DNA from: Lachnospiraceae bacterium
GTDB taxonomy: Bacteria; Bacillota; Clostridia; Lachnospirales; Lachnospiraceae
Assembly (NCBI GenBank): GCA_045586385.1
Contig: JAZNAE010000005.1
Location: 10,685 to 74,684, forward strand
Direction: 5' to 3'
DNA length: 64,000 nucleotides
Shown: piece by piece, positions 1 through 64,000 of the stretch
Numbering within the stretch: the stretch's first letter is position 1
How the letters are laid out: each line of letters opens with the position of its first letter
Notes under the pieces: model-generated
Told to the model about the DNA's origin: nothing
Seen by the model: only the letters and a program-made list of their open reading frames with translations
The model's database searches: none
Program-made: the position numbers and the translations under genes

Positions 1-824
1 TAAGAGAAATGTTCCTTAGTAAGGGATTTAATGATTTCCTTGCGAAACCTATTGAAATAGGAGTTCTTGATAGAATGCTACGTACATGGTTGCCGAAAGA
101 ATATCTTGTATCAACATCTGCGATAATGCTGCAAGAGGGATGGATGATAGAAGCAGTCAACCAAAATGCAAAGGATGGTGGAACAATAGAGAAATCGTTT
201 GCCGGAGGTCCGGTTGATTATGAAAAAGGATTGCTTTTTTCCGGTGGAGATAAAGAAAACTATTTTGAAATTTTGGATGTATATGTACTTAGCAGTAAAA
301 AATACAAAGAAGCACTCATATTACACTATGAAACCCAGGATTGGGGAAAATACATTATAGAAATTCATGCACTGAAGAGTTCTTCTTTAAGTATCGGGGC
401 TCAGGAACTTTCCGAACAGGCAAAGAACTTGGAATTGGCAGGAAAAGAAGGTCGGTATGAAGATATTTCCAAACGTCATCCGGTAGCTATGAAACTTTAT
501 GATGAAGTGGTTAAGAATATCAGGCTGTATCTGCAAAAGTCCGGATATCATGATAAGGAACAACAGGAAATGTCATCGCAAGATAAGAAAGATATTTCCA
601 TGGAGCAATTTTCAGAGTCAGTTCAAAAAATCAGGGAAGCCTGTGAAAACTTTGAAAGTGATGCAGTTGCAGAGTTGGCAGGAAGCTTATGCGGATGTAG
701 AGTGAACGGCGTTTTACTGTCTGAATATTTTGCAGATATCAAACAATATGCGGAAGACTATGAGTATGAACAGGCGCTGGATGCAATTAAAAAGGCGGAA
801 GCATGCATTAAGGGAGATGTATAA
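1..824 (+). CDS. C-terminal part of a hybrid sensor kinase/response regulator: end of receiver domain + Hpt domain + helical tail (5' end cut by window edge)
   Basis: Frame is open to the window edge; FLSKGFNDFLAKPI is typical of a receiver C-terminus; IHALKSSSLSIGA is the Hpt phospho-His motif. Confidence 0.75.
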   Translation, partial: REMFLSKGFNDFLAKPIEIGVLDRMLRTWLPKEYLVSTSAIMLQEGWMIEAVNQNAKDGGTIEKSFAGGPVDYEKGLLFSGGDKENYFEILDVYVLSSKKYKEALILHYETQDWGKYIIEIHALKSSSLSIGAQELSEQAKNLELAGKEGRYEDISKRHPVAMKLYDEVVKNIRLYLQKSGYHDKEQQEMSSQDKKDISMEQFSESVQKIREACENFESDAVAELAGSLCGCRVNGVLLSEYFADIKQYAEDYEYEQALDAIKKAEACIKGDV

Positions 825-1672
825 TGGAAAAATTAGGGATAACATCAGACTGTACCTGTGATATGTCAGAGGAATTGTTGGAACAATATGGGGTGGAAGT
901 AATCTATTTTTATGTTAATACCGACCATGGTAGTTTTAAAGACATGCAGGAAATAACAGCATCTAATGTGGTAGAATATTTTGAAAACGGCGGAAAGCAG
1001 ATTAGTACTGTGGCTCCGGCAGTTTATGAGTATGCGGATTTTTTTGAAAAGATGCTACATAAATATGAACAGATTATCCATGTTACAATTTGTGCGACAC
1101 TTAGTAAATCATATGGGAATGCACTTGCTGCCGCACAGAGGTTTGATGGAAGAGTAAAGGTATTTGATACCGGTCATTTGTCTACGGGAATAGCCCATTT
1201 TGTAATCCGTGCAGTGGAGATGGTACGTGAAGGGAAGGCAGCAGATGAGATAATAGAGACTTTGGATAATATGAGAAATAAAGTATCCACCAGCTTTATT
1301 GCAGAAAATGCAGATTACCTTTATCGGACCGGCAGAGTAAATAAATTTGTGAAGTTTGCATGTTCAACCTTTAAGATTCATCCGGTACTTTATATGAAAA
1401 ACGGGAATATAAAGGTGAAAACAGTACAAATCGGTGATTATGATAAATCCGTACTAAGCTATGTACGAAAAGAATTATTACGGCCCGGAAAAATAAACAG
1501 AGAGAGAGTTTTTATTACTTATTGTACCTGCCCGGTCAGAGTGTTAAATAAAATCAAAAAGCAGGTGAAAGAAATTTGCTCTTTTGATGAAGTATTGGAA
1601 GCTACAGCATCAGCAACCATTACCAGTAACTGTGGGGCCAATACAGTGGGTGTCTTATTTGTAAGAAAATAA
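824..1672 (+). CDS. DegV/FakB-family fatty-acid-binding protein
   Basis: ITSDCTCD N-terminus, STxAP, LSxSY, DTGHLS, NCGANTVG motifs; start overlaps the upstream stop (TAATG). Confidence 0.85.
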   Translation: MEKLGITSDCTCDMSEELLEQYGVEVIYFYVNTDHGSFKDMQEITASNVVEYFENGGKQISTVAPAVYEYADFFEKMLHKYEQIIHVTICATLSKSYGNALAAAQRFDGRVKVFDTGHLSTGIAHFVIRAVEMVREGKAADEIIETLDNMRNKVSTSFIAENADYLYRTGRVNKFVKFACSTFKIHPVLYMKNGNIKVKTVQIGDYDKSVLSYVRKELLRPGKINRERVFITYCTCPVRVLNKIKKQVKEICSFDEVLEATASATITSNCGANTVGVLFVRK

Positions 1673-1722
1673 GATAAAATAAGTGATAGATTGAACTATC
1701 AGAGATTTACGGAGGAAAAGGA

Positions 1723-2640
1723 ATGAAATATCTAATTATTGGGGCAGGAGGCACCGGAGGATGCATGGGTGCCTATATGACACAGGCAGGAAAGGACGTA
1801 ACATTAATTGCCAGAGGGGCACATCTTAAGGCAATGCAGGAAAAAGGGCTTTCCATGGAGATATCCCATAAAGGGAATTATGTAGTGAATCCCATTAAAG
1901 CAACAGATATGGAACATTATAAAGAAAATCCGGATGTTATTTTTGTTTGCGTGAAGGGTTATTCCTTGGAAGATACCGTTCCGTTTATCCGTAAAGTGGC
2001 CAAACCTGAAACAGTTGTGATTCCGGTGCTGAATATTTATGGAACCGGCGGAAAGATGCAAAAAGAATTACCGGAGCTTTTGGTGACTGACGGATGTATT
2101 TACATAGTAGGTTTGATTAAAGAACCGGGATGTCTGGTGCAGAGTGGAAATTTATTCAGAGTAGTTTTCGGTGTGCGTGAAGCATCAGAATATCGCCCGG
2201 TACTGGAAGATATAAAGAATGACTTGGAAGACAGTGGAATTGAATGTGTACTTTCTGACAATATCCGTAAAGATGCCATGCGGAAATTTTCTTATATTTC
2301 ACCGGCAGCAGCCTGTGGACAATATTACGGAGTCGGTTCGGATGACATTCAAAAGCCGGGAGAAATCCGTGATACATTTATAGCGTTAATTAATGAAATT
2401 ATGATTCTTTCCAAAGAAATGGGCATTGTTTTTGAAGAAGATATGGTAAAAACAAATCTTGCGATTATGGATAATCTTGCACCCAAAGTTAAGACGTCCA
2501 TGCAACGGGACGTGGAAGCGGGAAAAAGTTCGGAAATTGACGGGCTTGTTTACTCTGTGGTACGCATGGGAAAGGAATACGGTGTAGAATTACCTGTATA
2601 TCAAAAGATAACGGATAAATTGTCAAAAAGTTACCACTGA
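1723..2640 (+). CDS. Ketopantoate reductase (PanE/ApbA) family oxidoreductase
   Basis: IIGAGGTGG Rossmann motif, VCVKGY, TSMQRD..GK.SEID; RBS GGAGG/AAGGA upstream. Confidence 0.85.
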   Translation: MKYLIIGAGGTGGCMGAYMTQAGKDVTLIARGAHLKAMQEKGLSMEISHKGNYVVNPIKATDMEHYKENPDVIFVCVKGYSLEDTVPFIRKVAKPETVVIPVLNIYGTGGKMQKELPELLVTDGCIYIVGLIKEPGCLVQSGNLFRVVFGVREASEYRPVLEDIKNDLEDSGIECVLSDNIRKDAMRKFSYISPAAACGQYYGVGSDDIQKPGEIRDTFIALINEIMILSKEMGIVFEEDMVKTNLAIMDNLAPKVKTSMQRDVEAGKSSEIDGLVYSVVRMGKEYGVELPVYQKITDKLSKSYH

Positions 2641-4163
2641 TTCCATACAAAGAGGATAACTGTAAGTAGGACAATCAAAGCAAGGAATCCATACTGCATA
2701 ATTGCAGCAAAGATATGATGAGCTTTAGATTGCATGCGGGGCTTGTCGGATAACTGCAATAGTGAAATTGCAGTAAAGAGAAGACCGATTACAACATAGC
2801 GATAATTTGCGCTACAGGTAAACGGATATTTTGCCACAAATAAGATAAATGTAATTACAACAAGTACATAACCTGTCATTAAAAAGGTGCCGAGTTCTTT
2901 GTTCCCTTTTTTGATTTCGCGGATTTGCATGATGATGGTTACAACAAAGAAGATTGCACCTAAAATCATGGCAAGTAATAGGCAAATACGACATCCTATC
3001 AGTAAAGCATCCGGAAGTTCAGGGCGTATTTCATCAAAAAGTGAGGTGCGGAAAAGAATCTGCCAGATGTTGCAGATTTGGTCTCCGTATAAGGTGTGGA
3101 ACGGATAATCCAACGCAAGGGAAGGCGTAACACCATAGATATCCCAGAGGGAAAGGTCGCCGATATATTGGATGGACTCTTCCGTCATGGCAGGAACTCC
3201 GGGGTTTGTCTGATAAAACACCAAGTTGCGGATAACCCAGGAAAGTCCGATGCCGGCAGTAATTGCACCGAAAGTGGCAAATTCCTTAATGGATTTCCAG
3301 GTACGTTTGGCCTTGCATTCGGAGATAAAATGAAGAAGGAAGACCATAGCAAGTGGAAATGCCATAACAGCACAGTTTAATTTGGTAATCATACCGAAAC
3401 CGAGAGACAGTGCAATTTTTATCAGGTTAAACAGCGTTTTGTTTTCCATCCATTCCAAACTGAAATAGAAACAGCTGAAAGTAAGGAGTGTGCAGAGCAT
3501 ATCATTATTGACACTTCCTGACATATAAATCATGCCGGGGTGATAGGTGATAAGTGCAACTGCGAGAAACATACACGTGTCGGAACACTTGATTTTTTTG
3601 AAAATACCGTAAGAAACCGGCAGGCATAGTGATGAATACAAAAATGTCAGAGCCTGAATGTTTTCAAAGGCATGGCGTTCATATACACCGAATGCCATTT
3701 GTAAGTCGATAAACAAGCAGGAGATAATGTGATGGAGCGGCGGATGATAATAGGAAAAAAGCTTATAAGGGCTGAAGTTTGGAAGGTGCCCGAATTTGCA
3801 CAAATATTCCACATAGCCTAAATGCCCCGGATTAACCAGATCATCCGATAAGCCGGAAAAATATCCTTCATCATGTTGGCGGTCCGTGACACCTGTAAAT
3901 ACCACATAAAAACTCCGGATGATGACACCGCCTAAAATAATCAGGAGTATTTTATCTTCAGTGCTCAGTTTTTTATAACGCAATAAAAAATAACATAATG
4001 TGATATAGAAAAATAAAACGGATGTATAAACACCGGTTTTCCGTTCGTGACTTAAGTTAATAAATGCAGGAACGGATTGCATCAAGGTGGTGCTGATAAA
4101 GAAAAACAGGATGATTAATAGGGTACGGTATTTTGTGAAAAGTGAAGCAACTTTTGTATTCAT
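2631..4163 (-). CDS. GT-C fold (ArnT/PMT_2-like) polytopic membrane glycosyltransferase
   Basis: Many TM segments; QHDE acidic loop motif, YYHPPLHH, NNDML; start moved to ATG 4163 (GAGGA RBS) from the ORF-track start 4304. Confidence 0.7.
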   Translation of the reverse strand: MNTKVASLFTKYRTLLIILFFFISTTLMQSVPAFINLSHERKTGVYTSVLFFYITLCYFLLRYKKLSTEDKILLIILGGVIIRSFYVVFTGVTDRQHDEGYFSGLSDDLVNPGHLGYVEYLCKFGHLPNFSPYKLFSYYHPPLHHIISCLFIDLQMAFGVYERHAFENIQALTFLYSSLCLPVSYGIFKKIKCSDTCMFLAVALITYHPGMIYMSGSVNNDMLCTLLTFSCFYFSLEWMENKTLFNLIKIALSLGFGMITKLNCAVMAFPLAMVFLLHFISECKAKRTWKSIKEFATFGAITAGIGLSWVIRNLVFYQTNPGVPAMTEESIQYIGDLSLWDIYGVTPSLALDYPFHTLYGDQICNIWQILFRTSLFDEIRPELPDALLIGCRICLLLAMILGAIFFVVTIIMQIREIKKGNKELGTFLMTGYVLVVITFILFVAKYPFTCSANYRYVVIGLLFTAISLLQLSDKPRMQSKAHHIFAAIMQYGFLALIVLLTVILFVWNQW

Positions 4164-4230
4164 ATTATATTCCTCTTTCATAAGTACTACAGATACTATT
4201 ATAGAGAAGTACAAATGTTTTGGCAATACT

Positions 4231-4258
4231 TTGCAAAATAGGAAGGATATGCTATACT
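4231..4258 (+). promoter_or_regulatory. sigmaA-type promoter, probably giving a leaderless mRNA
   Basis: TTGCAA-16-TATACT with extended TG; ATG is 7 nt after the -10 box. Confidence 0.55.
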
Positions 4259-4265
4259 TCACCTT

Positions 4266-5795
4266 ATGAAAGCAAAAATATATAATATAGCAAAAATAAG
4301 ACAAAACAAAATAACGGATATATATCTATCAATACTTTTAATTATTTTAAGTGCAGTGGCTTTTGCCGTGTGTATTGCCCAAGGAATGGGAAATGATATT
4401 TGGTATGATGAAGTTTTTTCTGTGAATTTTTTAAAGTATCATTACGATGAAATTGTGGCCCTTACGGCAGAGGATGTACATCCTCCCTTTTATTATTGGT
4501 ATTTGAAAGCGTTTCATGATATTGGGAAACTGATCATGCCGGGAGTGGCAAGTGAGGTGCTGGCGAAGATGGCATCACTTCTTCCCATGGCCGGTATATG
4601 GGCATATGCATTTACCCTGGTACGTAAGCGAATGGGAATACTCGTGGCAAGTTTGTTTATATTCTTAATAAGTACGATGCCACAGCTTTCCGGATATGCG
4701 GTGGAAATCCGGATGTATTCGCTTGCACTGTTCTGTATTACGGCACTCTTTTTACATAGCTATGAAATTATTTTGGAAAATAAGTTGAGGCATTGGATTA
4801 CTTTCTGGATATATGGAATCGTAACAGCATATATTCAATATTATGCATGCGTAGGCGTTGTAGCTGTATATATTGCCATGTTTGTGTTCTTTTTGATGAC
4901 AAAGAAGAAGCAGCAAATGATATACATTGCCATATGTGCATGCATATCGGTGGTGGCGTATCTCCCGTGGATTCCTTCCTTGATTGCACAGATTACGAAT
5001 GTCAGCAACAGTTATTGGATACAGCCGCTTACCATCAGAAGCATTTTCGGTTGCATGAAATTTGTATTTTTACCGGTTTTTTATGCATCGGTTAAGAAGT
5101 ATGTTTTGGCGGTTATGATGATAGCCGCATTTGGATTTGCTTATTGCTTTGCACTTGTGAAAGAGAAAAATAAGGAAGGCAGATACCTGATTTTAACGGG
5201 CGTGTTTATACCTGTATTTATAGCGTTTACAGGATTTGTGGCTTCTGCGTTAAATCGCCCTATTTTTGTATATCGTTATCTGATTCCGGGACTGGGGGCC
5301 ATGTGGCTTGTGGCGGCATATGTACTGCTAAAGTATCGCAGGGAGATGATAATGTTGCTTATGCTGATTCCATTTTTGCTTGGTGGGCAGTCCAATATGG
5401 AGAGTTTTTATGCAGATGAGCAGATAAAAACGGAAAACATGGAGATGACAAACATCCTTTTGGAAGAGTTTCCGGAAGATGCAGTAGTTCTTTGTAATTT
5501 CAATCATGTACAGGCAATTGCGGCACATTATCTGGATAATGATATTGTATTGTATGGAGGCACGCCGGAAAGTCTGATTGCGAAAATGCTGCCGAATTGT
5601 AAAGAAATGCCTGATGTGTTACAGATTCAGCAGTTGGTGCAGAAAAATGATGTGTATTTTTTTGGTAGTTTTAATGCAAGAGAAGAACTATTGAAAGAAT
5701 GGGAGCAATACGGAATTGCCTATACAGAAGAGGGAACATATTTGCTTGAACGTTATTGGTTTAATGTATATCACTTAAAATACGAAGGTGAATGA
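4266..5795 (+). CDS. GT-C fold (PMT_2/GT39-like) membrane glycosyltransferase
   Basis: IWYDE after TM1, DVHPPFYY, EIRMYSL, about 11 TM segments, soluble C-terminal domain. Confidence 0.75.
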   Translation: MKAKIYNIAKIRQNKITDIYLSILLIILSAVAFAVCIAQGMGNDIWYDEVFSVNFLKYHYDEIVALTAEDVHPPFYYWYLKAFHDIGKLIMPGVASEVLAKMASLLPMAGIWAYAFTLVRKRMGILVASLFIFLISTMPQLSGYAVEIRMYSLALFCITALFLHSYEIILENKLRHWITFWIYGIVTAYIQYYACVGVVAVYIAMFVFFLMTKKKQQMIYIAICACISVVAYLPWIPSLIAQITNVSNSYWIQPLTIRSIFGCMKFVFLPVFYASVKKYVLAVMMIAAFGFAYCFALVKEKNKEGRYLILTGVFIPVFIAFTGFVASALNRPIFVYRYLIPGLGAMWLVAAYVLLKYRREMIMLLMLIPFLLGGQSNMESFYADEQIKTENMEMTNILLEEFPEDAVVLCNFNHVQAIAAHYLDNDIVLYGGTPESLIAKMLPNCKEMPDVLQIQQLVQKNDVYFFGSFNAREELLKEWEQYGIAYTEEGTYLLERYWFNVYHLKYEGE

Positions 5796-7354
5796 GGTCA
5801 AAGAAGATTTTTATGGGAAAATGCAGACAGTTTATAAAAGAGAATAGAATATTTAGTATATTTTTTGCGGTGATGGTGAGTTACTATGCATACAATATGT
5901 TTGTCATAAAACCATGGTATGATGAACTATATACTTATTATTTTTTTGTATCCAGAGGTCCTGTCTATTCGGCAATTCATTGGCCGGTTCCCAATAATCA
6001 TGTATTTTATTCCGTTCTATCTGCTTTTTTGGATTATTTGGGGAATTCCTATATTGGGCTTAGGGGGATTTCGTTTGTTGCAGCTTGTGCAAATATGGTA
6101 CTGCTGTATAAACTGGCGGATAAATTTATGAATCGTTACATGGCGGCAGGTTGCACATTTTTATATGTGGCAGTATGGCAGGTCAATAATTTGTCCGTGC
6201 AGGGAAGAGGATATACCTTGTCCATTATGTTTTATCTCGTGGCATTACATTGTTTATATCGTATCTGCCTCGAAACGGCAGGAAAACGGGAGTATATTGT
6301 ATATGCAATCAGCTTGACAGGCGGATTGTACGCGCTGATTAGTTCTACCTTCTGGGTAATTCCGGTATGTATAGTAGGCGGATTCGTTTTACTTTTTCAG
6401 AAAAAATATAAGACATTATACAAATTAGTTGTGGCTTCTATAGTAGCAGCTGTAATGACATTTTGTTTATATACATTAATTTGGCTGGCAATCGGGTCAA
6501 ACTTAATGTCTAAAGACCCTGCCAGTGTATATTATGGTGTTTATCAAGTGAAAGTTATTTTGAAAGCACCTTTTGAAGCAATGCGTACAGGTATGGAATA
6601 TATGCTGGCAACACCGTATATTCAGGGCGATGAAAGAAGTTATATTGTTAAAGAATTGTTTCATTATTTTACCGGACTTTTTCATTTGTTCTACGCCAAT
6701 TTAGGCTATTTTCTGACTGCTTTTTGGGGGATTACGGGAATTGTGGCATTGGTGTATGCTGTGAAAAACCGCAAAAAGGATTTTTCGAAATGGTTTTGCG
6801 GAATATATCTTGCAGTTACCGTTATGATGGTGCCGGTCATGTTGATTATACAAAGCGTGCAACCTTATTACCGTGTGTTTACCTTTTTGGGAGTGCCGGT
6901 TGCGTTATCAATGGCATGGGAACTTGCGCAGCTTATAAATGCGAGAAAAAGGACAGAATTATACAGTAAAATCTGTTGTGTGGTTATGTTGCTTGTCTGT
7001 GTATATTTCTTACTCGGGGAAGGATACAACTATCAATATGCCGCGAGGGAAAATGAAATTGCGGAAATATTGGATAATGATGCAGAGACGATGGAATCCA
7101 TCTGTTATCTGGATGATTATCAGAAATATGTAATTAAATTTTATTATGGTAAGGAACCGGCAGAGGTACCGATAGAGCAGGCACAATATATTTTGTTGCC
7201 CAAAGAGTTATATGATGAAACTTATGTAACTCCAATCTGGCCTACCATTTATAACCATGATGGAATTGATTTTAGTTATTTGACCCAAAATTTTTCGTTG
7301 ATCAAGGAAAGTACTTCTTATGAGTTGTACAGAAGAAAAGGTGCAACACCATAA
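5792..7354 (+). CDS. GT-C fold membrane glycosyltransferase-like protein
   Basis: PWYDE..Y, PNNH, RGY motifs; polytopic; ATGA overlap with the upstream gene. Confidence 0.65.
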   Translation: MRSKKIFMGKCRQFIKENRIFSIFFAVMVSYYAYNMFVIKPWYDELYTYYFFVSRGPVYSAIHWPVPNNHVFYSVLSAFLDYLGNSYIGLRGISFVAACANMVLLYKLADKFMNRYMAAGCTFLYVAVWQVNNLSVQGRGYTLSIMFYLVALHCLYRICLETAGKREYIVYAISLTGGLYALISSTFWVIPVCIVGGFVLLFQKKYKTLYKLVVASIVAAVMTFCLYTLIWLAIGSNLMSKDPASVYYGVYQVKVILKAPFEAMRTGMEYMLATPYIQGDERSYIVKELFHYFTGLFHLFYANLGYFLTAFWGITGIVALVYAVKNRKKDFSKWFCGIYLAVTVMMVPVMLIIQSVQPYYRVFTFLGVPVALSMAWELAQLINARKRTELYSKICCVVMLLVCVYFLLGEGYNYQYAARENEIAEILDNDAETMESICYLDDYQKYVIKFYYGKEPAEVPIEQAQYILLPKELYDETYVTPIWPTIYNHDGIDFSYLTQNFSLIKESTSYELYRRKGATP

Positions 7355-7433
7355 CTTTTTATGCATTGGAAAAGAAGTCCTGCAAATAATGACGGACGGC
7401 ATGATGAATGATATAAAAAACTTGTATTCGTGT

Positions 7434-7462
7434 TTGCTATTTCCATAAGTTCTTGTTATACT
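7434..7462 (+). promoter_or_regulatory. sigmaA promoter for manC-ugd
   Basis: TTGCTA-17-TATACT with extended TG. Confidence 0.65.
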
Positions 7463-7500
7463 GTGCAAAGAAATAATAAAAAAGATTGAGAGACAGAAAA

Positions 7501-8811
7501 ATGAATATAATTTTATTATCCGGCGGTAGCGGAAAGCGTTTGTGGCCGCTATCTAATGACATTCGATCCAAACAGTTTATTAAAATATTTAAAACACAGG
7601 ATGGTGAATATGAATCCATGGTGCAGAGAGTTTACAGACAGATTCGCTCCGTGGATCAGGATGCAACCGTAACGATAGCAACCTCTAAGACACAGGTTTC
7701 ATCCATTCATAATCAGCTTGGAAGTGGCGTGGGCGTTTGTGTAGAACCTTGCAGAAGAGATACTTTTCCGGCTATAGCGCTTGCCACCACTTATTTGCAT
7801 GATGTGATGGGCGTGCCGGAGGATGAGTCTGTTGTCGTTTGCCCCGTGGACCCTTATGTGAACCGGGATTATTTTGAGGCAGTACAGAAACTTGGCGAAC
7901 TTGCAAAAACGGGAGACGCCAATTTGGTTTTAATGGGGATTGAACCTACCTATCCCAGCGAAAAATATGGGTATATTATTCCGGAAGGCAAGGAAAATGT
8001 CAGCAAGGTGCAGACCTTTAAAGAAAAGCCGGATGAGGAAACCGCAAAGAGTTACATTGCACAAGGGGCGCTTTGGAACGGCGGCGTTTTTGCATACAAA
8101 TTGAAATATGTACTGCAAAAGGCACATGAACTGATTGATTATACAGATTATCATGATTTATTCCTTAAGTATGAAAGTCTTAATAAAATAAGCTTTGACT
8201 ATGCGGTGGTAGAGAAGGAAGATAACATTCAGGTAATGCGCTTCTCCGGACAGTGGAAGGATTTAGGGACATGGAATACCTTGACAGAAGCAATGGAAGA
8301 AGCAAGCATCGGAGAGGCTATTTTGAATGACAGGTGTGAAAATGTGCATGTCATTAACGAATTGGATGTGCCGATTCTTTGTATGGGACTTAAGGATGTG
8401 GTGGTATCTGCCAGTGCGGAAGGTATTTTGGTATCCGATAAGGACCAATCCAGTTATATTAAGCCTTTTGTAGATAAAATAGATAAGCAGATTATGTTTG
8501 CGGACAAGTCATGGGGGAATTTTAGGGTACTTGATGTAGAAGAAGAAAGCATGACCATCAAGGTTACCTTAAATCCGGGACATGGTATGAATTATCACAG
8601 CCATGCAAGAAGAGATGAAGTCTGGAATGTGATTTCCGGAAGCGGAAGAGCTGTTATTGACGGTCAGAGCATGCAGGTAAAGGCCGGGGATGTACTTACC
8701 ATGCAGGCAGGCTGTAAGCATACGATTTTTGCCGAGACAGAACTGAAGATGATAGAAGTACAGCTTGGTAGGGATATTTCCGTGCATGATAAGAAAAAGC
8801 ATGAATTATAA
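7501..8811 (+). CDS. manC: Mannose-1-phosphate guanylyltransferase with C-terminal cupin (PMI) domain
   Basis: ILLSGGSGKRLWPLS, EKYGYI, WNGG, ISFDYAV, W.DLGTW; C-terminal KSWG...YHSH..R.E.W cupin; ATG 7501 preferred to the ORF-track start. Confidence 0.85.
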   Translation: MNIILLSGGSGKRLWPLSNDIRSKQFIKIFKTQDGEYESMVQRVYRQIRSVDQDATVTIATSKTQVSSIHNQLGSGVGVCVEPCRRDTFPAIALATTYLHDVMGVPEDESVVVCPVDPYVNRDYFEAVQKLGELAKTGDANLVLMGIEPTYPSEKYGYIIPEGKENVSKVQTFKEKPDEETAKSYIAQGALWNGGVFAYKLKYVLQKAHELIDYTDYHDLFLKYESLNKISFDYAVVEKEDNIQVMRFSGQWKDLGTWNTLTEAMEEASIGEAILNDRCENVHVINELDVPILCMGLKDVVVSASAEGILVSDKDQSSYIKPFVDKIDKQIMFADKSWGNFRVLDVEEESMTIKVTLNPGHGMNYHSHARRDEVWNVISGSGRAVIDGQSMQVKAGDVLTMQAGCKHTIFAETELKMIEVQLGRDISVHDKKKHEL

Positions 8812-8832
8812 AAAGTGTGAGGTATAAACAGG

Positions 8833-10143
8833 ATGAAAATAGCAGTAGCAGGAACCGGTTATGTAGGTTTGGTCGCAGGTGTATGTTTTGCGGAAATGGG
8901 ATATGACGTAACCTGCGTGGATGTGGACGAAAAGAAAGTGGAGACCATGCGTCAGGGAATATCACCCATCTACGAAGACGGATTGGAAGAATTGATGCAG
9001 AAGAACAATGCAAGAGGAACTTTGCATTATACAACAGATTATAAGGCCGCATATAAAGACGCCGATGCCATTTTTATCGGAGTGGGAACACCTGAGATGC
9101 CGGACGGAAGTGCAAACTTAAGTTACATTGCTACAGTTTCCAGGCAGATTGCCGAAAATGTTGAAAAAGACTGTCTTGTAGTGGTGAAGTCTACGGTGCC
9201 TGTGGGAACAAATGATAAAGTAGAACAGTTTATTAAAGATTTCCTGGTGCATGATGTAAGAGTGGAGGTCGCATCCAATCCGGAATTTTTGGCACAGGGT
9301 ACGGCAGTTCATGATACGCTTCATGCAGCGAGAATTATTATCGGAACGGAAAGTAAAGAAGCAGAAGCTCTTCTTATGAAAATATATGAACCTTTTGGAA
9401 TTCCTATCGTATCCGTAAAGAGACGTTCCGCAGAAATGATTAAATATGCAAGCAATGATTTTCTTGCATTAAAGATTTCTTATATGAATGATATTGCAAA
9501 CTTGTGTGAGCTGGTTGGTGCTGACATTACCGATGTTGCAAAAGGGATGAGCTATGATGAGAGAATCGGTTCCAGATTTTTAAATGCCGGGATCGGATAT
9601 GGTGGCAGTTGTTTTCCGAAGGATACCAAAGCACTTAAGTTTCTTGCAAAGGAACACGGGTATCAGCTTCGTACAGTAGAAGCCTGTGTGGCGGTAAATG
9701 CAGATCAGAAAACCCGTTTGTTTGAAAAAGCAAAAGAACGAATGATTTCTTTCAGCGGACTGAAAGTGGCAGTTCTTGGTCTTACCTTTAAAGCGGGAAC
9801 TGATGATTTGAGAGAAGCACCTTCCATTGACAACATTAAACTGCTTTTAGAAAACGGAGCAGATATTTATGCCTTTGACCCGAAAGGTACTGCGAGAGCA
9901 AAGCAGATTTTTCCGGAAGGAAAGGCAGATAAAGGAACCATGAATTATGTATCTTCTCCGAAAGAAGCATTGGACGGTGCCAACATTTGTTTTGTATTTA
10001 CCGAATGGAAAGAAATGAAGGAACTTACGCCTGCACAGTTTAAAGAATATATGCATACACCGCTTGTGTACGACGGACGTAATCTTTATGTACCGGATGA
10101 AATGAAACAGGCAGGAGTGGAATATTACAGCATAGGAAGATAA
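8833..10143 (+). CDS. ugd: UDP-glucose/GDP-mannose 6-dehydrogenase family
   Basis: GTGYVGL, VVKSTVP.GT, SNPEFL, GYGGSCFPKD, LGLTFK..TDDLRE, DGRN. Confidence 0.92.
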   Translation: MKIAVAGTGYVGLVAGVCFAEMGYDVTCVDVDEKKVETMRQGISPIYEDGLEELMQKNNARGTLHYTTDYKAAYKDADAIFIGVGTPEMPDGSANLSYIATVSRQIAENVEKDCLVVVKSTVPVGTNDKVEQFIKDFLVHDVRVEVASNPEFLAQGTAVHDTLHAARIIIGTESKEAEALLMKIYEPFGIPIVSVKRRSAEMIKYASNDFLALKISYMNDIANLCELVGADITDVAKGMSYDERIGSRFLNAGIGYGGSCFPKDTKALKFLAKEHGYQLRTVEACVAVNADQKTRLFEKAKERMISFSGLKVAVLGLTFKAGTDDLREAPSIDNIKLLLENGADIYAFDPKGTARAKQIFPEGKADKGTMNYVSSPKEALDGANICFVFTEWKEMKELTPAQFKEYMHTPLVYDGRNLYVPDEMKQAGVEYYSIGR

Positions 10144-10170
10144 TTTTTTAGAAAATTTTAGAAAATACTA

Positions 10171-10199
10171 TTGCTTTCCTAAAAAAACGGTGCTAATAT
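10171..10199 (+). promoter_or_regulatory. sigmaA promoter of the rimP-nusA-infB operon
   Basis: TTGCTT-17-TAATAT with extended TG. Confidence 0.65.
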
Positions 10200-10226
10200 A
10201 AAGAAGAATTAAATAATGATTACTGG

Positions 10227-10256
10227 AAAGTGGACTGGCAAGTCCACTTTTTTGTT
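10227..10256 (+). terminator. Intrinsic terminator/attenuator in the rimP leader
   Basis: AAAGTGGACT-ggca-AGTCCACTTT followed by TTTGTT, between promoter and rimP start. Confidence 0.7.
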
Positions 10257-10269
10257 GCGAGGTGAGAGA

Positions 10270-10737
10270 ATGTCAAAAAGGGAAACCTATGAAGCAAAGA
10301 CAGAAGAATTACTTTTGCCGATTGTAGAAAAATACGGTGTGGAAATCTATGACGTTGAATATGTCAAAGAAGGAAGCGACTGGTATTTACGCGCTTACAT
10401 CGACAAAAAAGAAGGTGTCAACATTAATGACTGCGAAGCAGTCAGCCGGGCACTGTCGGATGAATTGGATAAGGCAGACTATATTGAGGATGCTTATATA
10501 TTGGAGGTAAGCAGTCCGGGACTTGGAAGGGCATTAAAGAAGGATAAGCATTTACAAAAAAGTCTTGGCGAGCTTGTGGAACTGAAAACCTATAAGCAGA
10601 TAAGCGGCACTAAGGAATTTGAAGGAATTCTAAAATCTTTTGATGAAAAGCAAATTGTGTTGGAAACAGAAGCTGGCGGGGAAATGATATTTGAAAGAAA
10701 TGATATTGCAGCTATCAGGCTGGCATTTGATTTTTAA
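10270..10737 (+). CDS. rimP: Ribosome maturation factor RimP
   Basis: YDVEYVKEG, LRAYIDK, LEVSSPGL.R.L; canonical position; start at ATG 10270. Confidence 0.95.
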   Translation: MSKRETYEAKTEELLLPIVEKYGVEIYDVEYVKEGSDWYLRAYIDKKEGVNINDCEAVSRALSDELDKADYIEDAYILEVSSPGLGRALKKDKHLQKSLGELVELKTYKQISGTKEFEGILKSFDEKQIVLETEAGGEMIFERNDIAAIRLAFDF

Positions 10738-10784
10738 AAAATAGCTGGTTTACGTAAAGGTAAACGGAAAGGGATAAGGGAAAA

Positions 10785-11951
10785 ATGAACAAAGAATTAA
10801 TGGAAGCACTGGATATTTTAGAAAAGGAGAAAGAAATCAGCAAGGAAACATTGTTTGAAGCAATTGAAAATTCACTGATTACTGCTTGTAAAAATCATTT
10901 TGGCAAGTCCGATAATGTAAAGGTGGAAATTGACAGAGAAACATGTGATTTCCTTTGCTATGCAGAGAAGGAAGTAGTAGAAGATGTAGAAGATGATTGT
11001 TTGCAAATTTCTCTTGATGATGCACAGAAGGTGAAATCCGATGCAAAAGTGGGAGATATCTTAAATGTAGAGATCAAATCCAAAGAGTTTGGACGTATTG
11101 CGACACAGAATGCAAAGAATGTTATTTTGCAGAAAATCAGAGAAGAAGAAAGAAGTGTTATCTATAATCAGTATTTTGAAAAAGAAAAAGATGTTGTAAC
11201 AGGTATTGTACAGCGTTATGTAGGAAAAAACATCAGCATTAACTTAGGTAAAGCTGACGGTATTTTAAATGAAAGTGAGCAGGTAAAGGGTGAATACTTT
11301 AAACCTACCGAAAGAATTAAGGTATATATTTTAGAAGTAAAGAATACACCTAAGGGACCCAGAATATTAGTAAGCCGTACACATCCTGAACTTGTTAAGA
11401 GATTATTTGAATCTGAAGTAACTGAAATTAAGGATGGAACTGTTGAAATCATGAGCATTGCCCGTGAAGCAGGAAGCAGAACAAAGATGGCAGTCCGTAC
11501 CACAAATCCTAACGTAGACGCAGTCGGCGCCTGTGTAGGTTTAAATGGTGCAAGAGTAAACTCCATTGTAGAAGAACTTCGCGGTGAAAAGATTGATATC
11601 ATTAACTGGGATGAAAATCCCGGTAACCTGATTCAGAATGCATTATCACCTGCTAAGATTGTTGCAGTGTTTGCAGATCCTGATGAAAAGACTGCTAAGG
11701 TAGTTGTTCCCGATTACCAGTTATCACTTGCAATCGGTAAAGAAGGACAGAATGCCAGACTTGCAGCAAGACTTACCGGTTATAAGATTGATATTAAGAG
11801 TGAAACACAGGCGAAAGATGCTCCCGGATTCCGTTATGAAGATTATATGGATGAGTACGATGAGTACGATGAATATGATGAGTACGAAGAGGGTGAATAC
11901 GAAGAAGATTACGAGGGATATGAAGAAGCAGAAGATGGCGACCTTGCATAA
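10785..11951 (+). CDS. nusA: Transcription factor NusA
   Basis: FGRIATQNAK, SRTHPEL, AREAG.RTK, GQNARLAARLTG; extra acidic tail. Confidence 0.97.
   Translation: MNKELMEALDILEKEKEISKETLFEAIENSLITACKNHFGKSDNVKVEIDRETCDFLCYAEKEVVEDVEDDCLQISLDDAQKVKSDAKVGDILNVEIKSKEFGRIATQNAKNVILQKIREEERSVIYNQYFEKEKDVVTGIVQRYVGKNISINLGKADGILNESEQVKGEYFKPTERIKVYILEVKNTPKGPRILVSRTHPELVKRLFESEVTEIKDGTVEIMSIAREAGSRTKMAVRTTNPNVDAVGACVGLNGARVNSIVEELRGEKIDIINWDENPGNLIQNALSPAKIVAVFADPDEKTAKVVVPDYQLSLAIGKEGQNARLAARLTGYKIDIKSETQAKDAPGFRYEDYMDEYDEYDEYDEYEEGEYEEDYEGYEEAEDGDLA
11850..11885 (+). repeat. 9-bp tandem repeat x4 encoding (Asp-Glu-Tyr)4 in the NusA tail
   Basis: GATGAGTAC GATGAGTAC GATGAATAT GATGAGTAC. Confidence 0.9.
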
Positions 11952-11966
11952 GAAAGGAGCATCCGT

Positions 11967-12236
11967 ATGACAAAGAAAATTCCCTTAAGACAATGTGTGG
12001 GCTGCGGTGAAATGAAAAGCAAAAAGGAAATGATGCGCGTTTTAAAGACACCGGAGGAGACAATTGTTTTAGATAAAACAGGCAAGAAAAACGGCAGAGG
12101 TGCTTATCTTTGCATGGAAAAGGAATGTCTGTTAAAGGCAAGAAAAAATAAAGGATTGGAACGGTCTTTTAAGATGAGTATTCCAAATGAAGTCTATGAC
12201 AGTCTTGAAAAGGAGTTTGATGAAGAGAATGGATAA
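11967..12236 (+). CDS. ylxR: YlxR/RnpM RNA-binding protein
   Basis: PLRQCVGC, GKKNGRGAYLC; position after nusA. Confidence 0.92.
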   Translation: MTKKIPLRQCVGCGEMKSKKEMMRVLKTPEETIVLDKTGKKNGRGAYLCMEKECLLKARKNKGLERSFKMSIPNEVYDSLEKEFDEENG

Positions 12237-12549
12237 AATCTTATCCCTTTTAGGCCTGGCAGCCAGAGGAAGAAATCTGGTGAGCGGAGAGTTTTCTACA
12301 GAAAAAGCAGTAAAGGAAGGAAAAGCAGCACTTGTTATTATCGGAACAGATGCATCTGATAATACAAAAAAGATGTTCACCAACATGTGCAATTATCGAA
12401 GTATACCGATTTATTTTTACAGTACAAAGGAAGATATGGGCAGGGCAATCGGTAAGCAGATGAGAGCATCGGTTGCAGTGACTGATTTCGGGATGGCGGC
12501 AAATATAGAGAAACATTTGGATGCATTAAAAGAAGACGGAGGTAAATAA
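12220..12549 (+). CDS. ylxQ: L7Ae/L30e-family protein YlxQ
   Basis: LLGLAAR...VSGE, DAS.NTKK, GRAIGK..RA; AAGGAG RBS supports ATG 12220. Confidence 0.9.
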   Translation: MKRMDKILSLLGLAARGRNLVSGEFSTEKAVKEGKAALVIIGTDASDNTKKMFTNMCNYRSIPIYFYSTKEDMGRAIGKQMRASVAVTDFGMAANIEKHLDALKEDGGK

Positions 12550-15354
12550 ATGGCAAAAATGAAAGTACATGAACTTGCAAAAGAGTTGAATATACAAAGC
12601 AAAGAAGTGATTACCTTTTTACAAGAAAAAGGTTTTGAAGTAAAGGCAGCGCAGTCTTCCGTAGAGGATGATGCGATTGCTCTTGTAAAAAAGAATTTCG
12701 GGCAGGAAACTTCCAAGGCGGAAGAAAATGCGGCTGCAAAAGAACAACCGAAGCAGGCACCCGTCAAGGCACCTGCTAAGGCACCTGCTGAGTCAGAAGA
12801 AAAAGCAGAAGCAGCAGTTCCTGTAGCAAAACCTGCAGCAGAAAAGACTGAGGAAGCACCCAAAAAGAAAAAGAAAATTATTTTTGTAAGCAATCCTCAT
12901 AACAGTAATATTCCCGGGCAGCGTCTTTCCGGTGGTGAAAGACGTCCCATGCAGGGACAAAATCAGGGAAGCAGACCTCAGGCACAGGGAAATCGTCAAG
13001 GTCAGGGAAGAGCACAAGAGGCACCGCATAAAATTATCAGACCGCTTACAGCCCCCACTGCGCCGGATAATGTAAAACCGGATTTTAAAGAAAATGCAAG
13101 GAGAATGGAAAGCGAAAGAATCGCGGCAAAAAATGCGGCTATTCAAAAGGATAACAGAGATAATGCGCAGGCAGTTCAGGCGCCTAAAGCACCCGTAAGA
13201 GAAGAAAGAGTCACAAGAAATGAGAGAAATACAGGAAAGAGTAATTCCTTCGGCAATCGCCAAGGTGCTACAGGCGGCAGGAATGATTACCGCGATGGCG
13301 GCAATCATCAAGGCGGTGGCAGGCCTAATCAGGGTGGTCAGCGTCCTGAAAGAGCAAACGGCGGGCAGGACAATCGATTTAAGAAAGGTGAAAAGCCCGG
13401 TAAGAGCTTTGTTTCAGAAACTCCGGTTAAGGATCTTGAAAAGCCCAGAGCAGATGAAAAGCGCAGAAGCAATCAGGATCGTGACAAGAAATCAAGAAAA
13501 GATTTCATTTATGAAGAGGATGATGTAGCAGTAAAGGGCAAAAACAAAGCAGGAAAATTCATTAAGCCGGAGAAGAAAGTGGAAGCAGTGGTTGAGGAGC
13601 AGATTAAGGTAATTACCATTCCTGAGGCACTTACCATTAAAGATCTTGCCGACAAGATGAAAATGCAGCCCTCCGTAATTATTAAAAAGTTATTTTTACA
13701 GGGACAGATTGTAACCGTTAACTCTGAAATTTCCTTTGAAGATGCTGAAAATATTGCAATCGAATATGAAATCATTTGTGAGAAGGAAGTAAAGGTTGAC
13801 GTGATTGAAGAACTCTTAAAAGAAGAGGATGAGGCAGAAGAAAACTTAGAAAACAGACCACCTGTAATTTGTGTTATGGGTCATGTTGATCATGGTAAAA
13901 CTTCCCTTCTTGATGCAATCCGTAAAACAAATGTAACGGATAAAGAAGCCGGAGGTATTACACAGCACATAGGTGCGTATACTGTAACTATAAACGGACA
14001 GACTATTACCTTCCTTGACACACCGGGACATGAAGCATTTACTGCTATGCGTATGCGTGGTGCAAATGCAACAGTTATCGCTATCCTTGTTGTTGCTGCT
14101 GATGATGGTGTAATGCCGCAGACAGTGGAAGCGATCAATCATGCTAAGGCTGCAGGTATCGAAATTATTGTAGCAGTAAATAAGATTGATAAGCCCAGTG
14201 CAAACATTGACAGAGTAAAACAGGAAATGACAGAGTACGAACTCATTCCTGTAGATTGGGGCGGAAGCACAGAATTTGTACCTGTATCCGCAAAATCAGG
14301 GGAAGGTATTGAAGACCTTCTTGAAACCATTCTTCTTACCGCAGAAATCTTAGAACTGAAAGCAAATCCTGACAGAAGAGCAAGAGGTCTTGTAATCGAA
14401 GCTGAGCTTGATAAGGGACGCGGTCCTGTTGCAACGGTATTAGTACAGAAGGGTACTTTGCATGTAGGAGATTTTATTTCTGCAGGAGCAAGTCACGGTA
14501 AAGTAAGAGCCATGGTAGACGATAAGGGAAGAAGAGTAAAAGAAGCAACGCCTTCTACACCTGTCGAAATTTTAGGCCTTTCCGATGTGCCCAGTGCAGG
14601 CGAAGTATTTATTGCACATGAAAGTGATAAGGTTGCGAAATCCTATGCAGAAACTTATCTGGCACAGAACAAAGAAAAAATGCTGGAAGAAACAAAAGCC
14701 AAAATGTCTCTTGATGATTTGTTTACCCAGATTCAGGCAGGCAATCTGAAAGAACTTAATATTATTGTAAAAGCAGACGTTCAAGGTAGTGTTGAGGCTG
14801 TAAAGCAGAGCCTTATGAAGTTATCTAACGAAGAAGTTGTGGTGAAGTGTATCCACGGCGGAGTTGGTGCGATCAACGAATCCGACGTAACACTTGCATC
14901 TGCATCAAATGCGATTATTATCGGATTTAACGTACGTCCCGATGTGACAGCAAAGACCATTGCAGAACGTGAAGGTGTAGATGTAAAACTGTATAAGGTT
15001 ATCTATCAGGCAATTGAAGATATTGAAGCAGCCATGAAGGGTATGCTTGATCCTATTTTCGAAGAAAAAGTAATCGGTCATGCGGAAGTAAGACAGATCT
15101 TCAAAGCATCTGCAGTAGGTAACATTGCAGGTTCTTACGTACTTGACGGTATCTTCCAAAGAGGTTGTAAGGTTCGTATTACCAGAGAAGGCGAACAGAT
15201 TTATGAAGGTGAACTTGCATCCTTAAAGCGTTTCAAGGACGATGTGAAGGAAGTAAAAGCAGGATTTGAATGTGGTCTTGTATTTGAAGGTTTTGACCGG
15301 ATGCAGGAATTTGATATTGTGGAAGCTTATATTATGGTGGAGGTTCCCAGGTGA
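12550..15354 (+). CDS. infB: Translation initiation factor IF-2
   Basis: [43 protein letters not shown]. Confidence 0.98.
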
Positions 15355-15719
15355 GAAAAAACAGTATGAAAAATACCCGTATTAACGGGGAGGTGCAAAG
15401 AGTACTTGCTGAAGTAATCAGGGGTGAAATTAAAGATCCAAGAATCAGTCCGCTCACCTCAGTGGTAGCAGTAGAGGTTGCACCTGATTTGAAAACCTGC
15501 AAGGCATGGATTAGTGTATACGGAGATGAGCAGGTGATTTCGGATACTCTGGCGGGACTTAAGAGCGCAGAGGGATATATCAAAAATCAGCTTGCCAAGA
15601 AAATTAACCTTCGTAACACACCGGAAATCCGGTTTATCGTTGATGAATCCATCGCTTACGGTGTAAGAATGTCAAAGCTAATTGATGATGTAATCAGTAA
15701 TGACAACCGTGAAGAATAG
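15351..15719 (+). CDS. rbfA: Ribosome-binding factor A
   Basis: IKDPRI, VEVAPDL, LR.TPE..F..D.S; GTGA overlap with infB. Confidence 0.95.
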
Positions 15720-15728
15720 GGAGTGTCT

Positions 15729-16679
15729 ATGAATATTTTTGAAGAAGTAAATGGTGCAAAAACCATTGCTATCAGTGGTCATATCAGACCGGACGGAGAC
15801 TGTGTAGGCTCCGTTATGGGACTTTATCTGTATTTAAAAAAGGTTTGTCCAAAAGCAAAGATTCAGGTTATGTTGGAAAAACCTGCTGATATTTTTTCCT
15901 GTATCGCGGGAGTTGAAGAAATAAACAGTGATTTCCGGTCAATAACAGACTGTTTTGATGTGTTTATTGCACTGGATTGCGAAAAATCAAGGTTGGGAGA
16001 AGCAGAAAAATTTTTTGACTTGGCCAGGAAGAAAATAAATATTGACCATCATATCAGCAATGCTGCGGGCTGCGGGGACATCAATTTTGTTGTACCCACA
16101 GCCAGCTCTGCAAGCGAACTGGTGTACAAGGTTTTGGAGGATAAATCCCAAATTGATGCAGAGATTGCCAAGGCACTGTACATAGGAATCATTCATGATA
16201 CCGGTGTGTTCCAATATTCCAATACCGCACCGGAAACATTAGAGATTGCGGCAAAACTGATTTCTTACGGTTTTGATTTCCCGAGGCTGATTGACAGTAC
16301 TTTTTATGAGAAAACATATGTACAGAATCAAATTATGGGAAGAGCATTATTGGAAAGTATTTTATTTATGGACGGCAAATGTATTGTCAGCATGATAGAT
16401 AAGAAAACCATGGCTTTTTACAATGCAAAGCCCCATGACCTGGACGGAATCGTAAGCCAGCTTCGAAATACAAAGGGTGTGGAGTGTGCCATATTCATGT
16501 ATGAAATTGGCTCATTGGAATATAAAGTAAGTCTTCGTTCAAACGGAGATCTTGATGTGGCAAAGGTTGCTTCCATATTTGGGGGCGGCGGTCATGTAAA
16601 GGCGGCAGGTGTGACCATGCAGGGAACTTTCCATGATATTGTCAATAATTTATCGGCACAGATTGCAAAACAAATATAA
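15729..16679 (+). CDS. nrnA: DHH/DHHA1 phosphoesterase (NrnA-like nanoRNase/pAp phosphatase)
   Basis: GHIRPDGD, LDC, IDHH, DTG.F, GGGGH..AAG; start at ATG 15729 from RBS spacing. Confidence 0.88.
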   Translation: MNIFEEVNGAKTIAISGHIRPDGDCVGSVMGLYLYLKKVCPKAKIQVMLEKPADIFSCIAGVEEINSDFRSITDCFDVFIALDCEKSRLGEAEKFFDLARKKINIDHHISNAAGCGDINFVVPTASSASELVYKVLEDKSQIDAEIAKALYIGIIHDTGVFQYSNTAPETLEIAAKLISYGFDFPRLIDSTFYEKTYVQNQIMGRALLESILFMDGKCIVSMIDKKTMAFYNAKPHDLDGIVSQLRNTKGVECAIFMYEIGSLEYKVSLRSNGDLDVAKVASIFGGGGHVKAAGVTMQGTFHDIVNNLSAQIAKQI

Positions 16680-16707
16680 AGCTTGCAAGAAAAGTCAGGA
16701 GAAGAAT

Positions 16708-17610
16708 ATGTTCCACGGAATGATAAATGTCTATAAGGAAAAAGGCTATACATCTCATGATGTGGTAGCTAAGCTTCGTGGTATCTGTAAACAGAAAAAA
16801 ATAGGTCATACAGGAACCCTTGACCCGGATGCGGTGGGGGTTCTTCCTGTTTGTTTAGGGAATGCCACGAAATTGTGTGATATGCTTACGGATAAAGAAA
16901 AAGAATATATTGCGGAATTCAAGTTGGGAATTACTACTGACACACAGGATATTTCCGGCAAAGTACTGGAAGAACGGGATGTAAGTGTTTCGAAACAACA
17001 GGCAGAAGATGCCGTTATGTCCTTTGTGGGACATTATGACCAGATTCCTCCCATGTACTCAGCACTTAAAGTAAATGGGAAAAAACTTTACGAGCTTGCC
17101 AGAGAGGGTAAGGAAGTAGAAAGAAAGAGCCGTCCGGTTACTATTTTTGAAATAGAAATATTAGAAGAGAAATTTCCGGAGTTTATGATCCGGGTACGCT
17201 GTTCGAAAGGCACGTACATCAGGACACTCTGCCATGATATCGGACAGAAACTGGGGTGTGGAGCAGTCATGACATCCCTTATGAGAACGAAATCAGGAAG
17301 TTTTCGAATAGAAGATGCGTATAAACTCGATGAAATACAAAAAAAAGCAGATGAAGGTGACTTGGAAAGCATCGTAATTCCGACTGAAAAAATGTTTGAA
17401 CATTTGCCGATAGTAAGAGCAAATAAAAATGCGGATAAGGCACTTGCAAACGGGAATCAGTTAAAGAGAGAAGAATACATATGTGAGATAAAGCTCAAAG
17501 CGGAAGAGCAGGTGAGATTGTACAGTTTTGCGGGAACATTTCACGGAGTCTATCGTTTTGATGAAAAACGAAGGCTCTTATGTCCGGTACAGTTGTTTTT
17601 TAAGGAATAG
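16708..17610 (+). CDS. truB: tRNA pseudouridine-55 synthase
   Basis: GHTGTLDP, PPMYSALK, CSKGTYIRTL. Confidence 0.96.
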   Translation: MFHGMINVYKEKGYTSHDVVAKLRGICKQKKIGHTGTLDPDAVGVLPVCLGNATKLCDMLTDKEKEYIAEFKLGITTDTQDISGKVLEERDVSVSKQQAEDAVMSFVGHYDQIPPMYSALKVNGKKLYELAREGKEVERKSRPVTIFEIEILEEKFPEFMIRVRCSKGTYIRTLCHDIGQKLGCGAVMTSLMRTKSGSFRIEDAYKLDEIQKKADEGDLESIVIPTEKMFEHLPIVRANKNADKALANGNQLKREEYICEIKLKAEEQVRLYSFAGTFHGVYRFDEKRRLLCPVQLFFKE

Positions 17611-17633
17611 TATATAGGAAAGGTACAAACGGA

Positions 17634-18560
17634 ATGCAGATTATAAGTGGTCTGACAGACTTTAAAATAGAACAAAAAAGTGCTGTGGCAATCGGAAAAT
17701 TTGACGGCATTCACAGGGGACATCAGGAACTTCTTTCTTATATATTAAAGCAGAAAGAAGAAGGAAGATGTGCGGTTGTATTTACTTTTGATAAGCCGGC
17801 TGGCCTTTTTTTCAAAACTGCAGGCGAAAAAGAACTGACACCAATGGAAGAAAAAAGAAAAATATTTGAAAAAATGGGCATTGATATCATGGTAGAATTT
17901 CCATTAAATAAGGAAACTGCATCTATTCCGGCAGAAGACTTCGTGAAAGACATTGTTTCAGAAAAGATGAATGCAGCCTATATTGTTGCAGGAACAGACT
18001 TGTCATTCGGAGCAGGAGGGCGCGGAAATAGTAATCTTTTAATGGCCTTATCAAAGGAACTTGATTATGAAGTCCGCATTATTGATAAAATATTTTATGA
18101 AGGCAGAGAAATCAGTTCTTCTTTTGTAAGAGAGGAAGTGGAAAAAGGAAATATGGAAACAGTGGAGACGCTTCTTGGTAGGGCATATGAAATTACAGGA
18201 GTTGTTGAAAACGGAAAAAAATTGGGACGGAAACTGGGAATGCCGACCATAAATCTTTATCCAAAGAAGGACAAACTTCTGCCCCCAAGCGGTGTATACT
18301 ATTCTTTTGTTACATGGCAAGGCAAAGCATATAAAGGAATTACGAATGTAGGATTAAAGCCTACGGTAAATGATACGCTTACTGTGAATGCAGAAGCTTA
18401 TTTGTACGATTTCGAAGGTGATTTATATGGAGAAGAAGTGACTATTTCCCTGTTACACTATAAAAGACCTGAAATGAAATTTGAAAGTGTGGATGCGTTA
18501 AAGGCACAGATGCAAAAGGACGTGGAAGGTGGAATAATGTACCATAGAGCCAAAAGTTGA
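17634..18560 (+). CDS. ribF: Bifunctional riboflavin kinase/FAD synthetase
   Basis: G.FDG.H.GH, ISSS.VR, GRKLG.PT.N, NVG.KPT, EAYL.DF..DLYG. Confidence 0.95.
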   Translation: MQIISGLTDFKIEQKSAVAIGKFDGIHRGHQELLSYILKQKEEGRCAVVFTFDKPAGLFFKTAGEKELTPMEEKRKIFEKMGIDIMVEFPLNKETASIPAEDFVKDIVSEKMNAAYIVAGTDLSFGAGGRGNSNLLMALSKELDYEVRIIDKIFYEGREISSSFVREEVEKGNMETVETLLGRAYEITGVVENGKKLGRKLGMPTINLYPKKDKLLPPSGVYYSFVTWQGKAYKGITNVGLKPTVNDTLTVNAEAYLYDFEGDLYGEEVTISLLHYKRPEMKFESVDALKAQMQKDVEGGIMYHRAKS

Positions 18561-18585
18561 CATAATTTTTGTTCCTTGTTATAAT
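18557..18585 (+). promoter_or_regulatory. Consensus sigmaA promoter of the NlpC/P60 gene
   Basis: TTGACA-17-TATAAT with extended TG, overlapping the ribF stop. Confidence 0.85.
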
Positions 18586-18587
18586 TT

Positions 18588-18615
18588 TGTTAATGGACTG
18601 TAACAAATTCGTAAC
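18588..18615 (+). promoter_or_regulatory. Three OmpR-family direct repeats (WalR-box-like) over the transcription start
   Basis: TGTTAA-N5-TGTAAC-N5-CGTAAC. Confidence 0.55.
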
Positions 18616-18630
18616 ATTTGGAGGAACGTT

Positions 18631-19662
18631 GTGAAAAAAATAATAAAGTACAGCCTTTGTGCATTGTTATGCAGTGCTGTTGTTACAATACCTATAACAG
18701 TAAATGCAACAGAGCAGCCCGAGGAACTGTTAACAGCCGGAATCGGTGAATTGTTTTCCGATGTGTTAACAGAAGAAGAGTACAAGGAAATTGCAAAGAA
18801 TGCAGAAGGAGCCAGATGGGGATATACCAATCTGGGAATTTGTAATGTAGAAGATAATAATTTGAATATTCGAAAAGATCCTGATGAAACAGGGAGATTG
18901 ATAGGTAAGTTACCCAAGAATGCAGCTTGTGAAGTTATCAGCAGTGAAAACGGATGGGCGCATATTACATCCGGTCAGGTTGATGGATATGTAAAAGAAG
19001 AATATTTACTTACAGGCTTTGCTGCACAGCAAAAAGGAGAAGAACTTGCAAGTGCTATGGCAGTAGCATCTGCCGATGCATTAAATGTCAGGGAAGAGCC
19101 TAATACAGATGCGGAAATTGTAACCCAGGTAGCACATGGTGAAACACTTGACATTGCAGAAATTATGGGTAACGGTTGGATAAAGGTATATCTGGATGAT
19201 GAAGAAGTGTATGTTTCTGCTGATTATGTGGAAGTAAAAGCGGATTTGGCGACAGCAGTTACCATGACGGAGTTAATATACGGACAGGGAGTGTCTGACG
19301 TAAGAGTAGACCTTTGTCAATATGCAAAACAGTTTTTGGGTAATCCTTATGTTTGGGGAGGTACAAGTCTTACCAAAGGTGCGGATTGCTCGGGATTTGT
19401 GCTCAGTGTCTTTGCAAAATATGGTATCAGCCTACCCCACCATTCCGGTTCACAAGCGAATTGCGGTACAAAGATTTCAGCATCTGAGTTACAGCCGGGT
19501 GACTTAGTATTTTATGCGAAGGGCGGAACCATTAATCATGTGGCTATCTATATCGGGGGCGGACAAGTAATTCATGCAAGCAGTCCTAAGACAGGTATTA
19601 AGATATCTGCATACAACTATCGTACACCTTGTAAGATGGTGCGTATTTTGCAGGATGTATAG
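18631..19662 (+). CDS. Secreted peptidoglycan endopeptidase, two SH3b + NlpC/P60
   Basis: Signal peptide; LNIR/LNVR SH3b repeats; PYVWGG...DCSG...HVAIY. Confidence 0.92.
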   Translation: MKKIIKYSLCALLCSAVVTIPITVNATEQPEELLTAGIGELFSDVLTEEEYKEIAKNAEGARWGYTNLGICNVEDNNLNIRKDPDETGRLIGKLPKNAACEVISSENGWAHITSGQVDGYVKEEYLLTGFAAQQKGEELASAMAVASADALNVREEPNTDAEIVTQVAHGETLDIAEIMGNGWIKVYLDDEEVYVSADYVEVKADLATAVTMTELIYGQGVSDVRVDLCQYAKQFLGNPYVWGGTSLTKGADCSGFVLSVFAKYGISLPHHSGSQANCGTKISASELQPGDLVFYAKGGTINHVAIYIGGGQVIHASSPKTGIKISAYNYRTPCKMVRILQDV

Positions 19663-19669
19663 AAAACCC

Positions 19670-19698
19670 TTGCTTTTATAAAAACAAAGTGATAGACT
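19670..19698 (+). promoter_or_regulatory. sigmaA promoter of the amino-acid ABC operon
   Basis: TTGCTT-17-TAGACT with extended TG. Confidence 0.6.
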
Positions 19699-19758
19699 AC
19701 CTATGTTTTTAGATATTAGGCCATAATTTATTATGAAGCACATTTTAGGAGGAAAGTT

Positions 19759-20565
19759 ATGAAAAAATTAGTAGCATTATTGTTAGCAACAGTTATGGCA
19801 ATGACCATGCTTACTGCATGTGGCGCTAAGGAAGAAACAGCAGCACCTACTACAGATACAGCAACAGAAGCAGCAGTCAGCGAAGCGTTAGCGGACGGAG
19901 TACTTACCGTAGGAACCAACGCAGAGTTCCCTCCCTTTGAATACATGGGTGATGACGGACAGCCTGACGGATTTGACATGGCACTCGTAAAGGAAATCGG
20001 TGAAAAGCTTGGTGTGGAAGTGCAGATTGAAAACATGGAATTTGCTTCTTTGGTAACTTCTATCGGAAGTAAGATTGATATCGCAGCGGCAGGTATGACA
20101 GTAACAGAAGAAAGAAAACAGACAGTTGATTTTACAGATACTTATTATGAAGCCGTTCAGTATGTGATTCTTCCCGTAGATTCTGAAATTAAAGCAGCTG
20201 CTGATTTAGTAGGAAAGACCATCGGTGTGCAGCTTGGTACAACAGGTGATTTTATTGCATCTGATATTGAAGGCACAACAGTTTCCCAGTACAATAAGGC
20301 TGTAGACGCAGTAAATGACTTGATTAACGGCAGAGTGGATTGTGTCATTATTGATAAGAATCCCGCACTTGTATTTGAAGCAAAATTTGAAGGTCAGGTA
20401 GTGGCAGTTGACGGGGCTCAGTTTGAATTTGAAATCGAAGAATATGCAATGGCACTTCCCAAAGGAGATGCAGTACTTGCAGAAAAGATTAACCAGGCGA
20501 TTGCAGACCTTAAAGCAGACGGAACTTTTGATGAATTAGTAAAAACTTATATTGAAGCTGAATAG
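19759..20565 (+). CDS. Polar amino-acid ABC transporter substrate-binding lipoprotein
   Basis: Lipobox LTAC; GTNAEFPPFE, GVQLGTTG (SBP family 3). Confidence 0.93.
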   Translation: MKKLVALLLATVMAMTMLTACGAKEETAAPTTDTATEAAVSEALADGVLTVGTNAEFPPFEYMGDDGQPDGFDMALVKEIGEKLGVEVQIENMEFASLVTSIGSKIDIAAAGMTVTEERKQTVDFTDTYYEAVQYVILPVDSEIKAAADLVGKTIGVQLGTTGDFIASDIEGTTVSQYNKAVDAVNDLINGRVDCVIIDKNPALVFEAKFEGQVVAVDGAQFEFEIEEYAMALPKGDAVLAEKINQAIADLKADGTFDELVKTYIEAE

Positions 20566-20597
20566 AAAATAAGGTACAATTAAATAAGTGTATTATG

Positions 20598-20623
20598 AGA
20601 GGATAGCATATATGCTATCCTCT
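20598..20623. repeat. Perfect 26-bp palindrome between the SBP and permease genes
   Basis: AGAGGATAGCATA|TATGCTATCCTCT followed by TTT. Confidence 0.85.
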
Positions 20624-20643
20624 TTTAACGAAAGGAAAAACTT

Positions 20644-21345
20644 ATGCAGGCGTGGTTTGAAAAAATTGGCAAAATGTTTACAATGGCATTTGTGGAAGGT
20701 GACAGATGGAAATTGTACATAGAAGGTTTGGGTGTGACACTTCAGATTGCTTTCTTTGCTGCAATTTTTGGTCTAATCATCGGTACGATAGTTGCACTGA
20801 TGAAGCTTTCTACAAAACGAAACGGAGAAAAAACAATTTGGGCACATATTGCGAGTATATACATCGATATTATTCGTGGGACACCGTCAGTACTTCAGCT
20901 CCTTATCATGTGGTTTATTATTATGAAGGATTGTAAGAACGGTGTACTGGTTGCAGTACTGTCTTTTGGTATTAACAGCGGTGCTTATGTGGCAGAGATT
21001 GTAAGGGCCGGCATCTTGGCAGTAGATAAGGGACAGACAGAAGCCGGTAGGAGCCTGGGTTTGTCAAAAGCCCAAACCATGCTTTATATTGTAATACCAC
21101 AGGCAATTAAGAATGTTCTTCCGCCTATCGGAAATGAATTTATTGTACTGTTAAAGGAAACTGCAATTGTAGGTTATGTAAGTTTAACGGATTTGACCCG
21201 TGTGGCGAATCAGATTACATCCAGAACTTATGAAGCATTTATGCCTTTAATCGGAGCGGCAGTCATTTACTTTACCATAATTAAGATATTAACCATACTG
21301 CTTGAAAGATTGGAAAGGAGGCTGCGTAAGAGTGATAACCGTTAA
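20644..21345 (+). CDS. Polar amino-acid ABC transporter permease
   Basis: RGTP, AY.AE..RAG, GQ.EAGRSLG (EAA loop), LKET. Confidence 0.93.
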
Positions 21346-22054
21346 AGACTTACATAAAACATTTGAAGATAATCATGTTCTCCGTGGGGTGGATTATCAT
21401 ATCCATCAGGGAGAGAAAATTGTTGTGGTAGGACCTTCCGGTTCAGGAAAGAGTACGTTTCTGCGCTGCCTCAATTTATTAGAGACACCTACCAAGGGTG
21501 AAATATGGTTTGACGGACAGCTTATTACCGATCCTAAAGTAAATATTGATAAAGTCAGACAACACATGGGTATGGTATTCCAGAATTTTAATTTGTTTAA
21601 TAATCTGACAATTATGGACAACATTACCCTTGCACCTGTAAAACTCAAATTAAAGAGTAAAGAAGAAGCATGCGAGGAAGCACTGGCGCTGCTTAACCGT
21701 GTAGGACTTACGGAGAAAGCGGATGCTTATCCCAGCCAGCTTTCCGGCGGACAGAAGCAGAGAATTGCCATCGTGCGTTCCCTTGCCATGAATCCCAAGG
21801 TGATGCTGTTTGATGAACCTACTTCTGCACTTGATCCGGAAATGGTGGGAGAAGTATTAGAGGTTATGAAGGGACTTGCTGAAACAGGTATGACCATGGT
21901 GGTGGTAACTCATGAAATGGGATTTGCCAGGGAAGTGGGAACCAAAGTCCTTTTTATGGATGAAGGAATTATTATGGAAGAAAATACGCCGACAGAATTT
22001 TTCAGCAATCCAAAATGTGACAGATTACAGGAATTTTTATCCAAAGTATTATAA
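21332..22054 (+). CDS. Polar amino-acid ABC transporter ATPase (GlnQ-like)
   Basis: [36 protein letters not shown] 21332 after GGAGG. Confidence 0.93.
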
Positions 22055-22061
22055 TTAATGC

Positions 22062-22090
22062 TTTACATACCAAGGGATTTGTGTTATTAT
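22062..22090 (+). promoter_or_regulatory. sigmaA promoter of rpsO
   Basis: TTTACA-17-TATTAT with extended TG. Confidence 0.65.
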
Positions 22091-22094
22091 CACT

Positions 22095-22165
22095 AGGTAT
22101 GGAATTTAGCCAAGGCTCAGAGTCCGGATTACTCCAACCACATCTTAGCCTTAGGCGGTTTAAAA
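22095..22165 (+). ncRNA. Ribosomal protein S15 leader (autoregulatory structure), candidate
   Basis: CCAAGGCT..AGA (22110-22121) pairs with TCT.AGCCTTAGG (22143-22155) in the rpsO 5' UTR, where S15 leaders are known in Firmicutes. Confidence 0.6.
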
Positions 22166-22183
22166 GATTAGGAGGAAAAAGAA

Positions 22184-22450
22184 ATGATTTCTAAGGAAAA
22201 GAAAGCAGCAATCATGAAAGAATACGCAACATGTGCTAACGATACAGGTTCACCTGAAGTACAGATTGCAGTATTAACAGCAAGAATTCAGGAGCTTACA
22301 GCTCACTTAAAGGAACATCCGAAGGATAACCATTCCAGAAGAGGTATGTTCAAGATGGTAGGTCAGAGACGTGGTTTACTTGATTATCTTAAGAAGAAAG
22401 ATATTGAAAGATACCGTTCTTTGATTGAAAGATTAGGCTTAAGAAAGTAA
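22184..22450 (+). CDS. rpsO: 30S ribosomal protein S15
   Basis: [24 protein letters not shown]. Confidence 0.98.
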
Positions 22451-22458
22451 GAATCAAT

Positions 22459-22497
22459 GAGGCGGAGCAGACGAAGCATTCGGATACTCCGCCTTTT
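22459..22497 (+). terminator. rpsO terminator
   Basis: GAGGCGGAG...CTCCGCCTT stem then TTTT. Confidence 0.7.
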
Positions 22498-22511
22498 AAG
22501 CAAAAAGGAAT

Positions 22512-22637
22512 AGGAGATATTTATTGCAAGGCCATCGTCAAGAAGTAACATAATGCTTTTGCAGACGGAGAAGTATTATGTTGCTTTTTGACAGATGATT
22601 TGACTATCATCAGCAAACGTTTTGCATGGTATCTCCT
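22512..22637 (+). ncRNA. Long structured 5' leader of pnp
   Basis: 23-bp helix 22537-22559/22570-22592 whose four deviations are all G-U; closing stems AGGAGATA/TATCTCCT and TGCAA/TTGCA. Confidence 0.6.
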
Positions 22638-22667
22638 TTCACAATAAAAAAGAAAAGGAGAAAAATT

Positions 22668-24758
22668 ATGTACAAGACATTTTCAATGGAACTTGCAGGC
22701 CGCACACTCAGCGTTGATGTAAACAGAGTGGGCAAACAGGCTAACGGATGTGCTTTTATGCACTATGGTGATACTACAGTATTATCTACAGCAACAGCAT
22801 CCGATAAGCCCAGAGAGGGAATTGATTTCTTCCCTTTAAGTGTAGAGTATGAAGAAAAACTTTACGCAGTAGGAAAAATTCCCGGTGGATTTAACAAAAG
22901 GGAAGGAAAGGCATCTGAAAATGCTATCCTTACAAGCCGTGTAATCGACAGACCTATGCGTCCGTTATTCCCTAAGGATTACAGAAATGATGTAACATTA
23001 AACAATATGGTTATGAGTGTTGACCCTGAGTGTCGTCCTGAACTTGTAGCTATGCTTGGTGCAGCAATCGCAACCTGTATTTCCGACATTCCTTTTGATG
23101 GTCCTTGTGCTATGACACAGATGGGACTTGTTGATGGTGAACTTGTAGTAAACCCCAATCAGGAACAGTGGAAGAACGGTGACTTAAGCTTAACGGTTGC
23201 ATCTACCAAAGAAAAAGTAATTATGATTGAAGCAGGTGCTAACGAAGTGCCTGAAGATAAGATGATTGAAGCTATTTACAAGGCTCATGAAATTAATCAG
23301 ACAATTATTGCTTTTATTGAAAGCATTGTAGCTGAAGTAGGTAAGACAAAACACGAATACACAAGCTGTGCGATTCCTGAAGAATTATTTGCAGCAATCA
23401 AGGAAATCGTTCCTCCTGCTGAAATGGAAGAAGCAGTTTTTACAGACGAAAAACAGGTTCGTGAAGAAAATATTAAAAACATTACAGCTAGATTAGAAGA
23501 AGCATTTGCTGAAAATGAAGAATGGCTTGCTCTTTTAGGAGAAGCAATTTATCAGTATGAAAAGAAGACCGTCCGTAAGATGATTTTAAAGGATCATAAG
23601 CGTCCTGACGGCCGTGATATTACGCAGATCCGTCCTCTTGCAGCAGAAGTAGATTTAATCCCCAGAGTACATGGTAGTGCAATGTTCACACGTGGACAGA
23701 CACAGATCTGTAACGTATGTACACTTGCTCCCTTATCTGAACAGCAGAGAATCGATGGTCTTGATGAAAATGAAGTAAGCAAGCGTTATATGCATCATTA
23801 TAACTTCCCTTCCTACTCTGTAGGTGAAACAAAGCCTTCCAGAGGTCCCGGAAGAAGAGAAATCGGTCACGGTGCATTAGCAGAAAAAGCACTTATTCCT
23901 GTGCTTCCTTCTGAAGAAGAATTCCCTTATGCAATCCGTACCGTATCCGAAACATTTGAATCCAATGGTTCTACATCCATGGCTTCCACATGTGCATCCT
24001 GTATGTCACTTATGGCTGCTGGTGTTCCCATTAAGAGCATGGTTGCAGGTATTTCCTGTGGTCTTGTTACAGGTGATACAGATGATGACTTCGTACTTCT
24101 TACAGATATCCAGGGTCTTGAAGACTTCTTCGGTGATATGGACTTTAAGGTAACAGGTACAACAGAAGGTATCACAGCAATCCAGATGGATATTAAGATT
24201 CATGGTCTTACAAGACCTATCGTGGAAGGTGCGATTGCAAGATGCCGCGAAGCAAGACTTTTCATTATGGATAACTGCATGAAGCCTGCAATTGCAGAAC
24301 CCAGACCGGAAGTTGGACCGTATGCACCCAAGATTGTATCTCTTCAGATTGATCCTGAAAAGATCGGTGATGTTGTAGGCCAGCGTGGAAAGACAATTAA
24401 TGAAATTATTGCACGTACAGGCGTTAAGATTGATATCACAGATGACGGTATGGTATCTGTTTGCGGTACTGACGCAGCAATGATGGATAAGGCAATCGAA
24501 TATATTAAGACTATCGTAACAGATTACCAGGAAGGCCAGATTTTCAAGGGTATCGTAGTAAGCATTAAAGAGTTCGGTGCTTTCGTAGAATTTGCTCCCG
24601 GTAAGGAAGGTATGGTTCATATCTCCAAGATTGCAAAAGAAAGAATTAACCATGTAGAAGATGTACTTACACTTGGTGACAAGGTAACTGTTGTATGCCT
24701 TGGAAAAGACAAGATGGGAAGAATGAGCTTCTCCATGAAAGACGTAGCACAGCAGTAA
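22668..24758 (+). CDS. pnp: Polyribonucleotide nucleotidyltransferase
   Basis: FFPL.VEYEE, R.IDRP.RP, HGSAMFTRGQTQ, RREIGHG, SNGSTSMAS, GDMDFKV, KH+S1; ATG 22668 after AGGAG. Confidence 0.98.
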   Translation: MYKTFSMELAGRTLSVDVNRVGKQANGCAFMHYGDTTVLSTATASDKPREGIDFFPLSVEYEEKLYAVGKIPGGFNKREGKASENAILTSRVIDRPMRPLFPKDYRNDVTLNNMVMSVDPECRPELVAMLGAAIATCISDIPFDGPCAMTQMGLVDGELVVNPNQEQWKNGDLSLTVASTKEKVIMIEAGANEVPEDKMIEAIYKAHEINQTIIAFIESIVAEVGKTKHEYTSCAIPEELFAAIKEIVPPAEMEEAVFTDEKQVREENIKNITARLEEAFAENEEWLALLGEAIYQYEKKTVRKMILKDHKRPDGRDITQIRPLAAEVDLIPRVHGSAMFTRGQTQICNVCTLAPLSEQQRIDGLDENEVSKRYMHHYNFPSYSVGETKPSRGPGRREIGHGALAEKALIPVLPSEEEFPYAIRTVSETFESNGSTSMASTCASCMSLMAAGVPIKSMVAGISCGLVTGDTDDDFVLLTDIQGLEDFFGDMDFKVTGTTEGITAIQMDIKIHGLTRPIVEGAIARCREARLFIMDNCMKPAIAEPRPEVGPYAPKIVSLQIDPEKIGDVVGQRGKTINEIIARTGVKIDITDDGMVSVCGTDAAMMDKAIEYIKTIVTDYQEGQIFKGIVVSIKEFGAFVEFAPGKEGMVHISKIAKERINHVEDVLTLGDKVTVVCLGKDKMGRMSFSMKDVAQQ

Positions 24759-24772
24759 GATATTGATGATAG

Positions 24773-24801
24773 AAAAGAACAGCGGAAGCTGTTCTTTTTT
24801 T
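24773..24801 (+). terminator. pnp terminator
   Basis: AAAAGAACAGC-ggaa-GCTGTTCTTTT + TTT. Confidence 0.85.
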
Positions 24802-24814
24802 GTGCGATAAAATA

Positions 24815-24843
24815 GTCATATCTGAAATCCAATTTCATATATT
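24815..24843 (+). promoter_or_regulatory. sigmaE-type promoter of spoIIIA
   Basis: GTCATATC...CATATATT resembles the sigmaE consensus; spoIIIA is a known sigmaE operon. Confidence 0.7.
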
Positions 24844-24873
24844 GAGATAAGAGGCTATGTCGGGGAGGTTGAT

Positions 24874-25800
24874 ATGAAAGAGCAGGAAGTGCTAAATATT
24901 TTTCCGCAGCAATTAAGACAGAAATTCCATTATATTGCACAGAAAGCGGATAAGCTCCAGGAAATTAGGCTGTGTGTAAACCAGCCGGTAAGAGTTCTTT
25001 TGGAAAATGAAGAATATTTTTTGGGCAGAACGGGTGATGTTAGTAAAATTATCGGTAACAGCAACTGGTACATATCCATAAGTGAGATGGAACAAATTCT
25101 TGATCATATCTGCAGTTATTCCAGATATGCCTATGAAGAAGAAATCGGACAAGGCTTTATAACAGTGCCGGGTGGGCATAGAGTGGGGCTTTCGGGACAG
25201 GTAATCTTAGGTGAAGATGCAAAAGTCAAAAACATAAAATATATCAGATGTATGAATATCCGAATAGCACATGAGATAAAAGGTGCTGCAGATACACTGC
25301 TACCGCTTGTTTATGAAAACGCAAGATTATGCAATATACTTCTGATTGCTCCGCCGGGATGCGGAAAAACAACCATGCTCCGGGATTTGATACGTCAGGT
25401 CTCTAATGGAAATGAATGGGCAGAGGGAAAGCAGATTGGTGTGGTGGATGAACGTTCAGAAATAGCAGGCTCTTATATGGGGATTCCCGGGAACGATTTG
25501 GGTATTAGGACATATGTGCTTGACGGGTGTCCCAAAGTGCAGGGAATGATGATGCTTCTTCGCTCTATGGCACCACAAGTGATTGCAGTAGACGAAGTTG
25601 GAGGAAAAGAAGACAGACAAGCCATACAAAATATCCTCCGGTGTGGATGTAATGTGATTGCCACCATGCATGGGAGTTCCATGGAAGAGGTGAAAAGCAG
25701 GGGGATAGATGAGAGCATGTTTGAGCGGTTTGTTTTTCTAGGTAAGAAAGATGGAAAGTGTGCTCTTTTAACTGTTTATAAAGGCAAAGGGGACAATTGA
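24874..25800 (+). CDS. spoIIIAA: Stage III sporulation protein AA (ATPase)
   Basis: GHRVG..G, NIRIAHE, PPGCGKTT.LRD, VDERSEIA, P.VIAVDE.G. Confidence 0.93.
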   Translation: MKEQEVLNIFPQQLRQKFHYIAQKADKLQEIRLCVNQPVRVLLENEEYFLGRTGDVSKIIGNSNWYISISEMEQILDHICSYSRYAYEEEIGQGFITVPGGHRVGLSGQVILGEDAKVKNIKYIRCMNIRIAHEIKGAADTLLPLVYENARLCNILLIAPPGCGKTTMLRDLIRQVSNGNEWAEGKQIGVVDERSEIAGSYMGIPGNDLGIRTYVLDGCPKVQGMMMLLRSMAPQVIAVDEVGGKEDRQAIQNILRCGCNVIATMHGSSMEEVKSRGIDESMFERFVFLGKKDGKCALLTVYKGKGDN

Positions 25801-25801
25801 C

Positions 25802-26320
25802 ATGGTGAAGTTATTTGGAGTTATTTTGCTGATAGCCGGTTCAACCGGGTTTTCTTATTGTATGTGTCAGGATAGAAAGAAAAAACTTTTTCTTCTGAAA
25901 GAGATGCGGAGATTGTTTTTTCTGATGCAGGATGAAATCAGATATTCAGGGCTTCCTATTACGGAAATTATAAAAGGAGTGGCTGATAAAATAGAGGAGC
26001 CATTTTGTAAAGCCTTACATAAAGTCGGAGAAAATCTGACATGGGAGGATGGGAGAAACTTAAGGGACATATGGGAACAGGAGATGCGTAGTATGCTTGT
26101 AGGATTACCGCTAGCAGCACAGCAAATAGAACTGTTTATCAAATTTCCGGATTTACTGGGAATGGCAGAGAGAGAAGGACAAGCAGATGTACTAAAAGGA
26201 TATCTGAAGGAATTTGACAACTGGATAGTACAGTTTGAACAAGAAGAGAAAAGTAAAAACAAAGTAATTATGAGTATGGGAATGGCAACCGGTATTTTGT
26301 TGTCCGTTTTACTGCTTTAA
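25802..26320 (+). CDS. spoIIIAB: Stage III sporulation protein AB
   Basis: N- and C-terminal TM, EIRYSGLP; operon position. Confidence 0.85.
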   Translation: MVKLFGVILLIAGSTGFSYCMCQDRKKKLFLLKEMRRLFFLMQDEIRYSGLPITEIIKGVADKIEEPFCKALHKVGENLTWEDGRNLRDIWEQEMRSMLVGLPLAAQQIELFIKFPDLLGMAEREGQADVLKGYLKEFDNWIVQFEQEEKSKNKVIMSMGMATGILLSVLLL

Positions 26321-26337
26321 ACAGATATGGAGGAACT

Positions 26338-26532
26338 ATGGAAGTAAGTCTGATTTTTAAAATAGCAGCAGTGGGAATTCTGATAACCATCCTAAGTCAG
26401 ATATTGAAACATAGCGGAAGAGAGGAACATGCCTTTTTAATCAGTTTGGCCGGACTGATTCTGGTACTCACATGGATATTGCCCTATATTTATGACTTGT
26501 TTGTTATGATTCAGGATTTGTTTGCTATGTAA
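26338..26532 (+). CDS. spoIIIAC: Stage III sporulation protein AC
   Basis: LIFKIAAVGIL...LKHSGREEHA. Confidence 0.93.
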   Translation: MEVSLIFKIAAVGILITILSQILKHSGREEHAFLISLAGLILVLTWILPYIYDLFVMIQDLFAM

Positions 26533-26550
26533 GAATGGAAGGAAACATAT

Positions 26551-26937
26551 ATGGAAGTAGTGAAAATCGGAATATTGGGTGTGGCAGGTGTGATGCTGGC
26601 ACTTCAGTTTAAGAATATCAGACCGGAAATCAGTGTATATATCGGATTGGCAATAGGTGTAATTATTTTTGTTTCTACAATAGAAGGGCTGTTTGGAATG
26701 ATAGAAAGAATGGAGGCTCTTCAAAAATACATGGAGACCGGCGGTTCATATTTTAAATTGCTGTTTAAAGCAGTGGGAGTTACCTATATTTGTGAGTTTA
26801 CGGCGTCCATATGCAAAGATGCAGGGTATGGGGCAGTGGCAGGACAAATTGAAATATTCGGAAAACTGACAGTTCTATTTATGGGAATGCCGGCTCTTAT
26901 GTCGATTATTGAAAATATCAGTACCATAGCAGGATAG
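26551..26937 (+). CDS. spoIIIAD: Stage III sporulation protein AD
   Basis: YICEF.ASICKDAG..A.A.QIE..GK. Confidence 0.93.
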   Translation: MEVVKIGILGVAGVMLALQFKNIRPEISVYIGLAIGVIIFVSTIEGLFGMIERMEALQKYMETGGSYFKLLFKAVGVTYICEFTASICKDAGYGAVAGQIEIFGKLTVLFMGMPALMSIIENISTIAG

Positions 26938-26940
26938 GTT

Positions 26941-28116
26941 ATGAACATGAAATGGACAAGATATGTGATGCAATATAGTTTAATAATTCCTTTTGTATGT
27001 ATACTGACATTTTTTAGCCCGGTTTGTGTACAGGCAAAGGCGGATGAAGAAGCCGAAAGGGTGGATGAATATATATGGGCGCAAATGGAAGATTATGATT
27101 TAGAGGAAATAGAAAACGGATTTGAAGGATTATTTCCGGGGATATCCCTGGATATGGATGAAATTTTTTCTTACATCATGAAAGGAGAGCTTTTACAGGC
27201 AGGGAAAGTTTTCCTTTGGAGCATCAGGGAAGGGATTGCGGGAGATATAACGGGAGTAAAAGAAGTACTTGTAAGTATCCTGATGATTGGAATCGTCTCT
27301 GCGCTGTTTTCCAATTTTTCAGATATTTTTTCAGGGAAACAGGTAGCACAGGTAGGGTTTTATTTTTTGTATTTGCTGCTCATGGCAGTGCTTACCCGTG
27401 CGTTTGTGGCAGCAGCGGAATTTGCAACTCTTGCCATGGAAAATGCAGTGTTGTTTGTAAAGATGTTCATCCCTACATGGTTTATTGCAGTGGGAACGGC
27501 AAGTGGCAGTGCTACGGCGATATTTTATTATCAGGTAATGCTGGTGGTTGCGTACCTGGTGGAAAGTTTTTTACTTAAGGTGCTTGTACCCTTTGTATAC
27601 AGTTATGTAGTTTTGGCCCTTTTAAACGGAATATGGGCGGAAGAGAGACTTTCCCTCCTGCTGGATTTATTGAAAAAGGTAATTGTTTTTAGCCAGAAGC
27701 TGGCAATGGGGGCTATTACGGGACTGAGTCTGGTTCAGTCGGTAATTTTGCCGGTTTTGGACGGACTAAAGATAACAGCGCTCAGAAAGGCGGTTTCTGC
27801 TATTCCCGGTATTGGGGGAATGGCGGAGGGGGTAACGGAGTTGGTAATCGGTTCAGCGGTTTTAATAAAAAACAGTTTGGGGATTTTGTTGTTTATGCTT
27901 CTTATTGTTGCCTGTGTGATTCCCATGGCGAAGCTTTTTTTGATTGGCGGAATTGTAAAAATCGGTGCGGCAGTATCGGGAATTATCAGTGACAAAAGAA
28001 TATCGGGATGTGCGGACCGGGTGGGGGAAGGATTATTTCTACTGCTCAGATGCCTGTTTACGTCCGTGGCACTGTTTTTAATCGTCATTGCAGTGGTGGC
28101 ATATTCACTCAAATGA
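26941..28116 (+). CDS. spoIIIAE: Stage III sporulation protein AE
   Basis: Polytopic; IPGIG......V..S.VLIKN..G. Confidence 0.9.
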   Translation: MNMKWTRYVMQYSLIIPFVCILTFFSPVCVQAKADEEAERVDEYIWAQMEDYDLEEIENGFEGLFPGISLDMDEIFSYIMKGELLQAGKVFLWSIREGIAGDITGVKEVLVSILMIGIVSALFSNFSDIFSGKQVAQVGFYFLYLLLMAVLTRAFVAAAEFATLAMENAVLFVKMFIPTWFIAVGTASGSATAIFYYQVMLVVAYLVESFLLKVLVPFVYSYVVLALLNGIWAEERLSLLLDLLKKVIVFSQKLAMGAITGLSLVQSVILPVLDGLKITALRKAVSAIPGIGGMAEGVTELVIGSAVLIKNSLGILLFMLLIVACVIPMAKLFLIGGIVKIGAAVSGIISDKRISGCADRVGEGLFLLLRCLFTSVALFLIVIAVVAYSLK

Positions 28117-28134
28117 AAGAGGGGAAGGAACTTT

Positions 28135-28617
28135 ATGTTGGCGATAGTAAAAGAAGTAGGTATTTTCGTTGTGATTGCACAGGCGATTCTTTATTTTGTG
28201 CCAAGTGAAAATTATGTGAAATATGTAAAGGTATTAATTGGTGTTATGATGGTTGCGAAACTGATTACGCCTATCTTTTCGTTGCTTTCGGGAGAAGTGT
28301 TTTCAGAACTGACTTATGAAGGAGAAGTATTTTTGGAAAGTATGGAAAAGGCAGAAATAAGTGCTGTAGGGGAGACGATGGAAGGAAAGATATATGAACA
28401 AATTCAAAGCGAAATGAAAGAAAAACTGGAAAAAGACCCCGTGGAAGGTTTTGTTATTAAGGATGTATACATAGAAGAAACAAAGGAAGGAATCGGGCAG
28501 GTGACCATTCTTGTCCAAAATGTGGGAAATGAAAAAAATGTTGCAAAGGAAGAACTGTTGAAGAGACATTATCAGGAACTTCTTCAGACAGATGCTATCA
28601 ATTTGCAAGTAAAATAG
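28135..28617 (+). CDS. spoIIIAF: Stage III sporulation protein AF
   Basis: Two N-terminal TM, P...Y.KYVK...G; operon position. Confidence 0.8.
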   Translation: MLAIVKEVGIFVVIAQAILYFVPSENYVKYVKVLIGVMMVAKLITPIFSLLSGEVFSELTYEGEVFLESMEKAEISAVGETMEGKIYEQIQSEMKEKLEKDPVEGFVIKDVYIEETKEGIGQVTILVQNVGNEKNVAKEELLKRHYQELLQTDAINLQVK

Positions 28618-28633
28618 AGGAAAGGGAAAAAGA

Positions 28634-29251
28634 TTGAAAAAACTGAAAAAGGAAAATTTTATAGTGATACTCTTGATGGGGGTGTTGCTCATGGTGATTG
28701 TTTGGCCCATGCCGGATAAAAAAACTGATACGAAGAAAGAAAAGTCCTCTTTATCGGACGGGGTAAGTGGTATGTTAGATAAAACAGGCGGCGATGGCAA
28801 GATGACTACGAAGGAAGTGCTGCCTGCAGCAACCACGAAAGAGCAGTGGGGCAGTTATACAGATTTTCTGGAAAGCACGTTGGAAGATGTACTTTTAACA
28901 ATGGAAGGAGCGGGGAAAGTTAAGGTAATGATAACATTGGAGGACTCCGGAGAAACGGTTGTGGAAAAGGATGTTACCACAGGACTTGATTCTTCCACGC
29001 AGGTGGATGCTGACGGAGCCAGCCATAATACCGGTAGCAATGAAAAGACGGGCGAGACCGTATATGTAAATGAAGACGGAGAGACATATCCTTATGTAAG
29101 GCAGGTTCTATGTCCTAAAGTGAAGGGAGTTCTGGTTTCGGCACAAGGCGGAGATAATCAGACAGTGAAGAAAAATATTACAGAGGCAATCCAGGCATTA
29201 TTCGGAATAGATGCACATAAAATAAAAATAATTAAAATGAGTTCTGAGTAA
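28634..29251 (+). CDS. spoIIIAG: Stage III sporulation protein AG
   Basis: LE..L..MEGAG.VKVM, P.V.GVLV.AQG, ALFGI..HKI.I; TTG start. Confidence 0.9.
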   Translation: MKKLKKENFIVILLMGVLLMVIVWPMPDKKTDTKKEKSSLSDGVSGMLDKTGGDGKMTTKEVLPAATTKEQWGSYTDFLESTLEDVLLTMEGAGKVKVMITLEDSGETVVEKDVTTGLDSSTQVDADGASHNTGSNEKTGETVYVNEDGETYPYVRQVLCPKVKGVLVSAQGGDNQTVKKNITEAIQALFGIDAHKIKIIKMSSE

Positions 29252-29264
29252 AGGAGATGCAGAA

Positions 29265-30050
29265 TTGAGAAATATGATGAAAAAGAATCAGATTATGATT
29301 ACGGCTCTGGCTATTATGATTGCAGTGGCAGGATACCTGAATTTTGCCGGGGAACAAATTACGGATGAAGAAATTATGACGACAGCAGCAGAGAGTGCTG
29401 TCAGCAGTATGGAGGAAGAAGTATATGATGAAATATATGAAGATACGGATGTTGCCACTTTGTTTGAAATATCGGATGAAGATATGGAGCAGGCAGAAAA
29501 CGGAGACATTGCCAGTTTAGATACAGATATTATTACCGAGCAGGAAAACTATCTGGATGAATCCATGGAAGAGGTAATAGGTGAGACTACGGAAGAAATA
29601 GCCACAGAAACAATGAGCGAACAGACGCAGGCAGTGGTATCCGAACAACTTTCAGGTACGGAAACTCCCGGAGAGGCAGTATTTACTGCGACCGCTGATT
29701 TGGATGCATCATCCGGTGCAAAGCTTTTAAAAGAGCAGACAAGAGCTAAGAATAAAGAAACATTACTTGAAATTATCAATAATGTAAATATCAGTGAAGA
29801 CCAGAAGCAGGAAGCAATTGACAATATGATTTCCCTTACGGATATTGCAGAAAAAGAAACAGCTGCCGAAATTCTTTTGGAAGCGAAGGGGTTTGATGAT
29901 GTAGTGGTGAGTATTGCAGATGACGGTGTGGATGTAGTGGTGAATGCAGCTGAACTGACAGAAGCACAGCGTGCACAGATTGAAGATATCGTTGTCCGTA
30001 AAACCGGAATTGCAGCGGAAAATATTGTAATCAGCACTATTACAGAATAG
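29265..30050 (+). CDS. spoIIIAH: Stage III sporulation protein AH
   Basis: KKNQI.I..L..MI.VAGYLN, E.LLEAKGF.D.VV, I.DIV.R.TGI. Confidence 0.92.
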   Translation: MRNMMKKNQIMITALAIMIAVAGYLNFAGEQITDEEIMTTAAESAVSSMEEEVYDEIYEDTDVATLFEISDEDMEQAENGDIASLDTDIITEQENYLDESMEEVIGETTEEIATETMSEQTQAVVSEQLSGTETPGEAVFTATADLDASSGAKLLKEQTRAKNKETLLEIINNVNISEDQKQEAIDNMISLTDIAEKETAAEILLEAKGFDDVVVSIADDGVDVVVNAAELTEAQRAQIEDIVVRKTGIAAENIVISTITE

Positions 30051-30103
30051 CAAAATGTGGTATCCTATTACAGAGATGATAACAAACAGAAAGGAACACA
30101 GGA

Positions 30104-31255
30104 ATGAAAAGAGTTTTTTTAATTGTGCTTGATAGTGTGGGAATCGGAGCAATGAACGATGCGGATAAATTTGGTGATGAGGGAACCAATACCCTGCGCT
30201 CTGCATCAACAAGCTCCTATTTCCATATGCCGAATATGGAAAAGCTGGGATTGTTTCATATTGACGGAATTGATTTCAAGAAACCGGAGGAAAAACCGGT
30301 GGCTATGCATGCAAGAATGACAGAAGCTTCTAAAGGGAAAGATACGACCATAGGGCACTGGGAAATAGCCGGTCTTATATCAGAAGATCCGCTTCCTGTA
30401 TATCCTGACGGTTTCCCGGAAGAAGTGCTTGCTCCCTTTAAAGAAATGACAGGGAGAGGTGTTTTGTGTAATGCACCATATTCCGGTACGGAAGTGATTA
30501 AAGAATATGGGGACGAACATGTAAGGACAGGTGACCTTATTGTATATACGTCAGCGGACAGTGTATTTCAGATAGCGGCACACGAGGATGTAGTGCCTGT
30601 GGAAACTTTATATGAATATTGTGAAATGGCAAGAAAGATTCTGGTAGGCAAACACGGAGTGGGGAGAGTTATCGCCCGTCCTTTTGTAGGAGAGTCCGGA
30701 AACTATACCCGAACATCGAGAAGACATGATTTTTCTATTTTGCCGCCTAAGCAGACCATGCTAGATGTACTTTCAGATGCCGGTAAGGATGTAATCGGAG
30801 TGGGTAAAATCAGAGATATCTTTGCAGGAAAAGGGCTCACTTCTTATGTTTATACTTCCGGAAATACGGAAGGAATTGAAAAGATATTTGAATACCTAAG
30901 GCAAGACTTTGAAGGACTTTGTTTTGTCAATCTTGTAGATTTTGACATGCTTTACGGACACCGCAACGATATTGACGGATATGCGAAAGCACTTGCACAG
31001 TTCGATGCGGCACTTCCGGAAATTATGGCATCCATGAGAGATGAGGATGTACTTATGATTACTGCCGATCACGGCTGTGATCCAGGATATACATGCTCTA
31101 CGGATCACTCCAGAGAATACACTCCTTTTCTGATGTATGGAAAAAATATACCGCCCGTGAATAAAGGGACGCGAGAAACCTTTGCAGATATAGGGGCAAC
31201 TGTGTTAAAATACTTAGGTGTGTCCGGAGATATTGCCGGAACACCATTGTATTAA
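30104..31255 (+). CDS. deoB: Phosphopentomutase
   Basis: IVLDSVGIG, GKDT..GHWE, RVIARPF, DFD..YGHR, TADHG.DP. Confidence 0.96.
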   Translation: MKRVFLIVLDSVGIGAMNDADKFGDEGTNTLRSASTSSYFHMPNMEKLGLFHIDGIDFKKPEEKPVAMHARMTEASKGKDTTIGHWEIAGLISEDPLPVYPDGFPEEVLAPFKEMTGRGVLCNAPYSGTEVIKEYGDEHVRTGDLIVYTSADSVFQIAAHEDVVPVETLYEYCEMARKILVGKHGVGRVIARPFVGESGNYTRTSRRHDFSILPPKQTMLDVLSDAGKDVIGVGKIRDIFAGKGLTSYVYTSGNTEGIEKIFEYLRQDFEGLCFVNLVDFDMLYGHRNDIDGYAKALAQFDAALPEIMASMRDEDVLMITADHGCDPGYTCSTDHSREYTPFLMYGKNIPPVNKGTRETFADIGATVLKYLGVSGDIAGTPLY

Positions 31256-31290
31256 AATGATACAGGAATAATTTTTTGGAGGAAAGATAC

Positions 31291-32886
31291 GTGGGTAACT
31301 TGGAAAAGGAAATAAACAGAAGACGAACTTTCGCAATTATATCCCACCCGGATGCGGGAAAAACAACTTTAACGGAAAAGTTTTTATTATACGGAGGAGC
31401 CATTAATCTGGCAGGAAGTGTAAAAGGAAAGGCTACCGCCAGGCATGCGGTATCTGACTGGATGGAAATCGAAAAGGAGAGAGGTATTTCCGTCACTTCA
31501 TCCGTGCTACAGTTTGAGTACGACGGATTTTGCATTAATATTCTTGACACACCGGGACACCAGGATTTCTCGGAAGATACTTACAGAACATTAATGGCGG
31601 CAGACTCCGCGGTAATGGTAATTGATGCATCAAAGGGTGTAGAAGCACAGACAAGAAAGCTCTTTAAAGTTTGTGTCATGCGTAAAATCCCTATTTTCAC
31701 TTTTATCAACAAAATGGACAGAGATGCCAATGATACTTTTGAACTTTTAGATGAGATTGAGAAAGAATTGGGAATTGCCACCTGCCCCGTAAACTGGCCC
31801 ATTGGTTCCGGCAAGGGATTCAAAGGTGTATATGACAGAGATGAAAAGTGTGTCATTACATTTTCCGATACAGAGAAGGGAACCAAAGAAGGTGAAACAA
31901 GAATCATTCCCCTAAGTGATGAAACTGCTTTGGCTGATGCCATAGGAGAAGATGCTATGGGAACCTTGACGGATGAAATCGAACTTTTGGACGGTGCCAG
32001 TGCAGAATTTGATTTGGCACAGGTACAGGCAGGAGATTTAACCCCGGTATTTTTTGGCTCCGCACTTACAAACTTTGGTGTAGAGTTTTTCCTTCAGCAT
32101 TTTTTGGAAATGACAACAACACCCCTTCCCAGAAAGTCGGATGCAGGTTTAATTGCACCTGCAGAAAACGATTTTTCGGCATTTGTATTTAAGATTCAAG
32201 CGAATATGAATAAAGCCCACAGAGACAGAATTGCATTTATGCGTATCTGTTCCGGAAAATATGAAGCCAGCATGGAAGTAAAGCATGTACAGGGCGGAAA
32301 GGTTATGCGTCTTTCACAACCCCAGCAGATCATGGCAAGCGAGCGTAAGATATTGGAAGAGGCATATGCGGGAGATATTATCGGTGTATTTGATCCCGGT
32401 GTATTTTCTATCGGGGATACACTGTGTATGCCTAAGGAACAGTTTAAGTATGAAGGGATTCCCACCTTCGCACCTGAGCACTTTGCAAGGGTGAGACAGA
32501 TGGATACCATGAAGAGAAAGCAGTTTGTAAAGGGAATTACACAGATTGCACAGGAGGGTGCAATTCAGATTTTCCAGGAGTTTAATACCGGTATGGAAGA
32601 AATTATTGTAGGTGTGGTTGGTGTACTGCAGTTTGACGTTCTTAAATACCGACTGGAAAATGAATATAACGTGGAAATTAAATTGGAACCGCTTCCTTAT
32701 GAGCATATCCGCTGGATTGAAAATAAAGAAGAAATTGATTTAAATAAGTTGACAGGAACTTCAGATATGAAGAAAATAAAGGATTTAAAAGGCAACCCTC
32801 TTTTACTCTTTATTAATGCATGGAGTGTCGGAATGACACTGGATAGAAATGAAGGACTTGTACTTTCGGAATTTGGACGTGATTAA
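31291..32886 (+). CDS. prfC: Peptide chain release factor 3
   Basis: RRTFAIISHPDAGKTT, SDWME.EKERGIS, DTPGH.DFSEDTYR; GTG 31291 fits GGAGG better than the ORF-track TTG 31276. Confidence 0.96.
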   Translation: MGNLEKEINRRRTFAIISHPDAGKTTLTEKFLLYGGAINLAGSVKGKATARHAVSDWMEIEKERGISVTSSVLQFEYDGFCINILDTPGHQDFSEDTYRTLMAADSAVMVIDASKGVEAQTRKLFKVCVMRKIPIFTFINKMDRDANDTFELLDEIEKELGIATCPVNWPIGSGKGFKGVYDRDEKCVITFSDTEKGTKEGETRIIPLSDETALADAIGEDAMGTLTDEIELLDGASAEFDLAQVQAGDLTPVFFGSALTNFGVEFFLQHFLEMTTTPLPRKSDAGLIAPAENDFSAFVFKIQANMNKAHRDRIAFMRICSGKYEASMEVKHVQGGKVMRLSQPQQIMASERKILEEAYAGDIIGVFDPGVFSIGDTLCMPKEQFKYEGIPTFAPEHFARVRQMDTMKRKQFVKGITQIAQEGAIQIFQEFNTGMEEIIVGVVGVLQFDVLKYRLENEYNVEIKLEPLPYEHIRWIENKEEIDLNKLTGTSDMKKIKDLKGNPLLLFINAWSVGMTLDRNEGLVLSEFGRD

Positions 32887-34089
32887 ATGAATAAAATTTT
32901 ATTTATATTTATTCTGACTCTAACCTTTCTTCTTGGTGGCTGCGATATGCCTAAAACAGAAGATGAAGCTGAAAAACCGATTGTTTTGCAGCAGGAAGCT
33001 GAGGCCGCATCACCGGAGCAAGAACATTCCGGCTATCAGGATATATCGCAACAAAAGATAGAAAGTCTGAAGCAGAATCAGATTGGCTGCTTTTACTACG
33101 AAAAATTAAATGCAGAAGAAAAAACGCTTTATGCGGAGATCTTAAATATCCTGGAAAATCAGGAAGAAGGTATTTCGTTATCATGCCTTGATACGGACAA
33201 GATAGAAAAAGTATTTCAATATGTACTGAATGATCATCCGGAAATATTTTATGTGGACGGGTATACATTTACCAGATATACGCTTGGAGATGAAGTGAAG
33301 AAAATTACATTTTCCGGAACCTATCTGATGGATGAAACCCAAATTAAAGAATGCAACGTACAGATTGAAAGATACGTAAACACTTGTCTTTCCGGTATAT
33401 CGCCGTATATGGATGAATATGAAAAGGTAAAATATATTTACGAATATATTATCGGACACACAGAATATGATGCCGCCGCACCGGATAATCAAAATATTTG
33501 TTCCGTATTTGTTCACGGAAGGAGTGTATGTCAGGGATATGCCAAGGCTACACAATATCTTCTTACACGTGCGGGAGTGAATAGTACGCTGGTGATGGGA
33601 AGAGTTTCCGGCGGCGAAGGACATGCCTGGAATTTGGTAAATATCGCGAATCAAGACTATTTTGTTGATGCTACATGGGGAGATGCATCCTATCAGATGG
33701 TTGAAGGAAGTGAAGGAATGCAGCCCGGCACCATTCCTCCGATTAATTATGATTATCTGTGTGTGACGACCAAACAACTGGAGCAGACACATACCCTGGA
33801 CGACAAAGAGTTGATTCCCACATGTATTGCGGTAAGAGATAATTATTATGTCAGGGAAGGTTTATATTTTACGGAAGTGGATAAGGACCGGTTGGCGGGT
33901 CTTTTTGAAGAAGCATATGAAAACGGGAATACTTATGTGACACTTAAGTGTGCGACTTTAGAGATTTATGAGGACATGCTGAACTATTTAATTAAGGAGC
34001 AGGGAATTTTTGAATACTTAAAAACGGAGACGGGAGCAGTGTCCTATGCGGACAATAAAGCACAAAGAAGCTTAAGTTTTTGGCTGTAG
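32887..34089 (+). CDS. Transglutaminase-like (papain-fold Cys-His-Asp) lipoprotein
   Basis: Lipobox LGGC; VCQGYA, GHAWN, VD.TWGD triad intact. Confidence 0.8.
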
Positions 34090-34194
34090 ATTATTCTTGA
34101 CAATTCTTTGTTTTAGACTATGCAAAAAGGTTAATTTTTGATATGATTTATTTGTGTATTCACAAACAGAAGAAACAAAAGGAAGGAAATTATC

Positions 34195-34572
34195 ATGGAA
34201 AAAACAATAGAACAAAACACATATGTATTACAGGAAGATGACGGCATCGGAACCGTTAAGATTGCAGATGATGTAGTTGCGATTATTGCAGGATTGGCAG
34301 CAACAGAAGTAAAAGGTGTTGTTTCCATGGCAGGTAATATCACAAACGAACTGATGAGCAAGATGGGTGTGAGAAAACTTTCCAAGGGCGTTAAAGTGGA
34401 AGTGATCGGTAAGAGTGTGAAGCTCGATCTGGCGTTGGTAGTAGAATATGGCTATAATATTCCTGCTGTTTCACAGAAAGTTCAGGAAAAGGTAAAAACA
34501 ACCATCGAAAATATGACCGGTCTTGAGACTACAGATGTTAATGTAAGAATTGCCGGCGTAGAAATGCCTTAA
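34195..34572 (+). CDS. Asp23/Gls24 family envelope stress protein
   Basis: [23 protein letters not shown]....VNV. Confidence 0.92.
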
Positions 34573-34594
34573 TAACAGATACCAAGGAAAACGG

Positions 34595-34999
34595 ATGGAA
34601 CACATGAGTAGAAGAGAACTTAGAGAACAGATATTTAAACTGTTGTTTCGTATAGAATTTAATCAAAAAGACGAAATGCCTCAGCAGACGACCTTCTTTT
34701 TTGAAGAAGAAAATACTGCCGATGAAACGGAGGCAGCATATATTTCCGGAAAAGTTGATAAAATTGTAGAAAAACTTGAGGAAATTGATCAGGAATTAAA
34801 TGAAAAGGTAGAAGGATGGGATACCGGCAGAATGGGTAAAGTGGACTTAACCATTTTAAGATTGGCTGTTTATGAGATTTTATTCGATGAAACAATTCCC
34901 ACCGGAGTAGCCATTAATGAAGCAGTGGAGCTTGCGAAAAAATTCGGACAGGATTCCTCAAAGGCGTTCGTAAACGGAGTATTGGCTAAATTTGCTTAA
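34595..34999 (+). CDS. nusB: Transcription antitermination factor NusB
   Basis: [30 protein letters not shown]. Confidence 0.95.
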
Positions 35000-35013
35000 G
35001 GCAGGAGTATGAC

Positions 35014-36243
35014 ATGAAGAATGTATATACAGTCGGCCAGATAAATTCATATATTAAAAATATGTTTACCCAGGATTTTTTGTTGCAGGACTTATCTGTA
35101 AAGGGAGAGGTCAGTAACTGTAAATATCATTCTTCCGGGCATATATATTTTACGTTGAAAGATATGAAAGGAACGATTTCCTGCGTGATGTTTGCAGGAA
35201 GTCGTTCCGGTCTTGCATTTCGGCTAATGGAAGGATTGCAGGTCATTGTGCGCGGAACGGTAGACGTTTATGAACGTGACGGCAAGTACCAATTATATGC
35301 AAAAGAAATAACGCAGGACGGAGCAGGCGCTCTTTATGAGAAATTCGAAAAGCTGAAAAGAGAATTAAAAGAACAGGGGATGTTTGATTCCTGTTACAAA
35401 AAGGAGATACCCTCTTACTGTAAAACTTTAGGCGTGGTAACGGCGCCTACCGGTGCTGCAGTAAGAGATATTATTAATATAGCAACCAGACGAAACCCGT
35501 ATATACAAATTATTATTTATCCTGCACTGGTACAGGGGGAAGGTGCACCACAGAGTATTGTAAACGGTATTCATGCACTGGAGCATATGGGAGTTGACGT
35601 TATGATTGTGGGCAGAGGCGGCGGTTCCATTGAAGACTTATGGGCCTTTAATGAAGAATGTGTTGCCCAGGCCGTATTTGATTGTAGTGTACCGGTTATC
35701 TCTGCAGTCGGACATGAAACAGATACTACCATTATTGATTATGTGGCTGATTTGCGGGCACCAACACCGTCTGCTGCAGCAGAACTTGCGGTTTTCGATG
35801 TAATGCTGACCCTTCAAAGTCTAAAGGAAACAGAATTCACCATGCAAAGAATTATGCGGGGGAAATTAGAATGGCAAAGAGCACGTTACAAAACCTATGA
35901 AGCAAAAATACGAATGAATTCTCCGATGGGAAAGATTCGCGAAAAAAAGACATGGCTGCTTAGACAGGAAGAAAAAGTGAATGATGCAATGAAGTCAAAA
36001 ATACTAAGAAGCCGTCATAGATTAGATATTTACATTGAAAAGATAAAAGGACTTTCTCCACTTGAAAAGCTGAATCAGGGCTTTTCCTATGTGTCAGATA
36101 AGAGTGGAATGGCAGTAAAGAGTATTCATCAGGTAGAAGAAGGAGATAACCTTCAGATTTTTGTTCGTGACGGCGTGATAGATGCACATGTCACGAACAA
36201 GGAAAAGTCAGAATGGATGAATGTGGAGGTAAAGCATGGCTGA
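35014..36243 (+). CDS. xseA: Exonuclease VII large subunit
   Basis: GE.SN...H.SGH.YF.LKD, VQG..A, RGGGS.EDLW.FN, SAVGHETD, APTPSAAAE. Confidence 0.96.
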   Translation: MKNVYTVGQINSYIKNMFTQDFLLQDLSVKGEVSNCKYHSSGHIYFTLKDMKGTISCVMFAGSRSGLAFRLMEGLQVIVRGTVDVYERDGKYQLYAKEITQDGAGALYEKFEKLKRELKEQGMFDSCYKKEIPSYCKTLGVVTAPTGAAVRDIINIATRRNPYIQIIIYPALVQGEGAPQSIVNGIHALEHMGVDVMIVGRGGGSIEDLWAFNEECVAQAVFDCSVPVISAVGHETDTTIIDYVADLRAPTPSAAAELAVFDVMLTLQSLKETEFTMQRIMRGKLEWQRARYKTYEAKIRMNSPMGKIREKKTWLLRQEEKVNDAMKSKILRSRHRLDIYIEKIKGLSPLEKLNQGFSYVSDKSGMAVKSIHQVEEGDNLQIFVRDGVIDAHVTNKEKSEWMNVEVKHG

Positions 36244-36451
36244 AAAGAAAAGTGATTTTAGTCTGGAAGAAGCATTCTCCATGTTAGATAAGACAGTGGA
36301 GAATCTTGAAAGAGAAGATATTACATTGGAAGAATCTTTTGCAGAGTATCAAAAAGGTGTAGAGTTATTGAAATTGTGTAATGATGCAATTGACCGTGTA
36401 GAGAAAAAAGTACTTGTGTTGAACGAAAAGGGTGAACTAAATGAGTTTTAA
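36236..36451 (+). CDS. xseB: Exonuclease VII small subunit
   Basis: SLEEAF..L...V..LE...I.LEES...Y.KG. Confidence 0.93.
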   Translation: MAEKKSDFSLEEAFSMLDKTVENLEREDITLEESFAEYQKGVELLKLCNDAIDRVEKKVLVLNEKGELNEF

Positions 36452-37358
36452 AGAAGAGTTGCAAGGTAGAGTAAATCATATAGAAGAGATTCTTGCCATG
36501 TATTTGCCGGAAGAGACCGGGTATCAGAAAACAGTTTTTGAAGCAATGAACTACAGCGTCACAGCAGGAGGTAAAAGGCTTCGGCCCATGCTGATGGAAG
36601 AATGCTATAAACTTTTCGGCGGTCAAGGCGATATTGTAAAACCTTTTATGGCAGCACTGGAGATGATTCACAATTATTCGCTTGTACATGATGATCTGCC
36701 GGCAATGGATAACGATGAATATCGGAGAGGCCGGAAAACCACATGGACTGTCTATGGTGACGGGATGGCAGTGCTTGCAGGTGACGGACTTTTGAATTTG
36801 GCCTATGAAACGGCAGCAAAGGCATTTGATATGGCCGAGGATATCCGGGATTATAAATGTGTAGCAAATGCAATGCAGATTTTAGGTAAGAAGTCAGGTG
36901 TATACGGAATGATTGGTGGGCAGACTGCCGACATTGAAGCGGAGGAAGGAAAAAGTCCGCTTACGGAAGAATTGCTTTTGTTTATTCACGAAAATAAAAC
37001 GGCAGCCTTAATCCAGGCAGCTATGATGATTGGTGCCACCCTTGCAGGTGCAGATATAGATGATGTGATGCGTATGGAGCGTGTGGCTTATAATATCGGT
37101 ATCGCTTTTCAGATTCAGGATGATATTCTTGATGTGACAAGCACCACGGAAGTACTTGGGAAACCGGTGGGAAGTGATGAAAAGAATCACAAGCTTACTT
37201 ATGTGACATTAAAAGGACTTGATGCTTCGAGATGTGAAGTGGAAAGACTATCAAGGGAAGCAATGGAGATTCTTGCCGATTTGCAGAAGAAGGAAGGAAA
37301 TACTTCCGGTGCATTTTTGATAGAATTGGTGGAATCATTAATAACAAGAGAAAAATAG
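36441..37358 (+). CDS. ispA: Farnesyl/geranylgeranyl diphosphate synthase
   Basis: GGKRLRP, HNYSLVHDDLPAMDND..RRG, FQIQDD.LD. Confidence 0.93.
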   Translation: MSFKEELQGRVNHIEEILAMYLPEETGYQKTVFEAMNYSVTAGGKRLRPMLMEECYKLFGGQGDIVKPFMAALEMIHNYSLVHDDLPAMDNDEYRRGRKTTWTVYGDGMAVLAGDGLLNLAYETAAKAFDMAEDIRDYKCVANAMQILGKKSGVYGMIGGQTADIEAEEGKSPLTEELLLFIHENKTAALIQAAMMIGATLAGADIDDVMRMERVAYNIGIAFQIQDDILDVTSTTEVLGKPVGSDEKNHKLTYVTLKGLDASRCEVERLSREAMEILADLQKKEGNTSGAFLIELVESLITREK

Positions 37359-37387
37359 GGGATTTTTAAGAAAAGAAGGATACAGAT

Positions 37388-39256
37388 ATGCTACTTGACA
37401 ATATCAAAAAGGAAAATGATATCAAAAATATAAAACCTGATCTTTATCCGCAGCTTGCAGAGGAAATCAGGCAGTTTTTGATTGAAAAAATATCTAAAAC
37501 AGGAGGACATTTAGGTTCCAATCTGGGAGCAGTGGAGCTTACCATGGCACTCCATTTGGCATTCAGGCTTCCGGAAGATAAAATTATTTGGGATGTGGGG
37601 CACCAGTCTTATACGCATAAGTTATTGACCGGACGAAGAGATGGATTTGAAAATCTGCGAAAATACCATGGTATGAGCGGATTCCCCAAAAGAAAAGAAA
37701 GTGATTGTGACTGTTTTGATACGGGACACAGTTCCACATCTATCTCCGCAGGACTTGGTCTTGTAAAAGCAAGGGATATTCAGGAACAGAATCACAGTGT
37801 TATTTCTGTTATCGGCGACGGTTCCCTAACCGGTGGCATGGCATATGAGGCACTGAATAATGCAGCCAAATTAGAGACTAATTTCATTATTGTTTTAAAT
37901 GATAATAATATGTCTATTTCCGAAAATGTAGGTGGTGTATCCAAGTATCTGAATAATATCCGAACAGCAGATACTTATCTTGATATCAAAGAAGGCATTT
38001 ATAACACGCTGATGGATATTCCCAAGTATGGTGGTAAAGTGATACGGGGAATCCGTAATGCGAAGAGCAGTTTTAAGCATCTGATTGTTCCCGGCATGTT
38101 TTTCGAGGACATGGGAATTACTTATTTGGGACCTGTTGACGGGCATGATATTCCCGCAATGCTTCGCATGTTCCAGGAAGCAAAGCGCGTGAGAAATGCA
38201 GTGCTTGTCCATGTCATTACACAGAAAGGAAAGGGGTATGCACCGGCTGAACGCCATCCGGCAAGATTCCATGGTGCTGAGCCTTTTGACATAGAAACAG
38301 GTATTCCTTCCAAGCCCAGAAATGTGGCTAATTATACCGATATTTTCTCGACGGTAATGACCAAACTCGGAGCAAGGGATGAAAAGGTGGTTGCCATTAC
38401 TGCAGCCATGCCGGACGGGACAGGACTTAAGAGATTTAGAAATATGTATCCCGACAGATTTTTTGATGTGGGAATTGCTGAAGAACATGCGGTGACTTTC
38501 GCGGCAGGTCTTGCTGCCGGAGGCTTAAAACCTGTAGTTGCAATCTATTCTTCTTTCCTGCAAAGAGCATACGATCAGATTATTCATGACGTATGTATCC
38601 AGAATCTGCCCGTTGTGTTTGCAATTGACAGGGCTGGTCTCGTGGGAAGTGATGGTGAGACACATCAGGGTATCTTTGATTTATCTTATTTATCATCCAT
38701 ACCCAATATGCATGTGATGGCACCTAAGAATAAATGGGAACTTTCCGATATGCTTAAATTTGCACTTGGGCTTAATGCCCCTGTTGCCATCCGCTATCCT
38801 AGAGGAGAAGCATATGCGGGACTTGAAGAATTCAGAGCACCCATCGAACTTGGGAAAGCGGAAGCCATTTATGCAGAGGGTGAAATCTGTCTTCTTGCGA
38901 TAGGCAGTATGGTGAAAGAAGCAGAAGCAGTAAGAGAAAGTTTAAAAGAAGCAGGATATAAATGTAGTTTAATTAACAGCCGTTTTGTAAAACCTATCGA
39001 TGAAGATGCCGTATACTGGGCAGCGAAGAATCATAAGCTTGTGGTTACCATGGAAGAAAATGTTGCCAGCGGTGGCTACGGTGAAAAAGTCAGAGAATAT
39101 ATGGATACTCTTGATTTTGACGTTAAATTGTTGAATATTACGATTCCCGATGAATATGTAGAGCACGGAAACGTAGACCTCTTAAAGCAGGAAATCGGAA
39201 TTGACGAAGAAAGCATTGTAAGCCGTATTATAACAGCGATGGAAGCAATGAAATAA
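37388..39256 (+). CDS. dxs: 1-deoxy-D-xylulose-5-phosphate synthase
   Basis: GGHLGSNLG, WDVGHQ, GDG.LTGGMA.EALNN, DVGIAEEHA. Confidence 0.97.
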   Translation: MLLDNIKKENDIKNIKPDLYPQLAEEIRQFLIEKISKTGGHLGSNLGAVELTMALHLAFRLPEDKIIWDVGHQSYTHKLLTGRRDGFENLRKYHGMSGFPKRKESDCDCFDTGHSSTSISAGLGLVKARDIQEQNHSVISVIGDGSLTGGMAYEALNNAAKLETNFIIVLNDNNMSISENVGGVSKYLNNIRTADTYLDIKEGIYNTLMDIPKYGGKVIRGIRNAKSSFKHLIVPGMFFEDMGITYLGPVDGHDIPAMLRMFQEAKRVRNAVLVHVITQKGKGYAPAERHPARFHGAEPFDIETGIPSKPRNVANYTDIFSTVMTKLGARDEKVVAITAAMPDGTGLKRFRNMYPDRFFDVGIAEEHAVTFAAGLAAGGLKPVVAIYSSFLQRAYDQIIHDVCIQNLPVVFAIDRAGLVGSDGETHQGIFDLSYLSSIPNMHVMAPKNKWELSDMLKFALGLNAPVAIRYPRGEAYAGLEEFRAPIELGKAEAIYAEGEICLLAIGSMVKEAEAVRESLKEAGYKCSLINSRFVKPIDEDAVYWAAKNHKLVVTMEENVASGGYGEKVREYMDTLDFDVKLLNITIPDEYVEHGNVDLLKQEIGIDEESIVSRIITAMEAMK

Positions 39257-39273
39257 ATGAAAGCGACAAAATA

Positions 39274-40158
39274 ATGAAGGAACGTTTAGATGTTATTTTA
39301 GTACAAGAGGGGTATGCAGCCTCCCGCGAAAAAGCCAAAGCGATTATTATGTCCGGCAATGTGTTCGTGGATGGGCAGCGTGAAGATAAAGCAGGAACCA
39401 CCTTTGATCTTACCAAGATTAAATTGGAAGTCAGGGGAAGCACATTGCCTTATGTGAGCAGAGGCGGGCTCAAACTGGAAAAGGCAATGAAGCACTTTGA
39501 TTTAAGCCTTTCGGAAAAAGTGTGTATGGATATCGGAGCTTCCACAGGAGGGTTTACCGATTGCATGCTTCAAAACGGGGCAAAGAAGGTGTATTCCGTA
39601 GATGTAGGACATGGTCAGCTTGATTGGAAATTAAGGTGTGATGAGCGCGTGGTCTGCATGGAAAAAACAAATTTCCGTTATATGGTGCCGGGAGATATTG
39701 AAGATGTCCTTGATTTTGCATCTGTGGACGTGTCTTTTATTTCACTTACCAAGATACTCATTCCGGCAAGGGCACTTCTTCGGGCAGGCGGTGAAATGGT
39801 ATGCCTTATTAAACCGCAGTTCGAAGCCGGGAAAGATAAGGTTGGCAAAAAAGGTGTCGTGAGAGAACCGGAGATTCATGAGGAAGTGATCCGAAAGGTC
39901 ATTGATTTTGCCGATTATATCGGATTTGATATTTTACATTTAGACTTTTCACCGATTAAAGGGCCGGAAGGTAATATTGAATATCTAGTACATCTTTTCA
40001 AAAACGAAGAAAAGACATTACCTACCGCAGAAATAACGGAAAGTGCGGCCGAGGAAGAATTAAAACTGGTTACAGAAAATAAAAGCGGCTATTCAAATAA
40101 CACAGAAATGAAGAAAATAATCGAAGAAACAGTAAACATGGCACATCAGCATTTGTAA
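39274..40158 (+). CDS. tlyA: TlyA family rRNA methyltransferase
   Basis: S4 domain, YVSRGGLKL, DIGASTGGFTD, DVSFISL, LIKPQFE. Confidence 0.95.
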   Translation: MKERLDVILVQEGYAASREKAKAIIMSGNVFVDGQREDKAGTTFDLTKIKLEVRGSTLPYVSRGGLKLEKAMKHFDLSLSEKVCMDIGASTGGFTDCMLQNGAKKVYSVDVGHGQLDWKLRCDERVVCMEKTNFRYMVPGDIEDVLDFASVDVSFISLTKILIPARALLRAGGEMVCLIKPQFEAGKDKVGKKGVVREPEIHEEVIRKVIDFADYIGFDILHLDFSPIKGPEGNIEYLVHLFKNEEKTLPTAEITESAAEEELKLVTENKSGYSNNTEMKKIIEETVNMAHQHL

Positions 40159-40180
40159 GCGAAAGGCACGGGTAATAGCA

Positions 40181-41014
40181 GTGGAGCATTTTTATATTAT
40201 TACCAATCAGACAAAGGATCCGCAGTTTAAAGTAACGAACCAAATTAAAGATTATCTTACAAACAGAGGGATAAAATGTACGCTCTCAAAGGAAGAACAT
40301 GTTGATATCAATTGTGTGCCACAGGATAGCGATATCGTGATTGTTCTTGGCGGAGACGGAACACTCCTTCGGGCAGCGAATGATTTGGCAGGAAAGAATG
40401 TCCCCTTTTTAGGAATTAATTTGGGGAATTTGGGATTTTTGGCAGAAGTAAATAAGGATGATATTGAAAATGCACTTTCCAAATTGCTGGAAGGAAATTA
40501 TGAAATTGAAAAGCGTATGATGCTGGCCGGGCATAGTTATGAGGGAGTAATTGAGAAGGACTGTACCAGAGCGTTAAATGATATTGTTATTACGCGTAAA
40601 GGTTCCCTTCAGATTATTAAGTTCAGCATCAGTGTAAACGGACAATTTTTACATAGGTATCAGGCGGACGGTATGATTGTGGCAACACCTACAGGTTCAA
40701 CCGGATACAATCTTTCGGCAGGCGGCCCTATAGTGGACCCGAAAGCGGAGATGATAGTAATAACACCGGTATGTCCGCATTCTATGCAGAATCGCAGCAT
40801 TGTACTTTCTCCGGACGATGAAATAACGATTGAGGTGGAGGCAAGCCATAAAGGAGAAAGGCAGGAAGTAGAAGCAATTTTTGATGGTAATCACAAGGTG
40901 ACTTTATGTACCGGAGATAGGATCATCATCAGACGTTCCGAAAAGACAACAGGAATCGTGAAGTTAAATAGAGTAAGCTTTTTAGAGAGACTACAGGAAA
41001 AGATGTGTGATTAG
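40181..41014 (+). CDS. nadK: NAD kinase
   Basis: GGDGT.L, G.LGFL, ND, TPTGSTGY.LSAGGP; GTG start. Confidence 0.95.
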   Translation: MEHFYIITNQTKDPQFKVTNQIKDYLTNRGIKCTLSKEEHVDINCVPQDSDIVIVLGGDGTLLRAANDLAGKNVPFLGINLGNLGFLAEVNKDDIENALSKLLEGNYEIEKRMMLAGHSYEGVIEKDCTRALNDIVITRKGSLQIIKFSISVNGQFLHRYQADGMIVATPTGSTGYNLSAGGPIVDPKAEMIVITPVCPHSMQNRSIVLSPDDEITIEVEASHKGERQEVEAIFDGNHKVTLCTGDRIIIRRSEKTTGIVKLNRVSFLERLQEKMCD

Positions 41015-41039
41015 TAAGTACAGGAAAGGTATTTAGCAC

Positions 41040-41492
41040 ATGAAAAAGAGCAGACACCGTAAAATAAAAGAATTAGTAGAACAGTTCGAAATCGAAACCC
41101 AGGAAGAATTAGCCGATATGCTTCGTGAAAGCGGATATGCCGTGACCCAGGCAACGGTCTCCAGAGATATCCGGGAATTAAAACTTTCCAAAGTACCGAT
41201 GGGTGATGGTAGACAGAAATATACCATTCTGATTCACAGTGATCATTATCTAAGTGATAAATATATCCGTGTACTTCGCGACGGATTTGTTTCCATGGAT
41301 ATGGCACAGAATATTCTTGTGATTAAGACGGTTGCAGGAATGGCAATGGCAGTTGCTGCGGCTGTAGATGCCATGAAACTGAAAGAAATTGTAGGTTCTA
41401 TTGCAGGTGACGATACGATTATGGTGGCAGTCCGGACAGTGGAAGATACGAAATGTGTTATGGATACGATACGTGGTGTACTGGAGGAATAG
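41040..41492 (+). CDS. argR: Arginine repressor
   Basis: TQEEL, VTQATVSRDI.EL, G.IAGDDT. Confidence 0.96.
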   Translation: MKKSRHRKIKELVEQFEIETQEELADMLRESGYAVTQATVSRDIRELKLSKVPMGDGRQKYTILIHSDHYLSDKYIRVLRDGFVSMDMAQNILVIKTVAGMAMAVAAAVDAMKLKEIVGSIAGDDTIMVAVRTVEDTKCVMDTIRGVLEE

Positions 41493-41519
41493 CCGACATT
41501 ACACAGGAGGATACGAAAA

Positions 41520-43199
41520 ATGCTTGAGAGTTTACATGTAAAAAATCTGGCATTAATTGATGAGGCCGAGGTGGAATTTGCCGAAGGCCTTAATATACTT
41601 ACGGGAGAAACAGGTGCCGGTAAGTCCATTATTATCGGTTCTGTCAACTTAGCATTAGGCGCAAAGGCAGATAAAGATTACATCCGTGCCGGAGCAGAGT
41701 ATGCCTTGGTGGAACTTGTTTTTTCTTTAGATGAAAACCAAAGAAGCGTTGTTGAAGGTATGGAGCTTTCGGTTGAAGAAGACGGAACGCTGATTTTGCA
41801 AAGAAAAATAACAGCAGCCAGAAGTACTTGTAAAGTGAACGGAGAGACCGTAAGTAGTGGACAGTTAAAGGCCCTTGCGGCAGTGCTGCTTGATATGTAT
41901 GGACAACACGAGCATCAATCGCTTTTAAAGGCGTCTAAGCATAAGATGCTTTTGGATGATTATGCAGGAGAGGAAGTCTATATTTGGAAAAAAAACTTAA
42001 GAGAAATTTATTCCGGTTATAAAAAAGCTAAGGCGGAACTTTCTGATAATAGGATGAATGAAGAAGATAGGAAGCGTGAAGCTGATCTTCTTTCTTTTGA
42101 GGTGAATGAACTTGAAGCTGCAGCCATTGTGCAGGGAGAGGATGAACAACTTGAAAAGGCTTACCGGCGAATGACAAATGCCAAGAGAATTAAAGAAGCT
42201 GTTTATATAGCACACGGGTTGACCGGATATGAAAATAACGGTAGTGCCGGAGAAGTAATTGGACGTGCTATGCGTGAACTTCGCAGTGTGGCAGGATATG
42301 AAGAGGATGCCGGGCAGCTCTGTGAGCAGCTTGGCGAAATTGATAATTTGTTAAATGATTTTAACAGAGCACTCGCAGATTACAGAGAGAGTCTGGAGTT
42401 TGATGAAGAAGAATTTGTTCAGACAGAAGAGCGCTTAAATGTAATCAACCGTTTGAAAGATAAATACGGAAATTCTTACGAACAAATCGTGCAGGCACTT
42501 GCTGATAAATCCGCAAGATTAGAACAATTAGAAAATTACGAAGAATATTTGAGGCAATTAGAAGAAAAACTAAACAAAGAAAAAGAAAAAATTCTTGTTT
42601 TGTGTAAGAAGATTTCCGATGCAAGAGGGCAGGCGGCAACAAAGCTTACAAAGAAATTGACAGATGCATTAATTGATTTGAATTTCTTGGATGTTGATTT
42701 TGAAATTTTGGTAAAACCGGATGAGGAAAAGGTTTCAGAGGACGGATACGACGACATTGAGTTTTTAATTTCTACCAATCCCGGCGAAGCAAAGAAACCT
42801 CTGCAACAGGTGGCAAGTGGTGGTGAACTATCCAGAATCATGCTTGCATTTAAGAGTGTATTTGCCGATGAAGAAGGAACCAACACCTTGATTTTTGATG
42901 AAATCGATACAGGTATCAGCGGAAGAACTGCATGGAAGGTATCCGAAAAACTGGGACAGTTATCAGCCGGACATCAGATTATTTGTATCACGCATTTGCC
43001 GCAGATTGCAGCCATGGCGGACACACATTTTCTGATTGAAAAGCAAGTAATAAATGACAGAACCGTAACCGGAATACATAAATTATCGGAAGAGGAAAGC
43101 CTTACAGAGATGGCCAGACTTCTTGGCAGCGGCAATGTAACGGAAGCGGTACTTGGTAATGCCAGAGAAATGAAAGAAATGGCAAGAAATGTAAAGTAA
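41520..43199 (+). CDS. recN: DNA repair protein RecN
   Basis: TGETGAGKS, ASGGELSRIML, IFDEID.GISG, ITHLPQ.AA. Confidence 0.97.
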   Translation: MLESLHVKNLALIDEAEVEFAEGLNILTGETGAGKSIIIGSVNLALGAKADKDYIRAGAEYALVELVFSLDENQRSVVEGMELSVEEDGTLILQRKITAARSTCKVNGETVSSGQLKALAAVLLDMYGQHEHQSLLKASKHKMLLDDYAGEEVYIWKKNLREIYSGYKKAKAELSDNRMNEEDRKREADLLSFEVNELEAAAIVQGEDEQLEKAYRRMTNAKRIKEAVYIAHGLTGYENNGSAGEVIGRAMRELRSVAGYEEDAGQLCEQLGEIDNLLNDFNRALADYRESLEFDEEEFVQTEERLNVINRLKDKYGNSYEQIVQALADKSARLEQLENYEEYLRQLEEKLNKEKEKILVLCKKISDARGQAATKLTKKLTDALIDLNFLDVDFEILVKPDEEKVSEDGYDDIEFLISTNPGEAKKPLQQVASGGELSRIMLAFKSVFADEEGTNTLIFDEIDTGISGRTAWKVSEKLGQLSAGHQIICITHLPQIAAMADTHFLIEKQVINDRTVTGIHKLSEEESLTEMARLLGSGNVTEAVLGNAREMKEMARNVK

Positions 43200-43243
43200 A
43201 AAACAGAAAATGGTTTATTAAAAAAGAAGATTTTTCACATACT

Positions 43244-43272
43244 AAAAGAGACATGCAATATGTCTCTTTTTT
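43244..43272 (+). terminator. Terminator after recN, overlapping a possible sigmaG -10 (CATACTA 43238-43244) for spoIVB
   Basis: AAAAGAGACAT-gcaat-ATGTCTCTTTT + TT; the -35 for the forespore promoter has imperfect spacing, so the promoter call is weak. Confidence 0.65.
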
Positions 43273-43334
43273 CTTGCGGGAAACGAAGAGGGTATATTGG
43301 TTGTTTTCATAAGAAGAAAAAAGGGTGTGAAAAA

Positions 43335-44645
43335 TTGGAAAGAAATGAAATAACCTGTAACGGCAAACTGTTACTTTACAGAAAAATATTATATATTTCG
43401 CTTATTCTCAGTGTTTGTCTGACTTTTATTTCCGCCTACTATACATTGTGGAACCGTGTGCCGTCTACCATCATGGTGAGAGCAGGAATGCTTCAAACCC
43501 TTGATTTTAATTTGCCGGCATCGGGGGAGATGTATCGTGAGGAGGCGATAGAAGCCAGTGGTCAGGCACAAACATATGGTAGTCTGCAGGCAAGAAGTGT
43601 CCGTATTGATTTCAGTAATCCGGTTACAGTAAAGGCAAATCAAGTTGATAATTATAAGTTAAGTCTTAAATTATTCGGTATCATTCCACTAAAAGATGTA
43701 GATGTAAAAATTATACAGGATGTAAAGTTAAAACCCGCCGGAATCCCTATTGGGATATATGTGAAAACACACGGGGTTTTGATAGTCGGTGTCGGAGACT
43801 TTGAGGGTGAACAGGGACAAACCCATGAGCCGGCTAAATACGTTTTGCAAGCGGGTGACTACATTTTGGAAATGAACGAGGAAGAAGTTACCGGAAAAAA
43901 ACAGCTGATAGAAAAGATAAGTCACAGCGAGGGGCAGGAGATTGTATTTAAAATAAGGAGAGACGGAGAAGTATTCGAAGTAAGTGCAACGCCCCAGACA
44001 AACAGAAACGGGGAATATAAGATGGGCATCTGGGTAAGAGATAATGCGCAAGGTGTCGGAACCATGACTTACATTGATGAAAATTCCTGTTTTGGTGCTT
44101 TGGGGCACGGTATTAATGATGTGGATACCAGCACGTTAATGGAACTCTCCGACGGTACACTGTATCATACCGAGATTATCGGGATCACAAAAGGCCAAAA
44201 CGGTTCACCCGGAGAACTTACCGGATTTATTGAGTATGATGATAACAATATCATGGGAACTATCACAGCAAACACTGTAAAAGGAATTTTCGGAGTTTGT
44301 TCTGAAGATGTAACAAGTTCAAACGGCTATGATTACATGCCGATTGGATTAAAACAGGAAATAAAACAAGGACCGGCACAAATCATATCATCCTTAGGTG
44401 GTGCGGCAGAAACCTTTGACGTAGAAATCAAAGAAATCCGCTTAGAGAATGATGACATCAACAGGGGAATCGTACTGGAGATTACCGATCCAGATCTGCT
44501 TGCCTTGACAGGAGGAATTGTGCAGGGAATGAGCGGTAGCCCGATTATCCAAGATGGAAAGATTATCGGGGCTGTGACACATGTACTGGTGAATGACCCG
44601 ACCAGGGGATATGGGATCTTTATTGAAAATATGCTGGAGCATTGA
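43335..44645 (+). CDS. spoIVB: SpoIVB serine peptidase (PDZ + S55)
   Basis: G.WVRD...GVGT.T, GALGHGI.D, GG.VQGMSGSP, GAVTHV; TTG 43335 preferred because ATG 43260 lies inside the terminator hairpin. Confidence 0.93.
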   Translation: MERNEITCNGKLLLYRKILYISLILSVCLTFISAYYTLWNRVPSTIMVRAGMLQTLDFNLPASGEMYREEAIEASGQAQTYGSLQARSVRIDFSNPVTVKANQVDNYKLSLKLFGIIPLKDVDVKIIQDVKLKPAGIPIGIYVKTHGVLIVGVGDFEGEQGQTHEPAKYVLQAGDYILEMNEEEVTGKKQLIEKISHSEGQEIVFKIRRDGEVFEVSATPQTNRNGEYKMGIWVRDNAQGVGTMTYIDENSCFGALGHGINDVDTSTLMELSDGTLYHTEIIGITKGQNGSPGELTGFIEYDDNNIMGTITANTVKGIFGVCSEDVTSSNGYDYMPIGLKQEIKQGPAQIISSLGGAAETFDVEIKEIRLENDDINRGIVLEITDPDLLALTGGIVQGMSGSPIIQDGKIIGAVTHVLVNDPTRGYGIFIENMLEH

Positions 44646-44775
44646 GAAATGTAGGACAGGAGTAAAAGGCTACGATGCAAGCTTGCTTGCGTAAGTAGCC
44701 TTTTTATGACTGGACTATATGGCGAAAGCCGTACAGCGAGATGAAGCAACGCGGAATCGAGCTGCATTTCTCAAT
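44641..44775 (+). other. 135-nt multi-branch structured element (ncRNA or REP/MITE-like repeat) starting at the spoIVB stop
   Basis: 14-bp terminal inverted repeat ATTGAGAAATGTAG/CTGCATTTCTCAAT enclosing hairpins with CUUG and GAAA tetraloops. Confidence 0.65.
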
Positions 44776-44797
44776 TAAGTGGCGGTCAGGGTAGAAA

Positions 44798-44881
44798 GTA
44801 TCTATAGAAAAAAATATTATTTTTAGAATCCGTTTTTTGAGAAATAGGGATTCTATTTCAATAATTTTTCCCTATAGATAC
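44798..44881. repeat. 84-nt AT-rich imperfect hairpin downstream of the nuclease-like gene
   Basis: GTATCTATAG...TAGAATCC / GGATTCTA...CTATAGATAC. Confidence 0.75.
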
Positions 44882-44997
44882 GCATTATGAGGTTTTGAGC
44901 AAGAAAACTAATAAGAAAACTATAAAAAGGGATTCCAAATTCATAAAAAATTTGTATAGACCGAGCAAGGCATAGACATCCTAATAAGAGGTTGAAA

Positions 44998-45774
44998 CTA
45001 CATAAAGTGATACTCAATGTACTTTTCTACAATTTCGGGATTTAAAGGATGATTTTTAGTTTCATACGTGGTAATGAGCCGGATTCCGGGAGTAATGCCG
45101 TAAGTAGCATAAAGATTTAATTTGGAGGTTGTTTTTTCAATATAAGCAGAATTATCCATGAGTCCAAAATGTTCCCAATAATAGAAATCACCGGTGTGAG
45201 GATGACGGATAGTGAAGTCAGGATAGATGAGAGTATTACCTAATTGAAGGGCACACTCATAGCGAAATGGAATGTTATGAGAATGAAGAAGCATATCAAT
45301 TAACACCTCGGACTTGGAACGTAGATAAGTGTTTGAGACACCTTTATAAATCAGATTTTCCGGATGGTTTTGGTTTTTCTCATATGGAAAATTCATCCAA
45401 TCGGTCAATTCCTTTGATAAGGGGGTGAAATAGGGGGCAAGCAATTGCTGATATTCAGATGGTGCTATGAGAAGTTGTTCAGACTTGCCGGTAGGAGAGT
45501 GATGTCGTAAGTAATAAGAAAGTGCGTTCTTTTCGTGTTCTAAATCTTCAAGTAGTAGGGATAAATATTTCTTTTTGGCTAGTTGCTCTGCCAAAAGGCG
45601 ATTGGATTTTGGAATATAAATTTTGCGGTGACCATCGCTTAGATACCATTTGGATGTGTTATGATGATGACAACAAATTAGTTTGCCGGGAGGCAGTGAT
45701 TGTAGTTCATTTTGAATATGGCAGATGCGATTGCATATGGCATCATATTCAGATTTTATGCGCTCAGAAATCAT
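44998..45774 (-). CDS. Hypothetical protein with C-terminal Vsr/DUF559-like PD-(D/E)XK nuclease-like domain
   Basis: RSKSE helix, FRYE, YPDF, WEHFG motifs; RBS AGAAAGGAG on the - strand. Confidence 0.6.
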   Translation of the reverse strand: MISERIKSEYDAICNRICHIQNELQSLPPGKLICCHHHNTSKWYLSDGHRKIYIPKSNRLLAEQLAKKKYLSLLLEDLEHEKNALSYYLRHHSPTGKSEQLLIAPSEYQQLLAPYFTPLSKELTDWMNFPYEKNQNHPENLIYKGVSNTYLRSKSEVLIDMLLHSHNIPFRYECALQLGNTLIYPDFTIRHPHTGDFYYWEHFGLMDNSAYIEKTTSKLNLYATYGITPGIRLITTYETKNHPLNPEIVEKYIEYHFM

Positions 45775-45898
45775 TCATAAGCTCCTTTCTGTAAAGTATT
45801 AAAACTATTAAAACATAATGTGAGACAAGAAACAAGTGGTTATACATAAGAGCAGAGAATAAATAGAGTTTAAAAGAAGTCACAATTTGCGATTTCTT

Positions 45899-45934
45899 TG
45901 CATTTCATCCTTCAAAAATGCAACTCATCCGTCA
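45899..45934 (+). promoter_or_regulatory. Direct-repeat pair, candidate LytTR binding site
   Basis: TGCATTTCATCCTTCA (45899) and TGCAACTCATCCGTCA (45919), 13/16 identical, 20-bp period. Confidence 0.6.
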
Positions 45935-45997
45935 GAGTATTTTGCAGAAAGAAAAGATGTGATACGCTAAGCACATCAAGAGACGGAGGATGAAAAA

Positions 45998-47086
45998 ATG
46001 AATACAAAGATGAAAAAAAGACTTAAGGCAGCAGGTATCGTGATAGGTACAATTATAGTATTGGGTATGGTTTTATCCATAGCAATTCCCAAGATTATGT
46101 TTCCGGAATTTGAACCTTTAAAGGTGACCGGAAATCATGAAGTAGAAATTGCATTATATACATGGGAAGACGAAAGCAGAGTAGAAACTTTCAAAGATAC
46201 GGGAGAAAATCGTGCACTGACCGTAAAATTCTGGTATCCTAAGGAGGAAGGAAACTATCCCCTTGTGGTATTTTCCCATGGAGCATTCGGTGTGATAGAC
46301 AGTAACAACTCTACTTATACGGAACTGGCATCAAACGGTTATGTGGTAGCCAGTATTGCACACCCTTATCATGCCATGTTTGTGGAGGATGTAAACGGGA
46401 AAACCACTATGGTAGATATGGACTTTATGACCAAGGTATATGCGGATAATGGAGAAGACTACACAGAGGAAGCGGAGAGACGTGTATATGAATTCAGCGT
46501 GGAATGGATGGAAACCCGTTCTGCGGATATGAATTTTGTGGTAGATACCATTTTAGAAAAGGCTGCACAAAAAGAAGAAGGACCTTTTGCGTCAGTAAAT
46601 ACAGAAAAAATTGGTTTGATGGGACATTCCATGGGTGGTGCCACAGCAGTAGAACTTGGTAGAGAGCGTGCTGACATTGATGCAGTCATTGATTTGGAAG
46701 GTACCATGGCAGGAGAATACGTGGGATTTGAAAATGGCTATGAGATATATGAAAAAGAATCTTATCCCGTACCACTTTTAGATATCAATTCCCGGGCAGC
46801 TCGAGAAGACATTGATGCCCTTACAAAAGAACATGAAGGATGGGTGTATGTCAACGATTATGTTGGTCAAAATGCAGCAGATTACAGGGAAATAATATTT
46901 GAAGGTGCAGGGCATCTGAATTTTACGGATTTGCCTATGTTTTCTCCAATGCTGGCAAAGCTTTTGGGTGTGGGAGAAGTGGATGCAAGGGAATGTATGG
47001 AAAATGTAAATGACGTAGTCCTCACTTTTTTTGATTATTATTTAAAAGGGGAAGGCTCATTAAATGTACTGAAAGAAGTATATTAA
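45998..47086 (+). CDS. Membrane-anchored alpha/beta hydrolase (PAF-acetylhydrolase/dienelactone-hydrolase-like)
   Basis: N-terminal TM; PLVVFSHG, GHSMGG nucleophile elbow, DLEG, H.NF.D. Confidence 0.85.
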   Translation: MNTKMKKRLKAAGIVIGTIIVLGMVLSIAIPKIMFPEFEPLKVTGNHEVEIALYTWEDESRVETFKDTGENRALTVKFWYPKEEGNYPLVVFSHGAFGVIDSNNSTYTELASNGYVVASIAHPYHAMFVEDVNGKTTMVDMDFMTKVYADNGEDYTEEAERRVYEFSVEWMETRSADMNFVVDTILEKAAQKEEGPFASVNTEKIGLMGHSMGGATAVELGRERADIDAVIDLEGTMAGEYVGFENGYEIYEKESYPVPLLDINSRAAREDIDALTKEHEGWVYVNDYVGQNAADYREIIFEGAGHLNFTDLPMFSPMLAKLLGVGEVDARECMENVNDVVLTFFDYYLKGEGSLNVLKEVY

Positions 47087-47114
47087 ACAATCAGGATGAA
47101 GGGAGCATGATTAC

Positions 47115-47570
47115 ATGCGTGTAAACATCAGAAGAATTTTGAACCAAGAAGAGGAACAAGTAATTATTGAGTGTACACAAATTACTCCTGATATCAGGGA
47201 TATTGAGGCGTATGTGCTTGCAAAGGGAACAGAATTATCAGGAATTACCCAGGAGCAGCACAGAAAGCAATTTCATTTAAAAGACGTATATTATTTTGAA
47301 GCACTGGATGAAAAGGTCTTTGCTTATACCAAAGAGCAGGTTTATGAAATAAGAATGCGTCTTTATGAGGTGGAAAAAGCATACAGTAATTATCATTTTG
47401 TCAGATGCTCAAAATCAGTAGTACTGAACCTGATGCTTCTTGACAGCATCAGTCCTGCCATGAGCGGGCGCTTTTTTGCGCATATGAAAAATGGTGAAAA
47501 GTTAATGATTTCCAGGCAATATGCCAATCAGGTAAAGAGAATTGTTATGGGAGGTGGCAACGATGAATAG
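47115..47570 (+). CDS. Stand-alone LytTR DNA-binding protein
   Basis: V.YFEA.DEKVFAYT, RLYE.E, FVRCSKS..LN, ISR.Y; no receiver Asp motif. Confidence 0.88.
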   Translation: MRVNIRRILNQEEEQVIIECTQITPDIRDIEAYVLAKGTELSGITQEQHRKQFHLKDVYYFEALDEKVFAYTKEQVYEIRMRLYEVEKAYSNYHFVRCSKSVVLNLMLLDSISPAMSGRFFAHMKNGEKLMISRQYANQVKRIVMGGGNDE

Positions 47571-47997
47571 ACAGTCAAAATTATCGGAAATGATGATGGC
47601 TTTTTTTGTCAGTACAGCGTGTATTACTATATTAGAGGGGATAATGGGAATGCTGTTTTTTCCTGATGAAAAACTAACTTATCAAGCCTTTTTTGCTCCG
47701 CCTATCATGGGCCTGTGCTCGGTTCTGTTTGGGTTTGTGACTTGGTCAAAAAGGGAACTGACAATTAAGGAAACTCTGCTTCGAAGGGGGATTCACCTCT
47801 TGTTAATTGAGCTGTTTGTATTTGGACTAAACTATGCTGAAGGGATTGTTTTCCCCCTTGGAATAGTAATTTCTTTGATATTTGGAATCGCGGCAGTATT
47901 TGTGGCGGTATATGTGGTTTTGTGGATTAATGACATAAGGAGTGCTAACCAATTTAATAAAAAATTGAAAGAATATCAAAATAATGTTATATATTAA
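47563..47997 (+). CDS. DUF3021-like membrane protein (LytTR partner)
   Basis: 4 TM segments ending A...N..L..Y; overlaps the LytTR gene; start at ATG 47563. Confidence 0.7.
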   Translation: MNRQSKLSEMMMAFFVSTACITILEGIMGMLFFPDEKLTYQAFFAPPIMGLCSVLFGFVTWSKRELTIKETLLRRGIHLLLIELFVFGLNYAEGIVFPLGIVISLIFGIAAVFVAVYVVLWINDIRSANQFNKKLKEYQNNVIY

Positions 47998-48000
47998 TCT

Positions 48001-48033
48001 ATGCGGCTTGCTGTTTTTTTGGCAAGCCGTTTG
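48001..48033 (+). terminator. Terminator of the hydrolase-LytTR operon
   Basis: GCGGCTTGC...GCAAGCCGT + TT. Confidence 0.6.
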
Positions 48034-48058
48034 TATTTTATAAGGATTATGTTATAAT
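48031..48058 (+). promoter_or_regulatory. sigmaA promoter of MATE
   Basis: TTGTAT-16-TATAAT with extended TG. Confidence 0.6.
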
Positions 48059-48119
48059 GGGTAAGTCTGTAAATAATTAGCAAAGTTTTTAGACAGAAAG
48101 GAATGACATAATCGGTATT

Positions 48120-49499
48120 ATGGTAAATGTAAAGAAATTATTCGAACCTACAGATATGACAGTAGGAACACCATGGAAAAGTATTGCAATATTCTCAATT
48201 CCCATGTTAATCGGAAATATTGCACAGCAATTATACAGTACGGTAGACAGCATTGTAGTAGGACATTATGTGGGAGATAATGCACTGGCGGCAGTTGGAA
48301 GTGCAGCACCGCTTTTTAATATGCTTTTGGTATTATTTGTAGGAATATCCGCAGGTGTGGGAATTATGGTTTCCCAGTATTTCGGCGCAAAAGCACGTGA
48401 AGAATTGTCGGGAACGATTGGTACTTGTATCACTTTAACCGCAATTGTATCGGTATTTTTAATGATAGCGGCACCGCCCTTTGTGCGTGATTTACTGCAG
48501 ATGTTAAATACACCGGAAAGCATATTAGATGACTGTACATCTTATTTGGTCATTATGCTCTACGGCGGTGCAGGAATGGCTTATTACAATATCCTAAGCG
48601 GTATCCTTAGGGGAATGGGAGACTCTTTTTCCGCACTGATATACTTGTTGATTGCAACGGTACTAAATATTTTTTTAGATATTCTTTTTGTGGCACAGTT
48701 TGATATGGGAGTAGCAGGCGTAGCCCTGGCTACAGTCATTGCACAGGCTATTTCATCCGTACTTTGTTTGTGGAAGCTGATGCACATGAGGGAAGTGTTT
48801 GACTTAGGCCTTAAGCAACTTAAGATGGCCAAAGAGCATGTAATACAGATGGTAAGATTGGGACTTCCGTCAGGTCTTACCCAGGCAATTTTTTCATCTG
48901 CGATGATTATCGTACAGTCATTAACAAACAGCTTCGGGGAAATGTTTATTGCAGCAAACGTCATTGTTATGCGTGTGGACGGTTTTGCCATGATGCCGAA
49001 CTTCTCTTTCGGTACAGCCACAACCACTTTTGCAGGACAAAATGTGGGGGCAAAAAAATATGACCGTGTTATGCAGGGAGCAAAGCAGGGAACTATTCTT
49101 GCTGTGGCATGTTCCGCAATTATTACCGGGGTAATTTTACTGTTTGGCAAGAGTTTGATGGGCATTTTTACCAATACACAGGAATTGGTAGAACTCAGTT
49201 ATTATATGATGTGTATTTTGGCAGTGGGCTATATAGCCATGGCAGTTACCCAGAGTTTATCAGGCGTAATGCGTGGCGCAGGCGATACGGTAACGCCCAT
49301 GTGGATTTCTCTCTGCACAACAGTAATTATCCGTGTGCCGATTGCTTACGGAATATCCTATCTTACAAGAACACCCGAGCTTCCATTTGGACGTAGCGAA
49401 TGTATCCAGATATCACTTCTTGCAGCATGGATTATGGGCGCGGTTCTCACCACCCTTTTCTACAAGGCGGGAAGATGGAAAAAGAAAGCAATTTTATAG
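48120..49499 (+). CDS. MATE family efflux transporter
   Basis: PMLIGNIAQQLY..VD..VVG, SQYFGA, RG.GDS, GQN.GA. Confidence 0.93.
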   Translation: MVNVKKLFEPTDMTVGTPWKSIAIFSIPMLIGNIAQQLYSTVDSIVVGHYVGDNALAAVGSAAPLFNMLLVLFVGISAGVGIMVSQYFGAKAREELSGTIGTCITLTAIVSVFLMIAAPPFVRDLLQMLNTPESILDDCTSYLVIMLYGGAGMAYYNILSGILRGMGDSFSALIYLLIATVLNIFLDILFVAQFDMGVAGVALATVIAQAISSVLCLWKLMHMREVFDLGLKQLKMAKEHVIQMVRLGLPSGLTQAIFSSAMIIVQSLTNSFGEMFIAANVIVMRVDGFAMMPNFSFGTATTTFAGQNVGAKKYDRVMQGAKQGTILAVACSAIITGVILLFGKSLMGIFTNTQELVELSYYMMCILAVGYIAMAVTQSLSGVMRGAGDTVTPMWISLCTTVIIRVPIAYGISYLTRTPELPFGRSECIQISLLAAWIMGAVLTTLFYKAGRWKKKAIL

Positions 49500-49520
49500 A
49501 ATTGCCATAGCGTGTTTTGT

Positions 49521-49550
49521 TTGACATGCTATAGAAGTTAAGGATATAAT
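49521..49550 (+). promoter_or_regulatory. sigmaA promoter of glnA
   Basis: TTGACA-18-TATAAT. Confidence 0.7.
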
Positions 49551-49588
49551 TATACTGTTAAGAAAAAACCTATTGGGAGGTTACATAA

Positions 49589-51013
49589 GTGAAAACTACA
49601 GTACAAGACATCATGGAACTCATCCGTGAAAAAGACATTAAAATGGTTGATTTTAAAATGGTTGACATTAACGGACAGTTCCGCCATGTTACCATTCCGG
49701 CAAAGAATTTTTCGGAAGAAACAATGAAAAGCGGCATTGGTTTTGATGCATCAAACTATGGATATGCAGTTGTAGAAAAGAGCGATATGGTATTTATCCC
49801 TGATCCGGATACTGCCTGTATCGATCCTTTCTGTGAAATCCCCACATTATCCATGACAGGTAATGCGATGATTATCGATAATCCCGAAAATCGTCCGCTT
49901 TCACAGTATCCCAGAAATATCGTTCTGGCTGCTGAGCAGTACATGAAAGATAGTGGTATTGCAGACACCATGCTGATTCTTCCTGAATTTGAATTTTATT
50001 TATTTGACCAGGTAGGCTGGCAGGTAGCACCCAATTCCATCGGAATGTCTCTTGATGTAAATCAGGCATACTGGAACGGTGATGTAGACGGCAAGGGATG
50101 TGTAGTTCCCAAGCAGAAAGCTTACCATGTAGCTAAACCTTACGATGCAAGTTATGAGTGTAGAAGTGAAATGTGTATGCTTATGGAAGAAATGGGTATT
50201 CCGATTAAGTATCATCATCCCGAAGTAGGTGCGGCAGGTCAGTTTGAAATCGAGCCTCAGCTCGGACAGATGTCTAAGATGGCAGATGCTTCCATGATGA
50301 TTAAATACATCATTCACAACACAGCAATGAAATATGGTAAGACAGCAACCTTTATGCCTAAGCCTGTATACGGTGAAGCAGGTAACGGTATGCATGTACA
50401 TATGTTACTTCTTAAGGATGACCAGCCGGTATTCTCAGATGATAACGGTTACTCCAACTTGAGCAAGGAAGCACATTGGTTCATGGGCGGCTTGTTAAAA
50501 CATATTGCATCCTTATGTGCAATCACAAACCCCAGTACTAACTCTTTTAAACGTCTGGTTCCCGGATTTGAAGCACCGGTTACCGTAGGATATGCGACAT
50601 CCAACCGTAGTGCGGTTATCCGTATTCCTGCATACGCGAAGTCTCCCAAGATGAGACGTTTTGAACTTCGTAATCCTGATGCAACCTGTAATCCTTACTT
50701 CTGCTATGCAGCAATCTTAATGGCAGGTCTTGACGGTATCAAGAACAAAATCGATCCTCATGAAAACGGATGGGGACCTTACGATATGAACTTATATAAT
50801 TTATCAGATGAAGAAAAAGCGAAACTGAAAGGACTTCCCACCTCATTAGAACAGGCACTGGATGCACTTGAAGCAGATCATGATTACCTGACAGCAGGCG
50901 GTGTATTCCCTGAAGCCCTCTTAAAGAACTTTATTGCATCTAAGAGAGCAGAGTGCAGTCAGATGGCAGCAATTCCTCATCCTGCTGAATTTGAGAAGTA
51001 TTATAATTTATAA
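49589..51013 (+). CDS. glnA: Type I glutamine synthetase
   Basis: FDAS, PEFEF, FMPKP...AGNGMHVH, NS.KRLVPG.EAP, NRS..IR.P, E.R.PD...NPY; GTG start. Confidence 0.95.
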   Translation: MKTTVQDIMELIREKDIKMVDFKMVDINGQFRHVTIPAKNFSEETMKSGIGFDASNYGYAVVEKSDMVFIPDPDTACIDPFCEIPTLSMTGNAMIIDNPENRPLSQYPRNIVLAAEQYMKDSGIADTMLILPEFEFYLFDQVGWQVAPNSIGMSLDVNQAYWNGDVDGKGCVVPKQKAYHVAKPYDASYECRSEMCMLMEEMGIPIKYHHPEVGAAGQFEIEPQLGQMSKMADASMMIKYIIHNTAMKYGKTATFMPKPVYGEAGNGMHVHMLLLKDDQPVFSDDNGYSNLSKEAHWFMGGLLKHIASLCAITNPSTNSFKRLVPGFEAPVTVGYATSNRSAVIRIPAYAKSPKMRRFELRNPDATCNPYFCYAAILMAGLDGIKNKIDPHENGWGPYDMNLYNLSDEEKAKLKGLPTSLEQALDALEADHDYLTAGGVFPEALLKNFIASKRAECSQMAAIPHPAEFEKYYNL

Positions 51014-51029
51014 AAACAGCAATTAGTCG

Positions 51030-51060
51030 AGCCCCTGTCAAAAAACGACAGGGGCTTATA
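51030..51060 (+). terminator. glnA terminator
   Basis: AGCCCCTGTC-aaaaaac-GACAGGGGCT. Confidence 0.75.
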
Positions 51061-51083
51061 TAACATTAATAAGGAGTTTGTTT

Positions 51084-52127
51084 ATGAAATATCCCGCATT
51101 TTTAAAAGAAAACGGAACAATCGGATTTGTTGCCCCTGCTTTTGGGTGTAATATAGAGCCATATAAATCAGCATTTCAAAATGCACAGAAAAAATTGAAA
51201 CAAATGGGTTATCAGATGGATGTAGGCCCTAACTGTTATGAAGGACGTGGAATCGGCATCAGCAATACACCAAAAACTTGCGGAGAAGAGCTGACCGATT
51301 ATTATTTCAGTGAGAATAATGATGTTCTGATATCCTGCGGCGGCGGAGAGTTAATGTGTGAAACCATAAGCCGGGTGGATTTTGATGCATTAAAGAGTGC
51401 AGAGCCGAAATGGTATACCGGATATTCCGATAACACAAACATGACCTTCTTATTGGCGACAATTTGCGATACCGCATCTCTATACGGACCTTGCGCCGCA
51501 GCGTACGGAATGGAGCCGTGGCATCCGTCTATCAGTGATATGTTTGACTTTTTGAAAGGACAAAAGCTTACTTTTGAAAGTTATGATTTGTGGGAAAAGG
51601 AAGGGCTAAAAGATGCAGAACATCCGTTGCTGCCATATCATTGTACAGAAAAATCGGAAGTGAAAATCTTTATGCCGAAAGATGATACTATGGAAGAAGT
51701 AAGCTGCGGTAAGATGCAGGGGCGACTCTTAGGCGGTTGTATGGATTGTCTTGTGAATCTGACAGGTACGAAATTCGACAAAGTAAAAGAATTCACAGAG
51801 AAATATAAGGAAGACGGTATACTTTGGTTTTTAGAGGCTTGTGACTTAAATGTATTCAGTATACGAAGGGCGATGTGGCAGATGAAGGAAGCCGGTTGGT
51901 TTCAGCATGTAAGAGGATTTGTTATCGGAAGACCCTTAAATGGTGAGGAAATGATGGGACTTGATCAGTATGAAGCCGTGCTTGGTATTGCAAAGGAATA
52001 CAGGGTTCCAGTGTTCATGGACGCAGATTTGGGACACCTGCCTCCTGCCATGCCGTTTGTGACGGGAAGTGTTGCAAAGATAGAAGGAAAAGACGGAAAA
52101 ATGAGAATTTCATACGAATTAAAATAG
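51084..52127 (+). CDS. S66 LD-carboxypeptidase/MccF-like peptidase
   Basis: GYSD Ser, FLE Glu, GH.PP His; ATG 51084 after AAGGAG. Confidence 0.88.
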   Translation: MKYPAFLKENGTIGFVAPAFGCNIEPYKSAFQNAQKKLKQMGYQMDVGPNCYEGRGIGISNTPKTCGEELTDYYFSENNDVLISCGGGELMCETISRVDFDALKSAEPKWYTGYSDNTNMTFLLATICDTASLYGPCAAAYGMEPWHPSISDMFDFLKGQKLTFESYDLWEKEGLKDAEHPLLPYHCTEKSEVKIFMPKDDTMEEVSCGKMQGRLLGGCMDCLVNLTGTKFDKVKEFTEKYKEDGILWFLEACDLNVFSIRRAMWQMKEAGWFQHVRGFVIGRPLNGEEMMGLDQYEAVLGIAKEYRVPVFMDADLGHLPPAMPFVTGSVAKIEGKDGKMRISYELK

Positions 52128-52157
52128 AAGCTGCCCGACAAGCGCGATAAATGACAG

Positions 52158-52186
52158 TTGAATGGGCAAATCATGTTCCTTATAAT
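52158..52186 (+). promoter_or_regulatory. sigmaA promoter of the Spo0A_C gene
   Basis: TTGAAT-17-TATAAT. Confidence 0.7.
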
Positions 52187-52227
52187 AGTTTCGTAGCAGT
52201 ATTTGTGAAAATATGGAGGAACTTTTG

Positions 52228-52749
52228 ATGGAACAGCTAAATTTGACGACAATGAAGGATACGGAAAAGGTGCAGATGCTATTTGAAAGCCTTTTACAGA
52301 TGAACAGAGAATTCCAGATTATGATTACGGTACCTTCGGAGATAAGAAGCGCAGAAAAAGAAGGAAAAGAAATAAAAGCGGCAGAAACGCCTCTTACCTT
52401 TGACCTAGAAAAAGACGTAACGGATATGATACATGAGATAGGCGTGCCTGCACATATAAAAGGATATCAGTATTTACGAGAGGCAATTATGATGTCAGTG
52501 AAGGAAGCAGATATGCTTGGGTCTATTACCAAGGTGCTTTATCCAACCATTGCGGAAAAATATCAGACCACATCAAGCCGTGTGGAGAGAGCTATCCGTC
52601 ATGCCATTGAGGTCGCATGGAACAGAGGACGCATGGAAACTTTGGATAATTTGTTCGGATATACCATAAACACAGGAAAAGGCAAACCCACCAATTCCGA
52701 ATTTATTGCACTGATTGCAGATAAAATCAGATTGCAGTACAGAAAATAG
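52228..52749 (+). CDS. Spo0A C-terminal effector-domain protein lacking a receiver domain
   Basis: [19 protein letters not shown]...[17 protein letters not shown]...KPTNSEFIA; about 55-aa non-receiver N-terminus; ATG 52228 after GGAGG. Confidence 0.9.
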
Positions 52750-52774
52750 AGAAAAGAATGAATGACGGAAACTT

Positions 52775-52820
52775 AAATTTCGGCAGGCAGAAATATCTGT
52801 TTGCCGAAATTTTCTCTTTA
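52775..52820 (+). terminator. Terminator after the Spo0A_C gene
   Basis: AAATTTCGGCAGGCAGA-aata-TCTGTTTGCCGAAATTT (two G-U) then T-rich run. Confidence 0.75.
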
Positions 52821-52880
52821 ATTGCTAGATTGCTTGTTGTATAATAGTTCTATAACTATTAATGTTTTGGAGGATTTGTG

Positions 52881-54326
52881 ATGAAGAAGATTCTTTTTGT
52901 CGCATCGGAAGGGGTTCCGTTTATCAAAACAGGAGGATTGGCAGACGTAGTCGGTTCGCTTCCGAAGTGCATTGATAAGAATTATTTTGATGTCAGGGTA
53001 GTCCTTCCCAAGTATTCCTGCATGAAACAGGAAATGAAGGATAAACTTAGTTACGTGACTCATTTTTATATGGATTTTCATTGGAAAAATGAGTACGTAG
53101 GCGTAATGTACGCAGAGGTAGATGGGGTAAAATACTATTTTATTGATAATGAGATGTTCTTTACGGGATTCAAGCCTTACAGTGATAATGCTTTGTTTGA
53201 AATCGAAAAATATGCATTCTTTTCCAAAGCAGCATTATCAATTTTGCCGGTAATTGATTTCAGACCGGATGTGATTCATTGTCATGATTGGCAGACAGGA
53301 CTTATTCCTGTTTATTTAAAAGAGAGATTCCAGGGAAATGAATTTTATCGCGGCATTAAGTCCGTTATGACGATTCACAACCTGAAGTTTCAGGGTAAAT
53401 GGAGTGTGAAAGAAGTTCAGGATATCACAGGATTGCCTGATTACTACTTCACACCGGACAAGTTAGAATCCTTTAAGGATGCGAATTTACTGAAGGGTGG
53501 TCTTGTTTATGCAGACGCTATCACGACTGTTAGTGATACCTACGCAGAAGAAATTAAGACAGCTTTTTACGGAGAGAATTTGGACGGACTTCTTCGTGCC
53601 AGAAGCCATGATCTTAGAGGTATCGTAAACGGTATTGATACAGATGACTTCAATCCGGAAACAGATCCTTATATTGAACATAATTATAATGCGATGAATT
53701 TCCGGAAGGAAAAGATTAAAAATAAACGTGCCCTGCAGGCTGAACTTGGTCTTGAACAGGATGATAAGAAGTTTATGATCGGTATTGTTTCCAGACTGAC
53801 AGACCAGAAGGGATTCGATTTGATTGCTTATATTATGGACGAACTTTGTCAGAGCAATGTGCAGATTGTGGTACTTGGTACAGGTGAAGAACAGTATGAA
53901 AATATGTTCCGTCACTTTGACTGGAAGTACAATAACAAGGTTTCTGCAAATATATTCTATTCAGAGGCTTTGTCCCATAAGATTTATGCAGCATGTGATG
54001 CATTTTTGATGCCTTCACTGTTTGAGCCCTGTGGACTTAGTCAGCTGATGAGTCTTCGTTACGGAACAGTGCCCATTGTAAGAGAAACAGGCGGATTAAA
54101 AGATACCGTACAGCCGTATAATGAGTATGAGAGCAGCGGAACAGGATTTTCCTTTACCAATTACAATGCACATGAAATGCTCGGCACGATTTATTATGCT
54201 GAGAAGATATATTACGAAAAGAAAAGAGAATGGAATAAAATTATTGACCGCGCCATGGCGGCAGACTTTTCATGGAATGCATCAGCGAAGAAATATCAGG
54301 AGATGTATGACTGGCTGATCGGCTAA
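52881..54326 (+). CDS. glgA: Glycogen synthase
   Basis: KTGGLADV, HCHDWQT, TIHN, GI.NGID, PS.FEPCGL.Q, GGLKDTV; ATG 52881 after GGAGG. Confidence 0.96.
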   Translation: MKKILFVASEGVPFIKTGGLADVVGSLPKCIDKNYFDVRVVLPKYSCMKQEMKDKLSYVTHFYMDFHWKNEYVGVMYAEVDGVKYYFIDNEMFFTGFKPYSDNALFEIEKYAFFSKAALSILPVIDFRPDVIHCHDWQTGLIPVYLKERFQGNEFYRGIKSVMTIHNLKFQGKWSVKEVQDITGLPDYYFTPDKLESFKDANLLKGGLVYADAITTVSDTYAEEIKTAFYGENLDGLLRARSHDLRGIVNGIDTDDFNPETDPYIEHNYNAMNFRKEKIKNKRALQAELGLEQDDKKFMIGIVSRLTDQKGFDLIAYIMDELCQSNVQIVVLGTGEEQYENMFRHFDWKYNNKVSANIFYSEALSHKIYAACDAFLMPSLFEPCGLSQLMSLRYGTVPIVRETGGLKDTVQPYNEYESSGTGFSFTNYNAHEMLGTIYYAEKIYYEKKREWNKIIDRAMAADFSWNASAKKYQEMYDWLIG

Positions 54327-54347
54327 TAATTTTGGAGCGTAAAAGCG

Positions 54348-56012
54348 ATGCCAACAAAAAAGAGAAATGACGGAATCATATTGCAGGCGGGGATTCTGGC
54401 CACAGCCGGAATCATCGTCCGCATCATCGGACTGTTATATAACAGCCCGATGGCTGCGATTCTGGGAGATGAGGGTTTCGGATATTACAGTATGGCATAT
54501 AATGCATATGTCATTGTACTGTTGGTCTCCTCCTATAGTATCCCTTCAGCTATTTCAAAAGTAATTGCCCAGAAACTCGCATTAAAAGAATACAGAAACG
54601 CACATCGTATTTTTAAATGTGCACTTATTTACGTGCTGGTAGTAGGTGGTATTGCCAGCTTATTTGTATTTTTTGGCGCAGGTCTTTTGGTGCAGGTGGA
54701 ATATGCCAGATTGCCGCTTATGGTACTTGCCCCCGTCATCTTCTTCAGTGGAATTTTAGGTGTACTCAGAGGATATTTCCAGGCACACAAAACCATGATA
54801 CAAACATCTGTATCCCAGATAGTAGAACAGATTTTAAATGCTTTGTTCAGTATTTTGATGGCATATATTTTGGTAAAACAATTTGCCGGACTGCCTCAAA
54901 GTGAAAAGCTTTCTTACGGTGCCGCAGGCGGTGCGGTAGGTACCGGTGTAGGAGTTCTTGCTGCACTGTTATTTATGTTTGGTGTTTACTGTTTAAATAA
55001 AAAAACAATTTACAGGAGAATTGAAAAAGACCGTAGCGATAAAGAAGACTCCTACGGAGAGATTTTCAGAATGATAATTACGGTGGTGACACCGTTTATT
55101 TTAAGTACATTTATCTATAATGCTAACACGTTTATCAATCAGACCATTTATCAAAACATGATGATGGGGGAAAAAGGTCTTCTTGATACCCTTGTGGCAT
55201 CCCAGATGGGGGTTGCAGGAAAGGCTGTTAAGGTATCCAATATTCCCATTGCCCTTTCCTCTGCTATGGCGGCGGCATTAATTCCCGGAATTTCCGGTGA
55301 TTTTGCAAAGAAGGATTTAAAGGGGGTAAAGAAAAAAGTGGCCAAGTCCATGAAAGTTACTATGCTGGTATCTATTCCTGCAGCGGTTGGTATCGGAGTA
55401 CTTGCCAAGCCCATTATGTGGGTATTGTATCCGCAAAGGGAATCTATCGATCTGGCCTCATCACTTTTAATGGTTTTGGCAATCAGCGTTGTGTTTTACG
55501 GTATGTCTACCATATCGAATGCAGTACTTCAGTCGGTAGGTAAATTAAACAGTCCGGTAATCAATGCGGCAATTGCGCTGGTGGTTCAAACAATGGTGCT
55601 TATGGTTATGCTTATGGTTTGTGACGAGGCTTACGGACCATACTATTATATTATTGCAATGGTTTGCTATGCCTTGCTGGTAAGTGTTTTAAATGCTTTT
55701 TCCATAAAGCGGGCTATAAACTACAGGCAGGATATGGATAAAACCTTTGCGAGACCTTTCTTTTCTGCGGCAATTATGGGAGGCGTTGCATTCGGTGTTT
55801 ATCATGGCATTTATGCGCTTTTGCCGATTAACATAGTGGCCTTGGCGGTAGCAATCGGAATTGCGATTCCCATTTACTTTGTATTGGTAATTCGTTTGGG
55901 TGCTGTGAATGAAGAGGAACTTCGCAGTATGCCGAAAGGTTATATGTTGATCCATTTGGCAAAAAAGATGGGGATTTTAAAAAATAAAAAAGATAAAAAT
56001 GAGAATAAATAA
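54348..56012 (+). CDS. SpoVB/MurJ-like polysaccharide flippase (MOP superfamily)
   Basis: R.IG..Y, G.Y..AY, P.A.SK.IA, RGYFQ, SQ.VEQ, many TM segments. Confidence 0.85.
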   Translation: MPTKKRNDGIILQAGILATAGIIVRIIGLLYNSPMAAILGDEGFGYYSMAYNAYVIVLLVSSYSIPSAISKVIAQKLALKEYRNAHRIFKCALIYVLVVGGIASLFVFFGAGLLVQVEYARLPLMVLAPVIFFSGILGVLRGYFQAHKTMIQTSVSQIVEQILNALFSILMAYILVKQFAGLPQSEKLSYGAAGGAVGTGVGVLAALLFMFGVYCLNKKTIYRRIEKDRSDKEDSYGEIFRMIITVVTPFILSTFIYNANTFINQTIYQNMMMGEKGLLDTLVASQMGVAGKAVKVSNIPIALSSAMAAALIPGISGDFAKKDLKGVKKKVAKSMKVTMLVSIPAAVGIGVLAKPIMWVLYPQRESIDLASSLLMVLAISVVFYGMSTISNAVLQSVGKLNSPVINAAIALVVQTMVLMVMLMVCDEAYGPYYYIIAMVCYALLVSVLNAFSIKRAINYRQDMDKTFARPFFSAAIMGGVAFGVYHGIYALLPINIVALAVAIGIAIPIYFVLVIRLGAVNEEELRSMPKGYMLIHLAKKMGILKNKKDKNENK

Positions 56013-56032
56013 ATAACCTCTTGGAAATAATA
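56003..56032 (+). promoter_or_regulatory. Forespore (sigmaF/sigmaG)-type promoter
   Basis: GAATA-15-GGAAATAATA. Confidence 0.6.
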
Positions 56033-56067
56033 CCACTGTAAGTGAATATTTTTTCAGGAGGTTTTTT

Positions 56068-56253
56068 ATGGCAAATTTATCAGAACTTGACTTGCAGAAC
56101 ATCCGTCATTTAATGACAGGCTACGACACAACACATTGCAAATTAAAGGAATACGCATGCGAAGCGACTGACCCTAAAGTAAAGCAGTTTTTTGAAAAAG
56201 GTGCACAGTCCGCTATGGACAATAAAAATACACTGATGAAGTTTTTACAGTAG
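56068..56253 (+). CDS. Small spore-associated protein (Coat-F partner-like)
   Basis: 61 aa, strong AGGAGG RBS, helical half-ferritin pattern (A.DP.VK..F); paired with a Coat F-like gene. Confidence 0.6.
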   Translation: MANLSELDLQNIRHLMTGYDTTHCKLKEYACEATDPKVKQFFEKGAQSAMDNKNTLMKFLQ

Positions 56254-56266
56254 GGAGGGTGATAGT

Positions 56267-56527
56267 ATGCAGTTAAATGAAAAAACAATGGTATCAGATA
56301 CACTTACAGGTATCAACGGAGAATTGGTCCGTTTCGGTGAAATGATTGCACAGACAGAAAATAAGGAATTAAAGCAGACTTTAAAGCAGTTTAGAAATGC
56401 CTGCGAACAGTCCCAGGAAGAGATCTATCAGATTGCAAGAGATAAGGCTTATTATGTGCCTGCTTCCAAAGCGACACAGGAAGAAGTGGACCATGTAAAG
56501 AGTCTGTTTACAGAAAAGACATTATAA
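56267..56527 (+). CDS. Coat F domain spore protein
   Basis: EK.MV.D.L, TEN.ELKQ.L...RN..E..Q.EIY..A..K.YY. Confidence 0.75.
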   Translation: MQLNEKTMVSDTLTGINGELVRFGEMIAQTENKELKQTLKQFRNACEQSQEEIYQIARDKAYYVPASKATQEEVDHVKSLFTEKTL

Positions 56528-56554
56528 AAAATTGTATAATATAAAATCAAGTAG

Positions 56555-56594
56555 AAAGCATAGCTGCTCATTCAAGTGGGCAGCTATGTTTTTA
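56555..56594 (+). terminator. Terminator after the Coat-F pair
   Basis: AAAGCATAGCTGCTCA-ttcaag-TGGGCAGCTATGTTTT. Confidence 0.8.
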
Positions 56595-56617
56595 TATTAT
56601 CTAAATTGTGCGTTATA

Positions 56618-56646
56618 TTGACATAAATAGACAAAAATGATAAAAT
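56618..56646 (+). promoter_or_regulatory. Strong sigmaA promoter of the zinc-ribbon locus
   Basis: TTGACA-17-TAAAAT with extended TG. Confidence 0.8.
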
Positions 56647-56680
56647 TTTTGTAAAGTTTTTGTATACATAGGAGGGCAAT

Positions 56681-57136
56681 ATGGGTTTTTTAGACAACAT
56701 GGGCAAAACCATTTCTGATGCCAGCCAGGGAGCACTCAAAAAAGGCAGAGAAATGGCAGATGTCGCAAAGTTTAATTCTTTGATTAACGACGAAGAAAAG
56801 AGGATTACCGGTATTTATGAACAGATCGGAAAGAAGTATGTAGAGGTTTACGGAGATTCTCCGAACGAAGCATTTGCAGAACTTTTAGAACTTTTAAAGG
56901 CTTCACAGGATAAGGTTGAAGAATACCGTAATCATGTAAAGGAATTAAAGGGCGTGTCTAATTGTCCTACATGTGGAGCAGAGGTTGCTAACAATGCGCT
57001 TTTCTGTGCTGTATGCGGAACGAAGATGGCAGAGCCTGCGGCAGAACCTGTAGCGGCAGAAGTACATTGTACAGACTGTGGCGCAGTGATTGCACCCGGT
57101 AGTAAATTCTGTACATCATGTGGCAAACCGATGTAA
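56681..57136 (+). CDS. Coiled-coil + double zinc-ribbon protein
   Basis: CPTC..CAVC and CTDC..CTSC; amphipathic N-terminus; no TM. Confidence 0.85.
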   Translation: MGFLDNMGKTISDASQGALKKGREMADVAKFNSLINDEEKRITGIYEQIGKKYVEVYGDSPNEAFAELLELLKASQDKVEEYRNHVKELKGVSNCPTCGAEVANNALFCAVCGTKMAEPAAEPVAAEVHCTDCGAVIAPGSKFCTSCGKPM

Positions 57137-57179
57137 GTCGGTAAAAAATAATACAAATGATTTTTGAGAGGAGAAACAA

Positions 57180-57590
57180 ATGAAAGCAAAATTAGGAATT
57201 TCAGTTGGACTTTTAGGAGCAGCAATCTATTTTGCTGCATTATTCGGAGGATATACTCCCGTAATTTTATTAGTTGGATACGTACTTTTATTTGAAGAAA
57301 ACGAATGGTTAAAGAGAGCAGCTGTTAAAGCGGCAGTGTTAATGATTTCCATCACATTCATTTTGGCAGTAATCGGTTTGATTCCTGACTTACTGTCATG
57401 GGTTAACTCTTTGGTAGCAGTATTTAAGGGTTCCTTTAATTATGGTGTGCTCAGCGCAATCATTAGTGTTATTACAAAAGCAATCGATATCATCAGAACA
57501 TGCCTGTTCCTTCTCTTAGGTGTAAAAGCTTTAAATCAGGGTACAGTTGCAGTTCCCGTTGTTGATCAGATTGTAAATAAATATTTTTAA
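57180..57590 (+). CDS. Small polytopic membrane protein
   Basis: 136 aa, 3-4 hydrophobic segments, GAGGAG RBS. Confidence 0.75.
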   Translation: MKAKLGISVGLLGAAIYFAALFGGYTPVILLVGYVLLFEENEWLKRAAVKAAVLMISITFILAVIGLIPDLLSWVNSLVAVFKGSFNYGVLSAIISVITKAIDIIRTCLFLLLGVKALNQGTVAVPVVDQIVNKYF

Positions 57591-57605
57591 CTGGAGGAAA
57601 TAGAA

Positions 57606-58268
57606 ATGGCTAAGTTTTGTTCTAATTGCGGAGCACAGATGAATGATGAAGATAAGGTATGTGGACAGTGCGGAACACCTGTGACAGGTGCAAACGTAAA
57701 TCCCGCACCGGCAGCAGCACCCGTTGCAGATGAAGAAAAAAAGAAAAATAATAATAAGATTATCGCACTCATTGCAATTGCGATTGTTGCTATCGTGGCA
57801 ATTGTTGTGGTTGCGAATATTGCAAGTAACTTTACCGGTTATAAGGGCACCCTTAATAAAATGGTAAAGGCATTAAAAGATGATGATACAGATGTTTTAG
57901 TAGACCTTGCAAGTTCCATCAGTAATGAAGTAAATGAGGCATGGTACGGCGATGATTATGAAGATTATTATGAAGATGCTGTAGATGGTGTTCTTGATAA
58001 GTATGAAGACAAGGTAGAAAATATCAAGAAAATTTCTTATGAAATTACTGACGAAACAGAACTTTCCAAAAGACAAATGGAAGATCTTGAAGAAGCGATG
58101 ATTGACAACTACGATATGGATTTCAGTGATATTAAGAAAGTAGTAAAGGTTGACTTGAAGATAACTGTAAAGGGTTCCAAAAAGTCAGGTTCTTACAATG
58201 TAGATGACCTAATTATGGTGAAAGAAGATGGTGGTTGGAAAATCCATTACGGTAGTTTAAGTTATTAA
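57606..58268 (+). CDS. Zinc-ribbon + TM + extracellular acidic alpha/beta domain protein
   Basis: CSNC..CGQC, Pro/Ala linker, KKKNNNK stop-transfer, TM, acidic domain ending KEDGGWKI. Confidence 0.8.
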   Translation: MAKFCSNCGAQMNDEDKVCGQCGTPVTGANVNPAPAAAPVADEEKKKNNNKIIALIAIAIVAIVAIVVVANIASNFTGYKGTLNKMVKALKDDDTDVLVDLASSISNEVNEAWYGDDYEDYYEDAVDGVLDKYEDKVENIKKISYEITDETELSKRQMEDLEEAMIDNYDMDFSDIKKVVKVDLKITVKGSKKSGSYNVDDLIMVKEDGGWKIHYGSLSY

Positions 58269-58321
58269 TTTGTAGAGTCGTACGGAAAGCGGCTGTTGCT
58301 ACGAAGATATGAAAAGTAATG

Positions 58322-58357
58322 AACCTCTCCGTGTATGTGCATGGGGAGGTTTTTTTT
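58322..58357 (+). terminator. Intrinsic terminator immediately before the vWA gene RBS
   Basis: AACCTCTCCGTG-tatgtg-CATGGGGAGGTT + T-run. Confidence 0.75.
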
Positions 58358-58374
58358 GAGGGAGAGACGGTGCA

Positions 58375-61300
58375 ATGAATGTTTGGCTGCAAATAGGATT
58401 AGGATTATTACCGGGAGCGTTGGTTGCGATGATTATTTTGATAAAGCGACGGGCGTTTTGTTTTGGTACGCTTTTTTCAACCTTCCTGCTTTTGGCGGGC
58501 TGTGGCATATCCCTATTTTTTGGCGGCACTGCTCTTTTGAAGGATGGCACTATGGAAGTACAGATGTCTGAAAAGAAAATGATGGCATTTGCCAATGCAC
58601 TTGCAGAAGAAGGCGCCTATGACGCAGCTATTGAGGTTTTAGAACAATATAGCAGTGAATACGGATATAATGATGAATGCAGACTGTTAACGGCACGTAT
58701 TGCAGTTATGGAAGGAGATTTCGAAAGTGCCCACGGTCTGTATCATTATTTGTGTGAGAATACAGATTTAATTTCTGCAGATACGGAGGAAGTTGTATTT
58801 GTAGATATGAAATTGGAAAACAGTACGGCAGACCTTGTTATGATAGAATATCTGAAGTCTGTGGGAGAAAATATTGAAGACTATGGTTACACAGAAAGTA
58901 TATACGAGGATATCAAAAAGAGTGAACAGAAAACAATTGATGATATTAAAAGAGATATCAAAAATGCGATAGAAGACAGTTATAGTATTTCTGATGAGTG
59001 CTCGGACTGTGCAGAAGCAGTAGCAGGCATTTTAGAAGTATATGAGGATGTGTCAGAAAATAATTACGCAACTCCAGAGGAAAGTGAAGAAAAAGAAAAG
59101 AACTTGCGCAGATATGGCAGAACTTTTGAAGATATAGAAAGCAATGCACCGGAATATATGGCGATGGAATGTGTGGAAAAAGCACGTATCAAGTCCTATG
59201 TGATAAGCGGTGATTTTGAGCAGATAGCAGAAAAATTGGAAGAAAAAGCTTCTTATCATGAACTGATGGTAGTAGCTGAGTTATATATGAGCGGTTTGGT
59301 CAAAGAATCTGATTTTTCAGATGACTATCAAAAGATTGACAACGAAAATGCTGATTTGATAGAGGATAAGTTGTCTGCAATTTATAAAGAAAATTCAGAT
59401 GATTTGAATAAACAGGAAAAGAAAGCATTTAAAGAACGTATTGAGGCAATTAACGTACAGTTAAAAGATCCGGTTCTTGCATCCGTAAAGGAAGAACTGA
59501 CAGATGTAGCCAACGAGGAAGCAGGAACAGATGCAACGAAAGTATACCTGGAACTTGCAAAAATAGAAAATTATTTCGGTAATGAAACATCTACCGATTC
59601 CTATTTAAGTACAGCTATCTACAGTTCTCCGGAATGTGAAGATGACAGTTATGTTTCCGCAATGTCACAGATTATTACGGTCATCAGTAATGATGAAGAA
59701 AATGATAAAGAAAACATTAAAAATGTTGCTACCTATGTGGAAAACGTGTTAGACCATTCTCTGACAGTGAATGTAGAAAGTATTGTTTCGCCTCAAAATC
59801 AGATTGCAGTGGAAGAGGAGGATGAATCTGTTGACTTTACAAGAACTACCGTTGATTATGTGAGCCGGGTTAAAAGTGCCATTTCTATCGGTAAAATAGA
59901 TGCTTCCGGTTTTGAAAAAATTGTGTCTACAGTACAGATAGACAGTGATTATCTGACAGATGTGGATGAACTGAAGGCAGCACTGAAAGTATACGATTGT
60001 GGTGCGGAAATTTCAGATTTTACACTTAAGAAAATAAATTATGAAGGCTCCAACATCATGCTTGTCTGTGATGTGTCCGGCAGTATGAGCGGAAACATCC
60101 AGGATTTAAGGGATGCGGTAGTTACCTTTATTACGGATAAAAATGCAAATGAAGATATTGCGGTAGTGACTTTTGATGATACCATTGTTGACACAAAGTT
60201 TTTCGGAACGCCGGATGATGAACTGATTGCATTTGCCCAAAACATGCAAATAGCCGGCGGTACAGACATTTTCTCAGCGGTTACAAACTGTTTAGATGGT
60301 TTCTCGGCAGAGCCGGAGGATAATAATGTCCTTATCTTAATGACAGATGGACAGGATAATTATGCCAGAGATGCAGAAACAATCTATGCGGAAATAGGCA
60401 CGCGTGCATTACAAAAGGGAATCACTGTCTATACCATGGGACTTGGCACAAGTGTGGATACAAACTATTTAAGCATCATCGCCGGAAGCGGCAATGGAGA
60501 GTTTCTTTATGTATCAGACAGTTCCAGTTTATCGTCATTCTATGATTTGCTGCATGCACAGGTATATAATCAATATGAAATTACCTATCAGGCACAGGAT
60601 ACAATCACTATGTCAGGACGTACTTTGGAAGTCGTATTGCCGGATGAAAATCTCCGTGATGTGAAGACTTACTCATTGAAAGATGCCGCTGATGTGCAGG
60701 GAGGACTTCCAATCAGCAATGGCATAACAATACAGGGAATGAATCCCAAATACATATATAAAGGAAAGCAGGATACTTCTGTTAAATTAAAAGGAACAGG
60801 ATTTAAAGAAGACAGTAAGATGTCTGTTAAACTTAACGGAAATATTGACTATTCCGTTACCGCTACTTATGTGGATGCAGAGACCTATACAATTACCATT
60901 CCTGCAAGTGTAGCAGTGGGTAAATATAATGTGGAAATTACCATTGACGGTCATAAAAAAGTACTTCAAAACGGATTTTCCGTCATTGCCAAATGCGGAG
61001 AGAAGAAGACTGCATTTGGCCCCTATGTCTTTACGTCAGCTGAGAAAATAGAAAATGGTATTGATAACTGTACGCTACGTGGAAATGTTACCATGAACGG
61101 CTGGTTACATTTTAAAGGTGATGTGACAATTGTAGGAAATTTGGAAAATGGAGATTCTGTCAGGGTGACAGATGACAGTGGCTCGTATGTTGAATTTGAT
61201 ACTGTTACAGCATCCGGATTTGGACAATATCTGGCGCAAAAAGGTGTTTCGCTGGATATACCTGCACTATATAATTTCACATTGTATAATGACCAGCAAA

Positions 61301-62487
61301 ACTTATATGATTATGAAAATTATATGGTAGATGATATTTCAACGGGCACTTTAGAAATTTACAATTTGCTTAAACTTAACAGTCTTGTAGTGCGTTTGTA
61401 TCCAAACAGTATCGGCATCCATTATTATAATGGGTTGCCCAACCTACCTTTCCAGGATAAAATCCTAATTTTAAAATCACAGGAATTGTTTGAAATTTCT
61501 TGTGACGGAAGCGCACAGATTACCAATGAAAATGTTGGTATTGTTTTAAACGCAGAGTATGAAGGTAATGATGATAAAGGATTTAATACACCTGTAAAAC
61601 TTCTAAATGCACCGGTTCAGTTTAATGGCGATGTTAAGGTTGACATTAATACTATCAGTAATGAATATGCCGTTGGTGCTATGATTAAATTCATGATTTT
61701 AGATAAAAGTTCGCCGGGACTTGGAGCAGAAGTTAAATGGAAAGGAAATCTGGTTCCCGATTCCGTAAAACTAAGTTTGGAATTAGGCAAAGCGCTGAAA
61801 CTGCCTACAGCGGTTCCGCTTGAAATGAATGATTTTAGCTTTGAGGTGTCAGACATAAATTCGGCAGTGGAGAATGGAACATGGACAAGCCTTAAATTTA
61901 CAGGGGCATTTTCCTTGACAAGTTTGAATCTTAAGACGTATATGCCTAAACTGGAGAAATACATAGATGATGTTAGCATTTTATCCATGCCGGAAACCAC
62001 AGCATCTATACAAATTTCGCCTTTCCAGATTGAAACATCTGCAAAGCTAATGTTTTTGGATACAATTCAACTTGCCCAGTCAGAAGTGCAGATAGGTAAC
62101 TTTGACTATACCAATCCGCTTCTTCAGTTTGATAATGAAGCTGTGAAAGGTGTCAAGGCAGCACTGAAAACAGGTATCATGTGGGAAAGCAAAAAAGGAC
62201 AAATATCTTTAGATTTGTCCGGTAAGGGAGAACTTGATGCTCACTCAAGATTCGTAGGAGCAATATATGAAGGAACTGCGGAATATGATATTAAGTTATG
62301 GTTATTTAATTCGGAAGACAAGTATTTCGGTACATATGCGCTTGGTTTTTATATAACACATGAAGGTGAAAAACAGTTTGTTTTTGCTTATAAGTATCTG
62401 AACAAAGACGGGGAATATGAAGGTGATTTCCACAGTATTGGTGCAGACAGCATATGGGAAAAGAATAAGAGCGGTGTATTAACTTAA
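58375..62487 (+). CDS. 1370-aa membrane-anchored protein: TPR-like helical region, vWA (MIDAS), IPT/TIG Ig-like domain, beta-rich C-terminal region
   Basis: Two N-terminal TMs around KRR; DVSGS (60070-60084), GGT, ILMTDG; IQGMNP..GTGF..V..GKYNVEI IPT pattern. Confidence 0.8.
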   Translation: MNVWLQIGLGLLPGALVAMIILIKRRAFCFGTLFSTFLLLAGCGISLFFGGTALLKDGTMEVQMSEKKMMAFANALAEEGAYDAAIEVLEQYSSEYGYNDECRLLTARIAVMEGDFESAHGLYHYLCENTDLISADTEEVVFVDMKLENSTADLVMIEYLKSVGENIEDYGYTESIYEDIKKSEQKTIDDIKRDIKNAIEDSYSISDECSDCAEAVAGILEVYEDVSENNYATPEESEEKEKNLRRYGRTFEDIESNAPEYMAMECVEKARIKSYVISGDFEQIAEKLEEKASYHELMVVAELYMSGLVKESDFSDDYQKIDNENADLIEDKLSAIYKENSDDLNKQEKKAFKERIEAINVQLKDPVLASVKEELTDVANEEAGTDATKVYLELAKIENYFGNETSTDSYLSTAIYSSPECEDDSYVSAMSQIITVISNDEENDKENIKNVATYVENVLDHSLTVNVESIVSPQNQIAVEEEDESVDFTRTTVDYVSRVKSAISIGKIDASGFEKIVSTVQIDSDYLTDVDELKAALKVYDCGAEISDFTLKKINYEGSNIMLVCDVSGSMSGNIQDLRDAVVTFITDKNANEDIAVVTFDDTIVDTKFFGTPDDELIAFAQNMQIAGGTDIFSAVTNCLDGFSAEPEDNNVLILMTDGQDNYARDAETIYAEIGTRALQKGITVYTMGLGTSVDTNYLSIIAGSGNGEFLYVSDSSSLSSFYDLLHAQVYNQYEITYQAQDTITMSGRTLEVVLPDENLRDVKTYSLKDAADVQGGLPISNGITIQGMNPKYIYKGKQDTSVKLKGTGFKEDSKMSVKLNGNIDYSVTATYVDAETYTITIPASVAVGKYNVEITIDGHKKVLQNGFSVIAKCGEKKTAFGPYVFTSAEKIENGIDNCTLRGNVTMNGWLHFKGDVTIVGNLENGDSVRVTDDSGSYVEFDTVTASGFGQYLAQKGVSLDIPALYNFTLYNDQQNLYDYENYMVDDISTGTLEIYNLLKLNSLVVRLYPNSIGIHYYNGLPNLPFQDKILILKSQELFEISCDGSAQITNENVGIVLNAEYEGNDDKGFNTPVKLLNAPVQFNGDVKVDINTISNEYAVGAMIKFMILDKSSPGLGAEVKWKGNLVPDSVKLSLELGKALKLPTAVPLEMNDFSFEVSDINSAVENGTWTSLKFTGAFSLTSLNLKTYMPKLEKYIDDVSILSMPETTASIQISPFQIETSAKLMFLDTIQLAQSEVQIGNFDYTNPLLQFDNEAVKGVKAALKTGIMWESKKGQISLDLSGKGELDAHSRFVGAIYEGTAEYDIKLWLFNSEDKYFGTYALGFYITHEGEKQFVFAYKYLNKDGEYEGDFHSIGADSIWEKNKSGVLT

Positions 62488-62498
62488 TTTGAGGTGAC

Positions 62499-64000
62499 AT
62501 GATGAAGATATCTAGGAAACAAAAAATCCAAATATGGATACAGATAATGGTACTGTGTTTATCCTTTTGGATGAATGCAGTATCTGTACAGGCTGCACCC
62601 AAACAGGCAGAAATAGTGACAACCGATACACAAGGGGATTTAACGGTTCTCTTTACATTTGATAAAGAAGTAGTAGATATTACTTTTATATCACCTTCCG
62701 GAGAACGTAAAACAAATGGGGACAGTGATGTAGAATATGCAGCAGGTGAACTGTGGTGTACTTACCGCATTAAAGATGCCAAGGCCGGCACATGGAAAGT
62801 AGAATATGATTTAGGCAGAAACAGTGAAATCACCTATGATATTGTAGAAGATGAAAGCGGATTATGGATTCAATATTTGACTGTTTCAGAAACGGAGAGC
62901 GAGAAGGTGTCAGTTGCTTTTCAGGCAGATTATGAGCCGGAAAAGATTTACTATAATTATGAGCTGTACGCAGTGAGCACAACAGATAAAGATTCTTTAA
63001 TAGAGCTTACAAAGGGGAGTGCAAGATCCGGGGAAGAAAAGAGCATTGATGTGAAACTGAGCGGCCTTTCCGGAGATAATTATGTGCTTCGGCTGGAAGT
63101 ATATTATGATACCGGTACGGTAGAAGTGTTTGATACCATGATATCGGATGCTTTTGATTATAAAAATCCCAATGAACCGCAGGCAATTGAAAATTTTAAG
63201 GTGAAGGTGGATGCCGGTAATCTGGTATGCCATATTGATTGGGATGAATATGTAGGCTGGGGAAGTGATGCCTATCAGGTCGAAGCAAAAGTGGCAGGAG
63301 AAACCGTATACGAAGCTGATTGGGAAAGAGATGTAAGGACGGACAGTATTTTGTATCCTGCTGATGCTACAGCCATGGAAATCAGCTTGTCATACAAGGA
63401 CGGAAATATTAGGTCGGAAAAGAAGATAAAAACAATTCCGCTAACAGATGAAAGTTTGACAATCATCACACCGGAAGTGACCAATTCCTCCCAAGCGGTT
63501 TTGAAGTACAGTGCCAAAAAAGAACGCATGTTAAATGTGAACGTAAACGGCGTGGATGGCATGTATCAGGTGAGTGGTGAGGGAGAAGTTTCATTTGACC
63601 TTATGGAAGGTATGAATACTATCTATGCGGAAATGGAAACGGATGATCTGATTACTTATATCGTAGATGCGGAAGTTTACTGTGATTTCATTCCGCCGGA
63701 AATTAAGTTGTATGAAGATTTGGACGGAAAAACTTTTTATACAGACAGTGTAGCGATTATAGGTAAAATGTCAGGTGGAAATATCCTCCGTATTGCAGGA
63801 GAAACCATAACATCGGATGAAAACGGTGATTTTACATATCATGCCAACTTGTCATTGGGTGAAAATCTGATTGAACTGGAAGCGGAAGATGTAAACGGTA
63901 ATACATCCAAAATGGTTTTGACTTTATATAAAGGATCGGATTTAGTAGGTGGAGTCATTACCAAAATAGGGTTGGCAGAGTTGCTACCATTATTAGTGGC
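62499..64000 (+). CDS. Secreted Ig-domain-rich protein with probable C-terminal TM anchor (3' end cut by window edge; absent from the ORF track)
   Basis: GAGGTG RBS, ATG 62499; MMKISRKQKIQIWIQIMVLCLSFWMNAVSVQA signal peptide; in-frame SDENGDFTYHANLSLGENLIELEAEDVNGN Ig motif and hydrophobic GLAELLPLLV at the edge; I did not check every codon in between for stops. Confidence 0.75.
   Translation, partial: MMKISRKQKIQIWIQIMVLCLSFWMNAVSVQAAPKQAEIVTTDTQGDLTVLFTFDKEVVDITFISPSGERKTNGDSDVEYAAGELWCTYRIKDAKAGTWKVEYDLGRNSEITYDIVEDESGLWIQYLTVSETESEKVSVAFQADYEPEKIYYNYELYAVSTTDKDSLIELTKGSARSGEEKSIDVKLSGLSGDNYVLRLEVYYDTGTVEVFDTMISDAFDYKNPNEPQAIENFKVKVDAGNLVCHIDWDEYVGWGSDAYQVEAKVAGETVYEADWERDVRTDSILYPADATAMEISLSYKDGNIRSEKKIKTIPLTDESLTIITPEVTNSSQAVLKYSAKKERMLNVNVNGVDGMYQVSGEGEVSFDLMEGMNTIYAEMETDDLITYIVDAEVYCDFIPPEIKLYEDLDGKTFYTDSVAIIGKMSGGNILRIAGETITSDENGDFTYHANLSLGENLIELEAEDVNGNTSKMVLTLYKGSDLVGGVITKIGLAELLPLLV

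Follow-up and report, generated by a model that had tools for sequence, protein, structure and literature searches.

The end of spoIVB in the window, by which we mean the whole 64-kb (64,000-nucleotide) stretch of Lachnospiraceae DNA analyzed here, raises the question of what kind of element is fused to the stop codon of this sporulation protease gene, and what it may do there. The original prediction described a 135-nt multibranched RNA-like element at 44641–44775, and all of the features that it listed proved to be present at their positions. It took the element for a mobile structured repeat or noncoding RNA, inserted exactly where spo0A would be expected and too elaborate to be a terminator. 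Window positions 44638–44779 hold a single member of a structured-repeat family that is specific to Lachnospiraceae, with units of about 140 nt; we call this branch the spoIVB type.

Architecture of the Element in the Window

The spoIVB gene (43260–44645, + strand) encodes a 461 aa S55 peptidase with a PDZ domain (Pfam Peptidase_S55, 1.4e-83), the final codons and stop of which fall within the 5′ end of the element, with the TGA (44643–44645, + strand) lying inside the closing stem P1. The conserved 5′ leader AGCAUUGAG (44638–44646, + strand) holds this UGA, and its consensus start over 79 copies reads agcauugAG. On the + strand, the minimum-free-energy RNA fold of 44638–44779 comprises a closing helix and three arms at −60.3 kcal/mol (z = −5.78), and none of 200 shuffled sequences folds as well; the minus strand gives a weaker fold of −46.8 kcal/mol. 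The two strands of P1, ATTGAGAAATGTAG (44641–44654, +) and CTGCATTTCTCAAT, that is CUGCAUUUCUCAAU (44762–44775, +), are complementary through 13 Watson–Crick pairs and one G-U pair, and the repeat unit ends on its 3′ side at position 44775. The closing-stem and arm 3 sequences first proposed are thus both there, but they do not both use C44762: in the minimum-free-energy fold and in the family consensus alike the closing helix is 11 bp long (44641–44651 with 44765–44775), positions 44652–44654 pair alternatively, and invariant CA...UG pairs (44734–44735 with 44763–44764) close arm 3.

All three arms lie on the + strand. Arm 1 (44657–44712) is a long hairpin with G·A internal loops and a GCAAG-CUUG-CUUGC cap, its tip reading GCAAGCUUGCUUGC at 44677–44690 and its apex AAGCUUGCUU at 44679–44688, with the CUUG loop at 44682–44685. 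Arm 2 (44718–44733) is the 16-nt hairpin UAUGGC-GAAA-GCCGUA with the invariant core GGCGAAAGCC at 44721–44730, and arm 3 (first placed at 44736–44762, and 44734–44764 with its closing pairs; GCGAGAUGAAGCAACGCGGAAUCGAGC) has tandem G·A pairs and a 2-bp tip with a 3-nt loop. The element is flanked by GGAGC and TAAGT, which share no repeat, and metagenome contigs that carry it part from the window sequence at 44775–44780. The sequence 3′ of P1, UAAGUGGCGG, has no U tract, in line with the claim that this is not a terminator; a terminator scan returned no terminator-like site on the + strand between 44300 and 45900, no obvious terminator follows the window copy on its 3′ side, and a tRNA/tmRNA scan gave nothing. 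The next gene (44998–45774, minus strand) is convergent. The supposed insertion at the expected spo0A site does not hold, as the next Spo0A-like ORF (52213–52749, with a Spo0A_C domain only) lies 7.4 kb downstream, past a variable gene block. A tiny model match near this ORF, at 51560–51579, was considered as a second copy or relic and set aside as chance; it sits in an ORF. The 64-kb window holds one copy of the element.

A Covarying Repeat Family

A covariance model trained on eight other genomes, with the window left out, matches 44638–44779 over its full length at 96 bits (E = 5.9e-22), and because the model was trained independently, the window element is not a chance fold. The model finds about 100 further copies in Lachnospiraceae (10 + 79 + 19 matches in the fetched loci), and several genomes hold two to four copies on different contigs or at different genes. 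Cultured carriers include Anaerolentibacter hominis CSJ-1 (L073) and "Bacterium 1xD42-87" (L076). The covariation analysis proposed at the outset was borne out on these roughly 100 homologues, with double changes in 47 of 50 pairs and covariation in all four helices. Paired alignment cells amount to 87.6%, compared with 37–43% when the partners are slid, and the covariation score of 0.574, compared with about 0.09 in controls, was reached by none of 500 shuffles. In arm 1, double substitutions are found in 18 of 18 pairs; one P1 position is distributed as GC:30 / AU:27 / CG:8, and a basal pair of arm 3 as UA:34 / CG:19 / GC:11. G-U and U-G pairs together number 131, compared with 34 for A-C and C-A, and the sense strand is therefore the selected one, which upholds the strand specificity read from the single copy. 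The element is thus supported as a selected, strand-specific single-strand structure in a repeated family, so that the proposed structured repeat stands. The idea of a one-off insertion does not, as 9 of 62 spoIVB loci, chosen irrespective of the element, carry it.

The stems vary, while near-invariant sequence is found at the apex with the CUUG cap (AAGCUUGCUU), in the GAAA hairpin of arm 2 (GGCGAAAGCC) and at a few bases of the junction. The apex of arm 1 is identical in 28 of 28 aligned copies, all of them retrieved by a pattern specifying that sequence, and AAGCUUGCUU stands at ≥90% in the 79-copy consensus; the spacing from arm 2 to the arm 1 apex is fixed at 30–32 nt in most copies. Invariant apical loops on variable stems point to a putative specific binding partner, protein or RNA, whereas a plain stabilizer would need none, which counts against the stabilizing role considered below. 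Arm 1 was also considered as a captured "spacer", a reading dropped on finding that arm 1 sequences form graded, mosaic subfamilies.

Relation to Clostridiales-1

No Rfam family matches at its gathering score, either in the whole window or in 20 spoIVB loci. By the original prediction's own terms a match to an already described Rfam family would make the element real but not novel, and this applies in part: RF01699, Clostridiales-1, is the sole subthreshold match of the window, yet at 27.6 bits (E = 6.4e-4, searching 701 nt) it falls well below its gathering score of 48. This alignment is full length (model positions 1–166), with a 40-nt model segment reduced to 4 nt. Sister copies score 31.1–44.5 bits against RF01699 or give no match, five of eight variant copies tested being without one at E ≤ 1, and in the reciprocal search the variant model matches arm 1 alone of a canonical copy (10.4 bits). 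At one locus (L196) a stretch of 12 nt separates a variant copy from a canonical Clostridiales-1 copy. The Clostridiales-1 RNA motif was described by Weinberg et al. 2010 (PMC2864571), who judged it to be non-cis-regulatory; Rfam types it as "Gene; sRNA". Our literature search found no paper on the element beyond this 2010 catalogue.

The two types have in common their gut Lachnospiraceae/Clostridiales hosts, a closing helix plus three arms (four stems), a UGA at the 5′ start, and multiple copies in tandem partial arrays. In both, arm 1 is long, has internal loops rich in A and G, and ends in an apex of the G(CUUG)C type, which reads GAGCUUGCUC or UGCUUGCA in canonical copies and GCAAGCUUGCUUGC in the window. 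Arm 3 may correspond as well: its layout is alike (a helix, a GA...GGA internal loop, a 2–3 bp tip and a 3-nt loop), but the sequence differs, GGAUUGYGGGAGYRC-NNN-GYRCGGAACAAUCC in the Clostridiales-1 motif and GCGAGAUGAAGCAACGCGGAAUCGAGC in the window, and the alignment of the two has gaps and mismatched pairs. They differ in arm 2, a branch of ~50–60 nt with an inner hairpin in Clostridiales-1 and a 16-nt GAAA hairpin in the spoIVB type, and in the 5′ leader, UGAUGCCAG in the former and AGCAUUGAG in the latter. The spoIVB type also lacks the 3′ TIR hairpin (UUUUGAC loop) of Clostridiales-1, and it is found at stop codons, whereas canonical copies mostly occupy AT-rich intergenic sites with target duplications. 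On these comparisons we read the spoIVB type as a probable short-arm-2 sister subfamily of Clostridiales-1, hitherto uncatalogued, and not as a member of it.

Stop-Codon Position and Turnover

Of 72 copies, 64 have the upstream ORF on their own strand, and in about 55 the stop codon of that ORF falls between −7 and +12 nt. Copies characteristically start no more than about 8 nt from this stop. In every spoIVB-linked copy the stop codon occupies motif positions 6–8. spoIVB is the upstream ORF in roughly 40% of copies; others are polC, pheS, recO, gltB and cell-wall hydrolases (Pfam-checked), and overall the hosts belong to at least 15 unrelated gene families. In many Lachnospiraceae the stop codon of spoIVB usually carries the element, and this gene is its home site. 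In some intercistronic copies, as in recO-lipoprotein and M23-ORF, the ribosome-binding site of the next gene follows directly after P1.

Element and host gene do not share one history. Elements that are 94–100% identical lie beside spoIVB DNA of merely 56–63% identity, elements that are 67–79% identical lie beside spoIVB DNA of 82–89% identity, and the two identities correlate at r = 0.27. One locus (L001) is window-like through the end of spoIVB and then, from the stop codon on, 100% like another (L180); replacement of the element in situ is ruled out in this case, L001 being a recombinant that acquired the L180-like DNA as one piece from the stop codon. DNA downstream of the element is unrelated even between close relatives, and decayed relics, tandem partial copies and mosaic arrays trail many copies. 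These comparisons show copies to be exchanged horizontally, with the crossover located in the final ~130 nt of spoIVB, which are conserved, so that the element marks the left edge of a variable region. From its distribution and phylogenetic discordance we infer that the spoIVB type is probably mobile. We found no clean pair of empty and filled sites among close relatives, and a polC scan brought up no sequence closely related to that of the carrier. An integrative island with its own recombinase was rejected, as the blocks between duplicated units of "spoIVB 3′ end plus element" at two loci (L070 and L150) encode neither integrase nor transposase. A phage or plasmid origin was likewise rejected, with two pattern matches in 2.9 million viral contigs and zero BLAST matches in phage and plasmid collections.

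Transposon-Like Termini and Known Repeats

P1 constitutes the inverted termini of the element, 14 bp in the window, with a sequence that covaries. In relatives at three loci (L078, L196 and L350) the inverted termini measure 19–22 bp, free-standing relatives have the direct repeats TTTATT (L196), AAATT (L350) and ATAATTT (L177), and canonical Clostridiales-1 copies have the target duplications TATAA, TTATA and TTTCA. Contig break points fall exactly at unit ends. No target duplication flanks the window copy, and none was found at other spoIVB-type copies by an automated scan too crude to rely on; spoIVB-type copies also lack the outer TGTAAC termini. Miniature transposons appear to be the source of the wider family, with P1 as the likely counterpart of their terminal inverted repeats.

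Several known systems invite comparison. REP/BIME elements of E. coli are transcribed and structured and lie at gene 3′ ends, many of them ~15 nt or less from a stop codon; they stabilize upstream mRNA or modulate termination, and they form arrays and recombination hot spots. A REP is a single hairpin of ~35 nt with conserved sequence, found in proteobacteria and mobilized by RAYT (IS200/IS605-like) transposases. REPs proximal to stop codons in E. coli reportedly affect translation of the upstream gene, a result said to come from Liang, Rudd and Deutscher in 2015. The spoIVB type resembles REP/BIME as a structured repeat at gene 3′ ends and in arrays, and it has a stable sense structure less than ~15 nt from the stop (44643–44645 inside P1), and any functional parallel would be conjectural; it differs in its 140-nt length and its four-way junction, in which the loops are invariant and the stems covary, and no transposase was found with it. 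Structured MITEs, such as Neisseria Correia, enterobacterial ERIC, pneumococcal BOX/RUP and Bacillus cereus bcr1, are co-transcribed with genes. Like these, the spoIVB type is 100–200 nt long, noncoding and multicopy; its inverted termini would pair in RNA, it occupies 3′ UTR and intercistronic sites, and its relatives have target duplications rich in A and T. Ordinary MITEs conserve the sequence of their termini while the interior drifts, whereas the spoIVB type has covarying termini and arms around invariant interior loops; it is, moreover, largely sense to the upstream ORF, with no target duplication seen. Integron attC sites share the conserved structure on variable sequence, the strand specificity, the location directly after ORFs, sometimes overlapping the stop, and the arrays at variable regions. 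An attC site, however, folds as one imperfect hairpin, has R/L boxes and extrahelical bases, and stands beside an integron integrase, while the spoIVB type is a four-way junction with tetraloops, has no integrase near it that we could find, and sits at core genes (polC, pheS, spoIVB), not cassettes.

Proposed Role and Alternatives

We put about even confidence in the reading that the spoIVB-type element is a sister family of Clostridiales-1 that acts in cis as a 3′-UTR structure coupled to the stop codon. The element would be transcribed together with spoIVB, make up the first ~140 nt of its 3′ UTR and fold as RNA. With the stop codon inside or adjacent to P1, a ribosome that terminates there and covers ~12 nt downstream would have to melt P1, and the fold would therefore exist solely on mRNA not then being terminated. 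Most likely the fold would act on the mRNA 3′ end, as a shield against 3′ exonucleases or by tuning termination or expression of the upstream gene, in the manner of the stop-codon-adjacent REP elements of E. coli. By bringing its own two ends together the element could be tolerated between cistrons. A more far-reaching proposal, which we consider rather unlikely, is that of an RNA device tied to translation termination, in which the ribosome would remodel the junction and the CUUG and GAAA hairpins would recruit a partner, and/or of spread by homing to stop codons. Such homing would explain mostly sense-oriented copies starting less than 8 nt from the stop in at least 15 unrelated gene families.

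The transposon-like traits bear on an alternative that we judge unlikely, namely that this is purely selfish DNA, folded as single strand or cruciform for transposition or recombination (as are attC sites and IS200/IS605 ends), with an incidental RNA fold. The terminal inverted repeats and target duplications of relatives, the horizontal exchange and copies at synteny break points, and the attC-like placement of copies directly after ORFs and in arrays would all suit it. So would the strong DNA fold (−29.4 kcal/mol, z = −4.9) with its G·T wobbles, tolerated in DNA, and its stable hairpin loops, GCGAAAGC and GCGAAGC being very stable single-stranded DNA mini-hairpins. Target duplications, however, imply double-stranded cut-and-paste, for which internal arm pairing is unneeded; the P1 termini covary without conserved sequence, unlike transposase binding sites; and a sense orientation directly after stop codons has to do with gene expression and not with DNA. 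Nor was a recombinase or transposase found beside copies or in the small islands examined, and BLAST found the element absent from plasmid and phage collections. If the element worked instead as an independent trans-acting small RNA, from a separate gene or as a stable 3′-UTR-derived fragment whose loops bind protein or base-pair with targets, then the invariant loops on freely varying stems and the fixed arm length would fit, and the related Clostridiales-1 is indeed typed sRNA by Rfam and was judged non-cis-regulatory (Weinberg et al. 2010, PMC2864571). A trans-acting gene would not need the binding to an upstream stop, in position and orientation, that about three quarters of the copies display, nor does it sit well with several divergent copies per genome plus decayed relics. 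There is no promoter-like site ahead of the element, which starts inside coding sequence. The contigs from public RNA runs that carry the element, which are shallow, undirected metagenome/metatranscriptome data and may contain DNA, revealed no discrete transcript, and we regard this trans-acting role as quite improbable.

The stop codon in or next to P1 could also serve a cis-regulator of the downstream gene, a translation-coupled, attenuator- or riboswitch-like device in which the ribosome at the stop codon picks P1 or an alternative fold, the tandem extra P1 3′ strands being the alternative pairing partners; some copies, as in recO-lipoprotein and M23-ORF, fill the entire gap from stop to ribosome-binding site. 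We hold this to be very unlikely, given that the next gene in the window is convergent, that downstream content is unrelated even among close relatives, that no terminator/antiterminator pair is evident, and that the conserved bases lie in the apical loops and not in a junction pocket. GC-rich hairpins at a gene 3′ end, finally, are what an elaborate intrinsic terminator or a chance palindrome would look like, a reading of negligible probability: it is already refuted by the ~100 homologues with compensatory changes in four helices, and neither the missing U tract and the empty terminator scan at the element nor the 200 shuffles, none of which folds equally well, agree with it.

Conclusions

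The spoIVB-type element is a strongly selected RNA fold of putative function in abundant gut bacteria. Its nearest relative, Clostridiales-1, is still an orphan motif, although it was described in 2010 and is very common in human-gut DNA, and the spoIVB type would be a large sister subfamily of it that the Rfam threshold missed, a model of which would better the annotation of Lachnospiraceae. The subfamily follows a testable positional rule: its copies are sense-oriented and sit at stop codons, most often that of spoIVB, the sporulation protease gene that is their home site. Its elements turn over horizontally and mark where a variable genomic region begins, and the superfamily is linked to transposon-like termini. 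Were the termination device or the homing to stop codons to prove true, the element would be a new kind of 3′-end element and would provide a function for the orphan Clostridiales-1 superfamily.

Results and Discussion

The element begins at the 3′ end of spoIVB (43260–44645, + strand; Peptidase_S55 at 1.4e-83; 3′ end ...GAG CAT TGA), with the TGA (44643–44645) lying within the inverted repeat ATTGAGAAATGTAG/CTGCATTTCTCAAT. The features that the original prediction had listed for 44641–44775 match the sequence as described. The + strand RNA folds into a closing helix (P1) and three arms at −60.3 kcal/mol (z = −5.78, equalled in 0 of 200 shuffles), the minus-strand RNA fold being weaker (−46.8 kcal/mol). 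The predicted stems hold overall, except that C44762 is unable to pair in arm 3 and the closing stem both; P1 comprises 11 bp in the minimum-free-energy fold and in the family consensus alike, and arm 3 is closed by an invariant CA...UG. Upstream, the gene order is nadK-argR-recN-spoIVB; downstream follow a convergent 258-aa ORF that adjoins the element (44998–45774, minus strand, without Pfam match), a hydrolase, a LytTR regulator, a DUF3021 protein and a MatE transporter. Between the convergent 3′ ends, just past the element, the two halves of a 10-bp inverted repeat (GTATCTATAG, 44798–44807, and CTATAGATAC, 44872–44881) flank an AT-rich stretch with the hairpin AGAATCC...GGATTCT; this may be a bidirectional terminator or a further small repeat.

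The Rfam search suggested with the original prediction gave no match in the whole window at gathering thresholds, but a permissive scan of 44400–45100 returned one meaningful, sub-threshold match, to RF01699 (Clostridiales-1) at 44645–44771, which spans the whole model (E 6.4e-4; 27.6 bits, gathering score 48). Relatives were then collected in two sets (L numbers; coordinates within each locus), comprising 62 loci anchored on SpoIVB homologues, and by this anchoring unbiased as to the element, and a genome-contig scan for both invariant cores (AAGCTTGCTT-N26-38-GGCGMAAGCC), which matched at least 120 stretches, mostly from Lachnospiraceae. Covariance model R1, built from eight of the collected loci on a hand-drawn four-helix structure and with the window excluded, matches the window at full length (96 bits, E 5.9e-22; a single copy in 64 kb); it also recovers 10 copies from the spoIVB loci, 79 from L063–L162 and 19 from L163–L182. 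Four full or partial copies lie within 2.5 kb 3′ of a short-chain dehydrogenase gene (L092, 1209–3689). N runs, which probably stem from masking or from gaps in assembly at the repeats, start within or just past elements or arrays in L013, L130 and L205 and hide part of the arrays.

The element is a strongly selected, strand-specific four-way junction belonging to a large Clostridiales-1-related family. In the 79-copy alignment, fitted to R1, standard pairs fill 87.6% of cells against 37–43% when partners are slid by 1–3 columns, and the covariation score is 0.574 vs ~0.09, a value reached by 0 of 500 shuffles. The covariation analysis proposed beforehand found two-sided changes in 47 of 50 pairs and covariation in every helix, P1 included, where one position reads GC in 30 copies, AU in 27 and CG in 8. 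Arms 1 and 2 had also emerged from an earlier, independent MAFFT/RNAalifold run, in which 25 of 31 pairs were compensated. G-U and U-G pairs total 131 against 34 for A-C and C-A, so that selection for a single-stranded fold acts on the strand in sense orientation to the upstream gene. Apex AAGCUUGCUU and hairpin GGCGAAAGCC are invariant, as are the junction bases UAU and ACA together with the 5′ leader (a)gcaUUGAG, and the distance from core to core is constant (30–32 nt in most copies). The finding is thus well supported and real, and the reading as a structured, RNA-like repeat proves largely right.

Clostridiales-1 was judged non-cis-regulatory by Weinberg et al. (PMC2864571), and its structure conservation drops once distant homologues are added (Weinberg et al., PMC2864571). 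Fetching canonical copies by GGATTGTGGGAGTGC gave 15 above the Rfam gathering score in 18 loci (49–155 bits). R1 with default filters did not detect these canonical loci and with filters off recognised arm 1 only (10.4 bits), and RF01699 scores variant copies at 31–44.5 bits or does not match them. Both types have in common the architecture, the CUUG-capped arm 1, the arm 3 layout, the leading UGA and the taxon range, whereas arm 2 measures 16 nt in the variant and ~55 nt in Clostridiales-1, and leader and 3′ end also differ. One locus (L196, 4868–5188, minus strand) carries a variant copy, with 20-bp inverted termini and TTTATT at both sides, 12 nt upstream of a canonical copy (48.6 vs 128.6 bits). 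On account of the mutual scores and of these common and differing features, we treat the window element as a sister subfamily of Clostridiales-1 rather than, by Rfam's standard, as a member; it fits best as a variant of a kind that is known but uncharacterised.

Canonical copies run past the Rfam model into a 3′ hairpin with a UUUUGAC loop (L190, 4921–5117; also L196, L197, L246, L193, L214 and L221). Their 3′ end CTTTTGACCCCAACATCA and 5′ end TGATGCCAGGGTCAAAAG are inverse to each other, giving ~18-nt terminal inverted repeats, and AT-rich 5-nt direct repeats (TATAA, TTATA, TTTCA) stand beside several of them, about half of the well-defined copies having AT-rich direct repeats of 5–6 nt. Contigs of other loci break exactly at the canonical ends (L190, 4920 and 5117). 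Judged by these inverted and direct repeats, canonical copies look like miniature transposons. Free-standing variant relatives have 19–22-bp termini (TGTAAC...GTTACA) with direct repeats (TTTATT in L196, AAATT in L350, ATAATTT in L177); among the spoIVB-type copies inspected there were neither such outer termini nor a flanking duplication. Viral, phage and plasmid collections lack the element, with no BLAST match for phages or plasmids and 2 pattern matches in 2.9 million viral contigs.

Members of the family sit at stop codons, and spoIVB is their home site. About 40 of 95 copies follow a SpoIVB homologue (38–96% identical to the protein of the window) and start exactly at its stop codon, which takes up positions 6–8 of AGCAUUGAG. 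Other copies adjoin the stops of unrelated, Pfam-checked genes (M23 peptidase, Hydrolase_2 cell-wall hydrolase, PolC, PheS, GltB, YicC, solute-binding protein, RecO and lactonase), at −2 to +8 of the motif and in all three frames. A same-strand ORF lies upstream in 64 of 72 copies, and in about 55 of the 72 the upstream stop is found between −7 and +12 nt. Occupancy in unbiased samples is 9 of 62 spoIVB genes and 3–4 of 80 polC genes. In Eisenbergiella (L359 and L341, about 1944–2110), the leading UGA of a canonical-like copy is itself the polC stop codon; the subtype of the superfamily at this stop differs among lineages (L359, L341, L360).

Elements are exchanged horizontally. From nadK through spoIVB the window is colinear with L001, its closest relative (DNA ~88–90% identical, SpoIVB proteins 96%), and beyond the element the two have nothing in common; the elements themselves are 67% identical, with P1 and arm 1 wholly different. 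L180 and L087 carry elements that are 98–100% identical to the L001 element, next to spoIVB DNA that is 58–63% identical to that of L001; over 35 copies linked to spoIVB, identity of the element correlates with identity of spoIVB at only r = 0.27. In a three-way alignment L001 follows the window as far as the last ~130 nt of spoIVB, and from the stop codon on it matches L180 at 100%. These last ~130 nt are conserved across the family, and ~115–130-nt spoIVB 3′-end fragments travel with an element apart from full spoIVB (L070, 2004–5132; L150, 5142–5390), so that the stretch is, by sequence, a plausible homology patch for exchange. In L070, fragment and element form a direct repeat around a 2.9-kb block encoding an unknown 342-aa protein and a Schlafen AlbA_2/HATPase_c_4 protein; neither this block nor that of L150, the small islands inspected, encodes a recombinase. 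Many full copies are followed 3′ by decayed relics (for example a window-type relic in L001 and L180, with GGTGATAGCT replacing GGCGAAAGCC) and by mosaics made up of partial copies from other subtypes (L087, L174, L106), the L087 mosaic matching window 44751–44776 at 26 of 26 positions. The arm 2–arm 3–P1 3′ portion is tandemly duplicated in L171, L137, L078 and L152, and one chimera with mismatched P1 halves occurs in L109. Metagenome contigs with the spoIVB end or a window-type element part from the window at 44633–44654 and 44775–44780.

The proposal that the element had been inserted in place of spo0A did not survive, a receiver-less Spo0A_C ORF being present at 52213–52749 (+ strand, 178 aa, DNA-binding domain only at 8.7e-47). 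This is the sole Spo0A-like ORF in the window and directly follows a 349-aa ORF (51078–52127). C-terminal-only Spo0A matches occur likewise in L021, L077 and L148. The entire 44.8–52.1 kb block of the window is missing from L001 and is for that reason a variable region.

As to function, the same + strand fold computed with DNA parameters reaches −29.4 kcal/mol (z = −4.9); a structure acting at the DNA level, single-stranded or cruciform, in recombination or transposition seems unlikely to us. That the apical loops are invariant and the arm length fixed speaks for a specific partner, and a cis-acting model does not explain these traits; that the element is a trans-acting sRNA we rate as slightly less likely still. 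In several operons the element spans the whole gap from the stop codon to the next ribosome-binding site, and a translation-coupled regulator of downstream genes appears the most improbable of these readings. The simplest role would be a cis-acting one, the element protecting the 3′ end or modulating termination and the yield of the upstream gene. REP elements adjoining stop codons in E. coli have been reported to act so on the upstream gene. In the transcript the element would form the beginning of the spoIVB 3′ UTR, a terminating ribosome would have to open P1, since P1 embeds or abuts the stop codon, and the paired ends would render the element harmless between cistrons.

Follow-up and report, generated by a model that had tools for sequence, protein, structure and literature searches.

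In the window, by which we mean the whole 64,000-nucleotide stretch of Lachnospiraceae DNA analysed here, the gene at the canonical spo0A position encodes a Spo0A that keeps its complete DNA-binding effector domain and that, judging from alignment, has lost most of its receiver by an internal in-frame deletion. We believe, with a probability of roughly 0.6, that this short form acts independently of phosphorylation, that it descends from a deletion in the ancestor of one Lachnospiraceae clade and is a natural counterpart of the sad67 form of Bacillus subtilis Spo0A, and that its activity is set by the amount of protein or by the binding of a partner to what is left of the receiver. Entry into endospore formation is held to pass universally through phosphorylation of the Spo0A receiver, and the trigger of sporulation in gut commensal Clostridia is an open question. 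The gene and its parts are as follows.

52228..52749, + strand: coding sequence of the receiver-deleted Spo0A (173 amino acids plus the stop codon)
52228..52338, + strand: receiver remnant, amino acids 1-37, beta1-alpha1-beta2, collinear with the receiver HMM from residue 1
52339..52401, + strand: variable, probably disordered linker, amino acids 38-58
52402..52746, + strand: Spo0A effector domain, for DNA binding and trans-activation, amino acids 59-173

The original prediction had described a 173-residue ORF with a complete Spo0A effector domain, and on this point our searches agree with it. Pfam Spo0A_C (PF08769) matches 52417..52728 over all 104 model positions with an E value of 8.7e-47, and the effector domains of known structure (PDB 1fc3/1lq1) match over 114 residues with an E value of 1e-49, the recognition helix and the KPTNSEFIA motif being intact. 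The ORF at 52213..52749 encodes 178 amino acids when read from its first ATG; alignment with 57 relatives places the conserved start at the second ATG, 52228, which gives the 173-residue protein. Since the effector consensus of the short forms differs from that of the full-length forms at a single group-specific position, the surfaces for DNA binding and activation look unchanged, and AlphaFold2 modelled the domain confidently. The Spo0A equivalog model TIGR02875 is passed marginally (204 bits against a cut-off of 200), by an alignment confined to positions 127-259 of the 262 in the model. What precedes the effector domain is not a two-component receiver fold with its acidic pocket, Thr/Ser and Lys, beta3 to alpha5 being missing. 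The phospho-acceptor, which is Asp56 in B. subtilis, is absent, and no short form matches the receiver HMM past position 52.

The N-terminus had been taken to be novel as well as free of a phospho-acceptor Asp; the second part holds, but the first does not, as residues 1 to about 35 are the start of a Spo0A receiver. We built a receiver HMM from 22 full-length Lachnospiraceae Spo0A proteins plus that of B. subtilis and searched it with the first 45 residues of each short form. All 58 short forms were matched, 56 of them with position 1 aligned to position 1, over a span from position 1 to about 40 and with scores of 6.8-24.4 bits (best E value 6e-8), whereas the highest score among 1160 shuffled controls was 5.9 bits. 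We therefore reject a novel N-terminal domain, although Pfam returned nothing significant for this region. Because the N-terminus of the window's own protein is the lowest scorer among the short forms, at 6.8 bits, homology of the remnant rests on the family and not on the window sequence alone. The short forms have in common the N-terminus MEqLNvtatkDnEqvyriLddLi, followed by a linker of variable length, and the counterpart in full-length Lachnospiraceae Spo0A, M.k.nVAiaDDNekil.ll.di...D.e.eVvG, covers the same beta1-alpha1-beta2 segment. The canonical acidic pair DD is K-D in the window, and 124 of 137 sequences have K, R or Q at position 10 and D at position 11; FQIMITVPS is nearly invariant within the remnant. 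It is this collinearity with beta1-alpha1-beta2, together with the HMM scores set against the shuffles, that identifies the protein as a Spo0A with an internal receiver deletion. By alignment, about 90 residues have been lost in frame (about receiver residues 38-126, alpha2 to alpha5), a span that includes the phospho-acceptor Asp of beta3 and the switch Thr/Ser and Lys; the edge of the deletion can be placed only to within a few residues, as ITVPS is aligned to beta4 by MAFFT and to beta2 by the HMM.

In the AlphaFold2 monomer the remnant is a single helix (residues 12-24, pLDDT 54-69) with no strands, and residues 37-56 of the linker have a pLDDT below 50. The model suggests that the remnant probably does not fold alone and that its folding may depend on a partner or on another subunit; with a strandless monomer of low to moderate confidence, any role for it is a guess. 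Among 1.84 billion representative proteins there are many with Spo0A_C only, and about six representatives match the short form from residue 1. The same search returned proteins of 394-454 amino acids, P0121-P0124 among them, with three or four tandem Spo0A_C-like stretches, and two very long proteins of 1003 and 1077 amino acids, P0142 having three stretches, the best near residues 278-399, and P0151 a single C-terminal one. For this DNA-binding domain, such architectures are unusual.

Selection has acted very differently on the three parts of the protein, as measured by Nei-Gojobori dN/dS on unsaturated pairs. The effector domain gives 0.02, with a median identity of 91%, and the receiver remnant 0.19, whereas the linker evolves neutrally (0.94), has a median pairwise identity of 0.11 and differs in length between species. 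As the original prediction had held, this is an intact gene under selection and not a decayed fragment. Synonymous sites are near saturation in most pairs (pS about 0.8), and the deletion must therefore be old.

We counted as a short form any effector-bearing stop-to-stop frame that is too short to hold a receiver or in which the match to the receiver model ends at position 52 or earlier. Two scans of species-representative genomes gave at least 57 and at least 80 such loci, which make up the 137 loci from assemblies other than that of the window; together they comprise at least 124 distinct coding sequences from one clade of species-level genomes. Isolates among them are the Eisenbergiella tayi type strain DSM 26961, E. 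porci WCA-389-WT-23B and Lachnospiraceae bacterium 28-4, and the gene is also present in Lachnospiraceae bacterium CE91-St56 (complete genome AP025576.1), in IMSAGC_002 and IMSAGC_011, and in MAGs labelled Acetatifactor and Kineothrix. The best 120 hits of a protein database search are all 163-198 amino acids long and contain Spo0A_C alone; several of these short forms carry the NCBI name 'sporulation transcription factor Spo0A'. In a neighbour-joining tree of the adjacent GlgA, 52 short-form loci make up a single clade that includes no full-length locus, and this monophyly, together with a junction motif common to all short-form loci, points to a single ancient deletion. Five loci with a short spo0A-glgA of Lachnospiraceae type (L031, L137, L147, L149 and L153) lie in bins labelled Odoribacter splanchnicus, Bacteroides fragilis, Bacillus sp., Ruminococcus sp. 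and Bacteroides sp., which are probably mis-binned or mislabelled MAGs.

A misassembly that had removed a receiver was the obvious way in which the finding could have failed. Independent gut metagenome contigs span both the start of the gene and the deletion junction (X1 record 2, 52213-52423; X1 record 3, 52366-52860; X2 record 10, 52086-52283; X4 record 26, 52145-52297), and given these and the same architecture in the 137 other loci, we reject misassembly. The sequencing runs that carry the E. tayi locus look like mixed communities. In the E. tayi short spo0A (L085, gene at 3001-3525), the contigs from X38 and X39 lack a base at position 3336, a variant that would shift the frame of the effector domain and that may reflect true inactivation of the gene or an assembly error at low depth.

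The chromosomal surroundings show which gene this is. Its conserved neighbours in the window are the following.

41040..44645, + strand: argR-recN-spoIVB (NCBIfam ArgR; RecN 506 bits; SpoIVB 373 bits against a cut-off of 305)
52878..54326, + strand: glgA (GlgA 647 bits), a gene whose place downstream of spo0A is conserved in Lachnospiraceae

Full-length spo0A is immediately followed by glgA in all 22 complete loci recovered, as is the short form, and argR-recN-spoIVB lies upstream of both forms wherever the flank is long enough, directly so in many short-form loci. The window follows the standard clostridial gene order, from spoIIIAA..AG (24874-29251) and an ORF at 29265-30050 through xseA, ispA, dxs, tlyA and nadK to argR (41040), recN (41520) and spoIVB (43260-44645), and then, after an insert, the short spo0A, glgA and a SpoVB/MurJ-like flippase. 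The insert between spoIVB and the short spo0A, two genes that adjoin in many relatives, is of about 7.5 kb (44998-52127) and holds two unknown ORFs, a hydrolase-like ORF, a MATE transporter, glnA and an S66 LD-carboxypeptidase-like gene; an upstream S66 gene is confined to the relatives closest to the window (L001-L004, L006, L008, L010, L028 and L035). Further along, at 58375-62487, a 1370-residue ORF that weakly matches a sortase-target protein and choice-of-anchor repeats probably encodes a large cell-surface protein. On gene order, the short gene is the positional orthologue of spo0A and, as it occupies the canonical position between spoIVB and glgA throughout the clade, it is not an extra copy; most likely, it is the sole Spo0A of clade members. 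The suggestion that the protein is an activator or competitor of Spo0A implied a second, canonical Spo0A, and so does not sit well with a short gene that is itself at the canonical locus.

The gene has expression signals of its own, as had been predicted.

52134..52157, + strand: conserved element directly 5' of the -35 hexamer, CCCGACAAG plus CGCGATAAATGACAG
52158..52186, + strand: sigma-70/sigmaA-type promoter-like site, TTGAAT-17-TATAAT (a consensus match only, 10/12)
52215..52219, + strand: ribosome-binding site GGAGG, 8 nt before the ATG at 52228
52775..52812, + strand: intrinsic terminator-like hairpin, a stem of 17 pairs followed by a T-rich tail

The positions of the -35 and -10 hexamers are conserved among the nearest relatives, and nearly every short-form locus has GGAGG ahead of the conserved ATG. 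The upstream element is common to short-form loci (L001-L010 and L035) and to full-length ones (L057-L061): the layout GCGAT..ATGACAG-TTGAA is found again in the closest short-form loci, and CCGACAAG..TTGACAG stands 5' of full-length spo0A in L057-L061. Within it, CCGACA resembles a reversed 0A box (TTCGACA), and we regard the element as a candidate autoregulatory site through which autoregulation is possible. Exact TGNCGAA boxes are absent from the 220 nt upstream of the gene in the window, and in relatives only scattered ones occur. A gut metatranscriptome contig of 518 nt from a related strain is collinear with 52252-52769 at 92% identity and ends at 52769, with the upstream gene and the spacer before glgA uncovered; as a single low-depth contig in which carry-over of DNA is possible, it is weakly suggestive of a monocistronic transcript in a close relative.

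On the strength of these observations, we propose a model for how the short form works. In the ancestor of one Lachnospiraceae clade, spo0A underwent an in-frame deletion in its receiver. Phosphorylation at the canonical site is impossible in the product, and most of the domain that holds the effector inactive is gone; action independent of phosphorylation, as had been predicted, would be the natural consequence of the missing phospho-acceptor. Freed of both phospho-acceptor and inhibitory receiver, the short Spo0A would bind 0A boxes with no kinase or phosphorelay and would activate or repress the Spo0A regulon, as sad67 does. The decision to sporulate would then be set mainly by the amount of protein made from the gene's own promoter with its conserved upstream element, and the remnant may add control as a module for dimerisation or partner binding. 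More tentatively, and as a possibility that we would not yet call probable, the whole clade (Eisenbergiella, Acetatifactor-like bacteria and many uncultured genera) may sporulate with no histidine kinase, phosphorelay or phosphatase acting on Spo0A, its master regulator being permanently 'on', control being moved to synthesis or stability, and the remnant having become a new dimerisation or partner module.

Could the short protein instead be an accessory paralogue that competes at 0A boxes with a full-length Spo0A encoded elsewhere, or supplements it there? Effector-only Spo0A homologues do occur as extra genes in phages (PMC10294663; L081), but the short gene lies at the spoIVB-spo0A-glgA site, with no full-length gene there in clade loci among the matches listed, its C-terminal domain is as conserved as that of the full-length proteins, and the C-domain-only matches listed from the first scan include none from an assembly that carries the short form. 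Among the 1868 Lachnospiraceae genomes of one survey, some from the gut had nearly all sporulation genes but, going by Prokka names, had 'lost spo0A' (PMC11170972), which fits the lack of a full-length copy although it is not tied to this clade; the short form could be missed by gene name, and part of the reported loss may be an effect of annotation. Taken together, we hold a paralogue to be improbable. An assembly artefact, a recent pseudogene fragment or a phage-derived gene would account for the short length and for nothing else, and the chance of any of the three is close to nil given the shared architecture in other assemblies, isolates included, the independent contigs across the junction, the strong purifying selection, and the housekeeping neighbours of a gene with two distant viral relatives only.

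More serious is the suggestion that this clade no longer sporulates, or has only a vestige of sporulation, and that the short form survives as a global regulator, independent of phosphorylation, of some other process such as stationary-phase metabolism. The E. tayi type strain (PMC5741734) and E. massiliensis (PMC4917486) have been described as non-spore-forming, an Acetatifactor MAG was classed as non-sporulating by one tool (PMC12536801), and non-spore-formers often keep spo0A, which is full-length in many non-sporulating Lachnospiraceae (bioRxiv 10.1101/2022.02.25.481979). On the other hand, an E. tayi isolate was recovered from chemically and heat-treated faeces in a screen for endospore-formers (PMC10655253), and the genes tell against loss. 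The gene for the sporulation-specific protease SpoIVB has a near-full-length match in 56 clade loci and is intact in all 56, with a dN/dS of 0.14 despite saturated synonymous sites; the few stops within these matches fall 5' of real start codons. An intact spoIVB under selection speaks for a sporulation programme that was retained after the deletion. The spoIIIA operon is also present in the window (24874-30050), SpoIIIAA alone passing its NCBIfam cut-off and AB, AE, AF and AG scoring below theirs, and the 261-residue ORF in the position of AH (29265-30050) had no family match. Since spoIVB and spoIIIA have been retained, we believe that the regulon of the phosphorylation-independent Spo0A probably still includes sporulation, and we consider loss unlikely, though less so than a paralogue.

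If the clade keeps its sporulation genes under selection, it would offer a natural experiment on whether the level of Spo0A, or a partner protein, is enough by itself to gate sporulation. There is also a practical consequence, as 'sporulation signatures' and annotation pipelines that require a full-length spo0A may misclassify these abundant gut bacteria. Cultured members exist in E. tayi DSM 26961, E. porci and strain 28-4.

A literature search that left most subscription journals outside found no published example of a chromosomal, orthologous and clade-fixed receiver-deleted Spo0A, and comparison with known systems sets the short form apart from each of them. Canonical Spo0A (TIGR02875 / COG5801; 1FC3, 1LQ1) occupies the same chromosomal position after spoIVB, and the effector of the short form shares about 75% of its residues with the Bacillus domains, and the recognition helix in full; the difference is the roughly 90 receiver residues and the phospho-acceptor Asp that the short form has lost. 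Response regulators with Asp-less or pseudo-receivers likewise work without phosphorylation, but they keep the complete fold with the Asp substituted, whereas in the short form most of the fold is gone (PMC4395418; PMC12632262).

Gut phages and viromes carry effector-only spo0A homologues, described by Schwartz et al. 2023 (PMC10294663) in a paper that also cites Grimsley 1994 and Ireton 1993 for DNA binding and activation of transcription by the isolated effector domain of B. subtilis Spo0A. Like the short form, these homologues have Spo0A_C without a working receiver, and the action proposed for them is likewise independent of a signal. In contrast, they are mobile accessory genes, and the short form is chromosomal, orthologous to spo0A and provided with a receiver remnant. 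A viral collection held only two distant relatives of the short form. The homologue in L081 (6478-6936) is an effector-only protein of 152 amino acids with 53% identity and an unrelated N-terminus (MKNWYIEINGVKHY...), lies among phage-like small ORFs, and is probably the kind of phage spo0A reported from gut viromes. With housekeeping genes as neighbours, only distant viral hits and an unrelated N-terminus in L081, we reject a phage origin for the short form.

The sad67 form of B. subtilis Spo0A, a constitutively active laboratory allele, is, going by Ireton et al. of 1993, reportedly a small deletion. It is internal to the receiver, makes the protein active without phosphorylation, and drives early sporulation genes and, given a second signal, sporulation itself (PMC4689505). 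The likeness lies in an internal in-frame receiver deletion that frees the effector from control by phosphorylation, an activity that in the short form is predicted only. However, sad67 was engineered or selected in one strain, whereas the short form carries a much larger deletion that has become fixed naturally throughout a clade.

Follow-up and report, generated by a model that had tools for sequence, protein, structure and literature searches.

A conserved pair of genes for vWA and Ig-repeat membrane proteins in gut Clostridia, and its zinc-ribbon neighbours in a Lachnospiraceae genome

Background

The vWA adhesins of Gram-positive pili include RrgA, GBS104 and SpaC. In BatA and BatB an N-terminal TM hairpin precedes the vWA domain, and TPR-like helices are found in the same system. 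ArnA and ArnB are soluble cytoplasmic regulators. In TcaA of S. aureus one TM segment separates a zinc finger inside the cell from an extracellular remainder (PMC10328498).

The locus analyzed here shares traits with all of them. It closes a stretch of 64,000 nucleotides (the window) from a Lachnospiraceae bacterium, and encodes zinc-ribbon, vWA and Ig-repeat proteins, viewed in a preliminary description as one candidate five-gene surface system. With a probability of roughly 55%, we regard it as a clade-specific line-up of independent modules, in which the real unit, made by the last two genes, specifies a surface hetero-complex working as adhesin or receptor.

Results

Organization of the locus

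The five genes are present at the coordinates given in the preliminary description. All lie on one strand 3' of a promoter, in the order g1, g2, g3, g4, g5, the whole measuring 7.4 kb, and the gaps between g1, g2 and g3 are short.

56554..56593, + strand: terminator-like hairpin closing the upstream CotF-like gene (18 pairs, then a T-run)
56618..56646, + strand: near-consensus sigmaA-type promoter (TTGACA-17-TAAAAT, extended -10 TG)
56681..57136, + strand: g1, 151 aa, soluble protein with two zinc ribbons (four CxxC pairs, helical N-terminus)
57180..57590, + strand: g2, 136 aa, small membrane protein (about four TM, i.e. hydrophobic, segments)
57606..58268, + strand: g3, 220 aa, zinc ribbon-TM-ectodomain protein (N-terminal Zn_Ribbon_1, one TM at 52-70)
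58321..58360, + strand: conserved 14-bp hairpin with U-tract between g3 and g4 (-21.6 kcal/mol, z = -3.2)
58375..62487, + strand: g4, 1370 aa, vWA membrane protein, half of the conserved core pair
62502..64000, + strand: g5, running past the window end (signal peptide, five Ig/FN3-like domains, three TM helices)

The first hairpin isolates the g1 transcription unit from the CotF-like gene. The promoter was rightly called a strong sigmaA site, as it matches the consensus at 11/12 positions and is the top-scoring site of the region. The strong hairpin and U-tract at 58321-58360 had been missed in the preliminary description. Kept in 5 loci, with 2 compensatory pairs, it is read as a putative intrinsic terminator or attenuator. 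A search for a promoter-like site for g4 3' of this hairpin found none; transcription of g4 and g5 would depend on read-through of RNA polymerase starting at the g1 promoter, presumably at a lower level than for g1-g3. No RNA runs containing the sequence were found.

The g4-g5 pair

Of the five, only g4 and g5 are found together in every case, as a pair of uncharacterised, predicted surface proteins in gut Clostridia. They are adjacent in 18/18 loci carrying a full-length g4 homologue (26-86% identity), found in Lachnospiraceae, Ruminococcus, Acetatifactor, Oscillospiraceae and other Clostridia. Flanks of the pair are unrelated among the 18 loci, and in one (L019) the two genes overlap. No other genes of the neighbourhood diverge as fast: g4 and g5 show 78-86% identity, against 95-100% for the comparison genes (glgA, a MurJ-like gene, CotF-like genes and g2). 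LPxTG motifs were not found in g4 or g5, and the Pfam-annotated neighbourhoods of the pair contain no MoxR, sortase or pilin genes, in agreement with the early remark that the locus does not fit the sortase-pilus and MoxR-vWA schemes. The annotated neighbourhoods similarly contain no type I secretion partner.

The g4 protein has a modular structure.

58387..58509, + strand: N-terminal TM hairpin, residues 5-45 (two hydrophobic helices, KRR between them)
58552..59877, + strand: acidic helical region, residues about 60-501 (22-25% D+E)
59881..60039, + strand: small beta domain before the vWA domain, residues 503-555 (AF2 secondary structure)
60046..60567, + strand: vWA domain, residues 558-731 (intact MIDAS)
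60724..60987, + strand: Ig/IPT-like beta-sandwich, residues about 784-871 (NCBIfam match, AF2 model)
61003..62484, + strand: family-specific beta-rich C-terminal domain, residues 877-1370 (~500 aa)

The two N-terminal TM segments separated by KRR are thus where they had been placed, and a pattern search detected a K/R loop in the hairpin in 78/119 full-length family representatives. By the positive-inside rule and the domain types, the only basis used, the loop is predicted to be cytoplasmic, and the bulk of g4 outside. The TPR-like region initially proposed is seen as a weak TPR_19 match at residues 76-120, below threshold (22.2 bits, cut-off 25); the acidic region gave no family match, and is all-helical from residue 171 on in the AF2 model. 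Pfam VWA matches residues 560-723 (2.6e-14). The MIDAS is intact, as first noted; D566, S568, S570, T630 and D658 are invariant across 20 homologues, the DxSxS motif is found in 118/119 full-length representatives, and residues 551-650 are 100% identical among close relatives. The presumed IPT domain corresponds to the Ig/IPT-like beta-sandwich of the AF2 model, matched in NCBIfam by CoaZ_rpt_PGGG (32.2 bits vs a cut-off of 30), as by Ca_tandemer.

The C-terminal domain features long antiparallel strands in the AF2 model. Sequence searches of Pfam and PDB gave no match for it and, among 1.84 billion representative proteins searched, it is confined to this architecture (about 230 clusters). It is the hypervariable part of g4 between close relatives (38-80% identity, vs 82-100% for residues 1-750), and its divergence is rapid and mosaic. 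The AF2 model of g4 (pLDDT 79.9) matches the folds of ANTXR2 (top match; vWA and Ig), ITIH1, LapA vWFA and BatB. As vWA matches dominated both fold searches, these do not speak to the C-terminal domain on its own, which may have a different activity (forming pores, binding the wall or catalysis, for instance).

The g5 gene starts at 62502, following a GAGGTGA Shine-Dalgarno sequence; the g4 stop is 14 nt away, a spacing that suggests translational coupling. The full-length form of g5 is P0080 (618 aa, 100% identical over the part inside the window), which features a signal peptide with a VQA/A site, five Ig/FN3-like sandwiches, three C-terminal TM helices and a basic tail. The secreted, Ig-rich, C-terminally anchored protein of the preliminary description is hence found entire in P0080, while the anchor sits beyond the window. 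As the window ends shortly after the beginning of TM1, the anchor could not be seen at that stage. Fold matches of the AF2 model (pLDDT 81.5) are generic Ig/FN3 arrays. At least 8 g5 orthologues (P0105, P0111, P0131, P0132, L008, L009, L010, L012) end with a C-terminal CxxC...CxxC zinc-ribbon motif; Pfam Zn_Ribbon_1 matches were precomputed for P0105, P0111, P0131 and P0132, and obtained by scanning L008 and L009.

The g1, g2 and g3 genes

The first three genes encode the types of protein initially proposed. The g1 product has no TM segment, and matches DZR (1.9e-10) and Zn_Ribbon_1 (1.7e-13), as expected for a soluble double-zinc-ribbon protein; the g2 product, given its four hydrophobic segments, is a small polytopic membrane protein. 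Searches of Pfam and NCBIfam returned zero matches for g2, which has >900 homologues and is strongly conserved (98.5% identity vs L001). L021 and L022 carry the g1-g2 pair with no g4-g5 alongside, in L022 on a mobile element; only in the closest Lachnospiraceae clade does the pair adjoin g4-g5. It is a separate, widespread conserved module, independent of g4-g5.

In the zinc-ribbon-TM-ectodomain architecture of g3, the ectodomain is acidic and measures about 150 aa. Residues 3-145 align with the NCBIfam TcaA model (E 1.8e-10), at 40 bits vs an equivalog cut-off of 550, and g3 resembles TcaA in the N-terminal topology only. The protein belongs to the many Firmicutes ZnR-TM-ectodomain proteins. 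Behind homologues sharing <=46% identity with g3, g4-g5 is not found (L028-L051); where visible, the genes 3' of them are homologues of g6, a ZnR-TM-YARHG gene, and g7, a cell-wall amidase gene. The latter two stand just downstream of g5 in the close relatives L001 and L004, where g7 encodes an Amidase_3 lipoprotein.

Do the five genes form one system?

Were the five genes a single transmembrane system, g1, g2 and the N-terminus of g3 would couple the vWA/Ig complex inward, for sensing or signalling. Several features recommend this reading: the single strong promoter, the common strand and the short g1-g2-g3 gaps; a gene order identical in L001, L004, L005 and L023; a g3 orthologue immediately 5' of g4 in L018 and L024 too; the zinc ribbon fused to the predicted cytoplasmic tail of g5 in the orthologues listed above; and, in L034, a g3 homologue which adjoins a secreted vWA protein in an unrelated arrangement. 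Outside the clade of the window, however, the five genes do not co-occur. Homologues of g1, g2 and g3 are absent near the pair in 11/18 g4-g5 loci, and an unrelated ZnR protein is encoded upstream of g4-g5, on the opposite strand, in L008. The solitary and mobile g1-g2 pairs, and the distant g3 homologues lacking g4-g5 behind them, also argue against a single system. Since ZnR-TM genes form paralogous arrays in the genomes concerned, as in L004 (>=5 genes within 15 kb), adjacency to g4-g5 is expected by chance. With g1-g3 absent elsewhere and a conserved terminator-like hairpin splitting g3 from g4, the idea that g1-g3 couple the surface complex to the cytoplasm finds no support. Of the system first proposed the g4-g5 pair is supported, and the membership of g1-g3 is unlikely.

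The zinc-ribbon tail of g5 orthologues appears to be the one real link, and an independent one, between a zinc ribbon and g4-g5, and a signalling role, if any, would fall to this facultative tail alone. Given these tails, and the location of g3 5' of g4 in one clade, zinc-ribbon proteins may still have some functional connection with the pair.

Discussion

The g4-g5 pair is probably a two-protein, MIDAS-dependent surface binding complex. The g4 protein would be anchored by its N-terminal TM hairpin, with the basic loop inside and TM2 serving as signal anchor, and hold some 1300 aa on the external side of the membrane in a Gram-positive gut anaerobe. The g5 protein, exported through its cleavable signal peptide, would display the five Ig/FN3-like domains, held by the three C-terminal TM helices, and leave in the cytoplasm the basic tail, provided with a zinc ribbon in some lineages. 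The two may assemble into a stoichiometric hetero-complex on the outside of the membrane. The invariant MIDAS would bind an acidic ligand residue via a divalent cation, the ligand being either a constant partner or g5 itself, and the hypervariable C-terminal domain of g4 would be the distal part, facing the environment. The complex would probably act as an adhesin or as a surface receptor; adhesion is what an extracellular MIDAS vWA domain suggests by default, rather than a specific result.

It is also conceivable, if improbable, that g4-g5 maintains or organises the cell envelope, the acidic helices and the MIDAS cation binding wall polymers or wall-remodelling enzymes; its partners in the clade of the window would be g3 (TcaA-like), the YARHG protein and the SH3-amidase. 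In this clade a MurJ/SpoVB-like flippase gene lies upstream, g3 has a TcaA-like topology, and the YARHG and Amidase_3 genes follow g5 in L001 and L004; in S. aureus, TcaA affects wall teichoic acid display (PMC10328498). These neighbours, however, are not conserved with g4-g5 outside one clade, the wall-binding domains SLH, LysM, CW_binding and SH3 were not detected in g4 or g5, and the C-terminal domain of g4 diverges fast and in a mosaic way, as would rather be expected of a surface facing the environment than of a housekeeping factor of the wall. Least plausible is that the pair makes up a vWA membrane complex of the Bat (aerotolerance) or MoxR type, or a phage-defence/exclusion module. The TM hairpin followed by vWA and the TPR-like helices recall BatA/BatB, BatB and a B. 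fragilis aerotolerance-related protein are among the fold matches of the vWA domain (3ibs, 4jdu), and the changing flanks of the cassette are those of an accessory unit. These fold matches, however, are of a generic vWA kind, g4 has no BatA_N or Bat-type Pfam match, MoxR ATPase and DUF58 genes are absent from the Pfam-annotated neighbourhoods, and PADLOC gave no match for g4 or g5.

Comparison with known systems

Like the Sulfolobus ArnA/ArnB system (zinc-ribbon/FHA and vWA), the locus co-encodes zinc-ribbon and vWA proteins, and ArnB and VWA2 are among the fold matches of g4 (8s05, 5a8j). ArnA and ArnB are in direct contact, which is not expected here, with the zinc ribbons predicted inside and the vWA domain outside. 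TcaA and g3 share the order of zinc finger inside, one TM segment and remainder outside, but g3 is shorter (220 aa vs about 460 aa), and past the juxtamembrane part the two ectodomains are unrelated.

With BatA/BatB of the Bacteroides aerotolerance operon, g4 shares the N-terminal TM pair followed by vWA, and the BatB vWA domain is matched with a TM-score of 0.70 on target (3ibs). Bat proteins, in contrast, measure about 300-600 aa, and are encoded along with MoxR, DUF58 and BatC-E, none of which is found here. The vWA adhesins of pili and biofilms similarly combine a surface MIDAS vWA with Ig-type domains, and metal-dependent ligand binding is presumed to be the common mode of action. Fold matches of g4 include PilB of S. 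sanguinis (7ba2), Mfa5 of P. gingivalis (6to1) and the vWFA domain of P. fluorescens LapA (9no5). These adhesins are wall-linked or fibre-borne; g4 and g5 lack LPxTG and the associated sortase, pilin and type I secretion genes in annotated neighbourhoods, and are integral membrane proteins.

ANTXR2/CMG2, the top fold match (9rt4, 9rt2; E 3e-10, 8e-10; about 350 aligned columns), is, as g4, membrane-anchored, with an extracellular MIDAS vWA directly followed by an Ig-like domain. Sequence identity is just 13-15%. ANTXR proteins are eukaryotic type I proteins with a C-terminal TM segment and a cytoplasmic tail; g4, in contrast, has the N-terminal TM hairpin, an extra acidic helical region of ~450 aa, a unique beta domain of ~500 aa and an obligate Ig-repeat partner gene.

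Layout of the locus

The locus lies at positions 56618-64000 of the window, and the + strand promoter followed by five genes that the preliminary description had noted was confirmed by ORF listing, translation and consensus scan. The domain content proposed there also agrees with Pfam/NCBIfam-type domain searches. Features are listed below; genes were placed by ORF listing and translation.

56554-56593, + strand: terminator-like hairpin closing the CotF-like gene upstream (sequence scan)
56618-56646, + strand: promoter, TTGACA, 17-nt spacer, TAAAAT with TG before the -10 (11/12 consensus positions)
56681-57136, + strand: g1, soluble double-zinc-ribbon protein
57180-57590, + strand: g2, small membrane protein
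57606-58268, + strand: g3, zinc-ribbon-TM-ectodomain (ZnR-TM) protein
58321-58360, + strand: GC-rich hairpin with a 14-bp stem and eight U behind it, in the g3-g4 spacer (sequence scan, folding)
58375-62487, + strand: g4, vWA membrane protein of 1370 aa
from 62502, past the window end, + strand: g5, Ig-repeat partner of g4

Intergenic gaps measure 43 (g1-g2), 15 (g2-g3), 106 (g3-g4) and 14 nt (g4-g5). The promoter is the top site of an 8-kb consensus scan. Across window 1-64000 the GC skew stays positive and almost all long ORFs use the + strand, which is expected where a chromosomal segment is read as leading strand. No Rfam family reached its gathering score in the whole window, and no riboswitch was found; a c-di-GMP riboswitch, which would have favoured an adhesin regulon, was among those absent. 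The sequence of the locus was found in DNA gut metagenomes only, and in none of the RNA-seq runs searched.

The region 5' of the locus (window 52878-56527) encodes a glgA-like glycogen synthase, a 554-aa MurJ/SpoVB-type flippase and two small CotF-like proteins of 61 and 86 aa, all 95-100% identical to their counterparts in the close relatives L001 and L004. These upstream neighbours hint at a spore-former, and have no link to g4-g5 in other lineages. A connection to sporulation, for which CotF-like, SpoVB/MurJ-like and Spo0A_C genes nearby had been considered, was rejected, since these neighbours are absent from g4-g5 loci beyond the closest clade.

g1 is soluble and features a helical N-terminus and two zinc ribbons with four CxxC motifs; it passes the Pfam gathering scores of Zn_Ribbon_1 (50.3 bits, cut-off 25) and DZR (41.2 bits, cut-off 27.3; E 1.9e-10). 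The N-terminus of g3 likewise scores above gathering for Zn_Ribbon_1 (32.2 bits), and is followed by one TM segment and an acidic ectodomain. Paired CxxC...CxxC motifs are present in both. g2, with four hydrophobic segments, was assigned to no named family by domain searches; its homologues are highly conserved and number more than 900.

The hairpin between g3 and g4 (-21.6 kcal/mol, z = -3.2 against shuffles) was overlooked in the preliminary description. It is kept in L001, L004, L005, L023 and L018, even where the remaining spacer is deleted, and features two compensatory pairs (U-A to G-C, U-G to A-U). No promoter-like site was found 3' of it by consensus scan. As judged from sequence, the element may be an intrinsic terminator or attenuator, ending or throttling the g1-g3 transcript; expression of g4-g5 in the window's clade would then depend on read-through.

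Genes conserved at the locus

Full-length g4 homologues were analyzed in 18 loci, window included (26-86% identity), from Lachnospiraceae, Ruminococcus, Acetatifactor, Oscillospiraceae and unclassified Clostridia. A g5 homologue lies directly 3' of g4 in 18/18 loci, and the two genes overlap in L019. Flanks are unrelated between loci: cellulase and NUDIX genes in one case, alpha-amylase and MCP genes in another, an AraC regulator and others elsewhere. The two-gene core g4-g5 is robust. Ruminococcus sp. Marseille-P6503 is one strain with the pair. It makes up an unnamed family, in which a protein of ~1300-1450 aa (TM hairpin, helical region, vWA, Ig, C-terminal domain) is followed by a gene encoding a signal peptide, Ig repeats and three TM segments. 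A g4 homologue search returned 79 full-length matches (39-86% identity), named just 'VWA domain-containing protein'. The N-terminal sequences of g4 and of the upstream transporter are near-identical in L010, labelled 'Bacteroidaceae bacterium', and L011, an Oscillospiraceae MAG; the label is most simply explained by mis-binning, rather than by occurrence of the family in Bacteroidota.

Neighbourhood conservation thus holds for the g4-g5 pair, not for the five-gene set, which the preliminary description had viewed as one surface-sensing or adhesion system, with cytoplasmic zinc ribbons and a membrane core coupling a vWA/Ig surface complex to the cytoplasm. Specific evidence stands against an integrated five-gene signalling system, as homologues of g1-g2 and of g3 reside elsewhere without g4-g5. 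The g1-g2 pair adjoins g4-g5 only in the window, L001, L004, L023 and L005, whose contig ends inside the g1-g2 module. Among distant g2 relatives, g1-g2 pairs free of g4-g5 were found in a chromosomal context (L021) and on an element that also encodes MobA and a resolvase (L022). In the latter the module (L022:5097-10056) includes a g1 with three zinc ribbons, a Cys-rich lipoprotein of 91 aa, g2 and a ZnR-TM protein resembling g3; it is located between MobA/MobL and resolvase genes on one side and a serine recombinase on the other, with an LRR_5 protein adjacent. Because of this location the module appears to be horizontally mobile.

Orthologues of g3 (56-90% identity) are directly 5' of g4 in the window, L001, L004, L005, L023, L018 and L024. 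More distant homologues (32-46% identity) were found in metagenome contigs with an alignment as query, none being retrieved with g3 alone, and are never followed by g4. In L028-L051, which are essentially one species group given that a neighbouring gene is 88-98% identical, the downstream genes are homologues of g6 (a ZnR-TM-acidic-YARHG protein) and then g7 (an Amidase_3 protein); the g3-g6 gap measures about 17 nt in L034, the locus examined in detail. g6 and g7 are also the next two genes after g5 in L001 and L004, taken as stand-ins for the window contig 3' of g5 since exact-sequence searches with the window's own g4 and g5 matched no record. In the window's clade g4-g5 is therefore a cassette between g3 and g6.

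ZnR-TM genes form shuffled arrays in these genomes (at least 5 in 15 kb of L004), so adjacency alone is weak evidence of shared function, a lesson for annotation. The tandem array 3' of g5 (L004:16001-23644, L001:15993-19374) is a hot spot where paralogous membrane proteins with zinc ribbons cluster; their ectodomains differ (YARHG, TPR, a 730-aa protein of unknown type, an LRR protein). A gene for an SH3_3-Amidase_3 lipoprotein lies amid the array.

In the L034 group the g3 homologue adjoins a divergently transcribed gene for a secreted vWA protein. In L034 itself this secreted or lipoprotein vWA gene (5335-6713, - strand, divergent from the g3-g6-g7 operon) is broken into ORFs of 92 and 367 aa, probably by an assembly frameshift. 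Here, for a second time and independently, an extracellular vWA gene lies beside a ZnR-TM gene of g3 type. The g6 homologue in L034 appears frameshifted at a T homopolymer just past the start codon (7670-7700, ATGTTTGTAC versus the expected ATGTTTTGTAC), so that the called ORF lacks the N-terminal zinc ribbon; this is probably a sequencing or assembly error.

g5 and its zinc-ribbon-tailed orthologues

The first 500 aa of g5, within the window, comprise a signal peptide and a Glucodextran_B-type Ig domain. The full-length protein of the same contig, identified by homologue search, is P0080 (618 aa). Past the Ig region it has hydrophobic helices at 497-515, 529-547 and 585-603, with K/R-rich segments behind the first and the third. 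The AF2 model (pLDDT 81.5) features five beta-sandwich domains followed by helices, and Foldseek returned generic Ig/FN3 arrays only.

A CxxC...CxxC zinc ribbon ends the predicted cytoplasmic tail in at least 8 g5 orthologues: P0105, P0111, P0131, P0132, L008, L009, L010, L012. Zn_Ribbon_1 is a precomputed Pfam match in the first four, and scores 25.2 bits in L008 (at the cut-off) and 23.3 bits in L009 (just under). Tails of this kind mark 4/66 closer homologues, against 4/8 of the most distant loci (L007-L014). Ribbon-tailed g5 orthologues are the only real link of g4-g5 to zinc ribbons. Together with the vWA neighbour in the L034 group, they allow a weak version of the five-gene proposal to survive, in which the g4-g5 pair can, but need not, have a cytoplasmic zinc ribbon as accessory.

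Architecture of g4

The N-terminus of g4 consists of two TM helices with KRR in between. Pfam searches identified the vWA domain (E 2.6e-14) and a sub-threshold TPR match; the Ig-type repeat matches NCBIfam CoaZ_rpt_PGGG above its cut-off. The MIDAS is intact: D566, S568, S570, T630 and D658 are invariant in 20 homologues, and DxSxS was found in 118/119 full-length family representatives. Residues 171-1370 were modelled by AF2 from 59 homologues (pLDDT 79.9, pTM 0.62), and divided as follows (+ strand gene, residue numbers).

171-501: all-helical part
503-555: small beta domain
558-731: vWA
784-871: Ig/IPT sandwich
877-1370: beta-rich part, ending as a meander of antiparallel strands of 10-20 residues

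It is the vWA that accounts for the PDB fold matches (ANTXR2, which has vWA plus Ig, ITIH1, ArnB, LapA vWFA, BatB), and the viral fold library (BFVD) gave the same vWA-dominated result; both searches, swamped by such matches, gave no match to the helical region or to the C-terminal one.

The positively charged loop between the N-terminal helices recurs in 78/119 family representatives, and the segment past TM2 has few K and R. By the positive-inside rule the loop would be inside and the 1300-aa remainder outside; the bulk of g4 is thus predicted to be extracellular, TM2 serving as signal anchor. Such a topology agrees with the signal peptide and export of the partner g5, and with the Ig-type repeat being extracellular in character.

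No sequence match to the C-terminal 500 aa was obtained in Pfam or PDB. A profile of the domain gave noise only against PDB sequences (ASF1, E about 1), and nothing meaningful against Pfam (FapA beta-solenoid in 2/17 members, E 0.015; Choline_bind_1 in 1/17, E 0.22). The domain was found in only 230 clusters among 1.84 billion representative proteins, nearly all ~1300-1450 aa long with the domain at the C-terminus; shorter matches are probably fragments. This domain (~500 aa) and the acidic helical region (~450 aa) are candidate new domain families.

In comparisons of the window with close relatives, identity is 95-100% for g2 and the housekeeping neighbours, 78-86% for g4 and about 80% for g5. 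Changes in g4 are unevenly distributed: residues 1-750 are 82-100% identical (vWA residues 551-650, 100%), and identity drops to 38-80% in residues 751-1370. In P0003, a 78%-identical relative, residues ~1001-1200 (window 61375-61974) are 38-50% identical within flanks at 66-80%, a mosaic pattern suggesting that a surface patch was replaced by recombination. The combination of an invariant binding module with a hypervariable distal domain is expected when a surface protein is confronted with a changing ligand, an immune system or phages.

Proposed role

The best-supported reading is that g4 and g5, both anchored in the membrane, associate as a complex of two proteins at its outer face and act as adhesin or receptor. 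Binding would occur via a cation at the g4 MIDAS, and a variable recognition domain would be presented to the outside. Specific evidence speaks against the rival notion of a wall-organising complex.

In a more elaborate version, which we hold improbable, the pair would be an integrin-like receptor made of two subunits, of a type not described before in Gram-positive bacteria of the gut. g4 would supply an invariant MIDAS vWA head and the hypervariable recognition domain, and g5 an Ig stalk, the cytoplasmic tail of which would pass binding information across the membrane through a zinc ribbon, fused to g5 in some lineages and, in others, possibly provided in trans by proteins of the g3 type.

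Little is known of the surface biology of Lachnospiraceae, Ruminococcaceae and Oscillospiraceae, which are among the dominant commensals of the gut. The g4-g5 cassette combines about 1800 residues predicted exposed, an invariant metal-dependent site and a fast-diversifying, family-specific domain, and could plausibly govern how these bacteria attach to mucus of the host, plant particles, other cells or phages. The two-gene, rather than five-gene, definition is the right construct for deletion, expression and folding.

Comparison with known systems

A Bat-like or defence module is the weakest reading of g4-g5: its resemblance to BatB is limited to the generic vWA fold match, Pfam identifies in g4 only VWA and a weak TPR, with no BatA_N-type domain as in Bat operons (BatA-E), and MoxR, DUF58 and BatC-E partner genes are absent from the annotated neighbourhoods. 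The defence reading was rejected, as neither g4 nor g5 has a PADLOC match.

The poor fit to pilus and MoxR-vWA systems noted in the preliminary description is borne out. g4 shares an intact-MIDAS vWA with sortase-dependent pilus-tip adhesins, but neither g4 nor full-length g5 has the [LIVS]Px[TSA]G motif of their LPXTG-type sorting signal. No sortase or pilin gene was found in the Pfam-annotated neighbourhoods of L001, L002, L018, L019, L020 and L023. AAA/MoxR matches are missing from the annotated g4-g5 neighbourhoods, and none is encoded in window 54000-64000.

No description of the g4-g5 family was found in the literature; the only useful paper concerns the topology of TcaA (PMC10328498). 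The likeness of g3 to TcaA is confined to this topology, and g3 is no member of that family: it scores 40.3 bits against the NCBIfam TcaA equivalog NF053815 (cut-off 550), over model positions 2-142 of 463 only. Integrin-like receptors are made by two type I subunits with a beta-propeller and betaI (vWA) head and with signalling tails in the cytoplasm; g4 is instead anchored at its N-terminus, and no beta-propeller is predicted in the AF2 models of g4 or g5.

The vWA-Ig receptor ANTXR2 and pilus vWA adhesins work by the same principle as proposed for g4-g5, which stays outside both families for the lack of LPxTG and of partner genes, and for its different anchoring. The g4-g5 family is uncharacterised, with two large regions free of family matches; its kind, a bacterial surface protein combining vWA and Ig domains, is already known.
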